From positions 4,930 through 68,929 of the forward strand of contig JADGFA010000020.1 in the NCBI GenBank assembly GCA_016744065.1: a DNA stretch of 64,000 bases, given 5' to 3'. A program made the position numbers and the translations under genes. The notes beneath the pieces were generated by a model. The model was given only the letters and a program-made list of their open reading frames with translations, searched no databases and had not been told where the DNA came from. This document shows, piece after piece, positions 1-64,000 of this stretch. How positions within the stretch are numbered: position 1 is the stretch's first letter; each line of letters begins with the position of its first letter. The stretch is from Gammaproteobacteria bacterium. GTDB lineage: Bacteria; Pseudomonadota; Gammaproteobacteria; SZUA-229.

Positions 1-107
1 CGCAAAAAGCGAGTGTAAAGCATTGTCAGTATCCAGTTTAATGAGTAAGCCTGTTAGTAAAGCCCTGTTAACAGACAGGGCTTTACTATTGAGGTTAATC
101 GCCTTAT

Positions 108-767
108 TTATACTTTATTACGTGTGCGTGCGACACCTGCAAGGCCAAGCAGCCCAGAGCCAAATAACCAGACAGCGGCTGGAAGTGGAACGGCTGAAAC
201 AGCAGATGCTGATGCCTGGCCATCCCAGGTGGGTTCAAATGGGAATGGAAAACCTGACCATGACGGTGTACATTCAGGTGTACCATCATTACAACCCGCT
301 ATGGTACCGGCAAAGCCATTACCATCACCATCAGCAGTGACCATGGCCAGATTACCCATGCCATCATCGGTAATATCCCAGGTAATTTCCAGCCAGGCAC
401 GGGGGTTGCCAAACCCGGGGTTGTATACCTGGAAGTCGAGCAGGCCTGTGTAGGTGCCATCGCCATTATCGGTAAAATTAATAGCATCTGCATTATGCAG
501 TTCATAAGGAACACCGATAGTCAGTGCGTGCTGGCCAGGCTCAAAAGTTGCTGTGCCTGTATTAAAATCCCAGCTCCATATTTGCCTGTCAATGGCCTGT
601 CCCATAAAGACAGGTGTATTATCAGGGTTGCCGTCGGTGTGCGCCATTGCGATCATCTGGTAATCACCCGAATAAGTCCCGGTAATGCCCACTGTGCCCG
701 CATAAGGTGTTGTCATAAAGCCCAGTAAAGTTGCCGTTGTTACGGCTGTAAATCTATTTTTTATCAT
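108..767 (-). CDS. PEP-CTERM sorting-domain secreted protein (219 aa)
   Basis: N-terminal signal peptide (MIKNRFTAVTTATLLGFMTTPYAG). C-terminus VPLPAAVWLFGSGLLGLAGVARTRNKV is a (V)P(E/L)P motif + TM helix + basic tail, i.e. a PEP-CTERM/exosortase sorting signal. Confidence 0.7.
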   Translation of the reverse strand: MIKNRFTAVTTATLLGFMTTPYAGTVGITGTYSGDYQMIAMAHTDGNPDNTPVFMGQAIDRQIWSWDFNTGTATFEPGQHALTIGVPYELHNADAINFTDNGDGTYTGLLDFQVYNPGFGNPRAWLEITWDITDDGMGNLAMVTADGDGNGFAGTIAGCNDGTPECTPSWSGFPFPFEPTWDGQASASAVSAVPLPAAVWLFGSGLLGLAGVARTRNKV

Positions 768-1116
768 GTTAAAACCCCTTAACTCGTTAGTATCTAAACC
801 GGTTTTGAATGGTTTTTTAAAATCCGGCTAAAATATTTGCCTTAGCTTGAGGGGGGGCATAGCGGTTAAAGCTATGACACAGGCCAGACAAGGATTGTTC
901 TTTGGCTGGCTGGATGCAGAACTGCATGTGGCTACTCTGTATTCCTCTTAAATTAACAGGAAGTGAACCAAAGTCATTACATGCTAATGATTCTCATTTG
1001 CCTTGTCAATTGTATCGACGACAAATATAAGCATTAATTGATATATGTTAAACAATAATGATAATGATTCGTGTTAATGTGTATAAAAATCAGAATATAG
1101 AGTAAGGATTTGTAAA

Positions 1117-2121
1117 TTGTTAAAACTAATAAATATAAAACAATTAAAAATACGGCTGTTAGTGGTACTGTTTTTGAGTTGTTTACCGTTGGCATCGCAA
1201 GCAGAGAAACTTAAAAAACTGATTCTTTCAGGCCCATTTGCTGCCGTATCCGATCCGTTAATTCATATGGTTAATTCGGGCGCACTTAACGATATTGCAG
1301 AAGAAGTCACCTTTGTTACCTGGACTAATCCAGATCAGTTACGTGCAACGGTTATCGGTAATAAAGCCGATTTCATTGCCATTCCCAGTAATGTGGCAGC
1401 AAATTTATATAACCGGGGTGTTGATATAAAGCTGCTAAACATTTCTGTCTGGGGCGTGTTATGGATGGTATCTCGGGATGATAACCTGAAAACCCTGGCC
1501 GATTTTAAGGGTAAAGAAATTGCCATGCCATTTCGTGCCGACATGCCAGATATCGTATTTACCCAGTTAGCCAGAAAACAGGGACTTGATCCTAAAAAAG
1601 ATTTTAATTTAAGGTATGTATCCAGCCCACTGGATGCCATGCAACTGTTAATTATGCGCCGGGTGGATCATGCTTTATTAGCCGAGCCAGCTATTTCAAT
1701 GGCATTGCGCAAAACAAAGTCTTTTCCTGTCAATATTATTGCACCCGATTTATTTCGTAGTGTCGATTTACAAAAAGAATGGGGTAAGCTGTTTAACCGG
1801 GAATCACGCATGCCACAGGCAGGCATGGCAGCATTGAAAAATGTACTGCAAAAACCAGAGGTGATTAAGCGCTTTAATGAAGAGTATGAAAAATCACTGC
1901 AATGGTGTTTGAATAATCCTGTAGAAGCCGGCGTAATGGTTGCTGAGCGCATTGATATGTTAACACCCGAAGCAGTGACCGATGCGATAAAGCTAAGTCA
2001 GTTTAATTATGTAAACGCACAGGATGCAAAACAGGATCTGGAATTTTTTTATAGTCAGTTAATGGAAGATACACCGGCCGTTGTTGGTGGAAAATTACCT
2101 GACGACAAGTTTTATTTTTAA
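1117..2121 (+). CDS. ABC transporter substrate-binding protein, NMT1/SsuA/TauA-like (NitT/TauT family)
   Basis: Signal peptide (LLVVLFLSCLPLASQA). ~330 aa periplasmic binding protein architecture. Immediately followed by cognate permease and ATPase. Start is TTG at 1117 (non-ATG). Confidence 0.7.
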   Translation: MLKLINIKQLKIRLLVVLFLSCLPLASQAEKLKKLILSGPFAAVSDPLIHMVNSGALNDIAEEVTFVTWTNPDQLRATVIGNKADFIAIPSNVAANLYNRGVDIKLLNISVWGVLWMVSRDDNLKTLADFKGKEIAMPFRADMPDIVFTQLARKQGLDPKKDFNLRYVSSPLDAMQLLIMRRVDHALLAEPAISMALRKTKSFPVNIIAPDLFRSVDLQKEWGKLFNRESRMPQAGMAALKNVLQKPEVIKRFNEEYEKSLQWCLNNPVEAGVMVAERIDMLTPEAVTDAIKLSQFNYVNAQDAKQDLEFFYSQLMEDTPAVVGGKLPDDKFYF

Positions 2122-2144
2122 ACACGTATTTGCATTAATATTTA

Positions 2145-2930
2145 ATGAATTTATTACGCCTGTGGTTACGTGATTTACCCGCTTATTTATGGAGCGGGTG
2201 GGGGGCAATTTCCAGTTTATTTTTATTACTCGCTTTATGGCAGTGGGGTAACCAGGTGTATGGTGACCTGGTATTTCCAGCACCGCTTGATGCCTTTATC
2301 GTTTTAAAAAAACTGCTATTAACTGAACAGGCAAGAACTGAGTTACTAACCACCGGTTGGCGAGCATTTGCAGGATTCATTATTTCAATTATTATTGGCA
2401 GTGTACTGGGTATTACCGCAGGTTTATCCGTAACCGCATCCATAATGTCGCGTCCTATTGTAACCGTGCTGGTCGGTATGCCACCCATTGCCTGGATTGT
2501 GTTAGCCCTGCTATGGTTTGGTGCAACAGACATGACACCCATTTTTACCGTAACGGTTGCCTGCTTTCCAATTGTTTTTGTCGGCGCACTACAGGGTGCG
2601 CGTACTTTAGATGGTTCACTTAAAGATATGGCCCGTGCATTTAAATTACCGCCTTATATGATTTTTCTGGATGTATATTTACCACATATTATTTCTTACC
2701 TGTTTCCAGCCTGGATCAGTGCTCTGGGTATGTCATGGAAAATAGTTGTTATGGCAGAGCTGCTTGCGACCAGTGATGGTGTGGGGGCTGCACTGGCAGT
2801 GAGTCGTTCACATCTGGATACTTCCGCAACCATGGCATGGATTGTTGCCGTTGTCGGTTTATTATTAATCATTGAGTACCTGTTGCTGGAACCTGTAAAA
2901 CGACAAATTGAGCGTTGGCGTAATGAGTAA
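2145..2930 (+). CDS. ABC transporter permease (NitT/TauT family, SsuC/TauC-like)
   Basis: 261 aa with 6 predicted TM segments. Binding-protein-dependent transport inner-membrane component signature region (EAA-like loop ...AMAELLATSDGVGAAL...). Confidence 0.8.
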   Translation: MNLLRLWLRDLPAYLWSGWGAISSLFLLLALWQWGNQVYGDLVFPAPLDAFIVLKKLLLTEQARTELLTTGWRAFAGFIISIIIGSVLGITAGLSVTASIMSRPIVTVLVGMPPIAWIVLALLWFGATDMTPIFTVTVACFPIVFVGALQGARTLDGSLKDMARAFKLPPYMIFLDVYLPHIISYLFPAWISALGMSWKIVVMAELLATSDGVGAALAVSRSHLDTSATMAWIVAVVGLLLIIEYLLLEPVKRQIERWRNE

Positions 2931-2948
2931 TTTACAGGTTATTATATT

Positions 2949-3695
2949 TTGAAATTACTTAATGTTGAACAGGTATCACATTCCTTTGGAATAACAGAGG
3001 TTCTAAAAAAAGTTAACCTGAAAATTAAATCAGGGCAGGTTGTAGCTCTGGTTGGGCCATCGGGCTGTGGTAAAACAACGTTATTGCATTTGTGTGCCGG
3101 TTTATTAAATTTAACCAGTGGTCATATTTCCAGCAACTTTGAAAGCACAGCGTTTATGTTTCAGGAACCCCGGTTACTTCCCTGGAAAAATGCAATTGAC
3201 AATATTGCATTAGGGCTTAAAGCACGAAAAGTTGCAAAGAAAAAAATTAAGCTTATATCCACTGAAATTGGTTTAACAATGGGGCTGGCAACAGATGACC
3301 TTGAAAAATTCCCCCATGAGCTAAGTGGCGGCATGCAGCAACGGGTTGCACTGGCGAGAGCGCTGGTATTACAACCGGATTTATTATTACTGGATGAGCC
3401 GTTTTCAGCGCTGGATATTGGTTTGAAAACAGAGCTATACGGTCTGTTAATTGAACAGTTTATACAACGCAATGCCGCTGTTTTAATGATTACTCACGAT
3501 CTAATGGAAGCGGTTCGACTATCCGACTGTATTTTATTAATGGCGTCAAATCCAGGGCGAATTGTTAAAGAATTTTTTCTAGATAAAAGTATATCTGAAC
3601 GAGATGATAGTTGGGTTTACCAGACGACTGCCGAACTTATTCAAACTAAAGAAGTACGTAATAGTTTTGAGCTAACACCAGCAATTAGCACCTGA
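2949..3695 (+). CDS. ABC transporter ATP-binding protein
   Basis: Walker A GPSGCGKTT. ABC signature LSGGMQQRVALARAL. Walker B LLLLDEPFSALD. H-loop ITHD. Non-ATG (TTG) start. Confidence 0.85.
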   Translation: MKLLNVEQVSHSFGITEVLKKVNLKIKSGQVVALVGPSGCGKTTLLHLCAGLLNLTSGHISSNFESTAFMFQEPRLLPWKNAIDNIALGLKARKVAKKKIKLISTEIGLTMGLATDDLEKFPHELSGGMQQRVALARALVLQPDLLLLDEPFSALDIGLKTELYGLLIEQFIQRNAAVLMITHDLMEAVRLSDCILLMASNPGRIVKEFFLDKSISERDDSWVYQTTAELIQTKEVRNSFELTPAIST

Positions 3696-3699
3696 AAAT

Positions 3700-4905
3700 A
3701 TGAAATTGATTAATAACACATCGGCACTTTTTAGTTGCGGTTTTCGACCCTTTTTTTTACTCGCATCAATCTATGCCATTGTGTTAATTTTTTTCTGGGT
3801 ATTGTTCTGGAATGGTGTGATGATCTTGCCAGAAACCCTGGGCGGGCCTGTTGCATGGCATGTATATGAAATGCTTTATGGTTTTATGCTGGCGGTTATG
3901 CTGGGATTTATTAGCACAGCCATTTATGAGTTTGTGAGCTTTACAGGAATAAGTCGACAGCAACTTATGGCTCTGGTTTTATTATGGCTGCTGGGGCGTA
4001 TCAGTTTCTGGCTTTCTGGCATTGTGGGGCTTATTCCTGCTGCTGTATTTAATCTTACATTGCTCATGTATTTACTGGTTCTGTTAACACCGTCACTCTG
4101 GCGTGATCCCGGTCGCCCCCATATGAGTTTTATCTACACTTTTGTCGGGCTATTACTAATAGAGTGCGGGTTTTATTATAGTGCTTTAACCGGGCAAGCG
4201 GTGATGCCCTGGTTATATACCAGCATTGGTTTAAGCATGATTATGATTATTATAGCCATGAGCCGAATTTCCATGCGCGTTATTAATGGCATGGAAGAAG
4301 GTGTGCAATTATTTAAACAGGATGTAGAGTATCTGGCACGGCCACCCAGGCGTAAAATTGCTATTTTTACAATTGCACTTTTTAGCCTGGCAGAGCTAAT
4401 CATGCCGGGTAACTTAATTAATGGCTGGCTGGCACTGGCAGCAGCAGCCGCCATGCTTAATCTGTTAAATGACTGGCACATAGGTCGCCCATTATTTAAT
4501 CCCTGGGTGTTTAGCATGTATGCTGTGTACTGGTTAATGGCATCAGGGTATTTATTTATTGGCTTATCAATACTTTCAGATGTGCCAGAAATAAATGGTG
4601 CACGCCATTTATTGACCACCGGTGCAATGGGCCTGGCCATTTTTATTATTATGACGTTTTCAGGGCAGGTTCATACAGGTTATGGCGTAAATTACCGACC
4701 GTGGATTTTAATCAGTACACTGGCTATTTTAGTGGCAACACTTAGCCGGGTATTAATAGCCTGGCCAACAATGATGGAACACAGTGCATCTTTAATATTA
4801 ATTTCGAGTATTGCATGGATGCTTGCATTTAGTTTATTTATTATTTTTTTCTGGCGTCTGTTAACCGGCGCTGCGATTGATGGCAGGGAAGGCTGCCTGG
4901 ATTGA
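3700..4905 (+). CDS. nnrS: NnrS-family membrane protein
   Basis: 401 aa polytopic membrane protein. N-terminal ...LFSCGFRPFFLLASIYAIV... matches the characteristic FRPFFL start of NnrS (haem-copper protein of the NO stress response). ~12 TM helices. Confidence 0.6.
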   Translation: MKLINNTSALFSCGFRPFFLLASIYAIVLIFFWVLFWNGVMILPETLGGPVAWHVYEMLYGFMLAVMLGFISTAIYEFVSFTGISRQQLMALVLLWLLGRISFWLSGIVGLIPAAVFNLTLLMYLLVLLTPSLWRDPGRPHMSFIYTFVGLLLIECGFYYSALTGQAVMPWLYTSIGLSMIMIIIAMSRISMRVINGMEEGVQLFKQDVEYLARPPRRKIAIFTIALFSLAELIMPGNLINGWLALAAAAAMLNLLNDWHIGRPLFNPWVFSMYAVYWLMASGYLFIGLSILSDVPEINGARHLLTTGAMGLAIFIIMTFSGQVHTGYGVNYRPWILISTLAILVATLSRVLIAWPTMMEHSASLILISSIAWMLAFSLFIIFFWRLLTGAAIDGREGCLD

Positions 4906-4957
4906 GTTTTTCTAAAATGCAGCACACAGCTTATTGAGCATGTATTACGGAATAACA

Positions 4958-5235
4958 ATATTCTCTTCAGCCCTGAATATACGGTTATTCGGTGTCGTAA
5001 TAATCAGAGTAACTGAGTAGGTTCCACTCGCAGCATAGATGTGTTCAGGGTGAGCAATATTTTACATAATGGCTGAACCATCACCAAAGTCCCACTGTAA
5101 AATGCTTGCTGTTATCACCCGGCTATAATTATTAAAAGAAACCCGTGTGCCTGCTGGTGCGTTATTTGTTGCAATGTCAGCAAAAATTCTACGTCGATAT
5201 CGACCTGTTGCGCCTGGAACTTGATATTGTAATCC
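4958..5235 (-). pseudogene. Remnant of a PKD-domain protein gene (C-terminal fragment with an internal stop)
   Basis: Reverse-strand translation gives ...ATNNAPAGTRVSFNNYSRVITASILQWDFGDGSAIM*NIAHPEHIYAASGTYSVTLIITTPNNRIFRAEENIVIP*, a textbook PKD domain (WDFGDG...H.Y...G.Y.V.L) interrupted by TAA. No start codon or N-terminal part is present. Confidence 0.55.
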
Positions 5236-5480
5236 TCAAAATGAGTGATTTATCATGCCTTCCTGGCAAGTGTATTATCAATTTATAATATGATAGGGTG
5301 CTTCACACCTGATGTGGAAGTATATAAGAGGGAAGCGTTGATATTGTAATATCCCCTGGTTTGATGTCATGGCAGGCATAAATTTAACTATCAACATACC
5401 AAGAATTTGGTATTTATCCCATTTCAACTTCCTAATAGAATAGTTCCATAATAAATAAACTCAATATAGCTGCTATAGGT

Positions 5481-5984
5481 ATGTCTGGCCTGAAAAATAG
5501 AATGTTAAAAATGAAACTTACATCTTATCAAAACAGTATCCGTCTACTTGCTAGCCTTGCATTTCTTATGTTATCTGCCTGTGGCACACCGGGTGGCGTT
5601 ATTCACTCTGGAACACACACTCAAAAGCATATAAAAATTACCGGTGGAAGTACTTCCGGTCAGTTATCGATTGAAAGATTAGAGCTAACCGATCAAAGCG
5701 GTAGAAATAGCTTTAATGTAGTTAAGGGGAAAAAAATAACCCCTTTGGCAACAATTAAATTTTCTGGCCGAGGCGTATTAACTGGTCAATGGCTGGTTGA
5801 TGGAAAAATAATTGAACAGATAAATGTTAATTTAAGTCATGGTTCATTGCTAAATTTAAGGCTTAAACCGTCAACGCGAATACCTGCCTTTATACCGGGC
5901 TCCCATAAATTACAGTTGAAAATTAATCAGCCCGCAGTGAATTTTAAGTACCCTGTATTGAAATTCTTTGTAACAGCCAAATAA
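5481..5984 (+). CDS. Lipoprotein, paralogue of the N-terminal domain of the adjacent giant protein
   Basis: Lipobox LMLSAC. Residues ~55-167 align with giant-protein residues ~45-150: IERLELTDQSGRNSFNV / VERIELSFPNNRASQTVNL; GQWLVDGKIIEQ / VRWKVDGRVISQ; GSHKLQLKI / GSHVVTLEL; KYPVLKFFV / PTIKYFV. Confidence 0.6.
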   Translation: MSGLKNRMLKMKLTSYQNSIRLLASLAFLMLSACGTPGGVIHSGTHTQKHIKITGGSTSGQLSIERLELTDQSGRNSFNVVKGKKITPLATIKFSGRGVLTGQWLVDGKIIEQINVNLSHGSLLNLRLKPSTRIPAFIPGSHKLQLKINQPAVNFKYPVLKFFVTAK

Positions 5985-6128
5985 ACAAATTATGTACTTT
6001 TAGCGAAAGTTAAATATCTGGTGTATTTAATAGCCAGGATAGAGAGTGATCCAGAATCCGTCTGGCCTCGCTTAAAATGATATGAAATAAAATGTATTTT
6101 CAGGAAGATGAGAATAATTTAAAGAGGA

Positions 6129-9100
6129 ATGGTTTTGTTTGCAATAAATATAAGATTTATATTTTTATCTCTAGTTATAGGTCTTATACCTGCATATAGC
6201 TCCGCATCAATAGATATTAGCGTTGATGTAACCGGCACTGACAGGGGGGCATCTAGCGCCGCCAGCAAGGTTTTTGTAGAACGCATTGAACTTAGTTTCC
6301 CTAATAACCGCGCATCGCAAACGGTTAATTTAAACAGCAAAAAATTATATGCCAGAGCAAAATTTAAATACCTGGGTAATGGCCCATTAATTGTTCGCTG
6401 GAAGGTGGATGGTCGTGTTATTTCACAAAGCTCCGAAATTTTAACCTTTGGCAAAGAAGTTGAAATTCGTTCAGATAAAAATAAAACCTTTTTACCTACT
6501 TATCAACGTGGTTCCCATGTTGTTACTTTAGAGTTGCGTAATAGTAGTGGCTTAATTGATGTAACAGTACCCACTATCAAATACTTTGTAGCCGATGGTG
6601 TAGCGGGGCTGGAAACGGATACACCATTAAGGCTAATGTATCCTTCTGCAGCACAGGTCGATCCAGCCAAAGTTTATTTTCGTTGGCAGGGTCAGTCCTT
6701 ATTTAAAGCTTACTCTATTGAAGTGCAGCGCATAGCCAGCAAAACGGTCAGCGCAGCAACACTTATAAAGGCCATCAGTGATATTGATGTTTATTCCCCT
6801 ACAGATAAAACACGCTCAGAGTTTGTAGCCGCTGATTATCGTTGGCGGGTTAAGGGTATATATCAGGGTAAGAAATTAAAACCCTTAACATCTAAGTGGG
6901 CAAATTTTAGTGTGTCTAATGATGCATTATCTGGTGGCTTATTTATTCGACAGATTAGTGCAGAAACATCCATTTCTGATACAGGTTTATCTGCACAGTC
7001 TTTGCAGATAAAGCAGCAAATTATAAATAATTCACAGCGATTAATATCCCCTCAACATGTGGTTTCTCAGGGCAATATTACAGCGGGAAGTGGTTATCAA
7101 TTAAATATTGAGTTGCAGAACTCAGGCTTTATTGATGCGAATAATGCCGCAGTAGAAGTGCATGATCACTCAGGGTTAATAGGTCGATATCCAGTGACTG
7201 CAGCGGTTAATAATAATGTATCTGTTTTAATTTCGTTAGATGCAGATAGTAACAACCAGATCAGTTATGAAAATTTAAATATTATTTTATTAAATAATAA
7301 CCATGTTATAGATGAAGGTGCAATTAACTTAACCATCAGTCCTGAGTTACGTTTAGATGCACTAGATTTTGATGAAATAAATACTCAGCTAGGCGAAGTA
7401 GTTGCCATTGCTAACCCTTGTGGTAGTACATCTCCTGCGCATAATTTAGCTTTTAGTCGTATGGTTTCTGCACGATCACTACAATCTACACAATCTGTAT
7501 TAGACACGGGATCTTTTACCTTTGTAAAAAATCAGAATATAGAGTTCACAGCTTACTTAAAAGATAAAGGCCTGGGCAACTGGTTTGCATCATCACGCAA
7601 TAATTGCGGGATTTCACCCTTATCGCCTTTTGATCGTAGAGCATTAAACGATGAAATTGATGACTTACTGGCATTAGTTCAGCAATGTTATTCAGAGCAT
7701 ACAGGTAATAACCCTGATAAAAGCTGTAAGAACCAGATCAATGCATTAAGTGCAGCTCAGGAGCAACGTAATCAGGATGATATTTATAATGGTAATGCTT
7801 TTCATCTACAGTTTATTGCACATCCTTTAGACCAGTATGGCCAGCTATCAGGTGAGCCGATTGAAATCGGTCAGGTTACAGTTAATAAAAATAATGATGG
7901 TTTAGTAAAAAGTCCTTTCTGGAAAGTTCCTGAATCAGGTCAATATAAAATAACGTTAAATGACATTAGCGAACCGGTTGATTTGTTTGCAACCAATATC
8001 AATGGTCTGCCTAAATATATACATGCAGGTGGATTTGTTTTAGAGCTGGATCAAGTACATTCAAGCTCTGATATAACGAATATGAATCCGCGCCAGGCCA
8101 GTATTAATGGTGTGGCTTATACCCACTGGGCAGGTGATAGCTCACAACAAAGGTTATTACTGGATTTAGATAATGTATCCGTCACAATGCAGGCAAATCC
8201 GCTACATGGGGTTTTAAGTGGGGGTGAACTTAATTTAAAAGAAAACCAGTCAATTACATTGGCGTTAAAAGATGTATCCATGCAATTAAACCAGTTGCAA
8301 TTAAATATTAGCGGCGCAATAGCTGATCTGGCATATAAAATGCCGGGTTATAACCCCAGTATGTTTTCTAATATAACTTCATATTCGTTCACTAAAGGTG
8401 GAAAAGGTGAAGTAATACAAAATTCTATACCCAATAATGGCAACATTAAATTTCAGCAGTTGAAAATATTTAATGGCGGTGAATTTGTTGCACGTTATGA
8501 TTTTGACAATAGTTGGGCTGATACACGTTTAAATAATGATGATTTAGCACTTCGTTTAAAAGGTAGCACGCTAGTTATTGATGCCTCAAAGCATTTTAGT
8601 TTTACTGACTACACCAGTGAAGAAGAGTTTACTGGTATGGGATTTTATAATGCACTTGTACGGCTTAAAGTAAATAACTCAAATGGATTGTTTAGCTTAG
8701 TTGATGCAGAGCATGGGTTTATTTATGGCCGAGCTAACTGGTTAAATTATTCAGAAAACAATGTAAGTGGTGAAAATATTGAAGTGGTTTCAGCAGTGAA
8801 TGTTGCTGATTTTTTTAATCAGACAGTTGCTACTGAATTTGAGTTATTGCAGCCATTTGGCTTTAAGTTAAAAATAACAGGGGGTGTTTTTAGTCTTGAA
8901 GATTCACAGATTGGTGGACTAGACCTGTCCGGTTCAGTAAATTTACCTGGCAGTAATGATAGCGATGAGAATGCATTGTCCCATGTTATCTCTAATCATG
9001 AGTTTGTTTTTCAGCACTTGCATCGTCGAGCTTCAGCTACCGGTGTGAATTTGTTTAGTACTGAATTAGTCGATGATTCATCAATCAATTTCTCAGTTGG

Positions 9101-18100: not shown

Positions 18101-19982
18101 AAAAAATGGTGTGATGGGTAGCGGTGTGAATAGTTTTATTGTATTGGGAATGCAGGGCAATTCACTTACACCAGAGCAAGCATTAAGTGTGGTTAGCGGC
18201 GTTAGTGTTACTGCCAGTGAAATTGTTGAAAGTTTAACGAGTGCCAATGACCCAACTGCAGTATTTATGCGTATTTTAACGGGTAATGTAAAACAGGCAG
18301 ATATGTTGCCACCCGATCGTATGCTGGGAAGTGGACAGGCTTATGCTATTCCTAACGCCATTTTGGCAATATTGGGGCAAGTACGTAAAGTCGTTAAACC
18401 CTTACCTTCGCCTGACGCATATGCATCAGATAATACCTGGGGCTATTTAAAAACTGTGCCATTTATGAACTGGAATAACAGCTCAGCACAATTATCTGAT
18501 GCGGGCCATTATGCAGAAGATATGAATGAAATGATTGGTATGGCCAGTGGTTTTAATGCGGCAGGTGCTGCTAACCAGGGGACAGAAGTCGTACAGAAAG
18601 TCATGATAGCAGGAGCTGATATTGCACGTTTAGGCATTACAGGTATAGCTCCATTGATTGACCCCGATCCGAACAATCATCAGGCTGTGGCGGCAATTCA
18701 ACAACGTGCACTGTTTGACACATTGGCAGGTGATACACCGGGTTTCTCAGGTGTATCCGGCGGTTTACAACGTGAGTGGTTTATTGAAAACCCCAGTCAG
18801 CCAGGTGATTTAACCTTAGAAATGTATGGCCAACTCGTCTTCCCATTCTTTGGTCGTCATGTAGGCATGATGCAGTTAATCACGCAAGGTGATACGGCAG
18901 TATTAGATTTTCAATCAGCGAACGCAACAGAAGCCATAGGTGATTTTGTTGGTGGACTCACAGGAGGAGTGCATGCTCAGTTCTCAGTGGATGATCATGG
19001 CGCATTAGGCCTGGCATATCAGGGAAATACCAAACTGGAAATATTATCTAACACGATTGCTGAAGGTGCAGCTAGTGGGTTCATCCGTGATTTTAATGTG
19101 CCAGGCAGTGAGAATTTAACGCCTTTGCAATATGCTAAAAAACAGGCGGAAACAATTGATATTTTACAGTGTGCTTCATTAGAAACACAAATTGTTCCAT
19201 TTCCTCTTTCATTAACCGGTGTGGGTGCAACGGCAAATATAGGCGGCTTTATGGAAAAAACTGACCTGGGTGCGACGTTTGGTAGCCGAGTTGGTTTAAG
19301 TGGAAATTTAAATTTTCCAGTGATTACTTCTTTATTAGGTATTACATTGGATGGTGATATTACATCAGCCTATGGTGGCAGTTTAAACCCCGTTACCGGA
19401 CAGGTTGAGTTAAGCAATCAAACATGTGTTAACCCGGATATTAGTTTGACCGTATTTGGGCAGAGCTTTTCACTAACCGGTGTTAATGCTGAAGTGGCGA
19501 GCTTTATTGAAGGTGACTTAACTACGCTTAATCCTGCTGCCGGTATTAAAATGAAAGTAAGTTTAAATAGTGCTGTGGTAACCGCTATTAAAACAAACTT
19601 AGGCTGTTTTAATGAATCATTCGAACCCTTTAAATTGCTCGGTGATTTTGTATCTGATCCGACAGGTACATTAACTGAACAAGGCATTTGTACCGTACTG
19701 GATGCAGCTTCTACGGCGAGTATGTGGGTTGTTCTTAGAAATGAATTCCCGGCTAAAGCACAGATGATTCTCGGTTTTGGTGAGCTTCCCGCTAAGCAAC
19801 GTAACACAGTAGAGCCGTTCTTCATTGCTAATTACTCAATAGGTAATAATGGCAATATTACCCCGGGGTTAATTGAAATTAGTAAGCAGGCCGGTGACTG
19901 GGGCGGTTGGCCGGGATCGAAAAATATAAATATCTGTAATAAACAAATGTGTAACCTGAGTCAGTTTGAGGCTTTGCAGTAG
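6129..19982 (+). CDS. Giant secreted protein (4617 aa), function unknown
   Basis: Single uninterrupted 13.85 kb ORF. N-terminal Sec signal (FIFLSLVIGLIPAYSSASID). Beta-rich N-terminal ~1400 aa (Ig/CARDB-like composition). ~2000-aa L/Q/N/A/E-rich helical core. Internal Gly/Ala-rich hydrophobic segment (GLGAGADIVKATLAGV...VAVAVAVTGGTAGLGA). G/T/S-rich beta-like C-terminal ~900 aa. No RTX nonapeptides, cadherin, YD or obvious tandem repeats. AGGA sits directly before the ATG, so the true start may be the TTG two codons downstream. Confidence 0.9.
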   Translation: MVLFAINIRFIFLSLVIGLIPAYSSASIDISVDVTGTDRGASSAASKVFVERIELSFPNNRASQTVNLNSKKLYARAKFKYLGNGPLIVRWKVDGRVISQSSEILTFGKEVEIRSDKNKTFLPTYQRGSHVVTLELRNSSGLIDVTVPTIKYFVADGVAGLETDTPLRLMYPSAAQVDPAKVYFRWQGQSLFKAYSIEVQRIASKTVSAATLIKAISDIDVYSPTDKTRSEFVAADYRWRVKGIYQGKKLKPLTSKWANFSVSNDALSGGLFIRQISAETSISDTGLSAQSLQIKQQIINNSQRLISPQHVVSQGNITAGSGYQLNIELQNSGFIDANNAAVEVHDHSGLIGRYPVTAAVNNNVSVLISLDADSNNQISYENLNIILLNNNHVIDEGAINLTISPELRLDALDFDEINTQLGEVVAIANPCGSTSPAHNLAFSRMVSARSLQSTQSVLDTGSFTFVKNQNIEFTAYLKDKGLGNWFASSRNNCGISPLSPFDRRALNDEIDDLLALVQQCYSEHTGNNPDKSCKNQINALSAAQEQRNQDDIYNGNAFHLQFIAHPLDQYGQLSGEPIEIGQVTVNKNNDGLVKSPFWKVPESGQYKITLNDISEPVDLFATNINGLPKYIHAGGFVLELDQVHSSSDITNMNPRQASINGVAYTHWAGDSSQQRLLLDLDNVSVTMQANPLHGVLSGGELNLKENQSITLALKDVSMQLNQLQLNISGAIADLAYKMPGYNPSMFSNITSYSFTKGGKGEVIQNSIPNNGNIKFQQLKIFNGGEFVARYDFDNSWADTRLNNDDLALRLKGSTLVIDASKHFSFTDYTSEEEFTGMGFYNALVRLKVNNSNGLFSLVDAEHGFIYGRANWLNYSENNVSGENIEVVSAVNVADFFNQTVATEFELLQPFGFKLKITGGVFSLEDSQIGGLDLSGSVNLPGSNDSDENALSHVISNHEFVFQHLHRRASATGVNLFSTELVDDSSINFSVGVFDYQPENITFYIGEEDRPAYHSLNNPALDQLEQWEHEALTHWQESISNVLTERAGLLMSNGRFGKSWQVIASNEDTLDGFHRGAFLVNSQGFTGQWIDAGDTRHYQSNGFDSKVTASWIKFEGSSLVDSYVKGQLIVPYPVDQKFAFTGKLDQEAGFNIPENALQMPSENNWDLSYWKARLHVPEDETTEILTPTYNAITRSELPVVAPSHLYFDSDNQRIKIQGLGLSLLVSDESGGEEFTAIESDIPFNIDTYILPDGQLTETYITPNANIQFIGQAFEPDSHDAIQFLPYLGNHQAPADDVTATSQPLIQIQGNISFSVFGPRTVTIHHTASGAKVPEISRSPNIDEYYGEGDAIRVNAQLKFINTYARSAEGVASQVSQSTGETSENLQAFKAFVGTADLVMMNAVSIKGLAEAGIHQQSVLQRNDDNNGIFVPVAGGEQVAYERLGLGAGADIVKATLAGVRGLETATKLGGAAVSAVAGVDGTGQQVVDLGVDAVNFIESVAVAVAVTGGTAGLGAEEIRHAIDNGLATTDSAIKLLKIICDQQPGCLEDTSLQLDVASLFVRIAGGVSHFEQLTAEEIASISLQMMDTGIPLLRGIPVGQVADVPVNDIKDASLSAAHMVVGAARTLVDNNGRIAFADFLKISRRAVHMASDIRHINGLVQAGDEQKLLDLSISLANESIDMVDAFNNSGGINSVKLNGLTNQMIKLMCSQSENINPLFHKAGLAQANDQFIKPILSFSSQVLEKVETEGLPQNEQQAVSTFLINLLQSLSEGTGSIEGCETSQMQAMPAVQAMLKIAAHSLKPMKGALNNEGKQIAWALDGVSLSIDAVNEFSQQLNGNSFAEAQQIKTLLNNLSATFNNLQTDLSENQNNTDKGRTILRLAKGIPEAFQDLVSTGSPQAAELMDIYIALMRELEILISNAENISANELEGIDLFALPLALINETQDLSMLNQCQKYALSNLTNIISMSREVAKDSPSLSQIVSYSRSIHNNIKSCDQTGFSRNPELEKLMVLLELSASMLNNNQQTALLVKNSLPQLLPLFVDGSVRMLESVQAFIMALPIIDFTQDDLTPVLDDTLIKLLNEAESRSSSSTTKNAIRKARSIISHADFNIIGLTLTRDDTGNVTSMKQIRADGSERFYDFSLGWFKQIYPEGHPDYTGGVDELYSAGSLSYENLSAADKLDMFSENWNAEYANGDIHIRKYKDALGNYIIADNTNGADFVFITDAVSYGATTPERLIQVNGLPDVNTLASDINIESIWRASFYLPDNDSDCPFAGGCIVKFQNSLTYLTIHSVVNSSNLVVYTDSEENMVDSLDEIRPEGQLMLFNGRIISTQNNWNPLWQVNYRSDGVISIKKSDSIEVLNIGDANLIDSISEIINLVTSANNFVYRRVITGNDIWDYRPKDNRAIHSFGNGQWAVYHMDSVLADGIAVPAPEQILPMSELSLQFEGDANGLTENSNLPGVAENMLVDGDIQIPSENPGDVIVITLSGTGAGSVTVGGVPLDIVADNSAASSEPDGMGSRPLQDDGSYIVNGSNGNSSHYIGSNKDNMKIIRSTSASGIRTVDITFCSNPSLSLAMCAGGDESYSANYLVSSNYEIFYLPVRPVITPASGINQAIKHQLWLDVFELERQLKINPSEELLNRLAMLIDNAEDQGLPADELLAQHKHIAATAIKKLIMLQFEYYENNVSNLQTQQGWETNPDSSPAHKIKQLIERGESSGLAISIHANSFKQRFYEMQVLNYRSQLHQLMALNLSASDTSSIEKFKTHISALGDATITMSALGDNEILSTLSEYVCGKLEQVENDIIQPLVSDTNRVVFKSDIKFALDVMAYSDEYGCENVDFIAEVSSLTDRLLVGSESDSLSLQVSSVMLEKMILNQNPETGDYNHSGGLSSDDLIRFYMDKAWHGSNVENLNPPEANQYSLWAQQIQVLDRAIELIKSERIRRSNNGLTVYFYESSVEDLKTSMVNKLKLAWEAEWNRLFTQFRNNKTNKLDDLKGLAVHYELTAQLNAALKLTLSKDLIEVDSQQYLRSKENGSWNSPLNQMKDQQQAWIDEIWLTNNTVDVNKQNLHQQDDVIAFLKNTFPEDRLAGIKVSEKILMERLNQEMDNLEVAIARPDIDDILDDILKPVTDIDKLLSKLQIDSLRQRMDERVQTLLDQAVERVRTSSNDVLNLEIQKIIAIQTKHNGNINGIVNNQNIMSALANACDTAQQAMISQSTVDDLSHIQRFINVANMQESLGVESDQACSLSEAAEVMGHLLQEAFAELVRTQDINQVVPYLNLAEHAVALGNETDIGMAEIGVIIDRHRLQILSCVDTKNCTINNIKDYIKAAAQAQSLGVVDINLGADIDSMTSSSPDTMPGSIQRESDLPDLAQLVKSDASGSNGRSIASNILLSLGASLDLTNAQARKSINSIIARLKSLGSLTIPASFNKPVQINDPLFNAADDLQLKFDTWLEQATQQLADALNEDPGILVTDAVDGSASTIEGLGFTDEEIENILLPALNGNPGDDRIEPGNKYRLAATALEEINDLDGTAFLNLSYRILKNIPDPDITAEGDYRLAGIAQLTTFIFARSGEFVVSAGQVLSEDDIKDLPAANVLFTLLNLPAQQDPLQALATTIETQLISPLINGENASMSCAQGVGPCVLSSGLQIVAISLDSLIVTAQESDLENSDNGTANKQQKLIVYLNQLATKLSAVSNDGSAEAFWFSLGGEGLGISLMMFEQNIDLEKKLALRGLQLANKLFTHSQVDQFVSGLVQPVPMAFYFVRDSSVFLQQQLSENNDQNLPVAMARLVQGAVVDTMQSIDPALASFGNELMGWQLDFADANWELISAGTIEANEWMAALVSDKGVASLNCRVNASTNLSIPPALSLSPFVAAQSLINNRALLGRTENSPKLLADLSADLSNLWFAKIENSHCDNVSVPVITADNDQPTAKLLRQLGSIDMSKGADLAAVQVVGNFGIGAINMLLPETSLSNVMNLVWNGSTEKNGVMGSGVNSFIVLGMQGNSLTPEQALSVVSGVSVTASEIVESLTSANDPTAVFMRILTGNVKQADMLPPDRMLGSGQAYAIPNAILAILGQVRKVVKPLPSPDAYASDNTWGYLKTVPFMNWNNSSAQLSDAGHYAEDMNEMIGMASGFNAAGAANQGTEVVQKVMIAGADIARLGITGIAPLIDPDPNNHQAVAAIQQRALFDTLAGDTPGFSGVSGGLQREWFIENPSQPGDLTLEMYGQLVFPFFGRHVGMMQLITQGDTAVLDFQSANATEAIGDFVGGLTGGVHAQFSVDDHGALGLAYQGNTKLEILSNTIAEGAASGFIRDFNVPGSENLTPLQYAKKQAETIDILQCASLETQIVPFPLSLTGVGATANIGGFMEKTDLGATFGSRVGLSGNLNFPVITSLLGITLDGDITSAYGGSLNPVTGQVELSNQTCVNPDISLTVFGQSFSLTGVNAEVASFIEGDLTTLNPAAGIKMKVSLNSAVVTAIKTNLGCFNESFEPFKLLGDFVSDPTGTLTEQGICTVLDAASTASMWVVLRNEFPAKAQMILGFGELPAKQRNTVEPFFIANYSIGNNGNITPGLIEISKQAGDWGGWPGSKNINICNKQMCNLSQFEALQ

Positions 19983-19984
19983 CA

Positions 19985-21337
19985 ATGAAAAATATGAAAA
20001 AATTAAAGGCTTTAGTTATCCCTGAATATATTTGTCGAAAACTTAATGAGTGTGAATCGAAATCTGTAGAATACGCTAACAGTAGTCTGGTGCTAAATAT
20101 ATTTATACGAAAATTGATATTAGCATCTATTGTTTTTTTTCTACCCATCAATGCATTCGCAGATATCACGGGATTTCAGGTGAAATCCACAGAAAAATCA
20201 ATTTTTTTAAAATGGCATAAAACCGATAAAATAATCAGTTTGTATCGTAAGGCATATCAGTTACCCATAGCATGGGAAAAGCAGAAAAGTAAAAAAATAG
20301 ATAAAGGCGAAAAAATTGCAGAATTAAAATCAGGTGAATCAGAATATATAGACAATAATGTAAAAGAAAATACACGATATTATTATCGACTTCAATATGC
20401 CAACGATAAAAAAACGACTTTATCTTCTGCTCTGGTTTCATCCTTAAAAGACACAACGCCACCTGATGCAGTAAAAATAAATACCGCAAAAGCAGTTAAT
20501 TACAGTAAGCTGATATTAAACTGGAGCGCAAGCAAATCACCCGATGTGGTTGCATATCGAATTTATCGATCACAAAAAAACACATCACCAAAAATAATAA
20601 AAATAGTAAATTTTAATAACAAAAGCAGCAAACAAATAACCACAGAAATACTACAGAAAAAGAATGCTCAAATTGAATATAATTACTTTATTTCCGCAGT
20701 AGATGGCGCGGGAAATGTATCCCCATTATCAAGCTCAATTGCATTGCAGTTACCCGATACAATTGCACCTCAATCACCGTTGCAGTTAACCGCAACACAA
20801 ACAGAAAAGGGTCTGGAGTTACACTGGCTAGCTGATCTTGTAAATGATGTATCTGGTTATGCTGTGTATCGCAAAAGCAGTAATGACGAAACATTTAAAA
20901 AACTAAATAATGACTTGATTTATACACCTGTTTTTATCGATACAGAAATACAGGCTAATAAGAAATATCGTTACCGTGTCGTCGCAATCGATCAATTCGG
21001 AAATGAAAGCAAACCGACTAAAGGTTTGCTGGTTTTTATAAATAATAAATATTTTAGTGTTATTGCTCCAGATAGTTTTCTCATTACTACAACACAACAG
21101 GGAAGACCTGCCTTAAACTGGGCATTAAAAAATAATCAGTCAATTTCAGGTGTTATTGTACTGCGCAGTGAAGGTGATGGTTTTAAGGTGGTTTCTAAAC
21201 TGCTTAAAAATAATGCCTTTGTCGATGATTCCGTTAAGCTTAACCGCAGTTATAAATATAAGCTTAAAACCCTGGCGACCAATGGAGAACAATCGGTTGG
21301 TTCTAATGTGGTGCTGTGGAAAGGGGCAATGAAATGA
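19985..21337 (+). CDS. Secreted protein with ~4 fibronectin type III-like domains
   Basis: 3-nt gap after the giant gene. Internal signal-like segment LILASIVFFLPINAFA, so the true start may be downstream of 19985. FN3 hallmarks: ...LNWSAS..PDVVAYRIYRS..., ...LHWLADLVNDVSGYAVYRK...YRYRVVAIDQFGNES... Confidence 0.65.
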   Translation: MKNMKKLKALVIPEYICRKLNECESKSVEYANSSLVLNIFIRKLILASIVFFLPINAFADITGFQVKSTEKSIFLKWHKTDKIISLYRKAYQLPIAWEKQKSKKIDKGEKIAELKSGESEYIDNNVKENTRYYYRLQYANDKKTTLSSALVSSLKDTTPPDAVKINTAKAVNYSKLILNWSASKSPDVVAYRIYRSQKNTSPKIIKIVNFNNKSSKQITTEILQKKNAQIEYNYFISAVDGAGNVSPLSSSIALQLPDTIAPQSPLQLTATQTEKGLELHWLADLVNDVSGYAVYRKSSNDETFKKLNNDLIYTPVFIDTEIQANKKYRYRVVAIDQFGNESKPTKGLLVFINNKYFSVIAPDSFLITTTQQGRPALNWALKNNQSISGVIVLRSEGDGFKVVSKLLKNNAFVDDSVKLNRSYKYKLKTLATNGEQSVGSNVVLWKGAMK

Positions 21338-22398
21338 AATGGCTTGTTAACCCATCTTCTTCTAGATTCCTGTCTGTTTTATTAGCTATATTATCAAGTG
21401 TATCGCCATTAAAATCTGAAACACTGTTAACTCTGCCTGGGTTTACAGCAACAGCCAACATACAATTAGAGAATAACCCTGATGAAAGCCTGGTTTACGT
21501 TTCTGGCACCGTTAAAAAAATAAATACGCCGTCAGCAGAAAATATAATTGCCCCCAATATAACCGTGCGTTTCTGGCAGCCAGAAAATCCGGGCTCTTAT
21601 GTTACCGCAATAACAAATGAAAATGGTGTGTATACCATTGGTTTAACAGAAGGGGCCTGGCAGGGAGAGGCCTGTGGTTCTGATGCAGCTTACTATCCGT
21701 CAAGCTGGCAAGTGCTGGTGCAGGATAAAAAATTATTACAGTTACAGGCACATGATCAAAAAACAATTGAGCTGGATATGTTAACGCCAAGTAACCTTAT
21801 TAATCAACATAATACGGTAACCCTGACAGGGCGTGGATTTGGCTGTAATGGATCACTGGTTTTTACCTATTCCAATTCAGTTGATATTTGTAACAAGTCT
21901 TCAGATATCGAGTATGACCATGAAGTTATAACGTTAAATGATTTTTCATATCGCACTGATACGCAATTGCGTTTTGCTATGCCAGAGCTTTCAGACGTAC
22001 GCGATGTACACAAACACATTGCTTATGTTCGATACCAGCAGGGTAATTATAAAAGTCGATACATTGGTATTGGTGAAATGGTTTTGGCATCACAGTCCTC
22101 GAATGTGATTCTTTGTCAGGGTGGGCAAGTAGCTAACCAGTCTAATGTTGCCATATTAAACGGCACCCTGGGAATGCAGGGCATTGTCACTCAGATTGGA
22201 GGAACTGCTTTTAATAATGCTGGAGCAGGGGTTGTATCCGGTGTTGTTGGTGATACGCATCTGGGTGGCGGTAATAACCCGCAATTGACAGGCAGTGATT
22301 TTGCATCGGAAATGAGTTTTCAAAATTTAGAAATTGAGGGTGTGTCTGGCATCATGCAGTTTAATGGACAAGTGCCAAATATGGAGTTAAATCAATGA
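21334..22398 (+). CDS. Secreted protein, possible carboxypeptidase-regulatory-like (transthyretin-fold) N-terminal domain
   Basis: Overlaps the preceding stop, suggesting translational coupling. Signal peptide MKWLVNPSSSRFLSVLLAILSSVSP. VSGTVKKI...ITVRFWQPENPGSYVTAITNENGVYTIGL resembles a CarbopepD_reg/Cna-B-like beta-sandwich. Confidence 0.5.
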   Translation: MKWLVNPSSSRFLSVLLAILSSVSPLKSETLLTLPGFTATANIQLENNPDESLVYVSGTVKKINTPSAENIIAPNITVRFWQPENPGSYVTAITNENGVYTIGLTEGAWQGEACGSDAAYYPSSWQVLVQDKKLLQLQAHDQKTIELDMLTPSNLINQHNTVTLTGRGFGCNGSLVFTYSNSVDICNKSSDIEYDHEVITLNDFSYRTDTQLRFAMPELSDVRDVHKHIAYVRYQQGNYKSRYIGIGEMVLASQSSNVILCQGGQVANQSNVAILNGTLGMQGIVTQIGGTAFNNAGAGVVSGVVGDTHLGGGNNPQLTGSDFASEMSFQNLEIEGVSGIMQFNGQVPNMELNQ

Positions 22399-24581
22399 GA
22401 GTACTTTTGTTTTTAGGCTTATCGTATATGATGTTGCCTGTTGTATCTCATGCTGAGATAAAGCAATCAGTTATGCAGGGGCAGCGTGTTGAATTATATC
22501 AGGTTGATGATATTTCTATTCAGTTTGCTAATTTATTTTATCGATTAGAGGGAAGCCAGAAATTTATTCAACAGCCTTTATCAAGAAAGGGTAGTCAATG
22601 GTCTGCACAGCTTAAAGGGCATCAAGTACGTGTTCCTGGTATTGAGTATTATGTTCAACTGACATATAAAAATGGGTCGATAAAAACAGATCCGCCGGCT
22701 CATCCTGAATATAATCCAGAGCGTTTAAGTGTAAATACACTATCTACAGACACAATTCATATTACTAATATGAAAAACAATAAAAATGATAGCATTGAAT
22801 TTATAGTTAATGGTTATGTAGATACTGAAACACGCGTATTTATGGGTGATACTGATATTACAGATATGATGCGCCGTGATAATGATAAATGGACATTAGA
22901 AAATGTAAGTCAGCTATTTGATGGTCCGCAGTCAATTCAGCTAGTTAACACGCAGGGTAATACCATTGCCAAAAGTGCAATAAATATAAGTAATTCTGAT
23001 GAAACGCCCGCTGCTAAAAATGGAGAATTCGTTTTACGCGGTAGTGCCAGTTTTAATATTGGGGGGCAATCGGATGATGATTCAACTACAGATGAATCAT
23101 TAGTCGTTACAGGTAATTTACACATAGAAACAGAATATACTCACAATGATTTTTCTTCTCACTTTTCTGGCGTTGATGTTAATTATGATCATAGTGCCGA
23201 TAAAGAATTCGATTTATCGTCAGGATTTTTATTTACCAATAGTTATAAAAAAACATCACTGGAATTAGGTGATGTGAATGTTAAAGGTACGCCTTTAGTT
23301 CTGTCGGGGTTTTCTCGTCGTGGTTTTGTCGCAGCGACAGAAGGTGAAACATGGAAGGGATCTGTGTTTAATGTAAGAACCAGCACGGTGGATGGATTTG
23401 AATCGGGTATATCATTTGATGACAGGCAAACCTATGGTGCATCGTATGAACAGACAATAGGTGATTCAGGCAATACAAATATTCAGATATCAGCCGTAAG
23501 CGGTGACTTACAACAGCCAGAAACCAGTAATGTAGGGTCTGCAAACACAAATGCACAGGCTGGTGATACATTGGGTTTATTAGTTTCATCAGAGTATGCA
23601 GGTGTCAATATTAATGCGGAGCTAGCAAGTTCTAAATTTGATCTAGATACAAATGATGTCAATAATGCGGTGTCTGATGAGGCCTATGAAGTTCACTTCA
23701 CAAAAAACATTTATGGCTTGGCCTCGTCTTTAGGTTATCAACATTATGGTGCAAATTATGCCACCATTGCAAACCCGAATTTCTCCGGTGATAGAGAGGG
23801 GTTAAATTTATCCTTTGGCAGTAACTGGAAGGCCGTTAGCTGGACAGCTTCACTTTCAAGTATTGAGGATAATGTGGATAATGATCCACTGCGCCCAGTG
23901 GTTACATCTGATAATGCAGGCTTAAGCCTGGATTTTGTTATTGAAAACTGGCCAGCTATTAATATTGGTTTTAATCTAACGAACCAGTCATCTGATAATG
24001 AACCAGATGCAACTGCTGAAGTGGACAATAAAGGCCATGATGTATCATTAGGTTTATCGAATAGTTTTGATGCTTACAACCTGGCCTGGAGCAGTTCTAT
24101 TGGTGAATTAAATAACAAACTGGACGTAACTAATGACAGTGAAACCTCCAGTCATTCTTTAACCATGGGTTATAACTTTGATGCTGCCGATGTTAATTTA
24201 AACCTGTCACAGAATAAAAATGAAACAGATTTTATTCTGACTTCAAATTTAGCTAATCTTTCATTAAATATACCTCTTTTTTCTGACAATGTGGTTTTAA
24301 ATACGCAATTTTCAGCGCAACAGAATGAGGCGGATAATAATTCACAGAATAATGAAATTATTGGCGGCAGTGCCAGAGTTTCCTGGACTTTACACGATAT
24401 TATTATTTTTAAGTCGATGGACTGGGTTAACCCACAGTTTGGTATTAGCTGGACTATGAACAAAACATCAGATCAGATAGATAGCAGTCTGAATGAGTCT
24501 GACAGCACCATTATGTTTGACTTTAGTTTTGGTGCACCAATCAGCTTTGAACAACGTTGGCAGTTTGATGATGAAACTTAA
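22395..24581 (+). CDS. Putative outer-membrane beta-barrel protein (728 aa)
   Basis: 4-nt overlap with the upstream gene. Signal peptide MRVLLFLGLSYMMLPVVSHA. C-terminal ~450 aa made of short alternating hydrophobic/polar strands separated by D/N/S/G-rich loops (LSLDFVIENWPAINIGFNLTN..., SHSLTMGYNFDAADVNLNLSQ...). Ends ...RWQFDDET. Confidence 0.45.
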   Translation: MRVLLFLGLSYMMLPVVSHAEIKQSVMQGQRVELYQVDDISIQFANLFYRLEGSQKFIQQPLSRKGSQWSAQLKGHQVRVPGIEYYVQLTYKNGSIKTDPPAHPEYNPERLSVNTLSTDTIHITNMKNNKNDSIEFIVNGYVDTETRVFMGDTDITDMMRRDNDKWTLENVSQLFDGPQSIQLVNTQGNTIAKSAINISNSDETPAAKNGEFVLRGSASFNIGGQSDDDSTTDESLVVTGNLHIETEYTHNDFSSHFSGVDVNYDHSADKEFDLSSGFLFTNSYKKTSLELGDVNVKGTPLVLSGFSRRGFVAATEGETWKGSVFNVRTSTVDGFESGISFDDRQTYGASYEQTIGDSGNTNIQISAVSGDLQQPETSNVGSANTNAQAGDTLGLLVSSEYAGVNINAELASSKFDLDTNDVNNAVSDEAYEVHFTKNIYGLASSLGYQHYGANYATIANPNFSGDREGLNLSFGSNWKAVSWTASLSSIEDNVDNDPLRPVVTSDNAGLSLDFVIENWPAINIGFNLTNQSSDNEPDATAEVDNKGHDVSLGLSNSFDAYNLAWSSSIGELNNKLDVTNDSETSSHSLTMGYNFDAADVNLNLSQNKNETDFILTSNLANLSLNIPLFSDNVVLNTQFSAQQNEADNNSQNNEIIGGSARVSWTLHDIIIFKSMDWVNPQFGISWTMNKTSDQIDSSLNESDSTIMFDFSFGAPISFEQRWQFDDET

Positions 24582-24605
24582 TAAAAATTTAAATATGGAA
24601 GTCTT

Positions 24606-27251
24606 ATGAGTTTAATAAATAAACTAACAATTATGTTTTTAATACTGATTATCAGTGCCTGTTCATCTGAGTCATCAGAAAATGACTCAAAAGAAGGCCT
24701 GGCAAGTATAAAAGTCAGTATACCTGGTCTGGAAAATAATAAATTTATCAATAAAACCAGTTTGGGTGAATCATCACAGGCAATAGATAATGCCAGTGTT
24801 CCGGCTGAAGTTGATTCAATTATAATAGATGTTCTTGATAACCGATCTAATGTTTTAGATGCTGCCGATATACTGGCCAATAATGGTGAAGTCACTTTAA
24901 ACATTGTAGCGGGCAAAAATTACACCGTCAGGGGCAGGGCTTTTGCAAATAATGAAGTTTTATTTTCAGGTACAAGTGAAATTGATTCAATTGTGACGGG
25001 TGATCGAATTTCAGTAAGTCTTTCATTACTCGATCAGATACAACTATCATTGACGGCTTTTGCTAATACACCTGTAGGCACCGCTGAAACTGACGTATCA
25101 TTTAACTTAAACGGTTTAAATGATATTTCAATAAACTGGTACATTAATGGCATTCTGGGAGGCAACGCTCAATTTGGCACTATTAATACAGCTGGTCAAT
25201 ATACAGCACCATCGATACTTCCACTTAACACAACAATAACGGTGACCGCTGAACCTGTTAATGCACCTTCATTTGCTCAGTCGTTTACTTTTCAGTTGTT
25301 ACCCGCTATTAATATTCCCCCGGTTGCTAATGCTGGAGCTGATGTAATGGTAAATGATGGAATCACAGTTAACCTTAATGGTAATGCAAGTACTGATATT
25401 GATGGCACTATTAGTACCTATAGCTGGCTAAGAATATCCGGTGATTTTAATCCCGTATTAAATGTTGTTAATTCCACGACAGTTAGTTTTACCTCTCCAG
25501 CCATGCAGTTCGGTGGAGCAGCAACCTTCAGGCTAACCGTAACAGATAATGAGGGTGCAACTGACACAGATGATGTAATCATTACAGTTAATGGCACGGA
25601 TCAACCTTTGCTTGCCAATGCGGGGCCCGATCAAACGGTAAATGAAGGTGATTCAGGCATTACACTAACAGCTAGTGCCAGTACCGATCTGGATAATACA
25701 ATTACAGGCTATCTATGGACACAGCTGTCAGGTACTTCTGCTTTATTATCCAGTACATCTGCTGTCTCACCAACTTTTGTAGCACCTGATGTGAGTATTG
25801 ATGAAAATTTAGTTTTTCAGTTAACGGTCACCAATGATGCTGGTTTGCAAGATACAGATACTGTTACTATCAGGGTTAATAACACAGTAGTGACTACCGA
25901 GAAAATTTATTTTTCTGCACTTTCAACAGGGTTTAATCAAAATATATGGGTAACTGATGGCACTGCTCCGGGCACATTTCAGTTAGCATCCGTGGCGGTT
26001 GAAAATAATGAATTTGCACGTTTTGAAACTCTCAATAATGATTTGTATTTTCAGGGAAATGATGGTGTTAACGGACGTAAATTGTGGCGCACCGATGGTA
26101 CATTAGTTGGTACTGAGTTAGTGGTATTAGATGATGGCTCTGTAACGAATGTAGACCCTAATAATTTTGCAGTACTGGGAGACTTATTATTGCTTGGGGC
26201 TAATACCTCTTTTAATGGTTCATTTAATATACCTGAATATATTTCACTTAATAGCACTAATGATGTAATAACGCCTTTATTTAATAGTCGGCCCACAGGT
26301 GGTTATGGTGTGCATAATAATGAGCTTGGAAAAATGGATGGCTTTATTTATTTTAACGATACGACCTTTACACCCTTAGTTAGCACCAACCTCTATCGTA
26401 CCGATGGCATTAATGCTGCTACGAGTATTGCAACTGGTTTTTTTGATACTCGTATGACAGAGTTTACCGAGTTCAATAATGAACTGTATTTTGTTGTTGG
26501 TCAAAAAGAGCTCTGGAAAACAGACGGTACAAATTTAGGTACTGTTTTATTAAAAACGTTTAGTGGTCATGTCGGCTATTCCTCATCATCGAGCTTAAGC
26601 GGGGTTTATAATGGCGGCATGATCGTATTTAATAATCAGTTATTTTTTGTTGCTGATGATGGGCAGGGAAGTGAGCTTTGGGTCAGTAATGGTGTAAGTG
26701 GCAATAGCCCGGATACTCTACTGATTAAGGACCTGGATAATAATACCAGCACATCTTCCTACCCTTATGAATTTAGAGTGGTTAATGGTAATTTGCTTTT
26801 CTTTAGTGCAGAAGGTGATGCCAGTACCGATGGGTTATGGATTACTGATGGCACATCGGTTGGTACTACACGGCTTCGGGCATTATCTGTAGGCAATACG
26901 GACAGCAGTTATTTTACTCAGGGTTACGATACAGCCGTACCAACTGTTGTAAATATTAGTAGTCAGGATTTATTATTTTTTGTCGCAAATGATGGCATAA
27001 CAGGTAATGAACTATGGGTAACAGATGGAACTGTGGGCGGTACTAATCTGGTAAGTGATATCAATAGTAGTAGTCACAGTTTTCCTGCTATATTTAAGGC
27101 AGGTAATAATAAATTGATATTTTCTGCACAAGATGATGATGGGCGTGCAAAACTATGGCAAACCGATGGTACCGCAATCGGTACCTCTTTAATACTTGAT
27201 ATATGCCCTGGCTGTTTTGGGCAAGGTGCATTTTTCAGGCCTGCAGGATAA
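24606..27251 (+). CDS. Lipoprotein with tandem PKD/Big-like domains and C-terminal ELWxxDGT repeats (881 aa)
   Basis: Lipobox LIISAC. Repeated PVANAGADVMVNDGITVNLNGNASTDIDGTISTYSW / LANAGPDQTVNEGDSGITLTASASTDLDNTITGYLW modules. Then >=7 repeats of the type ELWVTDGT, KLWRTDGT, ELWKTDGT, GLWITDGT, KLWQTDGT (the ELWxxDGT beta-propeller-like repeat). Confidence 0.7.
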   Translation: MSLINKLTIMFLILIISACSSESSENDSKEGLASIKVSIPGLENNKFINKTSLGESSQAIDNASVPAEVDSIIIDVLDNRSNVLDAADILANNGEVTLNIVAGKNYTVRGRAFANNEVLFSGTSEIDSIVTGDRISVSLSLLDQIQLSLTAFANTPVGTAETDVSFNLNGLNDISINWYINGILGGNAQFGTINTAGQYTAPSILPLNTTITVTAEPVNAPSFAQSFTFQLLPAINIPPVANAGADVMVNDGITVNLNGNASTDIDGTISTYSWLRISGDFNPVLNVVNSTTVSFTSPAMQFGGAATFRLTVTDNEGATDTDDVIITVNGTDQPLLANAGPDQTVNEGDSGITLTASASTDLDNTITGYLWTQLSGTSALLSSTSAVSPTFVAPDVSIDENLVFQLTVTNDAGLQDTDTVTIRVNNTVVTTEKIYFSALSTGFNQNIWVTDGTAPGTFQLASVAVENNEFARFETLNNDLYFQGNDGVNGRKLWRTDGTLVGTELVVLDDGSVTNVDPNNFAVLGDLLLLGANTSFNGSFNIPEYISLNSTNDVITPLFNSRPTGGYGVHNNELGKMDGFIYFNDTTFTPLVSTNLYRTDGINAATSIATGFFDTRMTEFTEFNNELYFVVGQKELWKTDGTNLGTVLLKTFSGHVGYSSSSSLSGVYNGGMIVFNNQLFFVADDGQGSELWVSNGVSGNSPDTLLIKDLDNNTSTSSYPYEFRVVNGNLLFFSAEGDASTDGLWITDGTSVGTTRLRALSVGNTDSSYFTQGYDTAVPTVVNISSQDLLFFVANDGITGNELWVTDGTVGGTNLVSDINSSSHSFPAIFKAGNNKLIFSAQDDDGRAKLWQTDGTAIGTSLILDICPGCFGQGAFFRPAG

Positions 27252-27253
27252 AT

Positions 27254-27895
27254 ATGACACCGTATTCACTGACGATAGTAGAAGATGAAACAATAGTAAG
27301 GGAGCGTCTGGTTAAATTAATTACCGAGCACTCTCAATTTAATTTATTGGGTGCAGCGGCTGATGTGGCAGGTGGTATTGCTGATTTAATAAAATACAGT
27401 CCAGATATTCTATTAACCGATTTAGGTTTACCCGACGGTTCGGGGATTGAAATTATTAAAGCAATTGAAATTAATCACCTTGATACTGAAGCTATGGTTA
27501 TTTCCGGATTTCAGGATGAGCATAATGTATTTAATGCACTGCAGGCGGGTGCCAGCGCTTATATTCATAAACACGATAAAAACCAGAAAATAACCGATGC
27601 TATTTTATCTATGATGCAGGGGGGGGCGCCTATAAGCCCGGTTATTGCGCGATTGATGCTACAGAAATTTCAAAAACCACAGCCTGTTAAACAATTACCA
27701 GAAGCATTAACTGAACGACAGATAAAAATATTAAAGCTGGTAAGTCAGGGGTTTTCATCAAAAGAAATAGCTGAAAAACTTAATATTAGTTATTACACAG
27801 TGACCACGCATATTAAGAATATTTACAATAAGTTGCAGGTTAATAGTCGGACTGAAGCCTTGCATGAGGCGGTTAAACTGGGTTTGCTGGAGTAG
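27254..27895 (+). CDS. Response regulator, NarL/FixJ (LuxR-type HTH) family
   Basis: REC domain (IVEDE...LLTDLGLPDGSG). C-terminal LuxR HTH (LTERQIKILKLVSQGFSSKEIAEKLNISYYTVTTHIKNIYNKL). ATG at 27254 chosen over the 27203 track start, which overlaps the upstream gene. Confidence 0.85.
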   Translation: MTPYSLTIVEDETIVRERLVKLITEHSQFNLLGAAADVAGGIADLIKYSPDILLTDLGLPDGSGIEIIKAIEINHLDTEAMVISGFQDEHNVFNALQAGASAYIHKHDKNQKITDAILSMMQGGAPISPVIARLMLQKFQKPQPVKQLPEALTERQIKILKLVSQGFSSKEIAEKLNISYYTVTTHIKNIYNKLQVNSRTEALHEAVKLGLLE

Positions 27896-28019
27896 GTTTT
27901 CGTTATGTTATTTTTGAATATCCCCCTTTAAATATACAGTTGAGATTATTCATATAACTAAAGTATGTGACCTGAAGGAACACCCGCAGGATAATTAAGA
28001 TACACAGTGGAGCAGTATC

Positions 28020-28730
28020 ATGAAATCATTTAAAAAGAATTTAATACTTATCGTTAGTTTATTGTTTTTGATTCCAAACGCCCAGGCAACTGAGCTACTG
28101 CAAGGTGTAGAATATAACAGCGGTGAAAATCTTACTGCATCAAAAGCAGGTATTAGCTTTACGCTTCCTCAGGACTGGTCAGGCTCTGTATCTACAGAAG
28201 GTGATTTCATCATGAAATCAAACCAGCATTACGGTATGTTAATCCTGACGTCATCGCAGACCAGTGATAGACACGCTATGGCTGGCAACCTTACAAGAGA
28301 GTCTCTGGATATTGGCTCAGGCTTTGTTTTTTACCCTTCAGGTAAAGCAAATATTGAAACAAATGGGCTTACCCAGAACTATCAGGGTAAAGATCCAACA
28401 AGTGGAGCCGCCTTATCAGGCCATTTACATATACTTGAAGGAAAGTATGGCCAGTCAGTCACTATTGTCATTATGGGAACCCTGTCTGACAGTAATTATA
28501 ATAACCAGTTATTACATAACACATTGAATACAGTGAGTTTTTTTGATCAGAATGTAGGAATGCAACAAACTCAGGGAAAGCAGCAGAAAGAGGCTATAAA
28601 GCCGGCTCAACAACGTCGACCAGTTATTGAAAACTGGAGTGGAGGCGGCTATGTGCAAGGCATCAATAATGAAGGGCGTAACTGTTCCTATGTGACTGTT
28701 CAGGGAATGAGCATGAGAAGTTGCGACTAG
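28020..28730 (+). CDS. Secreted protein of unknown function (236 aa)
   Basis: Signal peptide LILIVSLLFLIPNAQA. No recognisable catalytic motif. Sits between the RR and HK genes. Confidence 0.45.
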   Translation: MKSFKKNLILIVSLLFLIPNAQATELLQGVEYNSGENLTASKAGISFTLPQDWSGSVSTEGDFIMKSNQHYGMLILTSSQTSDRHAMAGNLTRESLDIGSGFVFYPSGKANIETNGLTQNYQGKDPTSGAALSGHLHILEGKYGQSVTIVIMGTLSDSNYNNQLLHNTLNTVSFFDQNVGMQQTQGKQQKEAIKPAQQRRPVIENWSGGGYVQGINNEGRNCSYVTVQGMSMRSCD

Positions 28731-28887
28731 CGTCACTTTTCAGTAGCATAGGATAAATCATGGTACAGGTATCTTAATCTGGCTCTTTGTTTAGCTAAAA
28801 GGAGGTACTCTAGTTTTCATATCTTGTTATTCTATAAAGCGCCCTGATAAAACGATGTTATTTTTTGCTGGCTAGAATGATAATTTT

Positions 28888-30753
28888 ATGTGGTTGAGTA
28901 ATACTAAAAGCAGTGCATTTATATTTTTATTTGTTTACTGGTTAGCTTTTAATTTTCTGGTGCTTCATACACCTTTCACCGTTTTTAACTCACCCGATGT
29001 GAGTGCAATTAATTATGTGCAGTATATAAACAGTAATGCACAATCCCCTGACGAAATAAAACAACAAAACTGGCAAACCATATCGCTACCAGATGACTGG
29101 TATAACAATCATAAAAACATAAAACAGGTATGGTACAGAGCTAACTTAACTTTGGATAAAGACAGTGAAGAGCAGGTCTGGGCTGCTTATCTGCCCTCAG
29201 TAACCCATAATGCGGCTGTATATATTAATGGATTCTGGGTAGGACAGGGCGGGCAGTTTACTGATCCGGTTTCCCGCAATCAAAATAAACCTTTGTTATT
29301 TAGCTTTTCATCAAAATTATTACATCAGGGCAACAATCAAATAGATATAAGAGTTAAGGCCGCATTTTTTGAGCAGGGTTTAATGGATGAGTTTTACCTT
29401 GCTCCCGAGTCCCAGTTACATGATGCCTATGTATGGAAAAAAATCATACGTGTTGACCTGGTTCGCTGGATGACGATGGTTATGTATGTACTGTCATTAA
29501 TTGTTTTTGCATTCTGGTTAGCTCGTCCGCAGGACAGTATTTACGGCCTGTTTGCATTAGAACTGTTTATCTGGGCAACACATAATTTAAATTTATTTGT
29601 ATCAGATATTCCTGTATCAGTTAGTATCTGGGAAGCCATGACCATAAGCACACTTGGCTGGACGGTGGTTGCGATGATATTTTTTAATCATCGATTTGTT
29701 GGTGAGAAAAATATTATTGTAGAAAAAGTAATTGTAGTTTTTTCTGTACTCGGTATAGGTATATTTTTTCTTCCTGATATAAGTAGCATTATGCATATTG
29801 GCTATAGCATATGGGATGCATTCGTTATGATTTTTGGTATTTATGCCATTGTTCATCTTATAAGGGTATATCAGCATAAGGGTGATTCTGATGTGTTTTT
29901 GATGTTAGTGGTGGGCATACCTATACTGGTTTTTGGTTTTCATGATATCTTGATGATCAATCACTTCATTGATAGACGTGACGGCTTGACTATTCAGTTT
30001 AGCGTTATACCTTCAGTAATATTATTTAGCTGGTTTCTTGTGCGTCGATTTGTACAGTCAATTAATAAAGCAGAACACCTGGCTGAAACATTAGAGCAAC
30101 GAGTCAATGAAAAGCAGCAGGAATTACAGTTACAGTACGAAAAATTAAAATCGATGGAAAAAGACAGTATTCTTTCAGAAGAACGGGAACGCATTATGCG
30201 TGATATGCACGATGGTATCGGAGGGCAGTTAGTCTCTGTTGTTATGATGTTACAGGAACAGACAGGCGAGGTATTTACCCATGTATGTGAAAAAGTACAA
30301 CACAGTTTAACTGATTTACGTTTTGTAATTGACTCGTTAGATCCCTTATTAAGTGACCTTCCTACGCTGTTAGGGATGATGCGTATACGCCTGGTTGACC
30401 AACTGGAAGCGGCAAACATTGAGCTGGAATGGGCCGTTACTGAACTACCCGAAGTGGCAAACATGAGCCCTCGACGTAGTTTGCATATTATGCGAATAGT
30501 GCAGGAAGCGATAACCAATAGCATAAAACATTCAGGTTCTGAAAAAATGACATTAGCTACAGGCGTAATAAACGATAATATTTATATAGATGTAATAGAT
30601 TATGGAAAAGGATTTAAATCGTCTGAAAAAAATGAGGGCAGGGGCATTAAAAACATGCATTACCGTGCTCAGCAATTAAAAGCAGGCCTGGAATTTAATT
30701 CATTAACTAATGGGGTGTCTATTCGTTTATTGCTTGGTATTAATACTAAATAA
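28888..30753 (+). CDS. Sensor histidine kinase, 7TMR-DISM type with HisKA_3/HATPase_c
   Basis: N-terminal signal + periplasmic domain (7TMR-DISMED2-like). Seven TM helices (residues ~200-400). H-box ERERIMRDMHDGIGGQL typical of HisKA_3 kinases that partner NarL-type regulators. C-terminal HATPase G-boxes (VIDYGKGF). Confidence 0.8.
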   Translation: MWLSNTKSSAFIFLFVYWLAFNFLVLHTPFTVFNSPDVSAINYVQYINSNAQSPDEIKQQNWQTISLPDDWYNNHKNIKQVWYRANLTLDKDSEEQVWAAYLPSVTHNAAVYINGFWVGQGGQFTDPVSRNQNKPLLFSFSSKLLHQGNNQIDIRVKAAFFEQGLMDEFYLAPESQLHDAYVWKKIIRVDLVRWMTMVMYVLSLIVFAFWLARPQDSIYGLFALELFIWATHNLNLFVSDIPVSVSIWEAMTISTLGWTVVAMIFFNHRFVGEKNIIVEKVIVVFSVLGIGIFFLPDISSIMHIGYSIWDAFVMIFGIYAIVHLIRVYQHKGDSDVFLMLVVGIPILVFGFHDILMINHFIDRRDGLTIQFSVIPSVILFSWFLVRRFVQSINKAEHLAETLEQRVNEKQQELQLQYEKLKSMEKDSILSEERERIMRDMHDGIGGQLVSVVMMLQEQTGEVFTHVCEKVQHSLTDLRFVIDSLDPLLSDLPTLLGMMRIRLVDQLEAANIELEWAVTELPEVANMSPRRSLHIMRIVQEAITNSIKHSGSEKMTLATGVINDNIYIDVIDYGKGFKSSEKNEGRGIKNMHYRAQQLKAGLEFNSLTNGVSIRLLLGINTK

Positions 30754-30765
30754 ATACTTATATTT

Positions 30766-30794
30766 AACCATTAAAAATGGAGAATTTAATGGTT
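30766..30794 (+). terminator. Perfect 10-bp inverted repeat (AACCATTAAA-n9-TTTAATGGTT) just after the kinase stop. No U-tract.
   Basis: Read directly from the sequence. AT-rich stem and no trailing T-run, so a weak or intrinsic-terminator-like hairpin at best. Confidence 0.3.
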
Positions 30795-30963
30795 AGTAAA
30801 AATGTACAGATTCAGTATAAGGTTCCATGGATTTATGTCTGATCTCTTATATGTGATTTAGTGATATAATCTTATCCAGTCTTTAGCTTCTTGGTGCTAC
30901 GGTATCTATGTTATTGCAGTTTTTCATGTTCATTGTTTTTTACAGATAAACTTTATCGTTTTA

Positions 30964-31260
30964 TTATGCATTATCTACTTCAATGTTCCATTCTTTCTCA
31001 TAACCTGATTTTTCTAAATAACCACCTAAAGAATTATATAATTTTTCGGTCCAATATTGTGAGCTTCCATCACATGGTAATGTGATGTTGCCTTCGGCAG
31101 ATTTATTAATCATTTCCCAGAAAAACTTACTTAGTATAGTTGCTTCTTCCCTGGATGATACAGATCCAAGTGTTATGATTTCTTTTGCTTTAGAGTTTTC
31201 TAGTAGGTTAGCAAAATATAAAGCCACTACTTTTTCTTCTTCGTAATTATATTCGATCAT
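30964..31260 (-). CDS. Hypothetical cytoplasmic protein (98 aa)
   Basis: ORF in an AT-rich islet. No signal peptide and no recognisable family. Could be an orphan immunity-type protein. Confidence 0.35.
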   Translation of the reverse strand: MIEYNYEEEKVVALYFANLLENSKAKEIITLGSVSSREEATILSKFFWEMINKSAEGNITLPCDGSSQYWTEKLYNSLGGYLEKSGYEKEWNIEVDNA

Positions 31261-31421
31261 AGTGCTTTCCTTGCGTCTTTCATTACAGACATGCGATATG
31301 CTACCATTTTTAATTTTTGTACTAGTTGATATAATGTCATTGGTTCAGTTATTGTAAGTAAGAAATGTCCTTTTTTCTTTTTATCAGGCATGAACTTCAT
31401 ATGTTGTGATATAAGCGAGGA

Positions 31422-31820
31422 TCAAAGCACTGGACACTCAACTATTTCATAATTTGATAAGTCACCATTAGGCCCATACTTTTCATCATTAGCCAGTTCA
31501 CTTAACTTTTCGGTACTTTCGTAACCAAGTGGTTCGGCGTCAATTAAGCTTTCAAAGTGAATTTTATGAATATTTATCTGTCCTGTGATATTGGGACACT
31601 GTTGTGTCCATACTGCATCTATAATAACGGCACAGGAAGAAGATAGTACATCTATACCTGCATCAGTTAGTTCCTGAGCACTTTGCTCAAGTGTTTCATT
31701 GTCTGGATAATCGCAACCAAGAATAAGATCCGTATCGTAGATATAAAGGCTATCTTCAGGTGAGCTTTCAGAGCAAGCTGTTATAAATAATCCAATAAAA
31801 ATTAGTGGTATATATCTCAT
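31422..31820 (-). CDS. Lipoprotein (132 aa), candidate immunity protein
   Basis: Lipobox LFITAC. Acidic, Cys-containing periplasmic domain. Lies downstream of the Tlde1-like toxin gene on the same strand. Confidence 0.5.
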   Translation of the reverse strand: MRYIPLIFIGLFITACSESSPEDSLYIYDTDLILGCDYPDNETLEQSAQELTDAGIDVLSSSCAVIIDAVWTQQCPNITGQINIHKIHFESLIDAEPLGYESTEKLSELANDEKYGPNGDLSNYEIVECPVL

Positions 31821-31852
31821 ATAAAACTCCGTTCTAGCTGATAAGTGTTAAT

Positions 31853-32437
31853 TTATTTGTTAGAATTTTCACTGAAGCTATCAACACATATTTTATACTG
31901 GTTAGCATTTAATGCTTTTTTAAAATAAACTTTATTTTGTTCAAGAAATATGGGCTTATTTTCTATGTGTTTTCCTTCAAAGCCAAAGTATGCGTTTAAT
32001 CTATTGCAGTTTGATAGAGTTAAGAAAGGGAGTTGATTTAAAATATTTAAGAATACATCTTTATTTTCAATATATATTGGCATTAAGTCTGATGCCAGAT
32101 ATTCATTAAATGCTCCCGATTTTTTTTCATGAGCATAAAATGCATAAAACATTATAATTTTCAATCGTTTGGTGCTATGTTTATTATCAGAAAGATCAGC
32201 TTTTATGTTATTTATGTATATGTCTTCAAGTTCCTTAAATTTTTTTAATGAGTCTGGTTGTTTTTTTCCTTTTGCGTCAATATATGTATATTTGTCTTCG
32301 TTTAAATTTAAAAGATTTGACAGAATAGTTGAGTATTCATTTTCTTTATTCTTATCTGTATTTGATGCGTTTATAGACGAGCATGCTGATATTAGAATAA
32401 GTAATATTAATAGTATGCTTTTCATAGGATTAACCAT
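31853..32437 (-). CDS. Lipoprotein (194 aa), candidate immunity protein
   Basis: Lipobox LILISAC. 8-nt overlap with the upstream Tlde1-like gene, suggesting translational coupling. Confidence 0.5.
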   Translation of the reverse strand: MVNPMKSILLILLILISACSSINASNTDKNKENEYSTILSNLLNLNEDKYTYIDAKGKKQPDSLKKFKELEDIYINNIKADLSDNKHSTKRLKIIMFYAFYAHEKKSGAFNEYLASDLMPIYIENKDVFLNILNQLPFLTLSNCNRLNAYFGFEGKHIENKPIFLEQNKVYFKKALNANQYKICVDSFSENSNK

Positions 32438-32789
32438 TTATCACAACTGTTACGTTATGCCCGTTCTTTGGCGTGATTGCATTATGTATTTTAATTATCT
32501 TATCTTCATCTATAACAATACAACCATCAGACCACTTTTCATATGGCGGTTTTCCCATATGTATAAATATTTCAGAAAAACCTGCGACATTAGGTAAAAA
32601 TACTGCTTCTCGCGGCATGCCTTTCGAGTTCTTTTTTCGTGTCATTGTGGTTGCTGAACAACTCATGTACGTGCCGGCTGGAATTTTTTTAGTTGCATTC
32701 CAATAACATTGAGTCGTAATGATCTTTCCTGCTGAGGTAAATGTTAAAGTACCGTTTTTAGCTAATCTTTTTATTGTAATTTTGTACAT
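32430..32789 (-). CDS. Tlde1/DUF2778-like L,D-transpeptidase-fold toxin domain protein (119 aa)
   Basis: No signal peptide. Pattern C..........IPAGTY ... FIHMGKPPYEKWSDGCIVID reproduces the conserved CxxxxxxIPxGxY and H...(S)xGC(I) catalytic His/Cys arrangement of YkuD-like LDT domains and the T6SS Tlde1 effector family. Confidence 0.5.
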   Translation of the reverse strand: MYKITIKRLAKNGTLTFTSAGKIITTQCYWNATKKIPAGTYMSCSATTMTRKKNSKGMPREAVFLPNVAGFSEIFIHMGKPPYEKWSDGCIVIDEDKIIKIHNAITPKNGHNVTVVING

Positions 32790-33283
32790 GACTTTGAGTT
32801 CTTCAGTATTTGATGAGGTTTTTTGATATCTTTTTTTGCTTCACGGTGAAGTATTACATTATATGTCATTTTCTTTTTCCCTTCTCTGGCAGCCCTAGCT
32901 CCTTTTTGAGGTCTGAAAGAGATGACGATTGCTTAGTTTTCTTTTGTATATCCATTTCGAGTTTACGTCTAGCTATCTCGGCGCGTTCTTCACTTGTCAA
33001 CTGGAGATCTTCAATATTATTCATTTATCAAGTTCCTTTTTGAAGTCATTTAAATTTTGTGCTCCATTTTTGTCATCAGCTCGAGTACTAATAGCTTCAA
33101 TATTCTGCTGTGCATCTAATTGGTCTAAAAACAAGTCATACTGCTCGGCTGTCAGTATTGCTCCAATATTTTTCCGTTAGAGGAGAGGACTGGCTCCGTT
33201 TTTTGATGCTTGAGTGATTTTACAAACTCTAATATTGAGTCAGTATCACTGACATCTTTTTCTTTATATTCATCGACACTCAT
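32771..33283 (-). pseudogene. Decayed type II toxin-antitoxin locus: frameshifted Phd/YefM-like antitoxin, a 52-aa antitoxin-like ORF, and a 32-aa RelE/ParE N-terminal stub
   Basis: Minus-strand translations: MSVDEYKEKDVSDTDSILEFVKSLKHQKTEPVLSSNGKILEQY* then, after a +1 shift, LTAEQYDLFLDQLDAQQNIEAISTRADDKNGAQNLNDFKKELDK* (Phd/YefM-like). ATGA-overlapped MNNIEDLQLTSEERAEIARRKLEM...SLSDLKKELGLPEKGKRK*. ATGA-overlapped MTYNVILHREAKKDIKKPHQILK...*, a RelE/ParE-type start truncated where the Tlde1-like gene begins. Confidence 0.4.
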
Positions 33284-33911
33284 ATGCTTTTCCTTTATTG
33301 GTGTTGATATAGAGCTAAACGCTTTGCTAAGGGGCTGTTAACCCAGTAGTTATAGCTTTTATTGTAGTGGTTAGTAGTGTAACCCGAAAATGTAGTAGAA
33401 GTTAAGGGGTGAACGCATTAGTGTCCACTGAAACAAAGGAAGTCCAAAAACAAATATTGAGCTGTCTATTCATCTAGTTTAAAGTCTTGTCAAGATCAAG
33501 CAGATTCAACTGAAAAGCATATATAAACGGGCACTATAAAGGCGTTGGAAGGGCCGTTACGTCATACTGGCAGCTTATTGCTGATTAATTGCCTCCTTCT
33601 AATAAAGAAACAAAAGAATGTCTAATGAAACGCCTTTAAAAGTGGGGTTGTGATGTAAAAGCGGATAGGCAGGGGCACAGTACACTATATTATTCAAATA
33701 CCCATAATTATGAAACGGTGCAGGATGTCATTGTCGAGCATTACGCGGTGTTGTAAAATATCGAGCTCACGGTAGAAGGTATTATTAAAATACACATACT
33801 ACTTAAGTGGGATTAAAGTTCGAAATACATTAAGAGCACTATAAATTTTTTTTAAAATGATAGTATTGTGGCTATCGGTAAAAATTAAAATGCAATTACA
33901 AATGGGAAGCT

Positions 33912-34490
33912 ATGAAAAATAAACACTATATGATGGTTGGCATCATCATTGTCGGTATAACCCTTCTTCTGTCTTTTTTTATCAGTCTGTTAATGAGTGG
34001 GCTGGTTGGTATTGTGTCTGGATTAGTTGTCTATTTTATTCTGAAGCAGGGTAAAGACGATGCGACTCAATCAACGCCATCAAATGAACCTGCACCAAAA
34101 AATGACAGTGAGCAAGGCATTGAGTTATTGCTTGTGGCGAATATCACATTACGAAAAGCAGTCATACCTGAAAAGATTCGTGATGTATATGAAGAGATCA
34201 TTGATCAGTTAATCGCACTTCTCCCTCGCGTTAATGAGTCAAGTCCTGATGGGGAACTGGCCTGGGTTATTAATCGTATGGCAACCGAGTATCTGCCCCA
34301 AAAGTCAATTAAACCGTATCTTGCTTTGAGTGAAGGTGAACGCCAGGATAAAGATGTCATTGAAAAAGTTATTGAATCATTATCGGGTATGAAATCTGAA
34401 CTGGAAGATGTTAAAGATATACTCAGCCAGCGAAAAACAAATGAATTTAATACGAAAGCCAAATTTTTGAAACAACGTTTCAATATCTAA
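33912..34490 (+). CDS. Membrane-anchored protein, possibly XpaC-like (5-bromo-4-chloroindolyl phosphate hydrolysis protein family)
   Basis: Two N-terminal TM helices followed by a ~140 aa charged helical domain. Sits directly upstream of a TelA-like gene, the same xpaC-yaaN(TelA) pairing as in Bacillus. The family call is from memory and not verified. Confidence 0.35.
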   Translation: MKNKHYMMVGIIIVGITLLLSFFISLLMSGLVGIVSGLVVYFILKQGKDDATQSTPSNEPAPKNDSEQGIELLLVANITLRKAVIPEKIRDVYEEIIDQLIALLPRVNESSPDGELAWVINRMATEYLPQKSIKPYLALSEGERQDKDVIEKVIESLSGMKSELEDVKDILSQRKTNEFNTKAKFLKQRFNI

Positions 34491-34503
34491 TACGAGAGAG
34501 ACT

Positions 34504-35652
34504 ATGGATACTCAAAAGAAAGCACCGAAGTGGGCTAATGAAATTGATCTAAGCAATATGAAAGATCGCTCTACGTCATTGATGGTGAAAGTTAAAGAAA
34601 AATCAGGTCCGGCAATGATGCGCCTCATCGATAATATCGGAGGTAACTCACAGAAAAAAATGGCCGCCGCTAATGATCTTATGACTAACAGTGTGGCATC
34701 ATTATTAAAAGGTTTAGACGGTAAATCGCCGACCGGTGAAAAATTGCTTGAGTTGCGCTCAGCTATGGATGATCTAAATCCACATTCATTGAGTAATGCA
34801 TGGTGGTTTTCATGGATGCCAAAAGGTATTAAGCGAAAAGCAATTGGACGATTTGTACACCGCTATGAGCCCATGCAAAAACATGTCAATGGTATTTTAG
34901 CTGGATTACGTGCAGGTAAAGATGATTTGCTTGAAACCAGTATCGAACTTGAGCATCAGTACACGGAAATCGAAGGTGCACAAAAAGAAATTCAAGCTGA
35001 AATTTTTATTGGCGAGCTGTTTCTTGATGATGTAGAAATCCAGGAAAAGTCGGTAGATTCAACGGATATTCAGGAAGTACAAAAACTGTCATCAGTTAAA
35101 AATAAAGCTGCAAGGCGTATCCGTGATTTGCGTACAATGGAACAGGCGGCTGTGCAGTTTTTTATCAGTATTGATCAAACGGTCGCCACCAATGAATTGT
35201 TGAGTGAGCAAATTGACAGTGCGTTAACCGTGGGACCGATGGTGATGACCAATGCCCTTAGAATTCAGGTTGCACTAGCCAAACAGGATACGGTTAAAAA
35301 AGCTGTGCAGGGTTTTCAGGAAGGGCTTGGTGATATGATGGCGCAAAATGCAGCGGCGGTAAATCAGGCGGCCAGTGAAGTGGGGGATATGTATAACAAC
35401 CCTGTCATTGCCTTAGAAAAAATGGAAGAAGGCTTTGATCAATTAATGAAAGCGGTACAAACAGCCAATGAAACCATGGCAAACAGTACACTCAAAGCAC
35501 GAGAAGCAAGTGCTCGTTTAGCAAAAATGACCGCAGAACTGTCACCTGTTGCAGCAGGTTTACGTGAGTCACGTGACGATGAAAAAGAAAGTGAAAAAGA
35601 GAATGAAAAAGTGATTGAAGCTGAGGTAGTTGGCCAGGATAAAGCAGAATGA
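34504..35652 (+). CDS. telA: TelA-like toxic anion resistance protein (382 aa)
   Basis: Size, all-helical composition and conserved central region (...RFVHRYEPMQKHVNGILAGLRAGKDDLLETSIELEHQYTEIEGAQKEIQ...) are consistent with the TelA/KlaB/YaaN family. Confidence 0.5.
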   Translation: MDTQKKAPKWANEIDLSNMKDRSTSLMVKVKEKSGPAMMRLIDNIGGNSQKKMAAANDLMTNSVASLLKGLDGKSPTGEKLLELRSAMDDLNPHSLSNAWWFSWMPKGIKRKAIGRFVHRYEPMQKHVNGILAGLRAGKDDLLETSIELEHQYTEIEGAQKEIQAEIFIGELFLDDVEIQEKSVDSTDIQEVQKLSSVKNKAARRIRDLRTMEQAAVQFFISIDQTVATNELLSEQIDSALTVGPMVMTNALRIQVALAKQDTVKKAVQGFQEGLGDMMAQNAAAVNQAASEVGDMYNNPVIALEKMEEGFDQLMKAVQTANETMANSTLKAREASARLAKMTAELSPVAAGLRESRDDEKESEKENEKVIEAEVVGQDKAE

Positions 35653-36296
35653 AAAATATTACTGAGCGATTAACCGCCATTAGAGGTTTAAACCCAATGG
35701 TTGAAAAAGCGCGAACGGGATTTGATATTACGTCTATTAATCAAGGTGGATATATTGAGCTTAATGATCAAACCTGGAAGGTCATTAATAAATTTAAGTA
35801 TCTTGATGTGAAATGGAGTAGCTTTAAGCGCCGAAAAACAGATTACTGGGTAACCGAATTAGAGCTTTTTTCGCTCAATACAGGTGAATCAATTTATATT
35901 GAATGGGAGAGGGATGATACCTTAGAAATTTGTCAGACAGATGCGGTACTTAAGTTACGTGATATTAAATATAACGGAAAAAGTATAAAGCAAAAGGATC
36001 TTGAGGCTATCGCTGATGAAGAAGAAGGTGAGGTTGTCGTGAATGGAACGTCATATGCATATAGTGAAGATGATACGTGGGCAGGTCTGTTTTTTAAAGA
36101 TACCAGCGATAATGATGGTATCCCCATGAGAGCATATGAGTTTGAATCGAGTAATGGGGACTATTTAACTGTCGAGACATGGCATGAAGATGACCATGAG
36201 GGTGATGATAATCGACCCGATCGAGAAGCATTTCTAAGTCATGATATTACGCAACAATCAATGGCTATTTTACAAATTGAAGGTACTCAAAAATAG
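35649..36296 (+). CDS. DUF4178-like protein (215 aa)
   Basis: 4-nt overlap with telA-like. Soluble, acidic. YIELNDQTWKVINKFKYLDVKWSSF...DYWVTELELFSLNTGESIYIEWERDD resembles DUF4178 (YdjH-type, found in PspA/stress clusters). From memory. Confidence 0.4.
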   Translation: MKNITERLTAIRGLNPMVEKARTGFDITSINQGGYIELNDQTWKVINKFKYLDVKWSSFKRRKTDYWVTELELFSLNTGESIYIEWERDDTLEICQTDAVLKLRDIKYNGKSIKQKDLEAIADEEEGEVVVNGTSYAYSEDDTWAGLFFKDTSDNDGIPMRAYEFESSNGDYLTVETWHEDDHEGDDNRPDREAFLSHDITQQSMAILQIEGTQK

Positions 36297-36328
36297 TCAC
36301 TTGCTATGTTTCGTCAAAGCTTTAAATC

Positions 36329-37990
36329 ATGGAGAATAAATTGAAAAACAATAACAACAGCGTATGGGGTTTTATTGCCCTGATCGTCGCTATGTTTGTA
36401 TTAAATGGTTGCGCAGGACTGCCCGATGGGCAAGTGCATAAAGTTGAAAGTATGACATATACAATCAAGCAACAGGCGGAATTCTTAGATGCCAGAAAAC
36501 AATATTTTGATACACTAAATAAACATGCTGAGTGGGAGTTTATCAAGCCTTATTTAGAGAGTGAGAAATGGTCAGATTATTTAGTGCTTGCACATAAGGA
36601 ATACAATGCAGCAAAAAATACTTATACCAATGAGTTACTGCCCATGCTGGATCGGGATGATCCAGAAGAGACCAGTGCCTTTACGCTTTTAATTATACAA
36701 TTTAATTCGCAAATAGAATCATCAACAAACCATGCGATGCGCATAGAAAAGCGTATTGAATTCTTACTTAAAACACGTGATAACGTACCTGCTATTTATA
36801 CTCACGCAAATGATGAATATTCACAAATCAAAACAATCCAGAAAATGCTTATCCAAAAAGCAGAACAGGCATATACAGATTATCCCAATAAAAAAGATGA
36901 TATTAAAAAACGTATCGAGATCCTGAATGAACTGGTTAATCAGGCCTCTGAGTCAAGATCCCATATTACGCAACAATTTGCTAAAAAACGGGATGCTAAT
37001 TATGCCGTGTTTGGTGATGAGAGCGTCAAGATCAGTCAGCTCTTAATAAAATCAATAGACTATCAAAAACAGACAAATACAAAGCTTGATCAATTATATA
37101 GAAGTTATACCAAAGTCTTAGCAGATCAACGTATTGAATATTTTATTGTCGTGGGCCGAGCCAATTGGTGTGAAAGTGATTATTGTGGTGGGGGCTCAAG
37201 CAGAAGTTATCCGCCCTCACAAGTGGACGATAAAGTGTATGAATATTTCGACACTTTACGCACTGATACTATTGCCACAATGCGTTCGAGTTGGGGTAGC
37301 TTAAATTTTGAATTAGCGATACCGCAGGCTCAGTGGAACGCACTGGGCATTGAAAAACAATGGCGTTGGCCACGTGGTGATAATTATGCTGATTACTGGA
37401 TTGAAAAGTCATACACCCATACGTATCACAAATACATTGAGATTGTGAATGACAAAATGACGGAAGGGGAGTGGGTGAAGGTCGATGAGGTCAGCTTCTG
37501 GAATGATTACGACAATCTGGGAATGGCCATTTTAACAAAACCATATGGCTTTTATGAATCCGACTCTATTACAGACGCACAGCCAGCAGGTATTGCAAAT
37601 ATTGCAACACCTATTATGAGCAATGGCGTACCTACCGGTTCCAATCAATACGGTGAATGGCGACATTCAAATGGCAGTTCATTCTGGTATTACTACGGAA
37701 TGTATCGCATGTTTGGTGGACTTGGCCATTCTCGTCGATACAGCTATGGTGACTGGTCTTCCTATAATAATCGAGCGCGCGGGAAACCTTATTATGGTCG
37801 GAATCAGGGATATGGAACCTATGGGGCTTACACTTATAGCAATTCACGTTATCAGAATAGTGATTATGCAAAACGAAATCCAGGTGAAGTGAGGTCAAGT
37901 AAATCAGATCGCTCATCAAAAACTAATTCATCTATCCGTGGAGCTGGGGCTTCGACACGAAGTCGCGGTGCAGCTGGCGGCGGAAAATAA
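36329..37990 (+). CDS. Lipoprotein with Gly/Tyr/Ser/Arg-rich low-complexity C-terminal tail (553 aa)
   Basis: Lipobox VLNGCAG. Helical N-terminal half. C-terminal ~120 aa of YGxY/RSR/GGG low-complexity sequence. Confidence 0.6.
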   Translation: MENKLKNNNNSVWGFIALIVAMFVLNGCAGLPDGQVHKVESMTYTIKQQAEFLDARKQYFDTLNKHAEWEFIKPYLESEKWSDYLVLAHKEYNAAKNTYTNELLPMLDRDDPEETSAFTLLIIQFNSQIESSTNHAMRIEKRIEFLLKTRDNVPAIYTHANDEYSQIKTIQKMLIQKAEQAYTDYPNKKDDIKKRIEILNELVNQASESRSHITQQFAKKRDANYAVFGDESVKISQLLIKSIDYQKQTNTKLDQLYRSYTKVLADQRIEYFIVVGRANWCESDYCGGGSSRSYPPSQVDDKVYEYFDTLRTDTIATMRSSWGSLNFELAIPQAQWNALGIEKQWRWPRGDNYADYWIEKSYTHTYHKYIEIVNDKMTEGEWVKVDEVSFWNDYDNLGMAILTKPYGFYESDSITDAQPAGIANIATPIMSNGVPTGSNQYGEWRHSNGSSFWYYYGMYRMFGGLGHSRRYSYGDWSSYNNRARGKPYYGRNQGYGTYGAYTYSNSRYQNSDYAKRNPGEVRSSKSDRSSKTNSSIRGAGASTRSRGAAGGGK

Positions 37991-38015
37991 CTTAATTTTA
38001 TAACGAGGAAGTTCA

Positions 38016-38867
38016 ATGAATATCGAACAGTATGTGTACTACATTTTATACGCATTAGTCTATTTAATGTTAGCAACTGTAATGAAATATATTTTAAATA
38101 TACGATCTGCAAGTCATTACTCAGCAGATGATCAAATCGCGGAAGGTAACATGGCTGTTGGCTTACGTCGATCAGGAGCACAGCTTGGCCTGGCCATAGC
38201 AATGATTGGCGTGATGTCAGGTAATAGTCATCCTGACTTAATCAACGACCTTATCGGTACTGTACTCTATGGTTTGTTAGCCATTGGCTTTATGCTAGTT
38301 TCACTTTTTATTACCGATAAAGCGGTTCTACCTAAAGCAAACAATACTGAAGAGTTAAAGCAAGGAAATATTGCCATTGGGTTAGTTGAATTTGGCACAC
38401 TCGTAATGACCGGTATATTAGCCTTTGCAAGTATAAAGGGTGATGATGGAGGTATATTGTCGTCGATAGTTTATTTTATTGCCGGACAGATTACATTAGT
38501 TTTACTGGTGTTGATTTATGAAAAAGTATTAGCACGTAAAATTAATCCTGTTGCATGTGTTCTGGATAAAAATTTATCAGCAGGTATTTATTTATCTGGA
38601 AAAATCATTGCTTATGGATTGATTTTACAAAGTGCAATTATTGGTAATGGCAATGTAAAGCCGCCTGTGGATGCACTTATTGAATACCTAGTGGCCGCAG
38701 CTGCGGGTATGGTCATGTTGTATATTTTTGAAATACTCATTGATAAGTTGCTCATCACATCGACAACGGTAACTGACATTATTATAAATGATCAACGTGT
38801 TGCTGCGGTTCAGTTATCACTGGCGAAAGTGAGTATGGCACTGATACTTGGTATGGCTATTCTCTAA
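38016..38867 (+). CDS. Membrane protein with four DUF350 repeats
   Basis: Four ~60-aa modules, each starting with an N/D-x-A-x-G motif followed by a hydrophobic helix (DQIAEGNMAVGLRRSGAQLGLAIAMIG; ELKQGNIAIGLVEFGTLVMTGILAF; DKNLSAGIYLSGKIIAYGLILQSAI; NDQRVAAVQLSLAKVSMALILGMAIL). This is a YjfL/DUF350-like architecture. Confidence 0.55.
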   Translation: MNIEQYVYYILYALVYLMLATVMKYILNIRSASHYSADDQIAEGNMAVGLRRSGAQLGLAIAMIGVMSGNSHPDLINDLIGTVLYGLLAIGFMLVSLFITDKAVLPKANNTEELKQGNIAIGLVEFGTLVMTGILAFASIKGDDGGILSSIVYFIAGQITLVLLVLIYEKVLARKINPVACVLDKNLSAGIYLSGKIIAYGLILQSAIIGNGNVKPPVDALIEYLVAAAAGMVMLYIFEILIDKLLITSTTVTDIIINDQRVAAVQLSLAKVSMALILGMAIL

Positions 38868-40544
38868 ATGAGTACACCGCGTTACTTACCTGTATTGCTC
38901 GCATTTTGCATGTTCTCAACTGGTGCCAGTGGCCTGGTGAATGAATATGTACTCGCGACAATTACAACTTATATTTTAGGTAATTCGATAGAACAGTTTT
39001 CTATCGTGATTGCCTGCATGATGTTTATGATGGGGGTATCAGGTTTTGTTCAAAGCAAAATGTCAGATGATAATCTGATCTATAAGTTCATTACCGTTGA
39101 AGTGCTTATGGCATTGCTCGGTGGGTTTGCACCCCTGGTGATTTACACTGCTTATGGATACATGGAAGATCATTTCTACCTCGTGCATTACTTCTTTGTC
39201 CTGGCTATCGGTTTTTTAATAGGCTTTGAAATTCCGATTGTGATGCGCATCATCGAGCAGAATAAAATTAACTTAAAGACAAATTTAACACTTGTATATG
39301 CAATGGATTACATTGGCGCTTTTATTGGCGCGCTTATCTGGGTTAACTATTTATTAAAACATTACCCTTTAACAGAAATCAGTTTTATTGTTGCAGGATT
39401 TAACTTTTTCGTAGCTTTACTCACTATTCTATACTTTATGTACACGCAGGTGATTAAACACCGTTTTATACCAATAAGTGCAGCAGCATTAACAATAACA
39501 GCATTAGTGGCTGGGGTATTGAATAATAGAGAGTTAAGTAATTTGTTTGAGCAGCAATTTTATGAAGACCCTATTGTATTTAAAACCACAACGAAATATC
39601 AGCACCTTGTCATTACTGAAAATAAGTCCATTGATGACATTCGATTATACATAAATGGCAATACCCAGTTTTCATCATTAGATGAAAAACGATATCACGA
39701 CCTGTTAGTACACCCGGTTATGACACTATCACCTAATATAAAGCATGTACTGATTTTAGGCGGAGGTGATGGCCTGGCTCTGCGTGAAGTATTAAAATAT
39801 CAAGGGGTTGAGTCTATCACCCTGGTTGACCTCGATCCCGAGATGGTAAAAATTGCTTCCAGGAATGACTATTTAAGAAAACTAAATAACGATGCATTTA
39901 AGGATGCTCGACTTTTTGTACAGGATGCAGAAGGTATTGAAAGCGTAAATGTTAAAGGTCTGTACATGGAGACGAATAATGCAACAAAAGAGGGGATAGC
40001 TGACACTCAATGGGTTGCTTCACTTCATATTTATAATATAGATGCCGATCTTTTCATTAAAAAACAAGCCAATAAACTATGGGATGTGGTGATCATTGAT
40101 TTCCCCGACCCTTCATCAGTAGAGCTCAGCAAGTTATACAGCAAACAATTTTATCGCCATTTAAAACAACACATGTCGCCTTATGCGTATGTTGCGATTC
40201 AATCAACCTCACCCTACCATGCAAAAGAAGCATTTCTAACTATTGGTCATACACTTGAGGCTGCCGGGTTATCATCGCTACCATATAGGCAAAATGTTCC
40301 ATCATTTGGTGACTGGGGTTATTACCTTGCCTGGAAAAACCCCTCGACACCAGACACGGTGAAAGCAACACTAGCTAATTTAACAGAATTTCCTGTGAGC
40401 ACAGATTTTATAACACCGGAATTAATGATGGCGTCGTTTGCATTTGGAAAAGGTGAATTAACGTCTGAATCACATTGCATTAACACCATTATGCAACCTT
40501 GTCTCGTCACACAATATTTAGATTACAGCTGGAAGGTTGAATAA
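38868..40544 (+). CDS. speE: Polyamine aminopropyltransferase (spermidine synthase-like) with N-terminal polytopic membrane domain
   Basis: Stop of the upstream gene abuts the ATG. ~7 N-terminal TM helices. C-terminal SpeE core: GGGDGLALREV (AdoMet-binding GGGDG), VDLDPEMV, IIDFPDPS (D-x-x-D substrate motif). Confidence 0.8.
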   Translation: MSTPRYLPVLLAFCMFSTGASGLVNEYVLATITTYILGNSIEQFSIVIACMMFMMGVSGFVQSKMSDDNLIYKFITVEVLMALLGGFAPLVIYTAYGYMEDHFYLVHYFFVLAIGFLIGFEIPIVMRIIEQNKINLKTNLTLVYAMDYIGAFIGALIWVNYLLKHYPLTEISFIVAGFNFFVALLTILYFMYTQVIKHRFIPISAAALTITALVAGVLNNRELSNLFEQQFYEDPIVFKTTTKYQHLVITENKSIDDIRLYINGNTQFSSLDEKRYHDLLVHPVMTLSPNIKHVLILGGGDGLALREVLKYQGVESITLVDLDPEMVKIASRNDYLRKLNNDAFKDARLFVQDAEGIESVNVKGLYMETNNATKEGIADTQWVASLHIYNIDADLFIKKQANKLWDVVIIDFPDPSSVELSKLYSKQFYRHLKQHMSPYAYVAIQSTSPYHAKEAFLTIGHTLEAAGLSSLPYRQNVPSFGDWGYYLAWKNPSTPDTVKATLANLTEFPVSTDFITPELMMASFAFGKGELTSESHCINTIMQPCLVTQYLDYSWKVE

Positions 40545-41006
40545 ATGAAGACAGAACATGCTAATAATATTTCACATATGGATACAAGTGATCAGCAATG
40601 GCCGGTTCATCAGCAGAAAAAAATCAGCCATGAAGCAACAGATCATTTTATGGAACGAGAAGGCGTGGTGTTTGCAGGAGAGCATATCATAATCGATTTA
40701 TGGGGCGCGCGTTATCTTGATGATTTAGCTTTAATGGAAAAGGTGTTACGTGCGTGTGTAAAGCAAGCGGGCGCTCATTTATTACATATTCATTTACACC
40801 ACTTTACATCCACAGGTGGCATATCTGGGGTCGCGGTATTAGCAGAGTCACATATCAGTGTGCACACCTGGCCTGAAAAAGGTTATGCTGCGTTTGATGT
40901 GTTTATGTGTGGTGATGCAAAACCTGAAAAAACGATTTCAGTTATGAAAGCAGCCTTTTTACCTGAGAAAGTTAATATCAAAAATCTTATGCGCGGCATT
41001 AAATAA
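40545..41006 (+). CDS. speD: S-adenosylmethionine decarboxylase proenzyme, pyruvoyl class 1 (SpeH/SpeD-type)
   Basis: 1-nt gap, suggesting coupling to the upstream gene. AESHISVHTWPE contains the E-S cleavage/pyruvoyl-forming serine motif of small bacterial/archaeal AdoMetDC. Size 153 aa. Confidence 0.8.
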   Translation: MKTEHANNISHMDTSDQQWPVHQQKKISHEATDHFMEREGVVFAGEHIIIDLWGARYLDDLALMEKVLRACVKQAGAHLLHIHLHHFTSTGGISGVAVLAESHISVHTWPEKGYAAFDVFMCGDAKPEKTISVMKAAFLPEKVNIKNLMRGIK

Positions 41007-41233
41007 AAATAAGACTATATAAGTATGAATGAAATTTGGTTAACAGAGGATTAATTTAAAGAAAGATCACATGGTCTTAAGGAAAAAACTGGTTCAGTAT
41101 ATGAATCAATTCAATCTAAACAAAGATATCCCTATTAAGATAAAGCTTGAAATTATCGATTCTATATTTTAGAACTATACTCCCAAACACGCTATTCCAA
41201 TTGGAATACTCATCGCGTTTTCTGGAGTTAATA

Positions 41234-42142
41234 CTACATCCATAAATTATTTTTACTGATAATCAATTTTAAAAATTCATCATGTAAGTAACTCTTTGTA
41301 CGTTGTTTCTTGTATCCTACATCAATTGTTAACGTAACAGCTTTACTTTTTTTCGGCAGCAATTGGATCATGGCGCCTGTTGATAGCTCATCTTTTACTA
41401 TTTCTTCAGGTATAAGTGCCATGCCATGGCCCTGCCTGACTAACTCTTTTAGCACCAGGTCATTCTTTACAGAAACAGTTGGAATCTTCTTTTTAGCTTC
41501 GGCAAATAGCCAGCGTGCATTTTCTTTAACCCATATACTATAAGATGCATAATCTTGTGAATAATCAACAAGGTCCAGGGGTAGTGTGTCTTCTATGGTT
41601 CTTATGCGCTTTCTTTTAAGAAGATACTCGTTTGATGTAACTAATATAAGCTTACGACGCAGTACTGGTTGAGTATTGATTAATTTACGGTTATTCACAT
41701 AAACAAAAAAACCAAAATCTATTTCATTATTAAGTAAGGCTTTTTCAAGTTCAACATCAATACCGAGTAATACCTCAAATTTAACCCTGGGGAATTGTTG
41801 TTTAAAGGCAGTAACAATATAGGGCAGGTATCCAGTACTTTGCTCCATCCACAGGCCAAGTCTTATTGTTCCTGTTGCTGATGTTTTATCCGATTTCATG
41901 TGATAAACCGAGTTTTCCATTTGCAGGAAGGCTGACTTAAACTCTTTGTAGAGCGTCTCTCCCTGTCGAGTAAGTACTATTTTTGGGCCATTACGGTCAA
42001 AAAGTATCAGTTCCAGCTCTTCTTCTAACGACTTAAGCTGTAGTGATATTGCTTGTTGCGTTCGAAAGAGTTTAATTGCTGCTTTTGTAACACTACCGGA
42101 ATCAACGACCTCTATAAATGTTTTTGCTTTGTTGAAATCCAT
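41234..42142 (-). CDS. LysR-family transcriptional regulator
   Basis: N-terminal LysR HTH (MDFNKAKTFIEVVDSGSVTKAAIKLFRTQQAISLQLKSLEEEL). ~300 aa with a C-terminal substrate-binding domain. Confidence 0.85.
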   Translation of the reverse strand: MDFNKAKTFIEVVDSGSVTKAAIKLFRTQQAISLQLKSLEEELELILFDRNGPKIVLTRQGETLYKEFKSAFLQMENSVYHMKSDKTSATGTIRLGLWMEQSTGYLPYIVTAFKQQFPRVKFEVLLGIDVELEKALLNNEIDFGFFVYVNNRKLINTQPVLRRKLILVTSNEYLLKRKRIRTIEDTLPLDLVDYSQDYASYSIWVKENARWLFAEAKKKIPTVSVKNDLVLKELVRQGHGMALIPEEIVKDELSTGAMIQLLPKKSKAVTLTIDVGYKKQRTKSYLHDEFLKLIISKNNLWM

Positions 42143-42271
42143 GACATTTCCTTAATTATTTAAATAATTATCACAAGTATTATTATAGTAAAAAAGTAAT
42201 TTTACTAGTTTTACTTGTTTATAAGTATTGCAGATAATTCATCTTTATTACAAAATCTAGGAAATAATAAA

Positions 42272-42595
42272 ATGAGCAATATAACAAATAAGACAAATAC
42301 TTATCTATGGGTTGAAGTTTCGAGCTCACCCAGTCGAGAAACGGATAAAGCTGAGTACATACAAAAAGCAGGTCCAATTACAGCAAGTTATGGTGGAAAA
42401 CCAGTTAAAACATTCAAAACATCCAGTGCCCTTGACCATGGGCATGCACTGCAAGTTGCTATTCTCTATTCGTTTCCAGATCAACAATCAATTGATAATT
42501 TATTTTCCGATCCTGAATACATCAAACTCATTCCTGTACGAGAGAAAGCATTTAGTGAGATTCGATATACCATACTTGAAGAAATAGAAGTATAA
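42272..42595 (+). CDS. DUF1330-like protein (~107 aa)
   Basis: Divergent from the LysR gene. Pattern ...AEYIQKAGPITASYGGK...ILYSFPDQQSIDNLFSDPEYIKLIPVREKAFS...ILEEIE fits DUF1330. The internal ATG at 42272 is preferred over the 42215 track start. Confidence 0.45.
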   Translation: MSNITNKTNTYLWVEVSSSPSRETDKAEYIQKAGPITASYGGKPVKTFKTSSALDHGHALQVAILYSFPDQQSIDNLFSDPEYIKLIPVREKAFSEIRYTILEEIEV

Positions 42596-42771
42596 AGCAG
42601 CAATGAAATCTATATAAATAGTTTGTTACCTGGAAGGTATGGTGCTTTAAGCATTAGATTGATTTGACAGTTTTATGTAATCTATGCCTTCATGTTGAGT
42701 CAATTAAGTTGTAAGGCAATTTAATTATAATTTATTATTGACATATTCCGATATAGGAATATGATAGATTA

Positions 42772-43119
42772 ATGTCCAGATTAAAAACAACACACGATGT
42801 ATTCAGCGCAATAGGTGAGCCTAAGCGCAGGTTATTAATCGAGCAACTTGTCATTAAAGAAATGACTGTTAATGAGCTGGTTGACATTTTTGACTGGTCC
42901 CAGCCGACTGTATCGAAACATTTAGGTGTATTAAAGAAGGTTAAAATTGTTTCTGAGAGAAAAGAAGGGCGGTTTAGATATTATCGAATTCAACCAGATG
43001 AATTACGTCCCATTCAAGAGTGGATGCATCAATTCGAAAAATATTGGGGTAGTACCATGGACCAATTAGATAACTATTTAAATCAAATTCAAGTAAAGGG
43101 AATAGACAGTGAGCACTGA
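42772..43119 (+). CDS. ArsR/SmtB-family transcriptional regulator
   Basis: Winged-helix ...ELVDIFDWSQPTVSKHLGVLKKVKIVSERKEGRFRYYRI.... Confidence 0.8.
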   Translation: MSRLKTTHDVFSAIGEPKRRLLIEQLVIKEMTVNELVDIFDWSQPTVSKHLGVLKKVKIVSERKEGRFRYYRIQPDELRPIQEWMHQFEKYWGSTMDQLDNYLNQIQVKGIDSEH

Positions 43120-43615
43120 TAAAATAATAGCTTCAAAGATAATTCGAGAATTTAATGCACCAAGACAGCTTGTTTTTGATGCCTGGACTCAAACAAAGCA
43201 CCTTAAAAACTGGATGTTCCCAATGGTGGGTTGTAAGTGCGAATTTGTATCTGCGAATATCATTGATGGTGGTACTTCATTGCATAAAGTTACTATGCCA
43301 AACGGACATGAGATGTGGCTTTACACTAAATATGAAGAAGTATTATCACCTGAAAAACTTGTTTTTTTACAATATTTTTCCAATGAAAATGGGGATATTG
43401 TTTCCATGGATCATATTCCTAATTGGCCAAAGGATATGCTTGCTAGCTTATTCTTTGAAGAGGTTTCTAGCAATAAAACTAAACTAACTTTTCTCTGGGA
43501 GCCACGAAACCCCACTGAAGAAGAACTTAAAGCGTTTGAAGCCACGCGATCTGATCATGGAAATGGTTGGGGAGCAGGTATGGAACAACTTCATTGTTAT
43601 CTGGAATCTTTATAA
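43109..43615 (+). CDS. SRPBCC-superfamily protein (Aha1/AHSA1-like)
   Basis: Overlaps the ArsR stop. N-terminal ...IIREFNAPRQLVFDAWTQTKHLKNWMFP... is typical of ArsR-associated Aha1-domain proteins. Confidence 0.7.
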   Translation: MSTDKIIASKIIREFNAPRQLVFDAWTQTKHLKNWMFPMVGCKCEFVSANIIDGGTSLHKVTMPNGHEMWLYTKYEEVLSPEKLVFLQYFSNENGDIVSMDHIPNWPKDMLASLFFEEVSSNKTKLTFLWEPRNPTEEELKAFEATRSDHGNGWGAGMEQLHCYLESL

Positions 43616-43662
43616 AATTAAATTGAATAACAACATTACAAAAGCAGAGTTAAACCAAAAAT

Positions 43663-44172
43663 ATGAAAAAAATATTCATAATAATTAGTGTCTTAATATG
43701 TATCAGTATCATTTACCTGGTAATAGAAGGAAGAAATATGCAAACAATAAAAACTGAAATAGAAATTTCAGCATCGCCATCTAAAGTCTGGGGCATCATA
43801 ACAGACATTAACAAATGGCATGAATGGAGTCCTACCATAAATTATTCTCAGGGTTATGCTTCAACTGGGTCAACGCTAAGTATAACAATGGCAGGAAAAG
43901 ATGAAGGTACGGATGGTCCAAAATATAATCCAGAAATTATAAAATTAGATGAACCTAATTACTTTCATTGGCGCGCTCATATGATGTCGAGCTTTATTTT
44001 CACCAATGATAAGATAATTGAACTGAAAGAAACTAGCACGGGTACGAAAGTAATTCATACAGAAACATTTAAAGGGATACTCGCACCGTTATTTAGTGGT
44101 CAAATGAAAAAAGGGGTACCGCCTATGTTAAATTCTATGAATAAAGCACTAAAAAAACTAGCTGAACAATAG
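43663..44172 (+). CDS. SRPBCC/polyketide-cyclase-like protein with N-terminal hydrophobic segment
   Basis: ...MQTIKTEIEISASPSKVWGIITDINKWHEWSP... (Bet v1-like start). An upstream TM-like leader may mean the true start is at 43738. Confidence 0.55.
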   Translation: MKKIFIIISVLICISIIYLVIEGRNMQTIKTEIEISASPSKVWGIITDINKWHEWSPTINYSQGYASTGSTLSITMAGKDEGTDGPKYNPEIIKLDEPNYFHWRAHMMSSFIFTNDKIIELKETSTGTKVIHTETFKGILAPLFSGQMKKGVPPMLNSMNKALKKLAEQ

Positions 44173-44183
44173 ACCATACGTAT

Positions 44184-44606
44184 TTAAATTTTATTGTTTT
44201 TAAGGCGTTTTAAAAGTTCACGAATAAGCCTATCTTTATCTTTGTTATATTGCTGAATAAAAGATTTTGGCGTGGCTGTGTCTTGATCGTATTTTGCACC
44301 CCATGCAATCATTTCAATTAACATTGGCATAAGATCGAGCCCTTTCGATGTAAGGCTATATATTTTTCTAGAATTATTCTCCTCATCAATTGTTTTTGAA
44401 ATGAGGCCTGCATTTTCTAATTTTTCTAAACGATCAGCTAAAATATTAGTCGATATTTTTTCATCTGAAAGTAGAAACTCACCATAGTACTTTTTATTCT
44501 TGAACATCAGATCTCGTATGATCAGTAGACTCCACTTGTCACCAAATGTTTCCTGAGCAAAGTTAATTGGGCAGTGGGATCGGTATTTTTTAGATTTAGT
44601 TTTCAT
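44184..44606 (-). CDS. HxlR-family transcriptional regulator
   Basis: ...CPINFAQETFGDKWSLLIIRDLMFKNKKYYGEF...ISTNILADRLEKLENAGLISK... matches the HxlR/DUF24 winged helix. Confidence 0.75.
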   Translation of the reverse strand: MKTKSKKYRSHCPINFAQETFGDKWSLLIIRDLMFKNKKYYGEFLLSDEKISTNILADRLEKLENAGLISKTIDEENNSRKIYSLTSKGLDLMPMLIEMIAWGAKYDQDTATPKSFIQQYNKDKDRLIRELLKRLKNNKI

Positions 44607-44707
44607 TACACCATACTAACACTTGCAAAAGGCAAGTAGAAGGCCTAGTATTATTCTACTTTCATTATGCAAGTGCCTGTAGATAATTAATTAAAGAGGA
44701 AAAACAA

Positions 44708-45019
44708 ATGCTAAATTTTATGCTTGCCTATCACGGTGGAAAAATGCCTGAAAGCCCTGAGGAAGGTGCTGAACATATGGTTAAATGGGAAGCCTGGGCA
44801 GAAGGTCTGGGTGAGTCACTGGTTAACCGGGGCACACCACTAGGTCAGTCTAAAAGTGTTAATACAAGCGGTATTACAGAAGGTGCTGGTGTTGATCCCA
44901 TGATTGGTTATTCAATCTTAAACGCTGATAATTTAGAAACTGCAGTGAAAATGTTCGAATCAAGTCCACATGTTAATTACGGTGGCACGATGGTCGTTTC
45001 TGAAATGATGGAAATGTAA
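44708..45019 (+). CDS. Small protein, possibly YciI-like dimeric alpha/beta-barrel
   Basis: Divergent from HxlR. 103 aa. C-terminal ...ADNLETAVKMFESSPHVNYGGTMVVSEM... pattern. Weak call. Confidence 0.3.
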   Translation: MLNFMLAYHGGKMPESPEEGAEHMVKWEAWAEGLGESLVNRGTPLGQSKSVNTSGITEGAGVDPMIGYSILNADNLETAVKMFESSPHVNYGGTMVVSEMMEM

Positions 45020-45024
45020 ATTAG

Positions 45025-45438
45025 ATGAATATCAAAAAAGTTATTCTTGCTACAGTTTCGTATATCGGGATAACGATGTTGATTGCATATCCCTGGCATA
45101 TGATCTGGTTTCATGACTTATATTCTGGGATGGGTGCTTATACAAGACCTGAACCTGATATTGTATTAGGCATGCTTTCCATGTTGTTTCAGGGGGTTAT
45201 TATTGCTTACCTCTATCCTGTTTATTACCGAGATGGACATCCCGTTATACAGGGGATTAAGTTTAGTCTGATCATGGGCGCAATTGTATATTCAGTGATG
45301 GGGTTCGCGATGGCAGCAAAAATAGATATCAATCCAATATCTACCTACTTACTTTATAACTTGATGTTTCAAAGCATTCAGTTTGTTTTAACGGGTAGCA
45401 TACTTGGATTAATTTACGGCCGTATTAAACAGATATAA
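45025..45438 (+). CDS. Small integral membrane protein (4 TM)
   Basis: 137 aa. Hydrophobic segments throughout. Begins 6 nt after the upstream gene. Confidence 0.4.
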   Translation: MNIKKVILATVSYIGITMLIAYPWHMIWFHDLYSGMGAYTRPEPDIVLGMLSMLFQGVIIAYLYPVYYRDGHPVIQGIKFSLIMGAIVYSVMGFAMAAKIDINPISTYLLYNLMFQSIQFVLTGSILGLIYGRIKQI

Positions 45439-45469
45439 AGTATTTAGCTATTAAAAATTATCTTTAGCC

Positions 45470-45877
45470 TTAATGCAGAAAGAGCCATCCTGCTGGAATA
45501 AGCAGTGCTGCATACGTTGCAAGCATTCCAGTAATTCTTGGTAAAGGGTAATGGGGATTGATTAACATGCCAGCCACATGTAACACTCTGCCTACGACAA
45601 AAGAAATTCCTAGTGACCAAATTAAAGTAGGGGACGCACCACTGGCTTCAATTAAGGCAAGCATAATAAGACACATAGGTGCATATTCAGTAAAATTACT
45701 GAAACTACCAATACGTCGTTTTAAATTCTCGTTGTTTCCATCATGAATTGGGTATTTAGCGACATCACCTTCAGCCTTTCCTAAATTAATCCGCCCCATA
45801 GAAACCATTAGTGATAATCCGAACATGAGGAATGCAAGTGTTGCTGCAATCATTGAAGTAATAGGTAAATAATTCAT
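45470..45877 (-). CDS. MAPEG-family membrane protein
   Basis: 135 aa, 4 TM. ...RRIGSFSNFTEYAPMCLIMLALIE...VGRVLHVAG... is consistent with MAPEG (microsomal GST-like). Confidence 0.55.
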   Translation of the reverse strand: MNYLPITSMIAATLAFLMFGLSLMVSMGRINLGKAEGDVAKYPIHDGNNENLKRRIGSFSNFTEYAPMCLIMLALIEASGASPTLIWSLGISFVVGRVLHVAGMLINPHYPLPRITGMLATYAALLIPAGWLFLH

Positions 45878-45880
45878 AAT

Positions 45881-46354
45881 TTAGTCCTGTTTGTTTGATA
45901 ACTTGATAAGAAAGTTATCGAGGCGTCGTAAAGCGCCATTCCATCCCTGGGTGTGTCGTTCGACTACCTGTAACATTGAAAGGTTCTCATGTGTAATGAT
46001 GAGCCTGGTATATTCCCCATGATCTAAAAAATCAGCCGTAACTAGAGAATTAATACCCGCATGTATATCTGGCTTTTCCCAAACCCAGGTGAAGCAAATT
46101 TGCTTATGACGTTCGATATGTACGTATTCACCTGCTAGAAATAAAGTTCCAACCTCAGGTACAGTAAATTCTATTCTGTACTGTCCACCAATTTTAAATT
46201 CATGTATCAATATATTCGTATTAATTTCATTAGATGGTGCGACCCATTGTTCAAATGCTGCTTTGTGAGAAAATGCATCGAATACCTTTTTGACAGGGTG
46301 CTTGTATATCCTTTCTATAACGATAGGTTCTATTTTGTTGTTAATCGCGCTCAT
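45881..46354 (-). CDS. SRPBCC-superfamily protein (Aha1-like)
   Basis: 157 aa. ...IVIERIYKHPVKKVFDAFSHKAAFEQWVAP.... Downstream of an ArsR gene and co-oriented with it. Confidence 0.65.
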   Translation of the reverse strand: MSAINNKIEPIVIERIYKHPVKKVFDAFSHKAAFEQWVAPSNEINTNILIHEFKIGGQYRIEFTVPEVGTLFLAGEYVHIERHKQICFTWVWEKPDIHAGINSLVTADFLDHGEYTRLIITHENLSMLQVVERHTQGWNGALRRLDNFLIKLSNKQD

Positions 46355-46359
46355 TTGGA

Positions 46360-46731
46360 TTATTTCTCATCAGAATCTAAAAATTGCCCCAGTCTATCCA
46401 GGCTATTTTCCCAATAAACAAGGTGACGATTGATCCAGCCATCTGCTTCTTTTAATCCATTTACACCTAAAGCAAAAACATGATGTCGGCCTTCGATATG
46501 TCGAGTAACTAATCCTGCATTTTCAAGAACCTTCAAGTGCCTGGAAACAGTGGGTTGAGAAAAGCTAAATAATTTAACGAGTTCTCCCGCTGTGCAGCGT
46601 TGTTTCTGACTAATCATCGCCAAAATTTTACGCCGAGACTCATCCCCTAAAGCGTGAAATGTCTTATCTAGTGAATTAGTATTTTGTATAGCCATATGGC
46701 TATATATTAGATAATATAGTATAGATGTCAA
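46360..46731 (-). CDS. ArsR/SmtB-family transcriptional regulator
   Basis: ...GELVKLFSFSQPTVSRHLKVLENAGLVTRHIEGRHHVF.... Confidence 0.8.
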   Translation of the reverse strand: MTSILYYLIYSHMAIQNTNSLDKTFHALGDESRRKILAMISQKQRCTAGELVKLFSFSQPTVSRHLKVLENAGLVTRHIEGRHHVFALGVNGLKEADGWINRHLVYWENSLDRLGQFLDSDEK

Positions 46732-47286
46732 GGAAATAAATCTGTATCTTAATTACACTCGTGAATGAATTCTCATTCGAAGTACTATTGGCAGGTTGAT
46801 CAACAGCGATTCTGGCGACGATATATGGAACATATCGTATTTTATTTTTTGTCATTTTCCTTAAAATTAAGTTATCTATATGGATTAGGGTTCACCACAG
46901 TAAGTACTAAAGTATCAGCATACACGGAACAGTAACGAATATACGAGCTTTCACGTAATCAATAACTCAACCTCACTATGGATCTATGGCTCTTTAATAG
47001 GTGAAGATGCATTAATTGAATTTAAGTGTCATCAATTGTCCGCGCCTAAACATATTGGCGAATATGTATGAGAATAAGTTTTGATCAAAAAAGATTTGCC
47101 TTTTAATTATGATAATGCGTAAAGATTATATATTTATTTTGAAGAGTTTTCTGGTAAAGTTACCAGTATCTTAATAATCTGGGGTTGGTCTGGGCAACAG
47201 TTGCCAGTAATTTGGAAGTCGTAGAAGTAAGATTGGAATAAAATAAGAATAGTTAAAAATAAAATATTTATAAAAGGAGACGACTA

Positions 47287-47787
47287 ATGAGTGAAACTAT
47301 ATTTTACCGTTGGATAAAGAATGGATCATATGATCTTATGAAGGCACTAGAGCATAATACACTAACGTATACGGAATATGATAAAACTAAAAAAGCTCCA
47401 AGGGTTAGTAATAAAGCCAGATGGATTTTTATTAAAGGAGGCAGTTATTTTGGAAGTAAAAACATTATGAAAGATCGTTTGCTGGTGGTTTTTACTCTCT
47501 CAATTGATTCTTCTCAAATTATAACAAACAGTAAAAATCACGTTAATTTTGAAGATGATTTTGTAGGGGAGGCTAAGCACCTAAACAAAATAATAGTTAA
47601 AAATAATGAGCCAGGTGCTTATGGTGTTGGGTGTTCAATATGTCCTCATCTTAATATAATATCAACCAGAGTAGCCACAAAAAAAGAGTATGCTAGGGTT
47701 ATAGGTTGCAATACTATAGAAATAAAAAATGGATTTGATAAAATTAAAAAGTTTAATATTGAAACTAAATTAATTGTTTCAGTTTAA
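47287..47787 (+). CDS. Orphan hypothetical protein (166 aa) in an AT-rich, gene-poor stretch
   Basis: Good RBS (AAAGGAG). Lys/Asn-rich. No recognisable motif. Flanked by >500 bp of non-coding AT-rich DNA on both sides. Confidence 0.35.
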   Translation: MSETIFYRWIKNGSYDLMKALEHNTLTYTEYDKTKKAPRVSNKARWIFIKGGSYFGSKNIMKDRLLVVFTLSIDSSQIITNSKNHVNFEDDFVGEAKHLNKIIVKNNEPGAYGVGCSICPHLNIISTRVATKKEYARVIGCNTIEIKNGFDKIKKFNIETKLIVSV

Positions 47788-48407
47788 AAAAGCTAGTCTT
47801 AAAGTTGCGGCTATCTAATGAAAGCCAGCAATGCCAGAGACATGTGTACAACCATTTAATCTATATAGTTAATAATAAGACTTCACGCAGTAGATAAAGG
47901 CTTAAGTTTTATCTTAAAATACGGATTGATATTAGATAATATCCTCTCTATCTCCGATTCAGAGGTTGATCTCATTTTTTACTAAGTCAATGTCATCATT
48001 TTGGTACTTGATTATTCATATTCTAATTTCTTTATTCAATTAACCTGAGCTTGTAGGATGTTAAGGGAAATATAACCCAATCAATTGAAGATCCACGTAT
48101 TAGAGAGCTTGATTGGGAGCACCTACGACATTCTGATGACAATGAGTAATAATCAGGCTTATAAGTAATCTGGAAACGAGAAATTAAGAGTGTTAATGAG
48201 CGCCTAATGCAAAGGTAGTTTCTATCAAAAACATCTCTGGTTAATAGCTTTAGTGGTTGTTGTGTCATTTTAGTATTTATTGTGGAATTCTTTAGCTTCT
48301 TTACTCTAACCCCAAATAACTGTCACCAACAGTACTTTAGTATGAGGCCGCTTTGTTGGGCTTAAAGTACAGTTGCATTAAATTTAAACTAAAAAAGGAT
48401 TAATTTA

Positions 48408-50258
48408 ATGCAATATTCAATTTCTAACTTAAAAAATACCTCAATAGCTGCATTATGCAGTACCTTAATAGCATGTGGTGGCAGTGGAAATGGTGTCCAA
48501 ACAGGTGTTTTTTTGGATAGTGCTGTTGAAGGATTGCATTATGAAACAACGAGCCAGTCAGGCTTAACGAATGATGCGGGTGAGTTTACATATAAAGAAG
48601 GCGAAACAGTCACTTTTTCGGTAGGTGGTATTACGTTAGGAAGCGTATCAGGCTCTGCTCAGGTGACGCCATTTGATTTGTTTCAACTAGCAGTACCAAC
48701 AACAGAAGCCGAAGTACTTGCAATATTAAGAAGTGTTTCAGAAGTAAATGACTATGACAGAGTAATAAATATAGCAGTATTTCTAACGTCATTAGATCAG
48801 GATGGTAATCCTGAAAATGGGATTGATTTGACGGGTTGGGAAGCGGCTTTAAGTAATGCCTCTCTAAGTTTTGATCACAATAAAAACAGTTTTTCTTTTA
48901 AAGAGTTTAACCCGTTTGTTAAACAGTTTGGTATTAAACAGCAAAAATCATTAGCAACGGCATTAACGCATGTTATTGGCTCTTTAAATATTAACATTCC
49001 TGTTAGTTTAGTTACTAAAATAGAAGTCGATACAGGAAATGATGGTTCGATTAATGAAGTGACCAACCAACACTATGATACCAATGGTCGCTCAACAAAC
49101 AGACAGTTTGATTCAGATAACGATGGTAATTTTGAGCAGATAAGTAATATTACGTTTAATGCCCAGGGATTGGTGACACAAATTGAGGGTTTATTTGATT
49201 TTGATGGCTTTGGTGGTCAGGACATCACTAATTCTAATACCAGTAATAACACGTATGATGTGAATGGAAATCAAACAGGGTCTGTTCAAAATACAGATTT
49301 TGATGGTGATGGTGATATAGATGAGCGTATAACCACAACGTTTAACTATGATGACAAGGATAATAATATTCGAAAAACAACTCTTAGGGCGACAGTTAAC
49401 CCTGTTTTAGGTGATGTGTTAGAGAGTTCAGAGGTTGAAACACGAACCTTTGATAATGCTGGAAGAGAGTTAACCTTTAGATTAGAGATAGATAGCCCTG
49501 TTGATGATGTGGTGGATACTATCTTGACGACAACTAAAGCCTTTAATACGGGTGGTGAATTAACCAGTATGACGAGAAATCGAGATAATGACGCTGACGG
49601 TACACCAGAAACAACAGAAGTAACAACATTGACTTATGATACCAATGGAAATAAGTTAACAGAACTAAGAGAGCTTGATAATACCACGAGTAATGATGGG
49701 CCTGATGATATTACATCACGTGTTTTTACTTATAATGCTAATAACCAAATATTAACTGAAGCACTTGAATTAACCAGTCTTGATGTTGATATAACAAGAC
49801 CTTATCGAAAAAGAGTTAAAACATTTTTTTATAATTCTAAAAATCAACAAGTACGTATTTTTGAAGAGGTTGATTCTGATAATGATGGCACTGTCGATAG
49901 AACTTTTTTAGATGAATTCGAATATAATGATTTTGGGCTTGTTAGCAAAAAAAACAGAACAACAGATGGCAGCCCTTTGATCGATGGTTTTAGCTCTAAA
50001 AGTAGCAACACTCGAACGTTTGATAGTGATGGAAATCAGCTAACAAATGCCTTTGAAAAAGACAGTAATGGCGATGGTGATATAGACCTCACATCAATGC
50101 AAACATTCGTTTTTGTGGATGGACGTCAGCAAAGCAGTCTGTTTGAAGAAGATACGAATAATGATGGGATTTCAGAAACAAGTATTAAAACGACATTTAG
50201 TTATACGGTTTTTTCAGGTGGGCTGTTAGGATTAATATTGCAAAATATTCTTTTATAA
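48408..50258 (+). CDS. Lipoprotein with ~10 tandem DxDxDG calcium-binding-type repeats
   Basis: Lipobox LIACGG. Recurring ~45-aa units, each with an EF-hand/thrombospondin-like loop: DSDNDGNFEQISNITF, DFDGDGDIDERITTTF, DNDADGTPETTEVTTLTY, DSDNDGTVDRTFLDEFEY, DSNGDGDIDLTSMQTFVF, DTNNDGISETSIKTTFSY. Confidence 0.6.
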   Translation: MQYSISNLKNTSIAALCSTLIACGGSGNGVQTGVFLDSAVEGLHYETTSQSGLTNDAGEFTYKEGETVTFSVGGITLGSVSGSAQVTPFDLFQLAVPTTEAEVLAILRSVSEVNDYDRVINIAVFLTSLDQDGNPENGIDLTGWEAALSNASLSFDHNKNSFSFKEFNPFVKQFGIKQQKSLATALTHVIGSLNINIPVSLVTKIEVDTGNDGSINEVTNQHYDTNGRSTNRQFDSDNDGNFEQISNITFNAQGLVTQIEGLFDFDGFGGQDITNSNTSNNTYDVNGNQTGSVQNTDFDGDGDIDERITTTFNYDDKDNNIRKTTLRATVNPVLGDVLESSEVETRTFDNAGRELTFRLEIDSPVDDVVDTILTTTKAFNTGGELTSMTRNRDNDADGTPETTEVTTLTYDTNGNKLTELRELDNTTSNDGPDDITSRVFTYNANNQILTEALELTSLDVDITRPYRKRVKTFFYNSKNQQVRIFEEVDSDNDGTVDRTFLDEFEYNDFGLVSKKNRTTDGSPLIDGFSSKSSNTRTFDSDGNQLTNAFEKDSNGDGDIDLTSMQTFVFVDGRQQSSLFEEDTNNDGISETSIKTTFSYTVFSGGLLGLILQNILL

Positions 50259-50318
50259 AAGAAGAGGGTGGGTATGAGATCTTACTTATACCTATCCCAT
50301 CGAATGGAAAATAGATAA

Positions 50319-52055
50319 ATGGCAGATCTTTCAAATCAACAAAAAGTCCATGAGGCTCAAATTGCTTTATTACTAAAGCAGTTCCGAGTGACGGGTTTAT
50401 CCAATGTTTTTATATTAAGCATTGCTGCTGCCGTTATCTGGTCAATGACTCAGAGCCTTTTTGTATTGCCCTGGCTTATAGTGGGTTATGGTTTGGTCGC
50501 ATTAAGGCCTTTAGTCTTAGGGCTACAAAATAAAGCTCAAAATAAGCAATTAACAGGGTCTCAATTAGAGCATACGGTTACATTGTTATTAGTCATGTCC
50601 GCATTGCATTGGGGTGTCATTGTTTGGGAGTATTATGATGTCAATAATATTGAGCTTTTTCTGTTTATATCAGCTATCTATTTAGGGCTGGTATCTGGTT
50701 CGATGCCCAGTTTATCTGTACGCTTTCCAGTATGGATGATTTATGCCATAAGTATGTTTTTAACACTCGTTATTAAAATGCTTTATTTAAGTAGCTGGTC
50801 TATGGCAATGATGCTGTCTATTTACTGTACCGCTTTTATTTATTTTGGACGTAATTTATCTAAAAAAATAGAGCATTCAATTACTCTTGATTTAAAAAAT
50901 ACAGAGCTATTAAAAGAGGTTAATCTAGCAAAAGAGCATGCCGAAAAAGCAAATTTAGCAAAGTCAAAATTTATGGCTTCAGCAAGTCATGATTTGCGCC
51001 AGCCTTTGCACGTGCAAAGCATGTTGCTCGAAGTGTTAAGCTTACGTTTAGAAGATAAAAAGCTAGATCAGGATGAATTAAAAAATCTAGTGAATAAAAT
51101 AACTCAATCTAATAGTGCATTAAATAAACTGTTTAATGCACTATTAGAAATTTCTCAGTTAGATGCGGGTACTTTAAAAGTCAATTTAAGTCATCAAAAT
51201 TTAAATGAATTAAGTGCTAATTTATTTGAAGAGTATCGAATTTTGGCGCAACAAAAGGGCTTGTTATTTAAAGTGGAGGTGGAAGACTGTACCGTCATTA
51301 GTGACCCTATTTTGCTACAGCGAATTCTGAGCAACCTACTAAGTAATGCATTAAAATTTACAGAAAAAGGATGCATATCCATCAGTGTTAAAAACAGGCT
51401 GGATGATGTTGAAATTATTATAGCAGATACGGGTATTGGTATAGATGCTACCCAGTTTGAAAGAATATTTGAGGAATATGAACAAGTTGGTAACCAGGCA
51501 AGAGACAGGAATAAAGGCATTGGCCTGGGTTTGGCCCTGGTGTCTCGCTTGTGTGAGTTATTAAATCATAAGGTTGACGTCACCTCAAAATTGTTAAAAG
51601 GTTCTGAGTTTAAAGTAACGTTGGCACGTGGTGATGAGCCTAAAGTGATTAGCGTTGATACTGATATTAACTATAATCAAATAGATAACACTCAAATACT
51701 CCTCATCGATGATGAGCAAGACATTGTTAATGCAATGTCGCTGATATTGACAAATTGGGGAGCTAGAGTACAAGGTGTATCCTCAATAGAGGAGGCTTTG
51801 TGTTTGATTGAAAGCAGTCAGTATGAACCTGATTTAATTATTTCTGATTATCGCTTAAAGAGCAAAGAAACAGGGCTTGAAGGATTGTCTTTAATTAATA
51901 ATAGAATAGGAAAAACTATTCCTTCATTACTGATTTCAGGTGATACAGACCCTGAGTTATTAGAAAAAATTAATAAACAAAATTTATATATATTGCATAA
52001 GCCAGTAAAAGCACAGTTGTTAAAAAAAGTAATTAATATATTGTTAAAGCAATAG
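50319..52055 (+). CDS. Hybrid sensor histidine kinase (membrane sensor + HisKA + HATPase_c + REC)
   Basis: ~6 N-terminal TM helices. H-box ASASHDLRQPLH. N/G boxes (LSNALKFT, DTGIGI, GIGLGLALV). C-terminal receiver (LLIDDEQDIV...ISDYRL...HKP). Confidence 0.8.
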   Translation: MADLSNQQKVHEAQIALLLKQFRVTGLSNVFILSIAAAVIWSMTQSLFVLPWLIVGYGLVALRPLVLGLQNKAQNKQLTGSQLEHTVTLLLVMSALHWGVIVWEYYDVNNIELFLFISAIYLGLVSGSMPSLSVRFPVWMIYAISMFLTLVIKMLYLSSWSMAMMLSIYCTAFIYFGRNLSKKIEHSITLDLKNTELLKEVNLAKEHAEKANLAKSKFMASASHDLRQPLHVQSMLLEVLSLRLEDKKLDQDELKNLVNKITQSNSALNKLFNALLEISQLDAGTLKVNLSHQNLNELSANLFEEYRILAQQKGLLFKVEVEDCTVISDPILLQRILSNLLSNALKFTEKGCISISVKNRLDDVEIIIADTGIGIDATQFERIFEEYEQVGNQARDRNKGIGLGLALVSRLCELLNHKVDVTSKLLKGSEFKVTLARGDEPKVISVDTDINYNQIDNTQILLIDDEQDIVNAMSLILTNWGARVQGVSSIEEALCLIESSQYEPDLIISDYRLKSKETGLEGLSLINNRIGKTIPSLLISGDTDPELLEKINKQNLYILHKPVKAQLLKKVINILLKQ

Positions 52056-52086
52056 GCTTATAGTTATTAATGTTGATGAGTAAATA

Positions 52087-52728
52087 ATGAAAAATATTTT
52101 AGTAATAGATGATCATCCAGTTTTTGTTGATGGCATTACATCATTTATCAGAAATGTATTGCCAAACTCAAATATAGTTACTTGTGTAAATGGTGATGAA
52201 ACGTTAAAGCAGCTACATAGATCAATTGGTTTTGACTGGATTTTTTTAGATATCAATTTACCTGATGTTTCTGGACTTGAATTATTAAAACAGTTTTTAG
52301 AACTTAAAGTTTTAGCTAATGTTATTGTTGTCTCAAGTGATGAAAACCCTGAAACAATACATGCTGCGTTAGAACTTCATGCCAATGGTTTTATTTCTAA
52401 GCAATTTAATACGGATGTTTTTAAAAAATGTATGCAAACGATTGAGAGAGGGGGCGTCTATCTTGACAAACAACAGGCTCAGTCGTTAAAAAATTACAGA
52501 GAAGGGATCTTTATCGAAAAAAAATACATCCAGGAGAACATCAGTGAGCGGCAGCAAGAAGCTTTGCTCATGATTTCTAAGGGATTAAGCAACCAGGAGA
52601 TTGCTGCACTGATGAATATTTCGGAAAGTACAGTAAAAACACATATCTCATTATTAATGAATTTATTTGAGGCTGATAATCGCTCTCATTGTGTTGCAGA
52701 AGCAAAACGACTTGGTTTTACTCTTTAG
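52087..52728 (+). CDS. Response regulator, LuxR/FixJ family
   Basis: REC (ILVIDDHPVFVDGI...IFLDINLPDVSG). C-terminal LuxR HTH (ISERQQEALLMISKGLSNQEIAALMNISESTVKTHISLLMNLF). Confidence 0.8.
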   Translation: MKNILVIDDHPVFVDGITSFIRNVLPNSNIVTCVNGDETLKQLHRSIGFDWIFLDINLPDVSGLELLKQFLELKVLANVIVVSSDENPETIHAALELHANGFISKQFNTDVFKKCMQTIERGGVYLDKQQAQSLKNYREGIFIEKKYIQENISERQQEALLMISKGLSNQEIAALMNISESTVKTHISLLMNLFEADNRSHCVAEAKRLGFTL

Positions 52729-52857
52729 ACAGGCGAAACATATCTGGATAGTATTAATGTAATAAACACTATTCTACAGAGCATCAAGTCGCTATAGACG
52801 TCAAAAGTTTACTAAGGCTATATATAGATAGTTTCACTTTTTTTACGTCAAAAACGT

Positions 52858-54558
52858 TTAACGAATAAAACTTAGAAATAAATAACTAGCAAGAATCACA
52901 GCAACCCACATAACCATACTGCCTGCTGGATATGTGCGTGAAAGTAAACCACAGATTCCCTCATGTCTTTTAGAAAGAAATGACAGACACTGATTTAACC
53001 TTATGAGAAATGCCTGACGTAAAGCACTGTCTACCTGCCATATAACGGAAAACATTTGTTGTAATGTGTTGGGCAATACACGGCGATAAATCCAGTCAAA
53101 ATCTAGATTTGTAGAACGTAATTCGGGGGGATACATTCCTTTGAGATTAAGCCAGACAAAAGCCAGCGCAGAGAAGAACAGCAACTGAGTCTGTGCTAGT
53201 ACGTGGGTTGCATCATAAGGGTTGTAACTCGTGTTGTAAGGTAACAAAGAGTACAGGGCTGATGGATAGACCCCAATCGCAATACAAAGAACGGCAGCTA
53301 TCAGCATTGCTAATAACATGTTGTTGGGTGGATCACTTGCGCGGATGCCTGAGTCGTGAGCGAAGAAAGCAAAGTAGGGGATTTTAATACCCGCATGATG
53401 AAAAACCCCTGCTGAGGCAAATAACAGCATTAGCCATATCCAGTCATAACCATTTTCCAGGGCAGCGGACATCACCATTGATTTGCTCACGAAACCACTG
53501 AATAAAGGGAAAGCCGATATAGATGCAGCCCCTACAATGCACAGCACTGTGGTCTTAGGCATGGTTTTATATAAGCCACCAAGGTCAGAGCCATTGATGC
53601 GCCCTGTCATATGCAGCACGGCTCCCATTGACATAAATAACAAACCTTTAAAAATGACATCATTAAAAGCATGTGAAATTGCGCCATTAAGCGCGAGAGC
53701 GGTTCCAATACCGATACCGACAACCATAAACCCAACCTGATTGATAAGGCTATAGGCCAGCACCCGGCGTAGATCGTTTTCTATTACTGCAAAAAATATC
53801 GGGAAGCAGGTCATAGCTGCGCCAATATAAACCAGCAACTCTGTGCCAGGGTACCCACGAGCTAATGCATAAACGGCTACTTTGGTAGTAAACGCGCTGA
53901 GAAAAACAGTGCCTGTAACAGTGGCTTCAGGGTATGCATCAGTGAGCCAGTTGTGGGCCATAGGAAATGCACACTTAATGCCAAAGGCGATAAAGATCAA
54001 CCACCCTGAAACACCCTCTAGACCTATGTGACCGAACTCTAAAGTGTTGTTTTCGGAGGCATAAAATAGTGCGCCTGCAAGAAGAATGACACCGGATAAA
54101 ACTTGAATAATGAGGTAGCGCATACCAGCAACATAAGAGCTTTTAGTTCTGCGCGCCCAGATAAGAAATACTGAGGTAAATGCCAGTAATTCCCAGAAGA
54201 CAAATAACGTTAATAAATCACCCGCAAAAACAGCCCCCAGGCCACTGCCTGCATACAACATAGCAGCCATTTGTTGCATTGTGTCGCGAACGTGCAGGGA
54301 GTAGATAATGGCAATAAATGCGGCGAGGTGAAAAACGTAACCGAACATGAGGCTCAGCTTATCAACACGGTAAGGCGTTAGTTGATAATCTAGAAAAGTG
54401 AAATGTAAATGGATTCCTTCAGCTACTCCCCAGAGGTGGAGGGCACTCAGTACAGGTATTGCTAGCATAATCACATTGCGCAAAATACCTCGGGTGAACA
54501 GGACAATTAGTGCGCCTATAAAGAAAGGCAGAAAAGGGGGGATCTCAGGCATCCACAT
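52858..54558 (-). CDS. Proton-conducting antiporter-like membrane subunit (NuoL/MrpA N-terminal-like), third large subunit of the Mrp-type cluster
   Basis: 566 aa, ~16 TM. Proton_antipo_M-like core (…FVFWELLAFTSVFLI…, …GFMVVGIGIGT…). Last gene of the minus-strand operon. Confidence 0.7.
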   Translation of the reverse strand: MWMPEIPPFLPFFIGALIVLFTRGILRNVIMLAIPVLSALHLWGVAEGIHLHFTFLDYQLTPYRVDKLSLMFGYVFHLAAFIAIIYSLHVRDTMQQMAAMLYAGSGLGAVFAGDLLTLFVFWELLAFTSVFLIWARRTKSSYVAGMRYLIIQVLSGVILLAGALFYASENNTLEFGHIGLEGVSGWLIFIAFGIKCAFPMAHNWLTDAYPEATVTGTVFLSAFTTKVAVYALARGYPGTELLVYIGAAMTCFPIFFAVIENDLRRVLAYSLINQVGFMVVGIGIGTALALNGAISHAFNDVIFKGLLFMSMGAVLHMTGRINGSDLGGLYKTMPKTTVLCIVGAASISAFPLFSGFVSKSMVMSAALENGYDWIWLMLLFASAGVFHHAGIKIPYFAFFAHDSGIRASDPPNNMLLAMLIAAVLCIAIGVYPSALYSLLPYNTSYNPYDATHVLAQTQLLFFSALAFVWLNLKGMYPPELRSTNLDFDWIYRRVLPNTLQQMFSVIWQVDSALRQAFLIRLNQCLSFLSKRHEGICGLLSRTYPAGSMVMWVAVILASYLFLSFIR

Positions 54559-54877
54559 CGGGTCTACCTATTTCGTCATTTTGTTTTTTATCAACACTAC
54601 TGAGTTTTTCACCAATATCTGCTTTGCCTTCATTGGCATAATAATCTTCCGAGCGCATAAGAAAAGTACGCATCCATGTGGCGATTAACACCAGCACAAC
54701 GCAGCCAACAAAACCATAAAGCGGATAGAATCCCCAAAGGTTTTCCCAGTTGTGCATGACGTGACGATGGATAACAAAGTCCAATACAAAAAGAAGTACA
54801 CAACTCCCATAGAGAAAATACAAAAGTCGTTTTATATTTTTAGGATTATCAAAAAGATATTTTTTTTTATTTTCCAT
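54545..54877 (-). CDS. Small membrane protein (110 aa) embedded in the Mrp-type operon
   Basis: Two TM helices. Overlaps neighbours on both sides, suggesting translational coupling. No family recognised. Confidence 0.45.
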   Translation of the reverse strand: MENKKKYLFDNPKNIKRLLYFLYGSCVLLFVLDFVIHRHVMHNWENLWGFYPLYGFVGCVVLVLIATWMRTFLMRSEDYYANEGKADIGEKLSSVDKKQNDEIGRPDVDA

Positions 54878-54880
54878 GAG

Positions 54881-56362
54881 TTACTCCGGGGTTGCCAAAA
54901 TGGCCTTAGCCAATTCATATAACGGTTGTGGATATACAAAAAGAACCACGCAACCCACAGTGGTAATACTCAATGCAATTAATGATGCTAGTGGAGCTTC
55001 TTTTATCTTGGTGCCTGTATTCGCAAATGGAATATTATTTTTAGAGAAAAAGGCATGAAAAGGTATGGGTAATAGATAAGCAATATTCAGCAAAGAGCTG
55101 ATCATAAGTACCACCATAAGAATCCATTGCTCAGTTTCCAGAGTACCCATTAGCAGAAACCACTTGCTCCAGATTCCCCCGGCGGGGGGGACACCAATGA
55201 TGCTGAGGCTGGCAATAAAAAATGCCGCCATGGTAATTGGCATTTGCAGGCCAAGGCCACGCATTTCACTTATTTTTGATTTATGTGCTGTGACCAGAAT
55301 GGCACCTGCACAGAAAAACAGGGTGATCTTGCCAAAAGCATGTGTGGCAATATGCATTGAGCTACCAATAACGCCCGCCGATGTCGCCAACAATGCGCCA
55401 ATAGTGATATAGCCCAGTTGGCTTATGGTTGAGTATGCCAGTCTGGCTTTTAAATTGTCCTGGCGCATAGCCACCAGTGAGGCCAGTAATACAGATGCAC
55501 CTGCTAGATAGAGTAAGAACTGCGTGGTTGGCAGTATCGATAACAAATCAATGCCAAAGATAAATAGACATACTTTCAATATGGTGAATACGCCAGCCTT
55601 TACCACGGCTACAGCATGCAGCAGAGCACTCACGGGTGTTGGTGCAACCATTGCCGCCGGTAACCAGCGATGAAAAGGCATAATTGCGGCTTTGCCAATA
55701 CCAAAAATAAACAGCACCAATATTACACCTGCAACGGTGGTATTAACGTCAGAATCAAATATGCCACCGGGTTTAAAGTCTAATGTGCCGGCCACAAACC
55801 AGGTACTGATAATGGCTAAAAGGAAAAAGACAATTGAAGTACCCAGCAATACTCCAAGATAAACTCGTCCGCCTTTTTTTGCCTTTTCAGTACCCGCATG
55901 GGTAACTAATGGGTAGGTGGACAGGGTTAGTGTTTCGTAGAAAATAAATAGGGTGAATAGGTTTTCGGCAAATGCAATCCCCATCACGCTGCCAATGGCG
56001 ATAGCAAAACAGGCATAGAATTGAGTTTGATTCTGTTCCTCATGGTGGCGCATATAACCGATGGAGTAGACAGTGGTTATTAGCCAGAGAAAGCTGGCAA
56101 TTAAAGCAAACAGCATTCCCAGCGGTTCAATGTTAAAGCTTATCTGTAAATTGGGTAAAAGCGGCCACCAGGTCACACTGATACTTTCACCCTGTTTGAT
56201 TCCCTGATAAAGATTAACTGAAAGGTAGAGCAGTATTAAACTGCTAATAATGGTCACAGCCTCACGCAAGTTGGGTTTGTTGCCTGTTGCCACAATAGCC
56301 AGCGTCGTTAATATGGGCAGGATAATACTCAGTTGTAGCATGGATTCCAGAGAAAGAGTCAT
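54881..56362 (-). CDS. mrpD: Mrp antiporter subunit D-like (NuoM/N-like) membrane protein
   Basis: 493 aa, ~14 TM, Proton_antipo_M core. 4-nt overlap with the upstream mrpD-like gene. Confidence 0.75.
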   Translation of the reverse strand: MTLSLESMLQLSIILPILTTLAIVATGNKPNLREAVTIISSLILLYLSVNLYQGIKQGESISVTWWPLLPNLQISFNIEPLGMLFALIASFLWLITTVYSIGYMRHHEEQNQTQFYACFAIAIGSVMGIAFAENLFTLFIFYETLTLSTYPLVTHAGTEKAKKGGRVYLGVLLGTSIVFFLLAIISTWFVAGTLDFKPGGIFDSDVNTTVAGVILVLFIFGIGKAAIMPFHRWLPAAMVAPTPVSALLHAVAVVKAGVFTILKVCLFIFGIDLLSILPTTQFLLYLAGASVLLASLVAMRQDNLKARLAYSTISQLGYITIGALLATSAGVIGSSMHIATHAFGKITLFFCAGAILVTAHKSKISEMRGLGLQMPITMAAFFIASLSIIGVPPAGGIWSKWFLLMGTLETEQWILMVVLMISSLLNIAYLLPIPFHAFFSKNNIPFANTGTKIKEAPLASLIALSITTVGCVVLFVYPQPLYELAKAILATPE

Positions 56363-57837
56363 GGATTCACCCCGAACAAACTCTGCGATGCGGCCTGTGC
56401 AACCTCAATGCTAAGGCGCGTATCTATGCCGAAATAAATGTTGGCCATTACCAGTATCCAGATGGGAACCAGCAATGAAAATGGTGCTTCCTTAATGTTT
56501 TCATTGCTGGTTAATGGAGGCCTAAAATAAGCCATTTCAACGATTCGCCACACGTAAACAACGGCTAAAAGTGAGCCTAGTAGGATAAGTAATGCAACAG
56601 GCCACCAGCCACTTTCAATCACCGCCAGAATCAGATACCACTTGCTAACAAAGCCAACAGTGAGTGGCACCCCTATTAAACTTAAGCCGCCTATTACAAT
56701 GGCTGCCATAGTGATGGGCATTTGACGACCCAGACCCTGAAACTGACTCAGTTGAACACTACCTATACGGTACATCACTGCACCTAGTGCTAAAAACAGG
56801 GCGCTTTTCATTAAAGCGTGATTAAACAGGTGCAATAAGGTCGCCATTAAACCGGTTGTTGTACTAACGCTGAATCCAACAATCATGTAACCGATCTGAG
56901 CGATACTTGAGTAGGCGAATAGATGTTTGACATTTTTTTGATAGATCGCCGCAATTGAGGCTGCAAATATTCCTGATAGACCCAGCACCAAAAACAGAAT
57001 ATGTAGGGGCAGGGCTGTAAAAGAAAAGGAAAGCCCGAATACTGAAAAGGTAAAGCGAATAAGTAAATAAATAGCAACTTTTGTTGCCGTAGCCGCAAAG
57101 AATGCCGTTACTATTGAAGGCGCATAAGCATAGGCATTAGGCAGCCATAGATGCAATGGAAACAGTGCCAGTTTCAGGCAGATGCCCACAATAACAAAGG
57201 CAAAAGCAGTAAAAACAGTTCGAGTATGCGCCACCTCTGGCAGACGTATAGAAAGGTCATGCATATTCAGGGTGCCGGTCATCTGGTACATCAAACCTAT
57301 ACCTATCAGGATAAATGTGGCACCAATGGTTCCCATAATTAAATACTGATAGGCTGCCCAGAGCGCGCGTCTGTCTTTGCCCAATGCGATTAAAGCGTAA
57401 GCTGACAGGGAAGAAATTTCCAGAAATACAAAGACATTAAAAGCATCACCTGTCGCAACTATGCCAAGCATTCCGGCCAGAGATAACAGGTATAAAATAT
57501 AAAAATAGCTATGTTTTTCTGCGGGAATTTCCTTTTGTATACTGGTATCAGCGGCAAGTAGTACAACAGTACTAACCGATGAAATAATCAGTAACAGGAA
57601 TGCATTAAGATGATCGATACGATATTCAATACCCCAGGGTGCATCCCATCCCCCCAGTTCGTAAATAATAATGCCCGAAGTCATTACCTGCTGCAGTAAA
57701 AGGGCGCTGATCAAAAAAGCTAAACCACTTACCATTAAAGCGAACAGCCATACCAGGCGTGATCGTGTTAGAAACAGGCACAAAGGTGCAGCCATAAGCG
57801 GCACAATAACTTGTAAAACTGGCAAATGCGTTAACAA
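56359..57837 (-). CDS. mrpD: Mrp antiporter subunit D-like (NuoM/N-like) membrane protein
   Basis: 492 aa, ~14 TM. …LIMGTIGATFILIGIGL…, …AYSSIAQIGYMIVG…. Confidence 0.75.
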   Translation of the reverse strand: MLTHLPVLQVIVPLMAAPLCLFLTRSRLVWLFALMVSGLAFLISALLLQQVMTSGIIIYELGGWDAPWGIEYRIDHLNAFLLLIISSVSTVVLLAADTSIQKEIPAEKHSYFYILYLLSLAGMLGIVATGDAFNVFVFLEISSLSAYALIALGKDRRALWAAYQYLIMGTIGATFILIGIGLMYQMTGTLNMHDLSIRLPEVAHTRTVFTAFAFVIVGICLKLALFPLHLWLPNAYAYAPSIVTAFFAATATKVAIYLLIRFTFSVFGLSFSFTALPLHILFLVLGLSGIFAASIAAIYQKNVKHLFAYSSIAQIGYMIVGFSVSTTTGLMATLLHLFNHALMKSALFLALGAVMYRIGSVQLSQFQGLGRQMPITMAAIVIGGLSLIGVPLTVGFVSKWYLILAVIESGWWPVALLILLGSLLAVVYVWRIVEMAYFRPPLTSNENIKEAPFSLLVPIWILVMANIYFGIDTRLSIEVAQAASQSLFGVNP

Positions 57838-58184
57838 TCCAGGTTGTCCTTTTTTTGTATTTCTTCTTCTTCAATGCTTCCATAGGTTTCTTTAATGCGC
57901 ACTGCCAGTGCGAGTCCCAAAGCGGTGGTGGCAATGCCAACTACAATTGCAGTGAGAATTAAAACGTGTGGTAAGGGGTTTGAATATTGAGTTATGCCAT
58001 CAGCTAAAATGGGAGCAGTGCCACCATCAACCTTAGCCATACTGATATAAAATATAAAAACTGACGTCTGAAAAATGCTCAGCCCAACAATCTTCTTAAT
58101 AAGATTGCCATGAGCGATAACGATGTAAAACCCGACCATCATCAGCACCACCACAATCCAGTAGTTATAGAGTCCCATTAACAT
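57831..58184 (-). CDS. mrpC: Mrp antiporter subunit C (NuoK-like)
   Basis: 117 aa, 3 TM. MLMGLYNYWIVVVLMMVGFYIVIAHGNLIKKIVGLSIFQTSVFIFYI matches MnhC/NuoK. Confidence 0.8.
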   Translation of the reverse strand: MLMGLYNYWIVVVLMMVGFYIVIAHGNLIKKIVGLSIFQTSVFIFYISMAKVDGGTAPILADGITQYSNPLPHVLILTAIVVGIATTALGLALAVRIKETYGSIEEEEIQKKDNLDC

Positions 58185-59248
58185 TACTTTTTGTTATTTT
58201 CCTTGAGGTTATTTTCTATGCCGTTACTTTCAAGGTTTTGACCGTTATCTTTGCGGTCTGCAAAACTGAAAAAGATGATGACCATAACCGATGCAACCGT
58301 GCAGCCAACGCCCAGTTCGATTAAAAGTATGCCCAGGTGTTGGCCTGCAATTGGGTCAACAGATAAAGCGCTGTAATCAAAAAAATTTTTGCCGTTTAAC
58401 AGGGAAACAACACCTACACTGCCGTATAGCAAAACGCCGATAGCTGCTAGCAACTGAATAAAGGACTGATTAATCACTCGACGTGCGGTACTCATGCCAA
58501 ACAACATGGCATACAGGAAAATGGCTGAGGCAAAGATCACGCCGGCTTGAAAACCACCGCCTGGGCCATAATCTCCATGAAACTGTACATAAAATGCATA
58601 GAGAAAAATAAAAGGAATCAGCATTTTGGTTACAATGCGCAGAACTAAATGTTGCTCGTGCATTGAGTCATTGATCAAGTCAATTTTTGCAATATCTCTG
58701 GCTTTATCCCCTGTTGTATTTTTGGGACGACGCACCACTGACAAAAGCGCCAATACTCCCATGCCTGCGGTAAAAATTACGACCACTTCACCAAAAGTAT
58801 CGAATGCTCTATAGCTTGCGAGCACAGAAGTTACGATATTTGGTACGCCTACTTCCTCTATAGAATCGTTAATGTAACGAGGTGCAACATGTTGGTGAAC
58901 TGGGGCTTGTGCAGAGCCAAAATACGGCATATCCAGAGTGCCATAGATCAACAGGCTGCCGGTGATAATCACTACAGCTAAAGCTAAAAAAGGTTTATGA
59001 CGAACCGGATGCTCTGAACGTCCTGTCATGGCAATTGTTACCAGCATGAGCAGAGTAGAAATCCCCGCACCCACGGATGCTTCTGTAAATGCCACGTCAA
59101 CAGCATCCATCGCGACAAAAAAACTAGCTGATAACAAACCGTAAATGCCTAATAGCATAATCACCGCTAGCAGGTCTTTCATCCAGACAATGGCAAAGGC
59201 AATACCTACCAGAAAGGCCAGTAAGACTATATCAATCAGGGATTCCAT
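58184..59248 (-). CDS. mrpB: Fusion of MrpA C-terminal region (DUF4040 + MnhB-like domain) with MrpB
   Basis: 354 aa. N-terminal DUF4040-like TM pair. Middle ...NIVTSVLASYRAFDTFGEVVVIFTAG... (PF04039-type). C-terminal ...FHGDYGPGGGFQAGVIFASAIF... (the MrpB GPGGGF motif). Confidence 0.7.
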   Translation of the reverse strand: MESLIDIVLLAFLVGIAFAIVWMKDLLAVIMLLGIYGLLSASFFVAMDAVDVAFTEASVGAGISTLLMLVTIAMTGRSEHPVRHKPFLALAVVIITGSLLIYGTLDMPYFGSAQAPVHQHVAPRYINDSIEEVGVPNIVTSVLASYRAFDTFGEVVVIFTAGMGVLALLSVVRRPKNTTGDKARDIAKIDLINDSMHEQHLVLRIVTKMLIPFIFLYAFYVQFHGDYGPGGGFQAGVIFASAIFLYAMLFGMSTARRVINQSFIQLLAAIGVLLYGSVGVVSLLNGKNFFDYSALSVDPIAGQHLGILLIELGVGCTVASVMVIIFFSFADRKDNGQNLESNGIENNLKENNKK

Positions 59249-59577
59249 GGCTTCACCTGTTCACTGTCTGGTTTCTCATTATTCTTTTGTGAAAAATCAT
59301 TGCGCATTGCAGCGCTGGCTAGAGCATGGCTTGCTGTGGGGCTAATAAATAAACTCATGATCAGGATGATCATGAGTTTAATATCCACAAAAAAATCTGG
59401 ATTGTGTAACATTAAACCGATTAAAATCATCGCAGTGGCTAAAGTTTCAGTCACACCAACCGCATGCATTCGAGTATAAAAATCTGGAAAGCGTAAAATA
59501 CCAACCCCGCCCGATATGCACAAAAAACTGCCTGTTAATAAAAACACTGAGCTACTTATATTTATGAAAGTATCCAT
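59236..59577 (-). CDS. mrpG: Mrp antiporter subunit G
   Basis: MDTFINISSSVFLLTGSFLCISGGVGILRFPDFYTRMHAVGVTETLATAMILIG is the MnhG/PhaG signature. Internal ATG at 59577 preferred over the 59694 track start, which overlaps mrpF by ~100 nt. Confidence 0.75.
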   Translation of the reverse strand: MDTFINISSSVFLLTGSFLCISGGVGILRFPDFYTRMHAVGVTETLATAMILIGLMLHNPDFFVDIKLMIILIMSLFISPTASHALASAAMRNDFSQKNNEKPDSEQVKPWNP

Positions 59578-59593
59578 TATAAATTTTTTTTCA

Positions 59594-59869
59594 TTATTTT
59601 TTCTGTTGATTGCTGTGCTTAAATATTGAACTGTCTGAATAACGCAACACGCCAATAACACTGATAAAATTAATGAGGGCGTAGACGATAGCAATATCCA
59701 GAAACTCGGGGCGCCCCATCACAAAACCTAACAGTGAAATGAGCAGAACTGTCTTAGTGCCAAACATATTGACGGCAAGGATACGGTCGTAGAGCGTAGG
59801 CCCCATGATCCCTCGAGTGATGGCCATAACCATGACAATAAGAATGGCTAAGGTTGCAGCTATTAGCAT
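59594..59869 (-). CDS. mrpF: Mrp antiporter subunit F
   Basis: 91 aa, 3 TM. ...AITRGIMGPTLYDRILAVNMFGTKTVLLISLLG... matches MnhF. Confidence 0.75.
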   Translation of the reverse strand: MLIAATLAILIVMVMAITRGIMGPTLYDRILAVNMFGTKTVLLISLLGFVMGRPEFLDIAIVYALINFISVIGVLRYSDSSIFKHSNQQKK

Positions 59870-60339
59870 TAATTTTCCAGTTGAGCGACGCGGCGATCCA
59901 TTTCACCGGCTTTAAGTTCTTTTATCGATTCCTGTAATAAAGCGTGTACCATAAATTGGTCACCTTGCAAATTTACGGTAACGGTACCCGGTGTCAGCGT
60001 AATAGAATTTGCGTAGATAACTTTTCCTATATCCGTTTTCTGACTGGCAGTAATGGTTGTAAAAGCGGGAGATATAGACTTGTTGCCAAGCCAGATATGT
60101 TTAACAACCAGGAAATTTGCGAGAATGATTTCTTTATTCAGCCATGCATAGAAGCCAGGAAGTTTTAGCGTGAGATGCATGGGTTGAGATTCGTGGTCGA
60201 CTACATCCATTCGGTGGGCGATGTATATAACAAAGACAATCGAAATCATGCCAAGTGACAGCATGAGTGTGGTGTTGTGACCTGAGTTAAGTAACCAGAA
60301 AGTAACTAAAGTCAGAGATAGAATAATGGTATGTCGCAT
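59869..60339 (-). CDS. mrpE: Mrp antiporter subunit E
   Basis: 156 aa. MRHTIILSLTLVTFWLLNSGH... matches the MnhE N-terminus. First gene of the minus-strand operon. Confidence 0.75.
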   Translation of the reverse strand: MRHTIILSLTLVTFWLLNSGHNTTLMLSLGMISIVFVIYIAHRMDVVDHESQPMHLTLKLPGFYAWLNKEIILANFLVVKHIWLGNKSISPAFTTITASQKTDIGKVIYANSITLTPGTVTVNLQGDQFMVHALLQESIKELKAGEMDRRVAQLEN

Positions 60340-60433
60340 TAGTTAGCCCTGCTATTTTAAATTGCGTAATCGGGGCATTCCAGAGTGAGTCTTATGATGT
60401 AAAGAATGAAAAAACATCGTTGATTCAGATCGT

Positions 60434-60868
60434 TTAATTTTGACTAAGTTGATTACACGGGTATTCAGTTTTAAATATCTTTAAAATGGTATCTCTTAGC
60501 ATTTTAACGCTAACAATTTGAGGTGATAGTTGCTTTGCAACCGTCTTTATAACAAGTTCATTCGATTCATTAACGGGTATGCAAAAATGATAAAAACCGC
60601 TGGGTAATGTTCGACCCTTAGTGCGATAGGGTTTATATTTTTTGTTAGTCTGTTCATCTTTAACTAAAGAGTTAATGGCTTGAGCATTGGCAAGAAAGCC
60701 TTGAATAAAATACTTACAGGATTCGGTATTTTCATGCTCTGATGTGGCTATTAAAGACTGACAGGATGAAAGTAAGTGGAGATCGTCATTTTGCCTGATT
60801 TTTTCAGTTGCAAAAACTGACAATGAAGCAAATGATGCAATAACAAATAGATACGCCCTGAATTTCAT
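60434..60868 (-). CDS. Secreted hypothetical protein (144 aa)
   Basis: Signal peptide MKFRAYLFVIASFASLSVFA. No family recognised. Confidence 0.4.
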   Translation of the reverse strand: MKFRAYLFVIASFASLSVFATEKIRQNDDLHLLSSCQSLIATSEHENTESCKYFIQGFLANAQAINSLVKDEQTNKKYKPYRTKGRTLPSGFYHFCIPVNESNELVIKTVAKQLSPQIVSVKMLRDTILKIFKTEYPCNQLSQN

Positions 60869-61028
60869 CTAACTATCTCCAGTTTATGATCTTTGTATTT
60901 ATAACAAATTTAACTTATTCGTATGCATCCGTAAATTCGAAAAATATTTTGTTATTGTTCGGATAATTCGAATTGTGTGAGTTTAGAATTTATCTGTTAA
61001 TTTTGAAGTTGTTGAATTCAACATATTG

Positions 61029-61757
61029 TTATGCCTTTGTCTTCAGCAGAAGTATCTCTTCCAGCCGGAGTCTTGTCAAACCTTGAATGGTGCGCCATAA
61101 GTAATAGAGAATAGCTAGCATCATCAACATGGAGGGAATGACTATGACAGGATAGCTCAGCAAGGTCATTTGCCCTAACTGCTCATTAAACGCACTACTA
61201 CCTGCAGGGCTTTTGACGATCCATCTGGCAAGAATGTAGTTCATAATTGCAGAAAAGAAAAAGGTAGTGCTTAGCAAGTAAGTGGCTTTTAACAGGTGGG
61301 CTTCAAATAGAGCCACATTATTAAATTCATCTAATCTCTTTTTAATTCTATCGATATTCATAACTTTCGGATTATAAATAAGCGTTCTGATCAGAGGGTA
61401 GCGAGTTCTGGTTGAAATAAGTACCGCGATTCCAATTAATGCGGGTATTGATGCTTCTTTAATCGCTAACCATTGACTATCTAGTTGTAATAAACCAATA
61501 CCACCTGTCGACAAAACGCTGATTAAGCCGAGCAAAGCAATAAAATTAAATTTTCTATATTTAGTAAACTCGTACAGTCCCAGGCTTATAGGAAAACATA
61601 AAGCAACTAGCAGTGCATTTGTTGCGCCCAGGTCATCTTCGCCACTGAATTTCATCAAAACAATCGAAGGAATTATAATGCTAAACATCAACTCAATAAG
61701 TGGGTGTTGTTTATGTTCAGATGATTTTTGAGTAACAGCTTCGGGAGTGTTAGTCAT
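61029..61757 (-). CDS. Integral membrane protein (242 aa, ~6 TM), family unknown
   Basis: Hydrophobic helices throughout. Basic loops. Confidence 0.45.
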   Translation of the reverse strand: MTNTPEAVTQKSSEHKQHPLIELMFSIIIPSIVLMKFSGEDDLGATNALLVALCFPISLGLYEFTKYRKFNFIALLGLISVLSTGGIGLLQLDSQWLAIKEASIPALIGIAVLISTRTRYPLIRTLIYNPKVMNIDRIKKRLDEFNNVALFEAHLLKATYLLSTTFFFSAIMNYILARWIVKSPAGSSAFNEQLGQMTLLSYPVIVIPSMLMMLAILYYLWRTIQGLTRLRLEEILLLKTKA

Positions 61758-61786
61758 TTATTTTATCTATGTCTAATTTATTTTTC

Positions 61787-62200
61787 TTAAAAACGAACCT
61801 GTGTCACAGGATGCCCATCTTTAATCCACTGGGTGATGCCGTCACGCACATTATAAATGCGGGTGTAGCCCAATTTTTCAATCAGATGAGTTGCTAATTT
61901 TCGAGTGCGGTTACCGGTGCGACAAATTAGAATGACCGGGCTGTTTTTATTTACAGCACTTGAAAAGTTGGGCATAAAGTCTGGATTTACCCTGGCTTCT
62001 TTATCAATAATAGTAAGAAGTTTGCTGCCCTTGATCACGCCTGTTTGACTCCATTCATCAACGCGACGTACGTCATAAACGGGTACGCCCTGTTCAATCA
62101 TTGTTTTTAGCTGCGCATTATTTAGATTTGTATAAGGTGGTTCCGTGCAACCAGTTAATATAAGGAGCAACAGGTAAAGCCCCGGTAGTCTAAAAGACAT
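61787..62200 (-). CDS. Rhodanese-domain lipoprotein (thiosulfate sulfurtransferase-like)
   Basis: Lipobox LILTGC. Active-site loop ILICRTGNRT (Cys-Arg-x-Gly-x-Arg) is typical of single-domain rhodaneses. Confidence 0.75.
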   Translation of the reverse strand: MSFRLPGLYLLLLILTGCTEPPYTNLNNAQLKTMIEQGVPVYDVRRVDEWSQTGVIKGSKLLTIIDKEARVNPDFMPNFSSAVNKNSPVILICRTGNRTRKLATHLIEKLGYTRIYNVRDGITQWIKDGHPVTQVRF

Positions 62201-62808
62201 GTTTAATATTCCAGTTTAATATGACTTATAAATAAAAATGCATAAACGGTTGTAGCCATTTAATTAGCATTGCTAATAGAGGGGCTTCAATTTAACCTTA
62301 GTTTTTTATGAGCATGATTTTGCTGAAGGCAATCTGATTTATTAATACGTACTCTGACAGGTGCGGGGACTGGATCGATAAACATATTGATCGTCTCTAG
62401 CCACTGCATGAAAGTGGCAAGTATTTTTTTATAAAAGTGAATCAACATAACTATCTCTCTGAAAAATTACAGGTTTACTTACAATAAGCATATTAACGAT
62501 TGAGATAGAGCTGGTTAAGTCGAATCTTATACATCATTAGTTCGGATTTTTCGATTATTTGAAAAAAATAGTATGTTTTTCATAGAAAAACCAATAACTC
62601 TCTGTCTGTTTTATATCGGTTAGTTCGTAAAATACGATGTTAATGCTGTATATATTCGAATTAACTTATGATTATGTACGCTGTAATATATATATTACAG
62701 CGTACAGTGCTATACCGTTACCCGTATTATAAAGCTATTAGGGTTATAGAGCTGTCAAGGCTATAAACTGTAGGGCAACTATATTTATAAACTAAAACAG
62801 GTAAAACA

Positions 62809-64000: not shown

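Follow-up and report, generated by a model that had tools for sequence, protein, structure and literature searches.

Described relatives of the locus

Ravi et al. (mSystems 2024; Aravind and co-workers; PMC11237479) have already reported a four-gene core made of DUF4178, a lipoprotein, DUF350 and a 7TM-SpdSyn fusion, often joined by SpeD, and placed it beside a CesT/Tir-PspA dyad, for example in the SO_3765/SO_3766 region of Shewanella oneidensis. The same paper describes the E. coli yjfIJKLMC-type arrangement, DUF2170-PspA/YjfJ-DUF2491-DUF350/YjfL-DUF1190-glutathionylspermidine-synthetase-like (PMC11237479). It has in common with the locus studied here a stress-scaffold dyad, a DUF350 membrane protein, a lipoprotein and a polyamine-related enzyme, and some versions carry a K+ channel, as do many TelA-headed loci; it differs in that its enzyme is an ATP-grasp ligase and not an aminopropyltransferase, its DUF350 has 4 TM segments versus 8, and both TelA and DUF4178 are missing. 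Linked genes for AdoMetDC, a membrane-fused SpdSyn-like protein and DUF350 were also described by Li, Kurihara, Kim, Liang and Michael in 2019 (Biochem J 476:2579; reference 89 of PMC11237479), reportedly without the TelA, g1, DUF4178 and lipoprotein partners. Those clusters and our locus have the same class 1b AdoMetDC with a membrane-fused aminopropyltransferase and DUF350, and in both the acceptor is probably not putrescine.

In Firmicutes, the xpaC-telA (yaaN) pair is associated with tolerance of membrane-active agents, e.g., nisin and daptomycin (PMC12791056, PMC6811118). There too, the gene directly 5' of telA encodes a small protein in which TM helices at the N-terminus are joined to a cytoplasmic domain that is helical. 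However, the first gene of our locus (g1) has a conserved C-terminal domain without a PF10112 match, and no polyamine genes have been reported beside the firmicute pair. The one Bacillus TelA that we examined adjoins DUF3974, not XpaC.

Another point of comparison is P. aeruginosa PA4773-PA4775, where a class 1b AdoMetDC also lies beside a non-housekeeping aminopropyltransferase with a link to envelope protection. The Pseudomonas locus differs in lacking TelA, DUF4178, DUF350 and the lipoprotein, and it is PmrAB-controlled (PMC11107197, PMC7179292, PMC3572637). PA4774 (SpeE2), a thermospermine synthase of 349 aa, is soluble (PMC11107197). PA4775 is reported to lack any database homologue (PMC7179292) and hence is not a known DUF350 protein, so only SpeD and SpeE are common to the two loci. 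The original prediction had regarded our module as a novel extension of the Pseudomonas-type locus; this resemblance proved superficial, limited to a class 1b SpeD adjoining an aminopropyltransferase, and the core is instead that of the published PspA-linked operon (PMC11237479).

Layout and conservation of the operon

The window, a stretch of 64,000 nt, contains seven co-directional genes, whose coordinates are exactly those first listed. They are given below with one candidate upstream signal:

33830..33858, + strand: promoter-like site TTAAGA-17-TAAAAT, 54 nt 5' of g1; weak candidate
33912..34490, + strand: g1, small membrane-anchored helical protein, 192 aa (AF2 model; no family match)
34504..35652, + strand: TelA-family protein, 382 aa, soluble, all-helical (PF05816)
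35649..36296, + strand: DUF4178 protein, 215 aa, member of the exchangeable head cassette (PF13785)
36329..37990, + strand: lipoprotein, 553 aa (lipobox Cys28)
38016..38867, + strand: DUF350 (YjfL-family) integral membrane protein, 283 aa (PF03994)
38868..40544, + strand: 7TM domain fused to an aminopropyltransferase (spermidine-synthase fold), 558 aa (NF002956, PF01564)
40545..41006, + strand: class 1b pyruvoyl S-adenosylmethionine decarboxylase proenzyme (SpeD), 153 aa (TIGR03330, PF02675)

These genes form one widely conserved, probably co-transcribed operon centered on the membrane-embedded spermidine-synthase-like enzyme. From the first to the seventh gene, the intergenic distances are 13, -4, 32, 25, 0, and 0 nt. 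The 4-nt overlap of telA and DUF4178 (ATGA) and the abutment of the DUF350 stop codon on the speE ATG (TAAATG) are as predicted, whereas the speE-speD gap is 0 nt rather than the 1 nt claimed, since that junction is also a direct TAAATG abutment. Promoter and terminator scans of the region gave nothing above chance, which counts against our preferred interpretation; because promoter-like sites (24 observed) did not exceed the shuffle expectation (29.9), the site upstream of g1 is a positional candidate only. We found no Rfam elements in the 730-nt gap upstream of g1.

All 23 genome loci that extend far enough share a single order of genes 1-6. Our metagenome census, with locus labels verified with Pfam, comprised the best 80 of at least 559 matches, ranked by similarity to the window protein; in this sample g1-TelA-DUF4178 is the commonest head and accompanies the core in 39 of the 46 informative loci, although the TelA:PspA ratio is biased by this ranking. 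Taken together, the genome and metagenome counts place the arrangement far beyond chance.

Four gene orders were found among the loci. One is a divergently transcribed version (L063-65), and another is permuted (SpeE-SpeD-g1-TelA-DUF4178-lipoprotein-DUF350) in the Alteromonas mediterranea plasmid pAMCP48-600 and in L103 and L114, which carry the same seven families at only 29% TelA and 42% SpeE identity. SpeD is a variable accessory of the module: among the best 80 of at least 559 metagenome matches, it is present at 16 and absent from 23 of the 39 TelA-headed loci, and it is also absent from nine genome loci. Where it is missing, the decarboxylase must be encoded elsewhere or not be needed, and this counts against the explanation that we prefer.

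The head genes

In g1, a TM hairpin at the N-terminus is connected by a disordered linker to a conserved helical bundle of ~125 aa at the C-terminus. In its AF2 model (pLDDT 82.8), the hairpin helices span residues 3-23 and 26-46, and the bundle (65-190) has a pLDDT above 90. Neither Pfam nor NCBIfam profiles matched it, and its family comprises 267 clusters at 50% identity, every one of 130-225 aa. The description of g1 as XpaC-like finds no support in its sequence, and architecture and position alone match: PF10112 (XpaC) gave no match to the window g1 even at E<=10, and only sub-threshold matches in 3/21 and 5/61 relatives (two sets), which in the two relatives inspected lay at the N-terminal TM hairpin only, with 15-17 bits against a cutoff of 29.8.

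The TelA assignment is firm, with PF05816 scoring 140 bits (cutoff 30) over profile positions 16-326 of 332. Hydropathy shows no TM peak in the protein, and homologues in marine Gammaproteobacteria are 64-100% identical. The DUF4178 family also holds (PF13785, 34.3 bits, cutoff 25), and this protein, in which we found neither a signal peptide nor a TM segment, is probably cytoplasmic. In all 38 metagenome loci with upstream DNA among the best 80 of at least 559 matches, g1 directly precedes TelA, and DUF4178 directly follows TelA in 38 of 38 loci of the same sample. Nevertheless, g1 is not strictly TelA-dependent, because L038 carries a g1-like protein without TelA; this, too, counts against our favored explanation.

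The lipoprotein and DUF350

The lipoprotein (lipobox L-N-G-C28; AF2 model pLDDT 88.7) has a long bundle of helices at residues 33-255, followed by a beta-rich domain at 260-455 and a tail of 98 residues at the C-terminus that is rich in Gly, Ser, Tyr and Arg (G17/S16/Y13/R13). It has no Pfam family and no significant PDB fold match, and its architecture fits "LipoSIG+Ctha_1186+Low-comp" of the PMC11237479 supplement. For the following gene, predicted to be a fourfold DUF350, the family is right (PF03994, 137 bits, two stretches), but the protein corresponds to the current Pfam model (133 residues) twice over, as two tandem 4-TM units with about 8 TM segments in total. Its length is 283 aa in nearly all relatives.

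The membrane-fused aminopropyltransferase and SpeD

The SpeE-like protein matches Spermine_synth (PF01564, 106 bits) and NF002956 (577 bits, cutoff 472), whereas it falls below the cutoff for the NCBIfam "fused MFS/spermidine synthase" (33 versus 40 bits). The predicted N-terminal helices are borne out by seven hydrophobic spans within the first 220 residues, counted by hydropathy only. The motifs GGGDG at 298, DLD at 321, DA at 392 and DFPDP at 411 do not vary among 17 sequences with identities as low as 34%. In the same set, S40, E121, R127, D147, Y148 and N179 within the TM region are also invariant, so the membrane domain is likely more than an anchor. SpeD matches AdoMet_dc (PF02675, 120 bits) and TIGR03330 (130, cutoff 76), and has an N-terminal extension of 40 aa. 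Its E101-S102 aligns with the Thermotoga maritima E62-S63 processing site, 1TMI (an S63A mutant) has Ala in the column of S102, and the HTWPE and FxCG motifs are conserved. Because their catalytic residues are conserved, both enzymes look active. In Neptuniibacter, the fusion is an additional enzyme, since a canonical soluble SpeE is kept 9 kb from the fusion gene.

Across 115 family members, the mean K+R content is 1.8 at the N-terminus and 2.4, 2.9 and 1.7 in loops 2-3, 4-5 and 6-7, and 0.2, 0.1 and 1.0 in loops 1-2, 3-4 and 5-6; the 20 residues after TM7 of the fusion are net acidic. With seven spans, the positive-inside rule predicts a catalytic domain outside the cytoplasm, which would be hard to square with a cytoplasmic donor and counts against our preferred explanation. 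C537 and C545 are both present in 57 sequences, neither is present in 58, and a single one in none. This covariation may simply track one clade, and in many members of the family the catalytic domain has an odd Cys count.

Exchange of the head cassettes

The PspA operon (PMC11237479) has the same 7TM+Spermine_synth fusion, 8-TM YjfL/DUF350, lipoprotein with a low-complexity tail and DUF4178, often with AdoMet_dc; it differs in its CesT/Tir(DUF2170)-PspA dyad, in place of which the window has g1-TelA. Three of our loci (L040, L042, L061) have the order DUF2170-PspA-DUF4178-lipoprotein-DUF350-SpeE-SpeD, in agreement with PMC11237479, and their identities to the window (SpeE 53-63%, DUF350 49-55%, lipoprotein 34-37%) show the cores to be orthologous. 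In a neighbor-joining tree of SpeE without support values, they nest inside the window-type TelA clade. The window DUF4178 had no BLASTP match in these PspA-headed relatives, whereas it is 43-54% identical in TelA-headed relatives of equal core identity. Sequence comparison thus shows that the head cassettes, g1-TelA-DUF4178 and DUF2170-PspA-DUF4178', have been exchanged in place.

A model of the system and its alternatives

We consider it probable that the seven genes are one operon representing a TelA-headed version of the envelope system known beside PspA, with a core and an exchangeable cassette. SpeD would supply decarboxylated AdoMet, and the fused enzyme would pass its aminopropyl group on to an amine that the enzyme's own membrane domain binds or lets through; putrescine free in the cytoplasm is thus probably not the substrate. 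DUF350, with its 8 TM segments, and the periplasmic lipoprotein may, as fixed partners, handle substrate or product across the envelope. TM-anchored g1, TelA and DUF4178 would form an exchangeable cassette at the cytoplasmic face that makes the core responsive to inner-membrane state, as DUF2170(CesT-like)-PspA-DUF4178' would in the sister operons, and the system would have a stress-protective role. TelA may be the counterpart of PspA here, a scaffold or sensor of membrane stress that contact with g1 brings to the membrane and DUF4178 ties to the core.

The locus could instead make a surface polyamine in the manner of PA4773-PA4775, as in the original prediction: spermidine or a related free polyamine, produced by SpeD and SpeE, would be exported with the aid of the other genes and form a protective coat on the outer membrane. 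The P. aeruginosa speD2-speE2-PA4775 genes contribute to cationic peptide resistance (PMC3572637, PMC7179292). A class 1b SpeD directly abutting an aminopropyltransferase with intact catalytic residues would suit such a role, and the transporter-like TM domain, DUF350 and the lipoprotein could serve export. We nevertheless hold it unlikely: the two loci have just SpeD and SpeE in common, SpeD is missing from most related loci (the 23 of 39 noted above, among the best 80 of at least 559 matches), and no pmrAB-like pair was found flanking the locus. Moreover, species with such fusions are said to have had no spermidine in the study of Li and colleagues, where the fusion reportedly failed to complement an E. 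coli speE mutant.

Somewhat less likely still is a periplasmic catalytic domain. Decarboxylated AdoMet would then leave by way of the 7TM domain or DUF350, and its aminopropyl group would be added at the outer face to a molecule of the envelope (LPS, a lipid head group or the Gly/Tyr-rich tail of the lipoprotein), while TelA or PspA guards the inner face. The PMC11237479 supplement labels the first SpeE helix "SIG", in keeping with an N-in orientation. The loop charges of the 115 sequences and the acidic residues after TM7 point the same way, as do the invariant acidic and polar residues inside the helices, the strict co-occurrence of C537 and C545, and a dedicated periplasmic lipoprotein as obligatory partner. 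However, the TM count comes from hydropathy, and the odd Cys numbers and possible clade effect weaken the cysteine argument. No AdoMet-type donor is known to be used in the periplasm, which also speaks against this topology. By far the least probable, and strongly disfavored, is a chance neighborhood of a tellurite/toxic-anion resistance determinant and a housekeeping spermidine synthase. Annotations of telA as "toxic anion resistance protein" or "YaaN involved in tellurite resistance" would suggest it, but the linkage holds across the four gene orders, down to 19-29% TelA identity, telA overlaps DUF4178, no other ter or kla genes were found nearby, and the enzyme is no housekeeping synthase, given the separate canonical SpeE of Neptuniibacter.

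We found no mention of TelA in PMC11237479 or its supplement, and no description of the g1-TelA-DUF4178 cassette in the literature; the TelA-headed locus is a new version of a known but enigmatic system. The presence of this cassette in the place of PspA hints at the function of the poorly understood TelA.

Organization of the module

The seven genes at 33912-41006 are part of an already described, functionally unsolved class of operons, and the new element is the TelA cassette that heads them, its predominance in our similarity-biased sample and its in-place exchange with a PspA cassette. The families and the synteny put forward in the original prediction stood, and its XpaC label and its Pseudomonas analogy did not. 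Translation of the window recovered all seven co-directional ORFs exactly at the coordinates predicted for them, on the + strand:

33912-41006, + strand: whole module, comprising in order
g1 (start at 33912 or 33930): small protein with two TM helices
TelA: PF05816, 140.1 bits (cutoff 30), profile positions 16-326 of 332
DUF4178: PF13785, 34.3 bits (cutoff 25)
lipoprotein: 553 aa
DUF350: 283 aa; PF03994, 137 bits, two stretches of the 133-residue model
SpeE-like fusion (38868-40544): 558 aa; PF01564, 106 bits; NF002956 (equivalog), 577 bits (cutoff 472)
SpeD: PF02675, 120 bits; TIGR03330 (equivalog), 129.8 bits (cutoff 75.65)

These matches bear out the predicted assignments to TelA (a full-length match above the gathering score), DUF4178, DUF350, a SpeE-like enzyme and a pyruvoyl SpeD. 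The intergenic gaps are, in gene order, 13, -4, 32, 25, 0 and 0 nt; they include the expected 4-nt overlap of telA with the DUF4178 gene (ATGA) and the abutment of the DUF350 gene and speE, and speE and speD, thought to lie 1 nt apart, abut directly (TAAATG). Promoter- and terminator-like sites in the module region were no more frequent than in shuffled sequence, and we found no Rfam family, upstream riboswitch or leader RNA, and no tRNA, in or around the module.

About 3 kb upstream, a 621-aa multi-TM protein (28888-30753) has a histidine-kinase-like C-terminus as read from its translation, with no Pfam match at 1e-5, and 230 nt downstream a LysR-family regulator lies on the opposite strand (41234-42142). 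Neither is kept beside the module in the related Neptuniibacter and Pleionea neighbourhoods. Elsewhere, the window holds at 6129-27251 a giant 4617-aa ORF followed by fn3, PKD and Big_9 domain proteins, by appearance a large surface-adhesin cluster, and at 52858-57837 (- strand) two Pfam-confirmed genes for Mrp/Nuo-type Proton_antipo_M membrane subunits, probably with a third, in a stretch where G+C is higher and the AT skew strong. An anti-phage role of the module was considered and rejected, PADLOC having returned only a generic methyltransferase-fold match of SpeE to mad2.

The membrane core: DUF350, lipoprotein and SpeE fusion

Three proteins make up what we call the core. The two stretches of the DUF350 model indicate an 8-TM, YjfL-type protein. 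The lipoprotein has its lipobox at L-N-G-C28 and ends in a 98-residue stretch enriched in Gly, Ser, Tyr and Arg, in keeping with its earlier description as a Gly/Tyr-rich lipoprotein. Its AlphaFold model is confident (pLDDT 88.7): residues 33-255 form a long helical bundle and 260-455 a beta-rich domain, and the low-complexity tail follows. No Pfam or NCBIfam family matches the protein at E<=10.

The third member fuses a membrane domain to an aminopropyltransferase. Hydropathy analysis gives seven hydrophobic spans in residues 1-220, in agreement with the approximately seven N-terminal TM helices anticipated. The SpeE domain aligns to the Thermus and other aminopropyltransferases (1UIR/3ANX). 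In an alignment of 17 diverse fusions, which includes sequences of ~34% identity from Ralstonia, Burkholderia, Ensifer and Gemmatirosa replicons, Y244, Q245, Q267, D272, E273, Y276, H277, GGGDG298-302, D323, D392-A393 and D411-x-P-D414-P are all invariant. The fusion thus has the full dcAdoMet-binding and catalytic motif set (YQ, Q..S.DE..YH, GGGDG, an acidic residue after beta-2, D-A/G, D..DP). Its acceptor is probably something other than putrescine. Within the membrane domain, the polar residues S40, E121, R127, D147, Y148 and N179 are likewise invariant in this alignment, and E26, D67 and E78 are nearly so; the invariant polar positions argue that this domain binds or conducts something, beyond mere anchoring.

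Across 115 fusions, mean K+R counts are 1.8 for the N-terminus and 2.4, 2.9 and 1.7 for loops 2-3, 4-5 and 6-7, and 0.2, 0.1 and 1.0 for loops 1-2, 3-4 and 5-6; a net acidic stretch of 20 residues follows TM7. With seven spans, this distribution leads by the positive-inside rule to a predicted N-in topology with the catalytic domain outside the cytoplasm, a placement that conflicts with a cytoplasmic dcAdoMet donor. C537 and C545 co-occur strictly (both in 57 sequences, neither in 58, one alone in 0), and many family members have odd Cys counts.

SpeD

SpeD falls in the class 1b pyruvoyl AdoMetDC family (SpeD/SpeH) by its equivalog score, its Glu-Ser processing site and its catalytic His and Cys. 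Aligned to the Thermotoga maritima enzyme, its E101-S102, H107 and C122 fall on the processing site E62-S63, H68 and C83, and the 1TMI S63A mutant has Ala in the S102 column; the motifs HTWPE and FxCG are conserved. Among SpeD homologues, neofunctionalised ornithine and arginine decarboxylases exist (PMC10407285). For the window protein, the equivalog score and the adjacent aminopropyltransferase lead us to favour a role as AdoMetDC.

TelA, DUF4178 and g1

The core is preceded by three genes. TelA and DUF4178, like SpeD, have no hydrophobic spans by hydropathy, and no sequence relatives of either were found in the PDB. We know of no mechanism behind the 'tellurite resistance' label that TelA has carried for decades. 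Published work ties TelA/XpaC to the tolerance of membrane-active antibiotics (PMC12791056, PMC6811118).

The first gene, g1, had been described as XpaC-like. PF10112 (XpaC, Halogen_Hydrol; gathering score 29.8 bits) has no match in the window protein at E<=10, and below-threshold matches occur in only 3 of 21 locus-derived and 5 of 61 distant g1 relatives; the two that we inspected cover the N-terminal TM hairpin only, at 15-17 bits. The likeness to XpaC is therefore one of architecture and position (small, N-terminally TM-anchored, helical, directly upstream of telA), and homology was rejected. Nor did a Bacillus telA found via the plasmid collection have a true xpaC beside it; its neighbours are an O-methyltransferase and DUF3974. 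A profile search places g1 in a family of 130-225-aa proteins (267 clusters at 50% identity), and g1 itself matches no family of Pfam or NCBIfam at E<=10. In the AlphaFold model of g1 (pLDDT 82.8), a pair of TM helices is joined by a disordered linker to a confidently modelled helical bundle of ~125 residues, for which a fold search against the PDB returned generic helical bundles only. The start of g1 is ambiguous between 33912 and 33930, the public gene call for an identical protein giving 186 aa from the second Met cluster; g1 relatives retain an N-terminal extension of similar length.

Conservation and variants of the locus

A genome scan with the SpeE fusion used clade-specific peptide patterns and so returned close relatives only: 28 loci in marine Gammaproteobacteria (Kangiellaceae, Woeseiaceae, Cycloclasticus, Oleiphilus, Oleispira, Bermanella, Spongiibacteraceae and others). 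Genes 1-6 stand in the same order in all 23 loci with a long enough contig, which supports the predicted synteny, and the remaining 5 of 28 are ended by a contig edge and agree as far as they reach. The tail varies: SpeD directly follows SpeE, as in the window, in six loci, follows a K+ channel in eight, lies upstream of g1 in one and is absent within the flank in nine, the contig ending before the tail in four. The TelA neighbourhoods of Neptuniibacter and Pleionea have the gene order of the window, with a K+ channel (Ion_trans_2 + TrkA_N) after SpeE instead of SpeD.

More distant variants were drawn from a plasmid tblastn, look-ups of lipoprotein homologues and a metagenome scan. The Alteromonas mediterranea plasmid pAMCP48-600 carries all seven families in a permuted order (SpeE-SpeD-g1-TelA-DUF4178-lipoprotein-DUF350), SpeE being only 42% and TelA 29% identical to the window proteins. 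The metagenome scan, made with a diverse SpeE alignment, gave 79 loci of 38-72% identity among the matches listed, the top 80 of at least 559 hits. Their ORFs were classed with locally built HMMs and the labels checked against Pfam; PF05816 matched 21 of the 23 divergent proteins labelled TelA, and every PspA, DUF2170 and DUF2617 label that was tested held. In this census, which is biased toward relatives of the window fusion, 39 of the 46 informative loci among the matches listed are TelA-headed, five have PspA and two have neither. Wherever the flanking DNA is present in these matches, g1 directly precedes TelA (38/38) and DUF4178 directly follows it (38/38). TelA-headed loci occur in four gene orders: that of the window, the window order with an added DUF2617, a version with divergent transcription and the permutation of the Alteromonas type. 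A chance juxtaposition of the module with a tellurite-resistance gene is strongly disfavoured, since the linkage is kept through all four.

Several additional genes accompany these loci. DUF2617 lies between DUF4178 and the lipoprotein in some versions (L038, L069, L077, L080, L087, L098, L063-65); in L038 (6987-8662) a g1-like protein accompanies DUF2617 with no TelA, so g1 is not strictly tied to TelA. A K+ channel (Ion_trans_2 + TrkA_N/RCK), absent from the window, follows the SpeE fusion in 16 of the 39 TelA-headed metagenome loci among the matches listed, sometimes replacing and sometimes preceding SpeD (for example L001 15999-17057, L003 16133-17170). Neptuniibacter sp. SY11_33 (L001) also encodes, 9 kb upstream of its module, a canonical soluble SpeE (165-1034; Spermine_synt_N + Spermine_synth, 289 aa) with an MFS transporter. 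An Ensifer replicon (L035 6747-13929) has SpeD-DUF350-220-aa protein-SpeE followed by a PotD/PotA-like ABC transporter, and on a Ralstonia megaplasmid (L033 8938-12151) the fusion stands beside an FAD-dependent oxidoreductase only. A second PspA-linked architecture, SpeE-DUF350-(K+ channel)-PspA-SpeD, was seen in L108, L110 and L117, where the lipoprotein and DUF4178 were not detected and SpeE forms a separate, more distant clade.

Exchange of the TelA and PspA cassettes

Ravi et al. (PMC11237479) described an operon, the 'second major group', that joins a CesT/Tir(DUF2170)-PspA dyad to a 7TM-spermine/spermidine-synthase fusion, an 8-TM YjfL/DUF350 protein, a lipoprotein ('LipoSIG+Ctha_1186+Low-comp') and the beta-rich, cytoplasmic DUF4178 protein, and cited Li et al. 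2019 for its linkage to AdoMetDC. The window shares the fusion (seven spans, PF01564, NF002956), the 8-TM DUF350 and DUF4178; its lipoprotein corresponds by lipobox, tail and 34-37% full-length identity to that of PspA-headed loci. The DUF2170-PspA dyad is missing: the window has no PspA_IM30 or DUF2170, and g1 and TelA hold that position, which makes the locus a variant, not a strict member, of the PspA-linked operon.

We compared the window with PspA-headed loci obtained from distant lipoprotein homologues (L040, L042) and from the metagenome set (L061).

Identity of core proteins and SpeD to those of the window (order of values: PspA-headed L040, L042, L061; TelA-headed L039, L044; Alteromonas plasmid)
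SpeE: 53-63%; 49-51%; 42%
DUF350: 49-55%; 30-33%; 26%
Lipoprotein: 34-37%; 30-31%; 21%
SpeD: 54-57% (L040, L042); none in locus; 46%

The PspA-headed cores are thus as close to the window as those of other TelA-headed lineages, or closer. In a neighbour-joining tree of 115 SpeE sequences, built with no bootstrap, PspA-headed loci of the published type nest within the TelA clade of the window type. Where core identity is equal, TelA-headed loci have a DUF4178 with 43-54% identity to the window protein, but BLASTP detects none in PspA-headed ones. This contrast indicates that the exchanged unit is a three-gene cassette, g1-TelA-DUF4178 against DUF2170-PspA-DUF4178'. We found no mention of TelA in the PSP paper or its supplement (PMC11237479), and no literature linking TelA to these genes in full-text coverage that leaves out Li et al. 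2019 and Anantharaman et al. 2012 (TelA neighbourhoods). For the mycobacterial cluster Rv2597-Rv2601, which we presume may be related, we found no functional literature.

Possible function

The best-supported reading of these gene contexts is a two-module system, in which a membrane core would work with an exchangeable cassette at the cytoplasmic face. SpeD, encoded in the locus or elsewhere, would supply dcAdoMet to the core, which would aminopropylate an acceptor handled at the membrane. In the cassette, TelA would take the role of the sister operons' PspA and g1 that of membrane anchor, and DUF4178 is likely to be an adaptor between head and core. The swap of cassettes in otherwise orthologous operons is evidence, from genomic context, that TelA works much as PspA does at the cytoplasmic face of the membrane, and the frequent K+ channel and the published antibiotic tolerance fit a function in envelope homeostasis.

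The module had also been likened to the Pseudomonas aeruginosa locus PA4773-PA4775, which would make its product a surface spermidine. This we consider unlikely: SpeD and SpeE are shared, but nothing else is. PA4774 (SpeE2) is a soluble thermospermine synthase of 349 aa (PMC11107197), in contrast to the 558-aa window enzyme with its 7TM N-terminal domain, and PA4775 is without a reported homologue (PMC7179292), so its equation with DUF350 is unsupported. Quite unlikely, in our estimate, is a so far undescribed kind of machine for trans-envelope aminopropylation, which would take the predicted topology at face value. In such a machine the catalytic domain would sit at the periplasmic face, dcAdoMet from SpeD would be passed outward through a conserved acidic 7TM pathway or DUF350, an envelope component and not a free polyamine would be aminopropylated beside the lipoprotein, and the TelA or PspA cassettes would stabilise or sense the inner leaflet. 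If true, this would both define a new modification of the envelope and supply the cellular role long sought for TelA.

Our analysis enlarges the conserved system and fixes its invariant parts as the 7TM-enzyme, DUF350 and the lipoprotein. Cultivable hosts in which the product could be sought are Neptuniibacter sp. SY11_33, Pleionea mediterranea DSM 25350, Alteromonas mediterranea CP48 and, for PspA-headed operons, Shewanella oneidensis. The presence of g1-TelA-DUF4178 in the slot of the CesT-PspA-DUF4178' cassette is a pointer to a PspA-like role for TelA.

Follow-up and report, generated by a model that had tools for sequence, protein, structure and literature searches.

A group 3 Mrp-type operon with three antiporter-like modules in a gammaproteobacterium

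Gene content of the operon and its small subunits

The analyzed stretch of DNA, hereafter the window, comprises 64,000 nt from a Gammaproteobacteria bacterium (GCA_016744065.1 JADGFA010000020.1:4930-68929), and all coordinates below refer to positions within it. Nine co-directional, tightly packed ORFs occupy the minus strand from 60339 down to 52858, with intergenic gaps of -14 to +16 nt. From 5' to 3', they encode MrpE, MrpF, MrpG, a fusion of the MrpA C-terminal domain (Ac) with MrpB, MrpC, the large subunit D1, the large subunit D2, a small protein denoted x, and the large subunit D3. A first-pass annotation had proposed a nine-gene operon at 52858-60339 that starts with E, F, and G, and both the ORFs and the Pfam and NCBIfam matches agree with this layout, with both MrpA domains and each of MrpB through MrpG represented by homologs in one operon. 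According to precomputed Pfam assignments, the surrounding ~10 kb of the source contig encode a two-component system, a rhodanese, an M48 peptidase, NhaA, small regulators, and proteins lacking a Pfam hit.

The small subunits are readily recognizable. The mrpE gene (59869..60339; 156 aa; Pfam MNHE, E=2e-24), which is the first gene in all complete related loci, is followed by mrpF (59594..59869; 91 aa; Pfam MrpF_PhaF, E=1e-17), with MbhB, MbsB, and MrpF as the best PDB matches of its product. For mrpG (59236..59577; Pfam PhaG_MnhG_YufB), a 152-aa form starting at TTG was rejected as too long: homology begins at residue 40 of this longer ORF, and the ATG at 59577, read from the sequence, yields a 113-aa protein that scores 79.5 against TIGR01300 (cut-off 63.1). 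MrpC (57831..58184; 117 aa) is a NuoK-like protein (Pfam Oxidored_q2) that scores 136.8 against NF005624 (cut-off 95) and also passes the cut-off of NF005621.

The fused protein (58184..59248; 354 aa) combines the MbhD (residues 11-75), MbhE (114-179), and MnhB (202-323) domains of Pfam and scores 457.6 against NF009161 (subunit B, PRK12507), above the whole-protein cut-off of 272. Its N-terminal part, approximately residues 4-180, corresponds to the MrpA C-terminal domain with the MbhD and MbhE modules, and residues ~200-334 correspond to MrpB, the entire arrangement being colinear with residues 604-906 of the group 2 MrpA of Dietzia. The domain scan thus bears out the earlier proposal of a split MrpA whose C-terminal module is joined to MrpB; the GPGGGF motif that had been placed after residue ~200 of the fusion lies at residues 229-234. 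Of 60 related loci, 20 have Ac and B in one polypeptide, and the others have them split.

Several acidic residues are retained throughout the family, namely, D51, D150, and E154 of Ac, equivalent to D678, D776, and E780 of Bacillus pseudofirmus MrpA, as well as D28 (B. pseudofirmus D32) and D58 of MrpF. Two residues implicated in Na+ handling differ family-wide, which makes any assignment of ion specificity tentative: the canonical Asp38 of MrpF is replaced by Asn (Asn34 here, and Asn in 57/59 family members), and the position of MrpA E687 (B. pseudofirmus) is occupied by G60 of Ac, with a glutamate, E56, one helical turn earlier.

Three large subunits and the small protein x

As the first-pass annotation had noted, three separate antiporter-like subunits of ~490-570 aa follow, and Proton_antipo_M was detected in each of the 492-, 493-, and 566-aa proteins. 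All three retain the channel glutamate in TM5 and the lysines in TM7, TM8, TM11, and TM12, which are near-invariant across 60-81 orthologs. D1 (56359..57837; 492 aa; 14 TM) is a MrpD/MbhH/MbsH-type subunit, with MbsH (258 bits), MbhH (199), and MrpD (195 and 176), followed by NuoN, as the best PDB matches; E140, K222, K253, K344, and K399 are invariant in 60 orthologs, and there is no lateral helix. D2 (54881..56362; 493 aa; Pfam Proton_antipo_N and Proton_antipo_M), the reading frame of which overlaps that of D1 by 4 nt, has a NuoL/MrpA-type core whose best PDB matches are NdhF, ND5, and NuoL. It carries the TM8 histidine specific to NuoL and MrpA (H249, in 70/70 orthologs) along with the invariant E143, K224, K255, K345, and K400, and it too is devoid of the lateral helix. 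Against the NCBIfam equivalog models, D1 and D2 scored below every cut-off. D3 (52858..54558; 566 aa; Pfam Proton_antipo_M), with invariant E123, K226, K304, and K359 and with K195 in 75/81 orthologs, scores 775.2 against NF009310 (Na+/H+ antiporter subunit D, PRK12668; cut-off 564).

The D3 fold resembles that of the lateral helix-bearing subunits. In the AF2 model (pLDDT 91.3; only 52-87 over the lateral helix), DSSP defines a C-terminal extension (52864..53211, minus strand) consisting of TM15 (residues 450-472), a lateral amphipathic helix of 47 residues (487-533), and TM16 (545-565), and Foldseek ranks MrpA, NdhF, and NuoL highest (TMq 0.79-0.81, compared with 0.70 for MrpD). The linker between TM15 and TM16 spans ~76 aa, close to the ~80 aa of Escherichia coli NuoL, compared with ~40 aa in canonical MrpA. 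Between the motif and TM16 lie 56-60 aa in most related three-module Mrp loci and 84-86 aa in those of Desulfobacterota and Nitrospirota. In a published review, the length of the lateral helix is taken to scale with the number of antiporter-like subunits spanned (PMC8165549). The earlier comparison of this cluster with the complex I membrane arm gains support from the NuoL-length TM15-lateral helix-TM16 module.

The juxtaposition of three Proton_antipo_M genes might suggest that the third arose by a recent tandem duplication of mrpD and plays no special part. Such an explanation is refuted and retains practically no credibility: pairwise identities among D1, D2, and D3 are only 31%, 26%, and 30%; D2 and D3 belong to separate clades, each with 100% bootstrap support and each including haloarchaeal members together with rhizobial ones (those of green complex I); and the signature residues and C-termini differ between the subunits. 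None of the three groups specifically with NuoL, NuoM, or NuoN in this tree, in which the deep nodes lack resolution; the earlier suggestion of a variant nearer to the ancestral respiratory-complex arm is neither strengthened nor weakened by it. The tree and the identities indicate that the large subunits are old paralogs in separate clades. The two genes that the first-pass annotation had both labeled D are not equivalent copies, and its label A' does not suit the last large subunit, which represents a distinct family named "subunit D" by NCBI.

The additional 110-aa protein x (54545..54877), recognized from the outset as a two-TM protein preceding the last large subunit, is the product of a genuine, conserved gene, located between D2 and D3 in 81/83 loci. 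It has no match in Pfam, NCBIfam, or the PDB, yet carries the motifs HRH..WE..FY..YGF and R..LMR.EDYY, and its relatives make up 1755 clusters in the protein database, every one annotated as "hypothetical". In the plasmid collection, x is confined to rhizobia, and where records carry annotation, the match overlaps two neighboring features, "hypothetical protein" and "Na+/H+ antiporter subunit D"; the single such locus inspected is the green complex I of Sinorhizobium meliloti. In the AF2 model of x (pLDDT 62), two helices, H12-39 and H50-73, form a hairpin. By these comparisons, x constitutes a conserved, unannotated, and unnamed protein family.

Distribution and genomic neighborhood

We retrieved 80 related loci, of which 60 cover the 5' genes through D3 and 20 terminate at contig ends. 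The order E-F-G-Ac/B-C-D1-D2-x-D3 is present in all 60 complete loci, which span seven bacterial phyla, the retrieved loci coming from Gamma- and Alphaproteobacteria, Desulfobacterota, Nitrospirota, Gemmatimonadota, Acidobacteriota, Latescibacterota, and Campylobacterales. Haloarchaea have the same order with x missing, and a relative of D3 was identified in at least 597 species-level genomes. The conservation of an identical order across seven phyla is incompatible with the lineage-specific rearrangement that had been suggested earlier. The first-pass annotation had also set its reading against a recent mrpD duplication within an order that is widespread and already described; the duplication falls away, whereas the order is indeed widespread and has in part been described. 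The hosts are mostly marine, saline, or soda-lake organisms.

Group 3 Mrp modules often belong to respiratory complexes (PMC8415708), and D2-x-D3 takes the place of nuoL in the pSymA nuo operon of S. meliloti, so that the cluster could be the membrane arm of a redox-driven pump, similar to MBH, MBS, or green complex I, with the redox module encoded elsewhere in the genome. The neighborhoods make this improbable. No homologs of NuoA-F, H, I, or J were found within 10 kb in 79 of the 80 loci, and S. meliloti NuoB and NuoD, homologs of MbhJ and MbhL, produced a match in only 1 of the 80 when used as queries. In the window, neither a Q-module nor NuoH/A/J is encoded beside the operon, and NiFe-hydrogenase-like subunits (MbhJ-N) are absent from the Pfam annotation of the ~10 kb around it. 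The flanking genes are not conserved among the related loci, and the operon itself lacks a NuoH/MbhM-like coupling subunit while encoding the complete E/F/G/B set, as in stand-alone Mrp.

We also considered two unrelated systems that happen to be adjacent, an E-F-G-B-B'-C-D antiporter like that of Pyrococcus furiosus and a separate D2-x-D3 transporter, given that D2-x-D3 occurs without E/F/G/B in green complex I and the EFGBB'CD set stands alone in P. furiosus (PMC8415708). There is very little room for this explanation in view of the 4-nt overlap between D1 and D2 and the synteny of the nine genes in every complete locus across the seven phyla; moreover, without D3, the complex would have neither the lateral helix nor TM16.

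Predicted function and relation to known systems

Taken together, the gene content and conservation make it probable that the cluster encodes a stand-alone, PMF-driven monovalent cation/proton antiporter of the Mrp (CPA3) superfamily, group 3 type. The roles of canonical MrpA are split over three proteins, with D2 providing the NuoL/MrpA-type 14-TM core, D3 a second, divergent core along with TM15, the lateral helix, and TM16, and Ac-B the MrpA C-terminal domain fused to MrpB. From these data, we infer the subunit arrangement, helix span, stoichiometry, transported cation, and role of x as follows. In the putative assembly, [E-G-F-B/Ac-C]-D1-D2-(x)-D3, the lateral helix of D3 would extend back across D2 and D1, and TM16 would be anchored beside Ac/C, as NuoL runs over NuoM and NuoN in complex I; both the reach of this helix and the placement of x are predicted from linker length and single-chain AF2 models rather than from modeling of the whole assembly. 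D1, D2, and D3 would each admit protons through a Glu/Lys channel and thereby drive expulsion of the cation through the E/F/G/B/Ac module, so that the ratio of H+ per cation would exceed that of a two-module Mrp. The x protein would be a structural partner indispensable to the D2-D3 pair.

The transported ion or the direction of transport could differ, with the cluster exchanging K+ or Ca2+ for H+ or using the marine Na+ gradient to expel protons. The family-wide changes at MrpF Asp38 and MrpA Glu687 point this way, Mrp systems specific for K+ or Ca2+ are known (PMC5703873), and for the group 3 Mrp of P. furiosus, Na+ uptake coupled to H+ export has been proposed (PMC8415708). Nevertheless, the acidic residues along the suggested Na+ path are for the most part invariant in Ac and MrpF, the hosts live chiefly in marine, saline, or soda-lake settings, and published genome surveys interpret the cluster as an adaptation to salt (PMC9426454). 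Such an exchanger is thus unlikely, although less so than the other alternatives considered here.

The three-module Mrp subclass is widespread as well as structurally and functionally uncharacterized, and we found no experimental study of it in the literature searched. Returning to the predicted cation/proton antiporter, we tentatively suggest, on somewhat less than even terms, that the cluster represents a distinct, very widespread Mrp class outside current structural reviews, in which a D3 lateral helix of complex I length, aided by x, ties together three proton modules, and that D2-x-D3 is a portable "distal pump cassette" plugged into antiporters and complex I alike. If so, it would serve as a redox-free model of two things, how module number determines H+/ion stoichiometry and how additional modules were acquired by the arm of complex I.

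Group 3 Mrp systems are defined by an irregular gene order, the absence of mrpA, and large subunits exclusively of the mrpD type, sometimes in several copies (PMC5703873 and PMC8415708). The order E-F-G-AcB-C-D-D-x-D and the matches of the large subunits to MrpD-type NCBIfam models conform to this definition; the cluster therefore cannot be regarded as undescribed, and NCBIfam models for it exist. Groups 1 and 2 are characterized by a single MrpA polypeptide that carries the 14-TM core, the TM15-HL-TM16 segment, and TM17-21 at its C-terminus, joined in group 2 by MrpB, whereas here D2 holds the MrpA-type core, D3 the lateral helix, and Ac-B the C-terminal domain. Every subunit function of canonical group 1 (mrpABCDEFG; Anoxybacillus flavithermus, 6Z16; B. 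pseudofirmus, 7QRU) and group 2 (mrpA'CDEFG; Dietzia, 7D3U) systems has a homolog in the operon, the Glu/Lys channel residues are alike, and the Ac-B junction equals that of group 2 MrpA'. The differences are the rotated order with EFG first, the absence of a single MrpA, three antiporter-like modules rather than two, an approximately twofold longer linker, the extra subunit x, the replacement of MrpF Asp38 by Asn, and the shift of MrpA Glu687 by one turn.

The stand-alone group 3 Mrp of P. furiosus (mrpEFGBB'CD), which uses Na+ (PMC8415708), has the same order, E-F-G-B(MbhD/E)-B'-C-D, but a single antiporter-like subunit and none that bears a lateral helix; the present cluster has D2, x, and D3 in addition. 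The Mrp modules of MBH and MBS share the MbhD, MbhE, and MnhB domains, and their MbsH and MbhH are nearest to D1, but the hydrogenase-type subunits of these complexes, including the NiFe-hydrogenase-like MbhJ-N, are missing from this cluster. The cyanobacterial group 3 systems, Aphanothece halophytica mrpCD1D2EFGAB (PMC5703873) and Synechocystis slr2006-2013 with NdhD5/NdhD6 (PMC4390856), likewise have small A and B proteins and multiple D-type subunits, in a circular permutation of the present order, but are reported to contain two D genes, with a small ORF between them, rather than three; the Aphanothece cluster acts as a Na+/H+ antiporter in E. coli and complements a Na+-sensitive strain (PMC5703873). 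On a plasmid of the haloarchaeon Halosolutus gelatinilyticus, the order E-F-G-DUF4040-MnhB-C-D-D-D and the three paralog families are the same as here, but no x homolog was detected, Ac and B are separate, and the large subunits are longer, with acidic insertions.

Complex I and green complex I are encoded together with a Q-module and NuoH/A/J, unlike this operon. In the green complex I of S. meliloti pSymA, two MrpD-like genes replace nuoL, and the same cassette, consisting of a D2-like gene, an 84-aa x homolog, and a D3-like gene with the lateral helix, lies between nuoK and nuoM and operates within a redox-driven enzyme that lacks MrpE, F, G, and B; the motif-to-TM16 spacing of its D3 is ~20 residues longer (78 vs 56-60 aa). 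The complex I arm (NuoL/M/N/K/J) resembles the predicted antiporter in having three antiporter-like modules, a NuoK homolog, and a distal linker of NuoL length. It differs in including NuoH, A, and J and the Q and N modules, whereas here the NuoL-type TM8 histidine is found on the middle subunit, D2, and the lateral helix on a separate one, D3.

Organization, distribution, and possible mobility of the operon

The operon consists of nine minus-strand ORFs, extending from 60339 to 52858 with intergenic gaps of -14 to +16 nt. The genes for MrpE (59869-60339; Pfam MNHE), MrpF (59594-59869; MrpF_PhaF), and MrpG (59236-59577; PhaG_MnhG_YufB; 113 aa from an ATG start backed by homology) are followed by those for the 354-aa protein Ac-B (58184-59248), which combines the MbhD (residues 11-75), MbhE (114-179), and MnhB (202-323) domains and carries the GPGGGF motif at residues 229-234, and for MrpC (57831-58184; Oxidored_q2). 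The remaining genes encode three large antiporter-like subunits, namely, D1 (56359-57837; 492 aa; Proton_antipo_M), D2 (54881-56362; 493 aa; Proton_antipo_N and Proton_antipo_M), and D3 (52858-54558; 566 aa; Proton_antipo_M), with x, a 110-aa protein that has no match in Pfam, NCBIfam, or PDB (54545-54877), encoded between D2 and D3. Ac-B aligns without interruption to residues 604-906 of the group 2 MrpA of Dietzia and is therefore the MrpA C-terminal domain (Ac) joined to MrpB. Thus, the domain scan and this alignment uphold the fusion proposed in the first-pass annotation, and the operon anatomy it described is correct, in agreement with the Pfam and NCBIfam scans. A search for promoters and terminators yielded nothing beyond the shuffled expectation.

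Among species-representative genomes, at least 597 contain a relative detected by a profile search with D3. We fetched 80 loci, 60 of which span the cluster from the 5' genes to D3, the other 20 ending at contig ends and containing distal genes only. The order E-F-G-Ac/B-C-D1-D2-x-D3 is found in all 60 spanning loci, in Gamma- and Alphaproteobacteria, Desulfobacterota, Nitrospirota, Gemmatimonadota, Acidobacteriota, Latescibacterota, and Campylobacterales, with cultured carriers including Shewanella benthica, Microbulbifer guangxiensis, Parahaliea mediterranea, Neptuniibacter sp. PT1, and Kangiella koreensis. The suggestion of a lineage-specific rearrangement is therefore incorrect; as for the converse prospect, that the order would prove widespread and already described, it is indeed widespread and has been annotated piecemeal. 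The Ac-B fusion is a minor lineage variable, with Ac and B fused in 20 of the 60 loci, encoded by two genes in 36, and split otherwise in 4. A haloarchaeal plasmid cluster, E-F-G-DUF4040-MnhB-C-D-D-D, contains the same three paralogue families as the operon but lacks x. In one Deltaproteobacteria MAG (locus L072), a second Mrp-like cluster (10770-17853, minus strand) adjoins the nine-gene cluster, in the order D3-like ... E-B-F-G-MbhD-MbhE-C-D1-like; it is incomplete at the end of the locus, and no x was detected in its visible part.

A linked redox module was considered and rejected: homologues of complex I peripheral subunits or of NuoH, A, or J were not found within 10 kb in 79 of the 80 loci. 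Given that no conserved flanking or accessory genes were found around the related loci either, the nine-gene unit looks self-contained. Downstream in the window, a hybrid histidine kinase (HisKA, HATPase_c, and Response_reg) and a LuxR/GerE-type response regulator (50319-52728, plus strand) are encoded convergently with the 3' end of the operon, across a 129-bp spacer without a hairpin; other genomes do not keep this pair beside the operon. The gene 94 bp upstream of mrpE (60434-60868, minus strand) encodes a 144-aa protein that carries a signal peptide and matches Rap1a weakly, below threshold; homologues are present at the related loci from two species of Shewanella and an uncultured gammaproteobacterium but not at the others. 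On the source contig, just past the right end of the window (positions 1-694 of locus L001), a gene for an NhaA-type Na+/H+ antiporter is found ~3.5 kb upstream of mrpE, so that at least two Na+/H+ exchangers are encoded close together in this organism. Elsewhere in the window, a single 4617-aa ORF (6129-19982, plus strand) with a signal peptide-like N-terminus, for which Pfam gave no family at E≤0.001 and a self-BLASTP comparison revealed no internal repeats, is predicted to encode a giant secreted protein without an assigned family; it is followed on the same strand by an fn3 ORF (19985-21337), two ORFs without Pfam matches (21316-22398 and 22395-24581), and a PKD/Big_9 ORF (24606-27251).

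The closest relatives of D3 come from Emcibacter (Alphaproteobacteria; 86%) and Shewanella (Gammaproteobacteria; 83%), and the proteins from the window, Emcibacter, and Shewanella cluster tightly for D1, D2, and D3 alike. The operon has a GC content of 0.43 vs 0.38 elsewhere in the window, and a GC3 of 0.415 vs 0.321±0.053 in the rest of the window's genes, x being the exception within the operon (0.32). This shift is compatible with horizontal acquisition, without being proof of it, and the signal is only suggestive, since GC3 rises to 0.41 in other membrane-protein genes of the window. Better evidence of horizontal transfer is the split of the closest D3 relatives between Alpha- and Gammaproteobacteria. 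Taken together with the joint clustering of D1 to D3 and the GC3 values, this split suggests that the operon moves horizontally as one block.

Three antiporter-like subunits and the lateral helix

The three large subunits are only distantly related to one another, with pairwise identities of 31% (D1/D2), 26% (D2/D3), and 30% (D1/D3). D1 is nearest to MbsH, MbhH, and MrpD, and next to NuoN. D2, the chain of which stops after TM14, is nearest to NdhF, ND5, and NuoL and is the only one of the three to carry the TM8 histidine of the NuoL/MrpA type, found in 70 of 70 D2 orthologues. D3 scores above the cut-off of NCBIfam NF009310, yet is distant from all solved chains. In a neighbor-joining tree with split-based bootstraps, the D2 and D3 groups, each including one haloarchaeal and one rhizobial member, were both recovered with 100% support; D1 grouped with its haloarchaeal counterpart at 66%, and the deeper nodes were not resolved. 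These low identities and the separate clades with archaeal members rule out the scenario, raised in the first-pass annotation, in which the extra subunit is a recent tandem duplicate of mrpD.

All three subunits retain the TM5 Glu and the Lys residues of TM7, TM8, TM11, and TM12, which are invariant in 60 D1, 70 D2, and 81 D3 orthologues, with the exception of a TM7 K→N replacement in six D3 sequences. We also aligned the operon proteins to the ion-pathway residues numbered as in B. pseudofirmus (PMC9568556) and counted their conservation in the family. MrpA D678 and D776 correspond to D51 and D150, both invariant, and E780 corresponds to E154 (62 of 63 family members). MrpA E687 is replaced by G60 (G in 60 of 61), with E56 located one turn earlier (62 of 62), and D771 by S145 (S in 52 and D in 10 of 62); in MrpF, D32 is kept as D28 (58 of 59) and D38 is replaced by N34 (N in 57 of 59). 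Hence, the predicted Na+ route appears mostly intact apart from these family-wide changes.

The AlphaFold model of D3 (pLDDT 91.3) consists of a 14-TM core followed by TM15 (residues 450-472), a 47-residue helix (487-533), and TM16 (545-565). The top structural matches to this model are MrpA, NdhF, and NuoL (TMq 0.79-0.81), compared with 0.70 for MrpD-type chains, which lack the C-terminal extension. The spacing between TM15 and TM16 is ~76 residues in D3, close to that in E. coli NuoL (~80) and in contrast to ~40 in the canonical MrpA of P. megaterium and D. shibae. A second ruler is the number of residues that separates the conserved LDxDWxYR motif from TM16. It is 56-60 in most of the related three-module Mrp loci and 78 in the S. 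meliloti D3-like subunit of green complex I, the rhizobial complex I variant with one further module. Four Desulfobacterota/Nitrospirota loci (L063, L064, L072, and L076) reach 84-86 residues, their D3 extension being built differently, with an additional hydrophobic segment. Lateral-helix (HL) length has been described as just sufficient for the number of antiporter-like subunits connected, and the Mrp lateral helix as covering two proton paths (PMC8165549). Judging from the sequence and the single-chain model, D3 would occupy the distal position, with its helix reaching back over D2 and D1, as that of NuoL does over NuoM and NuoN.

The small protein x and the link to green complex I

In 81 of 83 loci, the gene for x is located between those for D2 and D3. 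Its product is a two-TM protein in which the motifs HRH..WE..FY..YGF and R..LMR.EDYY are conserved, and a profile search retrieved 1755 clusters, every one annotated as hypothetical and lacking a Pfam domain. hhalign comparisons of x with MrpC, E, F, and G and with the D3 tail gave probabilities not exceeding 7.7%, and x was therefore rejected as a divergent form of any of these subunits or a duplicate of the tail. An MbhI-like identity was likewise rejected, given that x has no PDB match and no long helix joining its two TMs. AlphaFold predicted, at low confidence, a hairpin followed by a disordered tail. Positive residues flank the hairpin on both sides, which suggests that both termini of x are cytoplasmic; the Mrp lateral helix courses along the cytoplasmic surface (PMC9568556). 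We found no description of x in the searchable literature, and the protein merits a family name.

On pSymA of S. meliloti, the gene order is nuoJ, nuoK, a D2-like gene (487 aa), an 84-aa hypothetical protein, a D3-like gene (586 aa), nuoM, nuoN, and nuoA onward, and the 84-aa protein is a homologue of x. In the plasmid collection, x was detected in rhizobia only (94 records); in every annotated record listed, the region matched includes parts of a 'hypothetical protein' and of the adjoining 'Na+/H+ antiporter subunit D'. In the description by Yu and Leadbetter, the D2- and D3-like proteins are two MrpD-like subunits that take the place of NuoL, and MrpD2 bears the lateral helix (PMC9040806). 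D2-x-D3 is thus a cassette common to the three-module Mrp class and green complex I, a link of which we found no description in the searchable literature. The three-module Mrp class would explain the origin of both 'MrpD-like' subunits of green complex I and of its small ORF without a name.

Placement among Mrp and complex I systems

The operon is real, ordinary in its distribution, and already annotated piecemeal. It does not conform to the definitions of groups 1 and 2, because it lacks a single MrpA, or to those of complex I and MBH/MBS, because it lacks a redox module. We consider it likely, as the best explanation, that the operon encodes a PMF-driven cation/proton antiporter that works on its own and has one proton module more than usual. 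The interest lies less in this window than in the subclass, with its three intact proton modules that a helix of NuoL length would brace, a conserved, unnamed ninth subunit, and the D2-x-D3 cassette in common with green complex I. Neither a structure nor an activity assay of the three-module form was found in the literature searched.

The operon falls within group 3, the Mrp category characterized by irregular gene order (PMC5703873) or by mrpD-type genes only, sometimes in several copies, without mrpA (PMC8415708). Its 5' half matches the order of mrpEFGBB'CD in P. furiosus. Genome studies have touched on such clusters incidentally: one noted, in a group 3 cluster of Nitrospira, 'two genes downstream from mrpD' that resemble NuoM and NuoL (PMC7784846), and another an enrichment of 'MrpBCDEFG' among Gemmatimonadota from marine and soda-lake settings (PMC9426454). 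Haloarchaea and bacteria of marine, saline, and soda-lake habitats commonly possess a three-module Mrp with a helix of NuoL length, and genome surveys of 'MrpBCDEFG without MrpA' should count D2, D3, and Ac as MrpA equivalents. Mrp structures and mechanisms have so far come only from the two-module forms of groups 1 and 2; the three-module form would offer a redox-free test of whether an added antiporter-like module raises the number of H+ per Na+, and of the role of the lateral helix.
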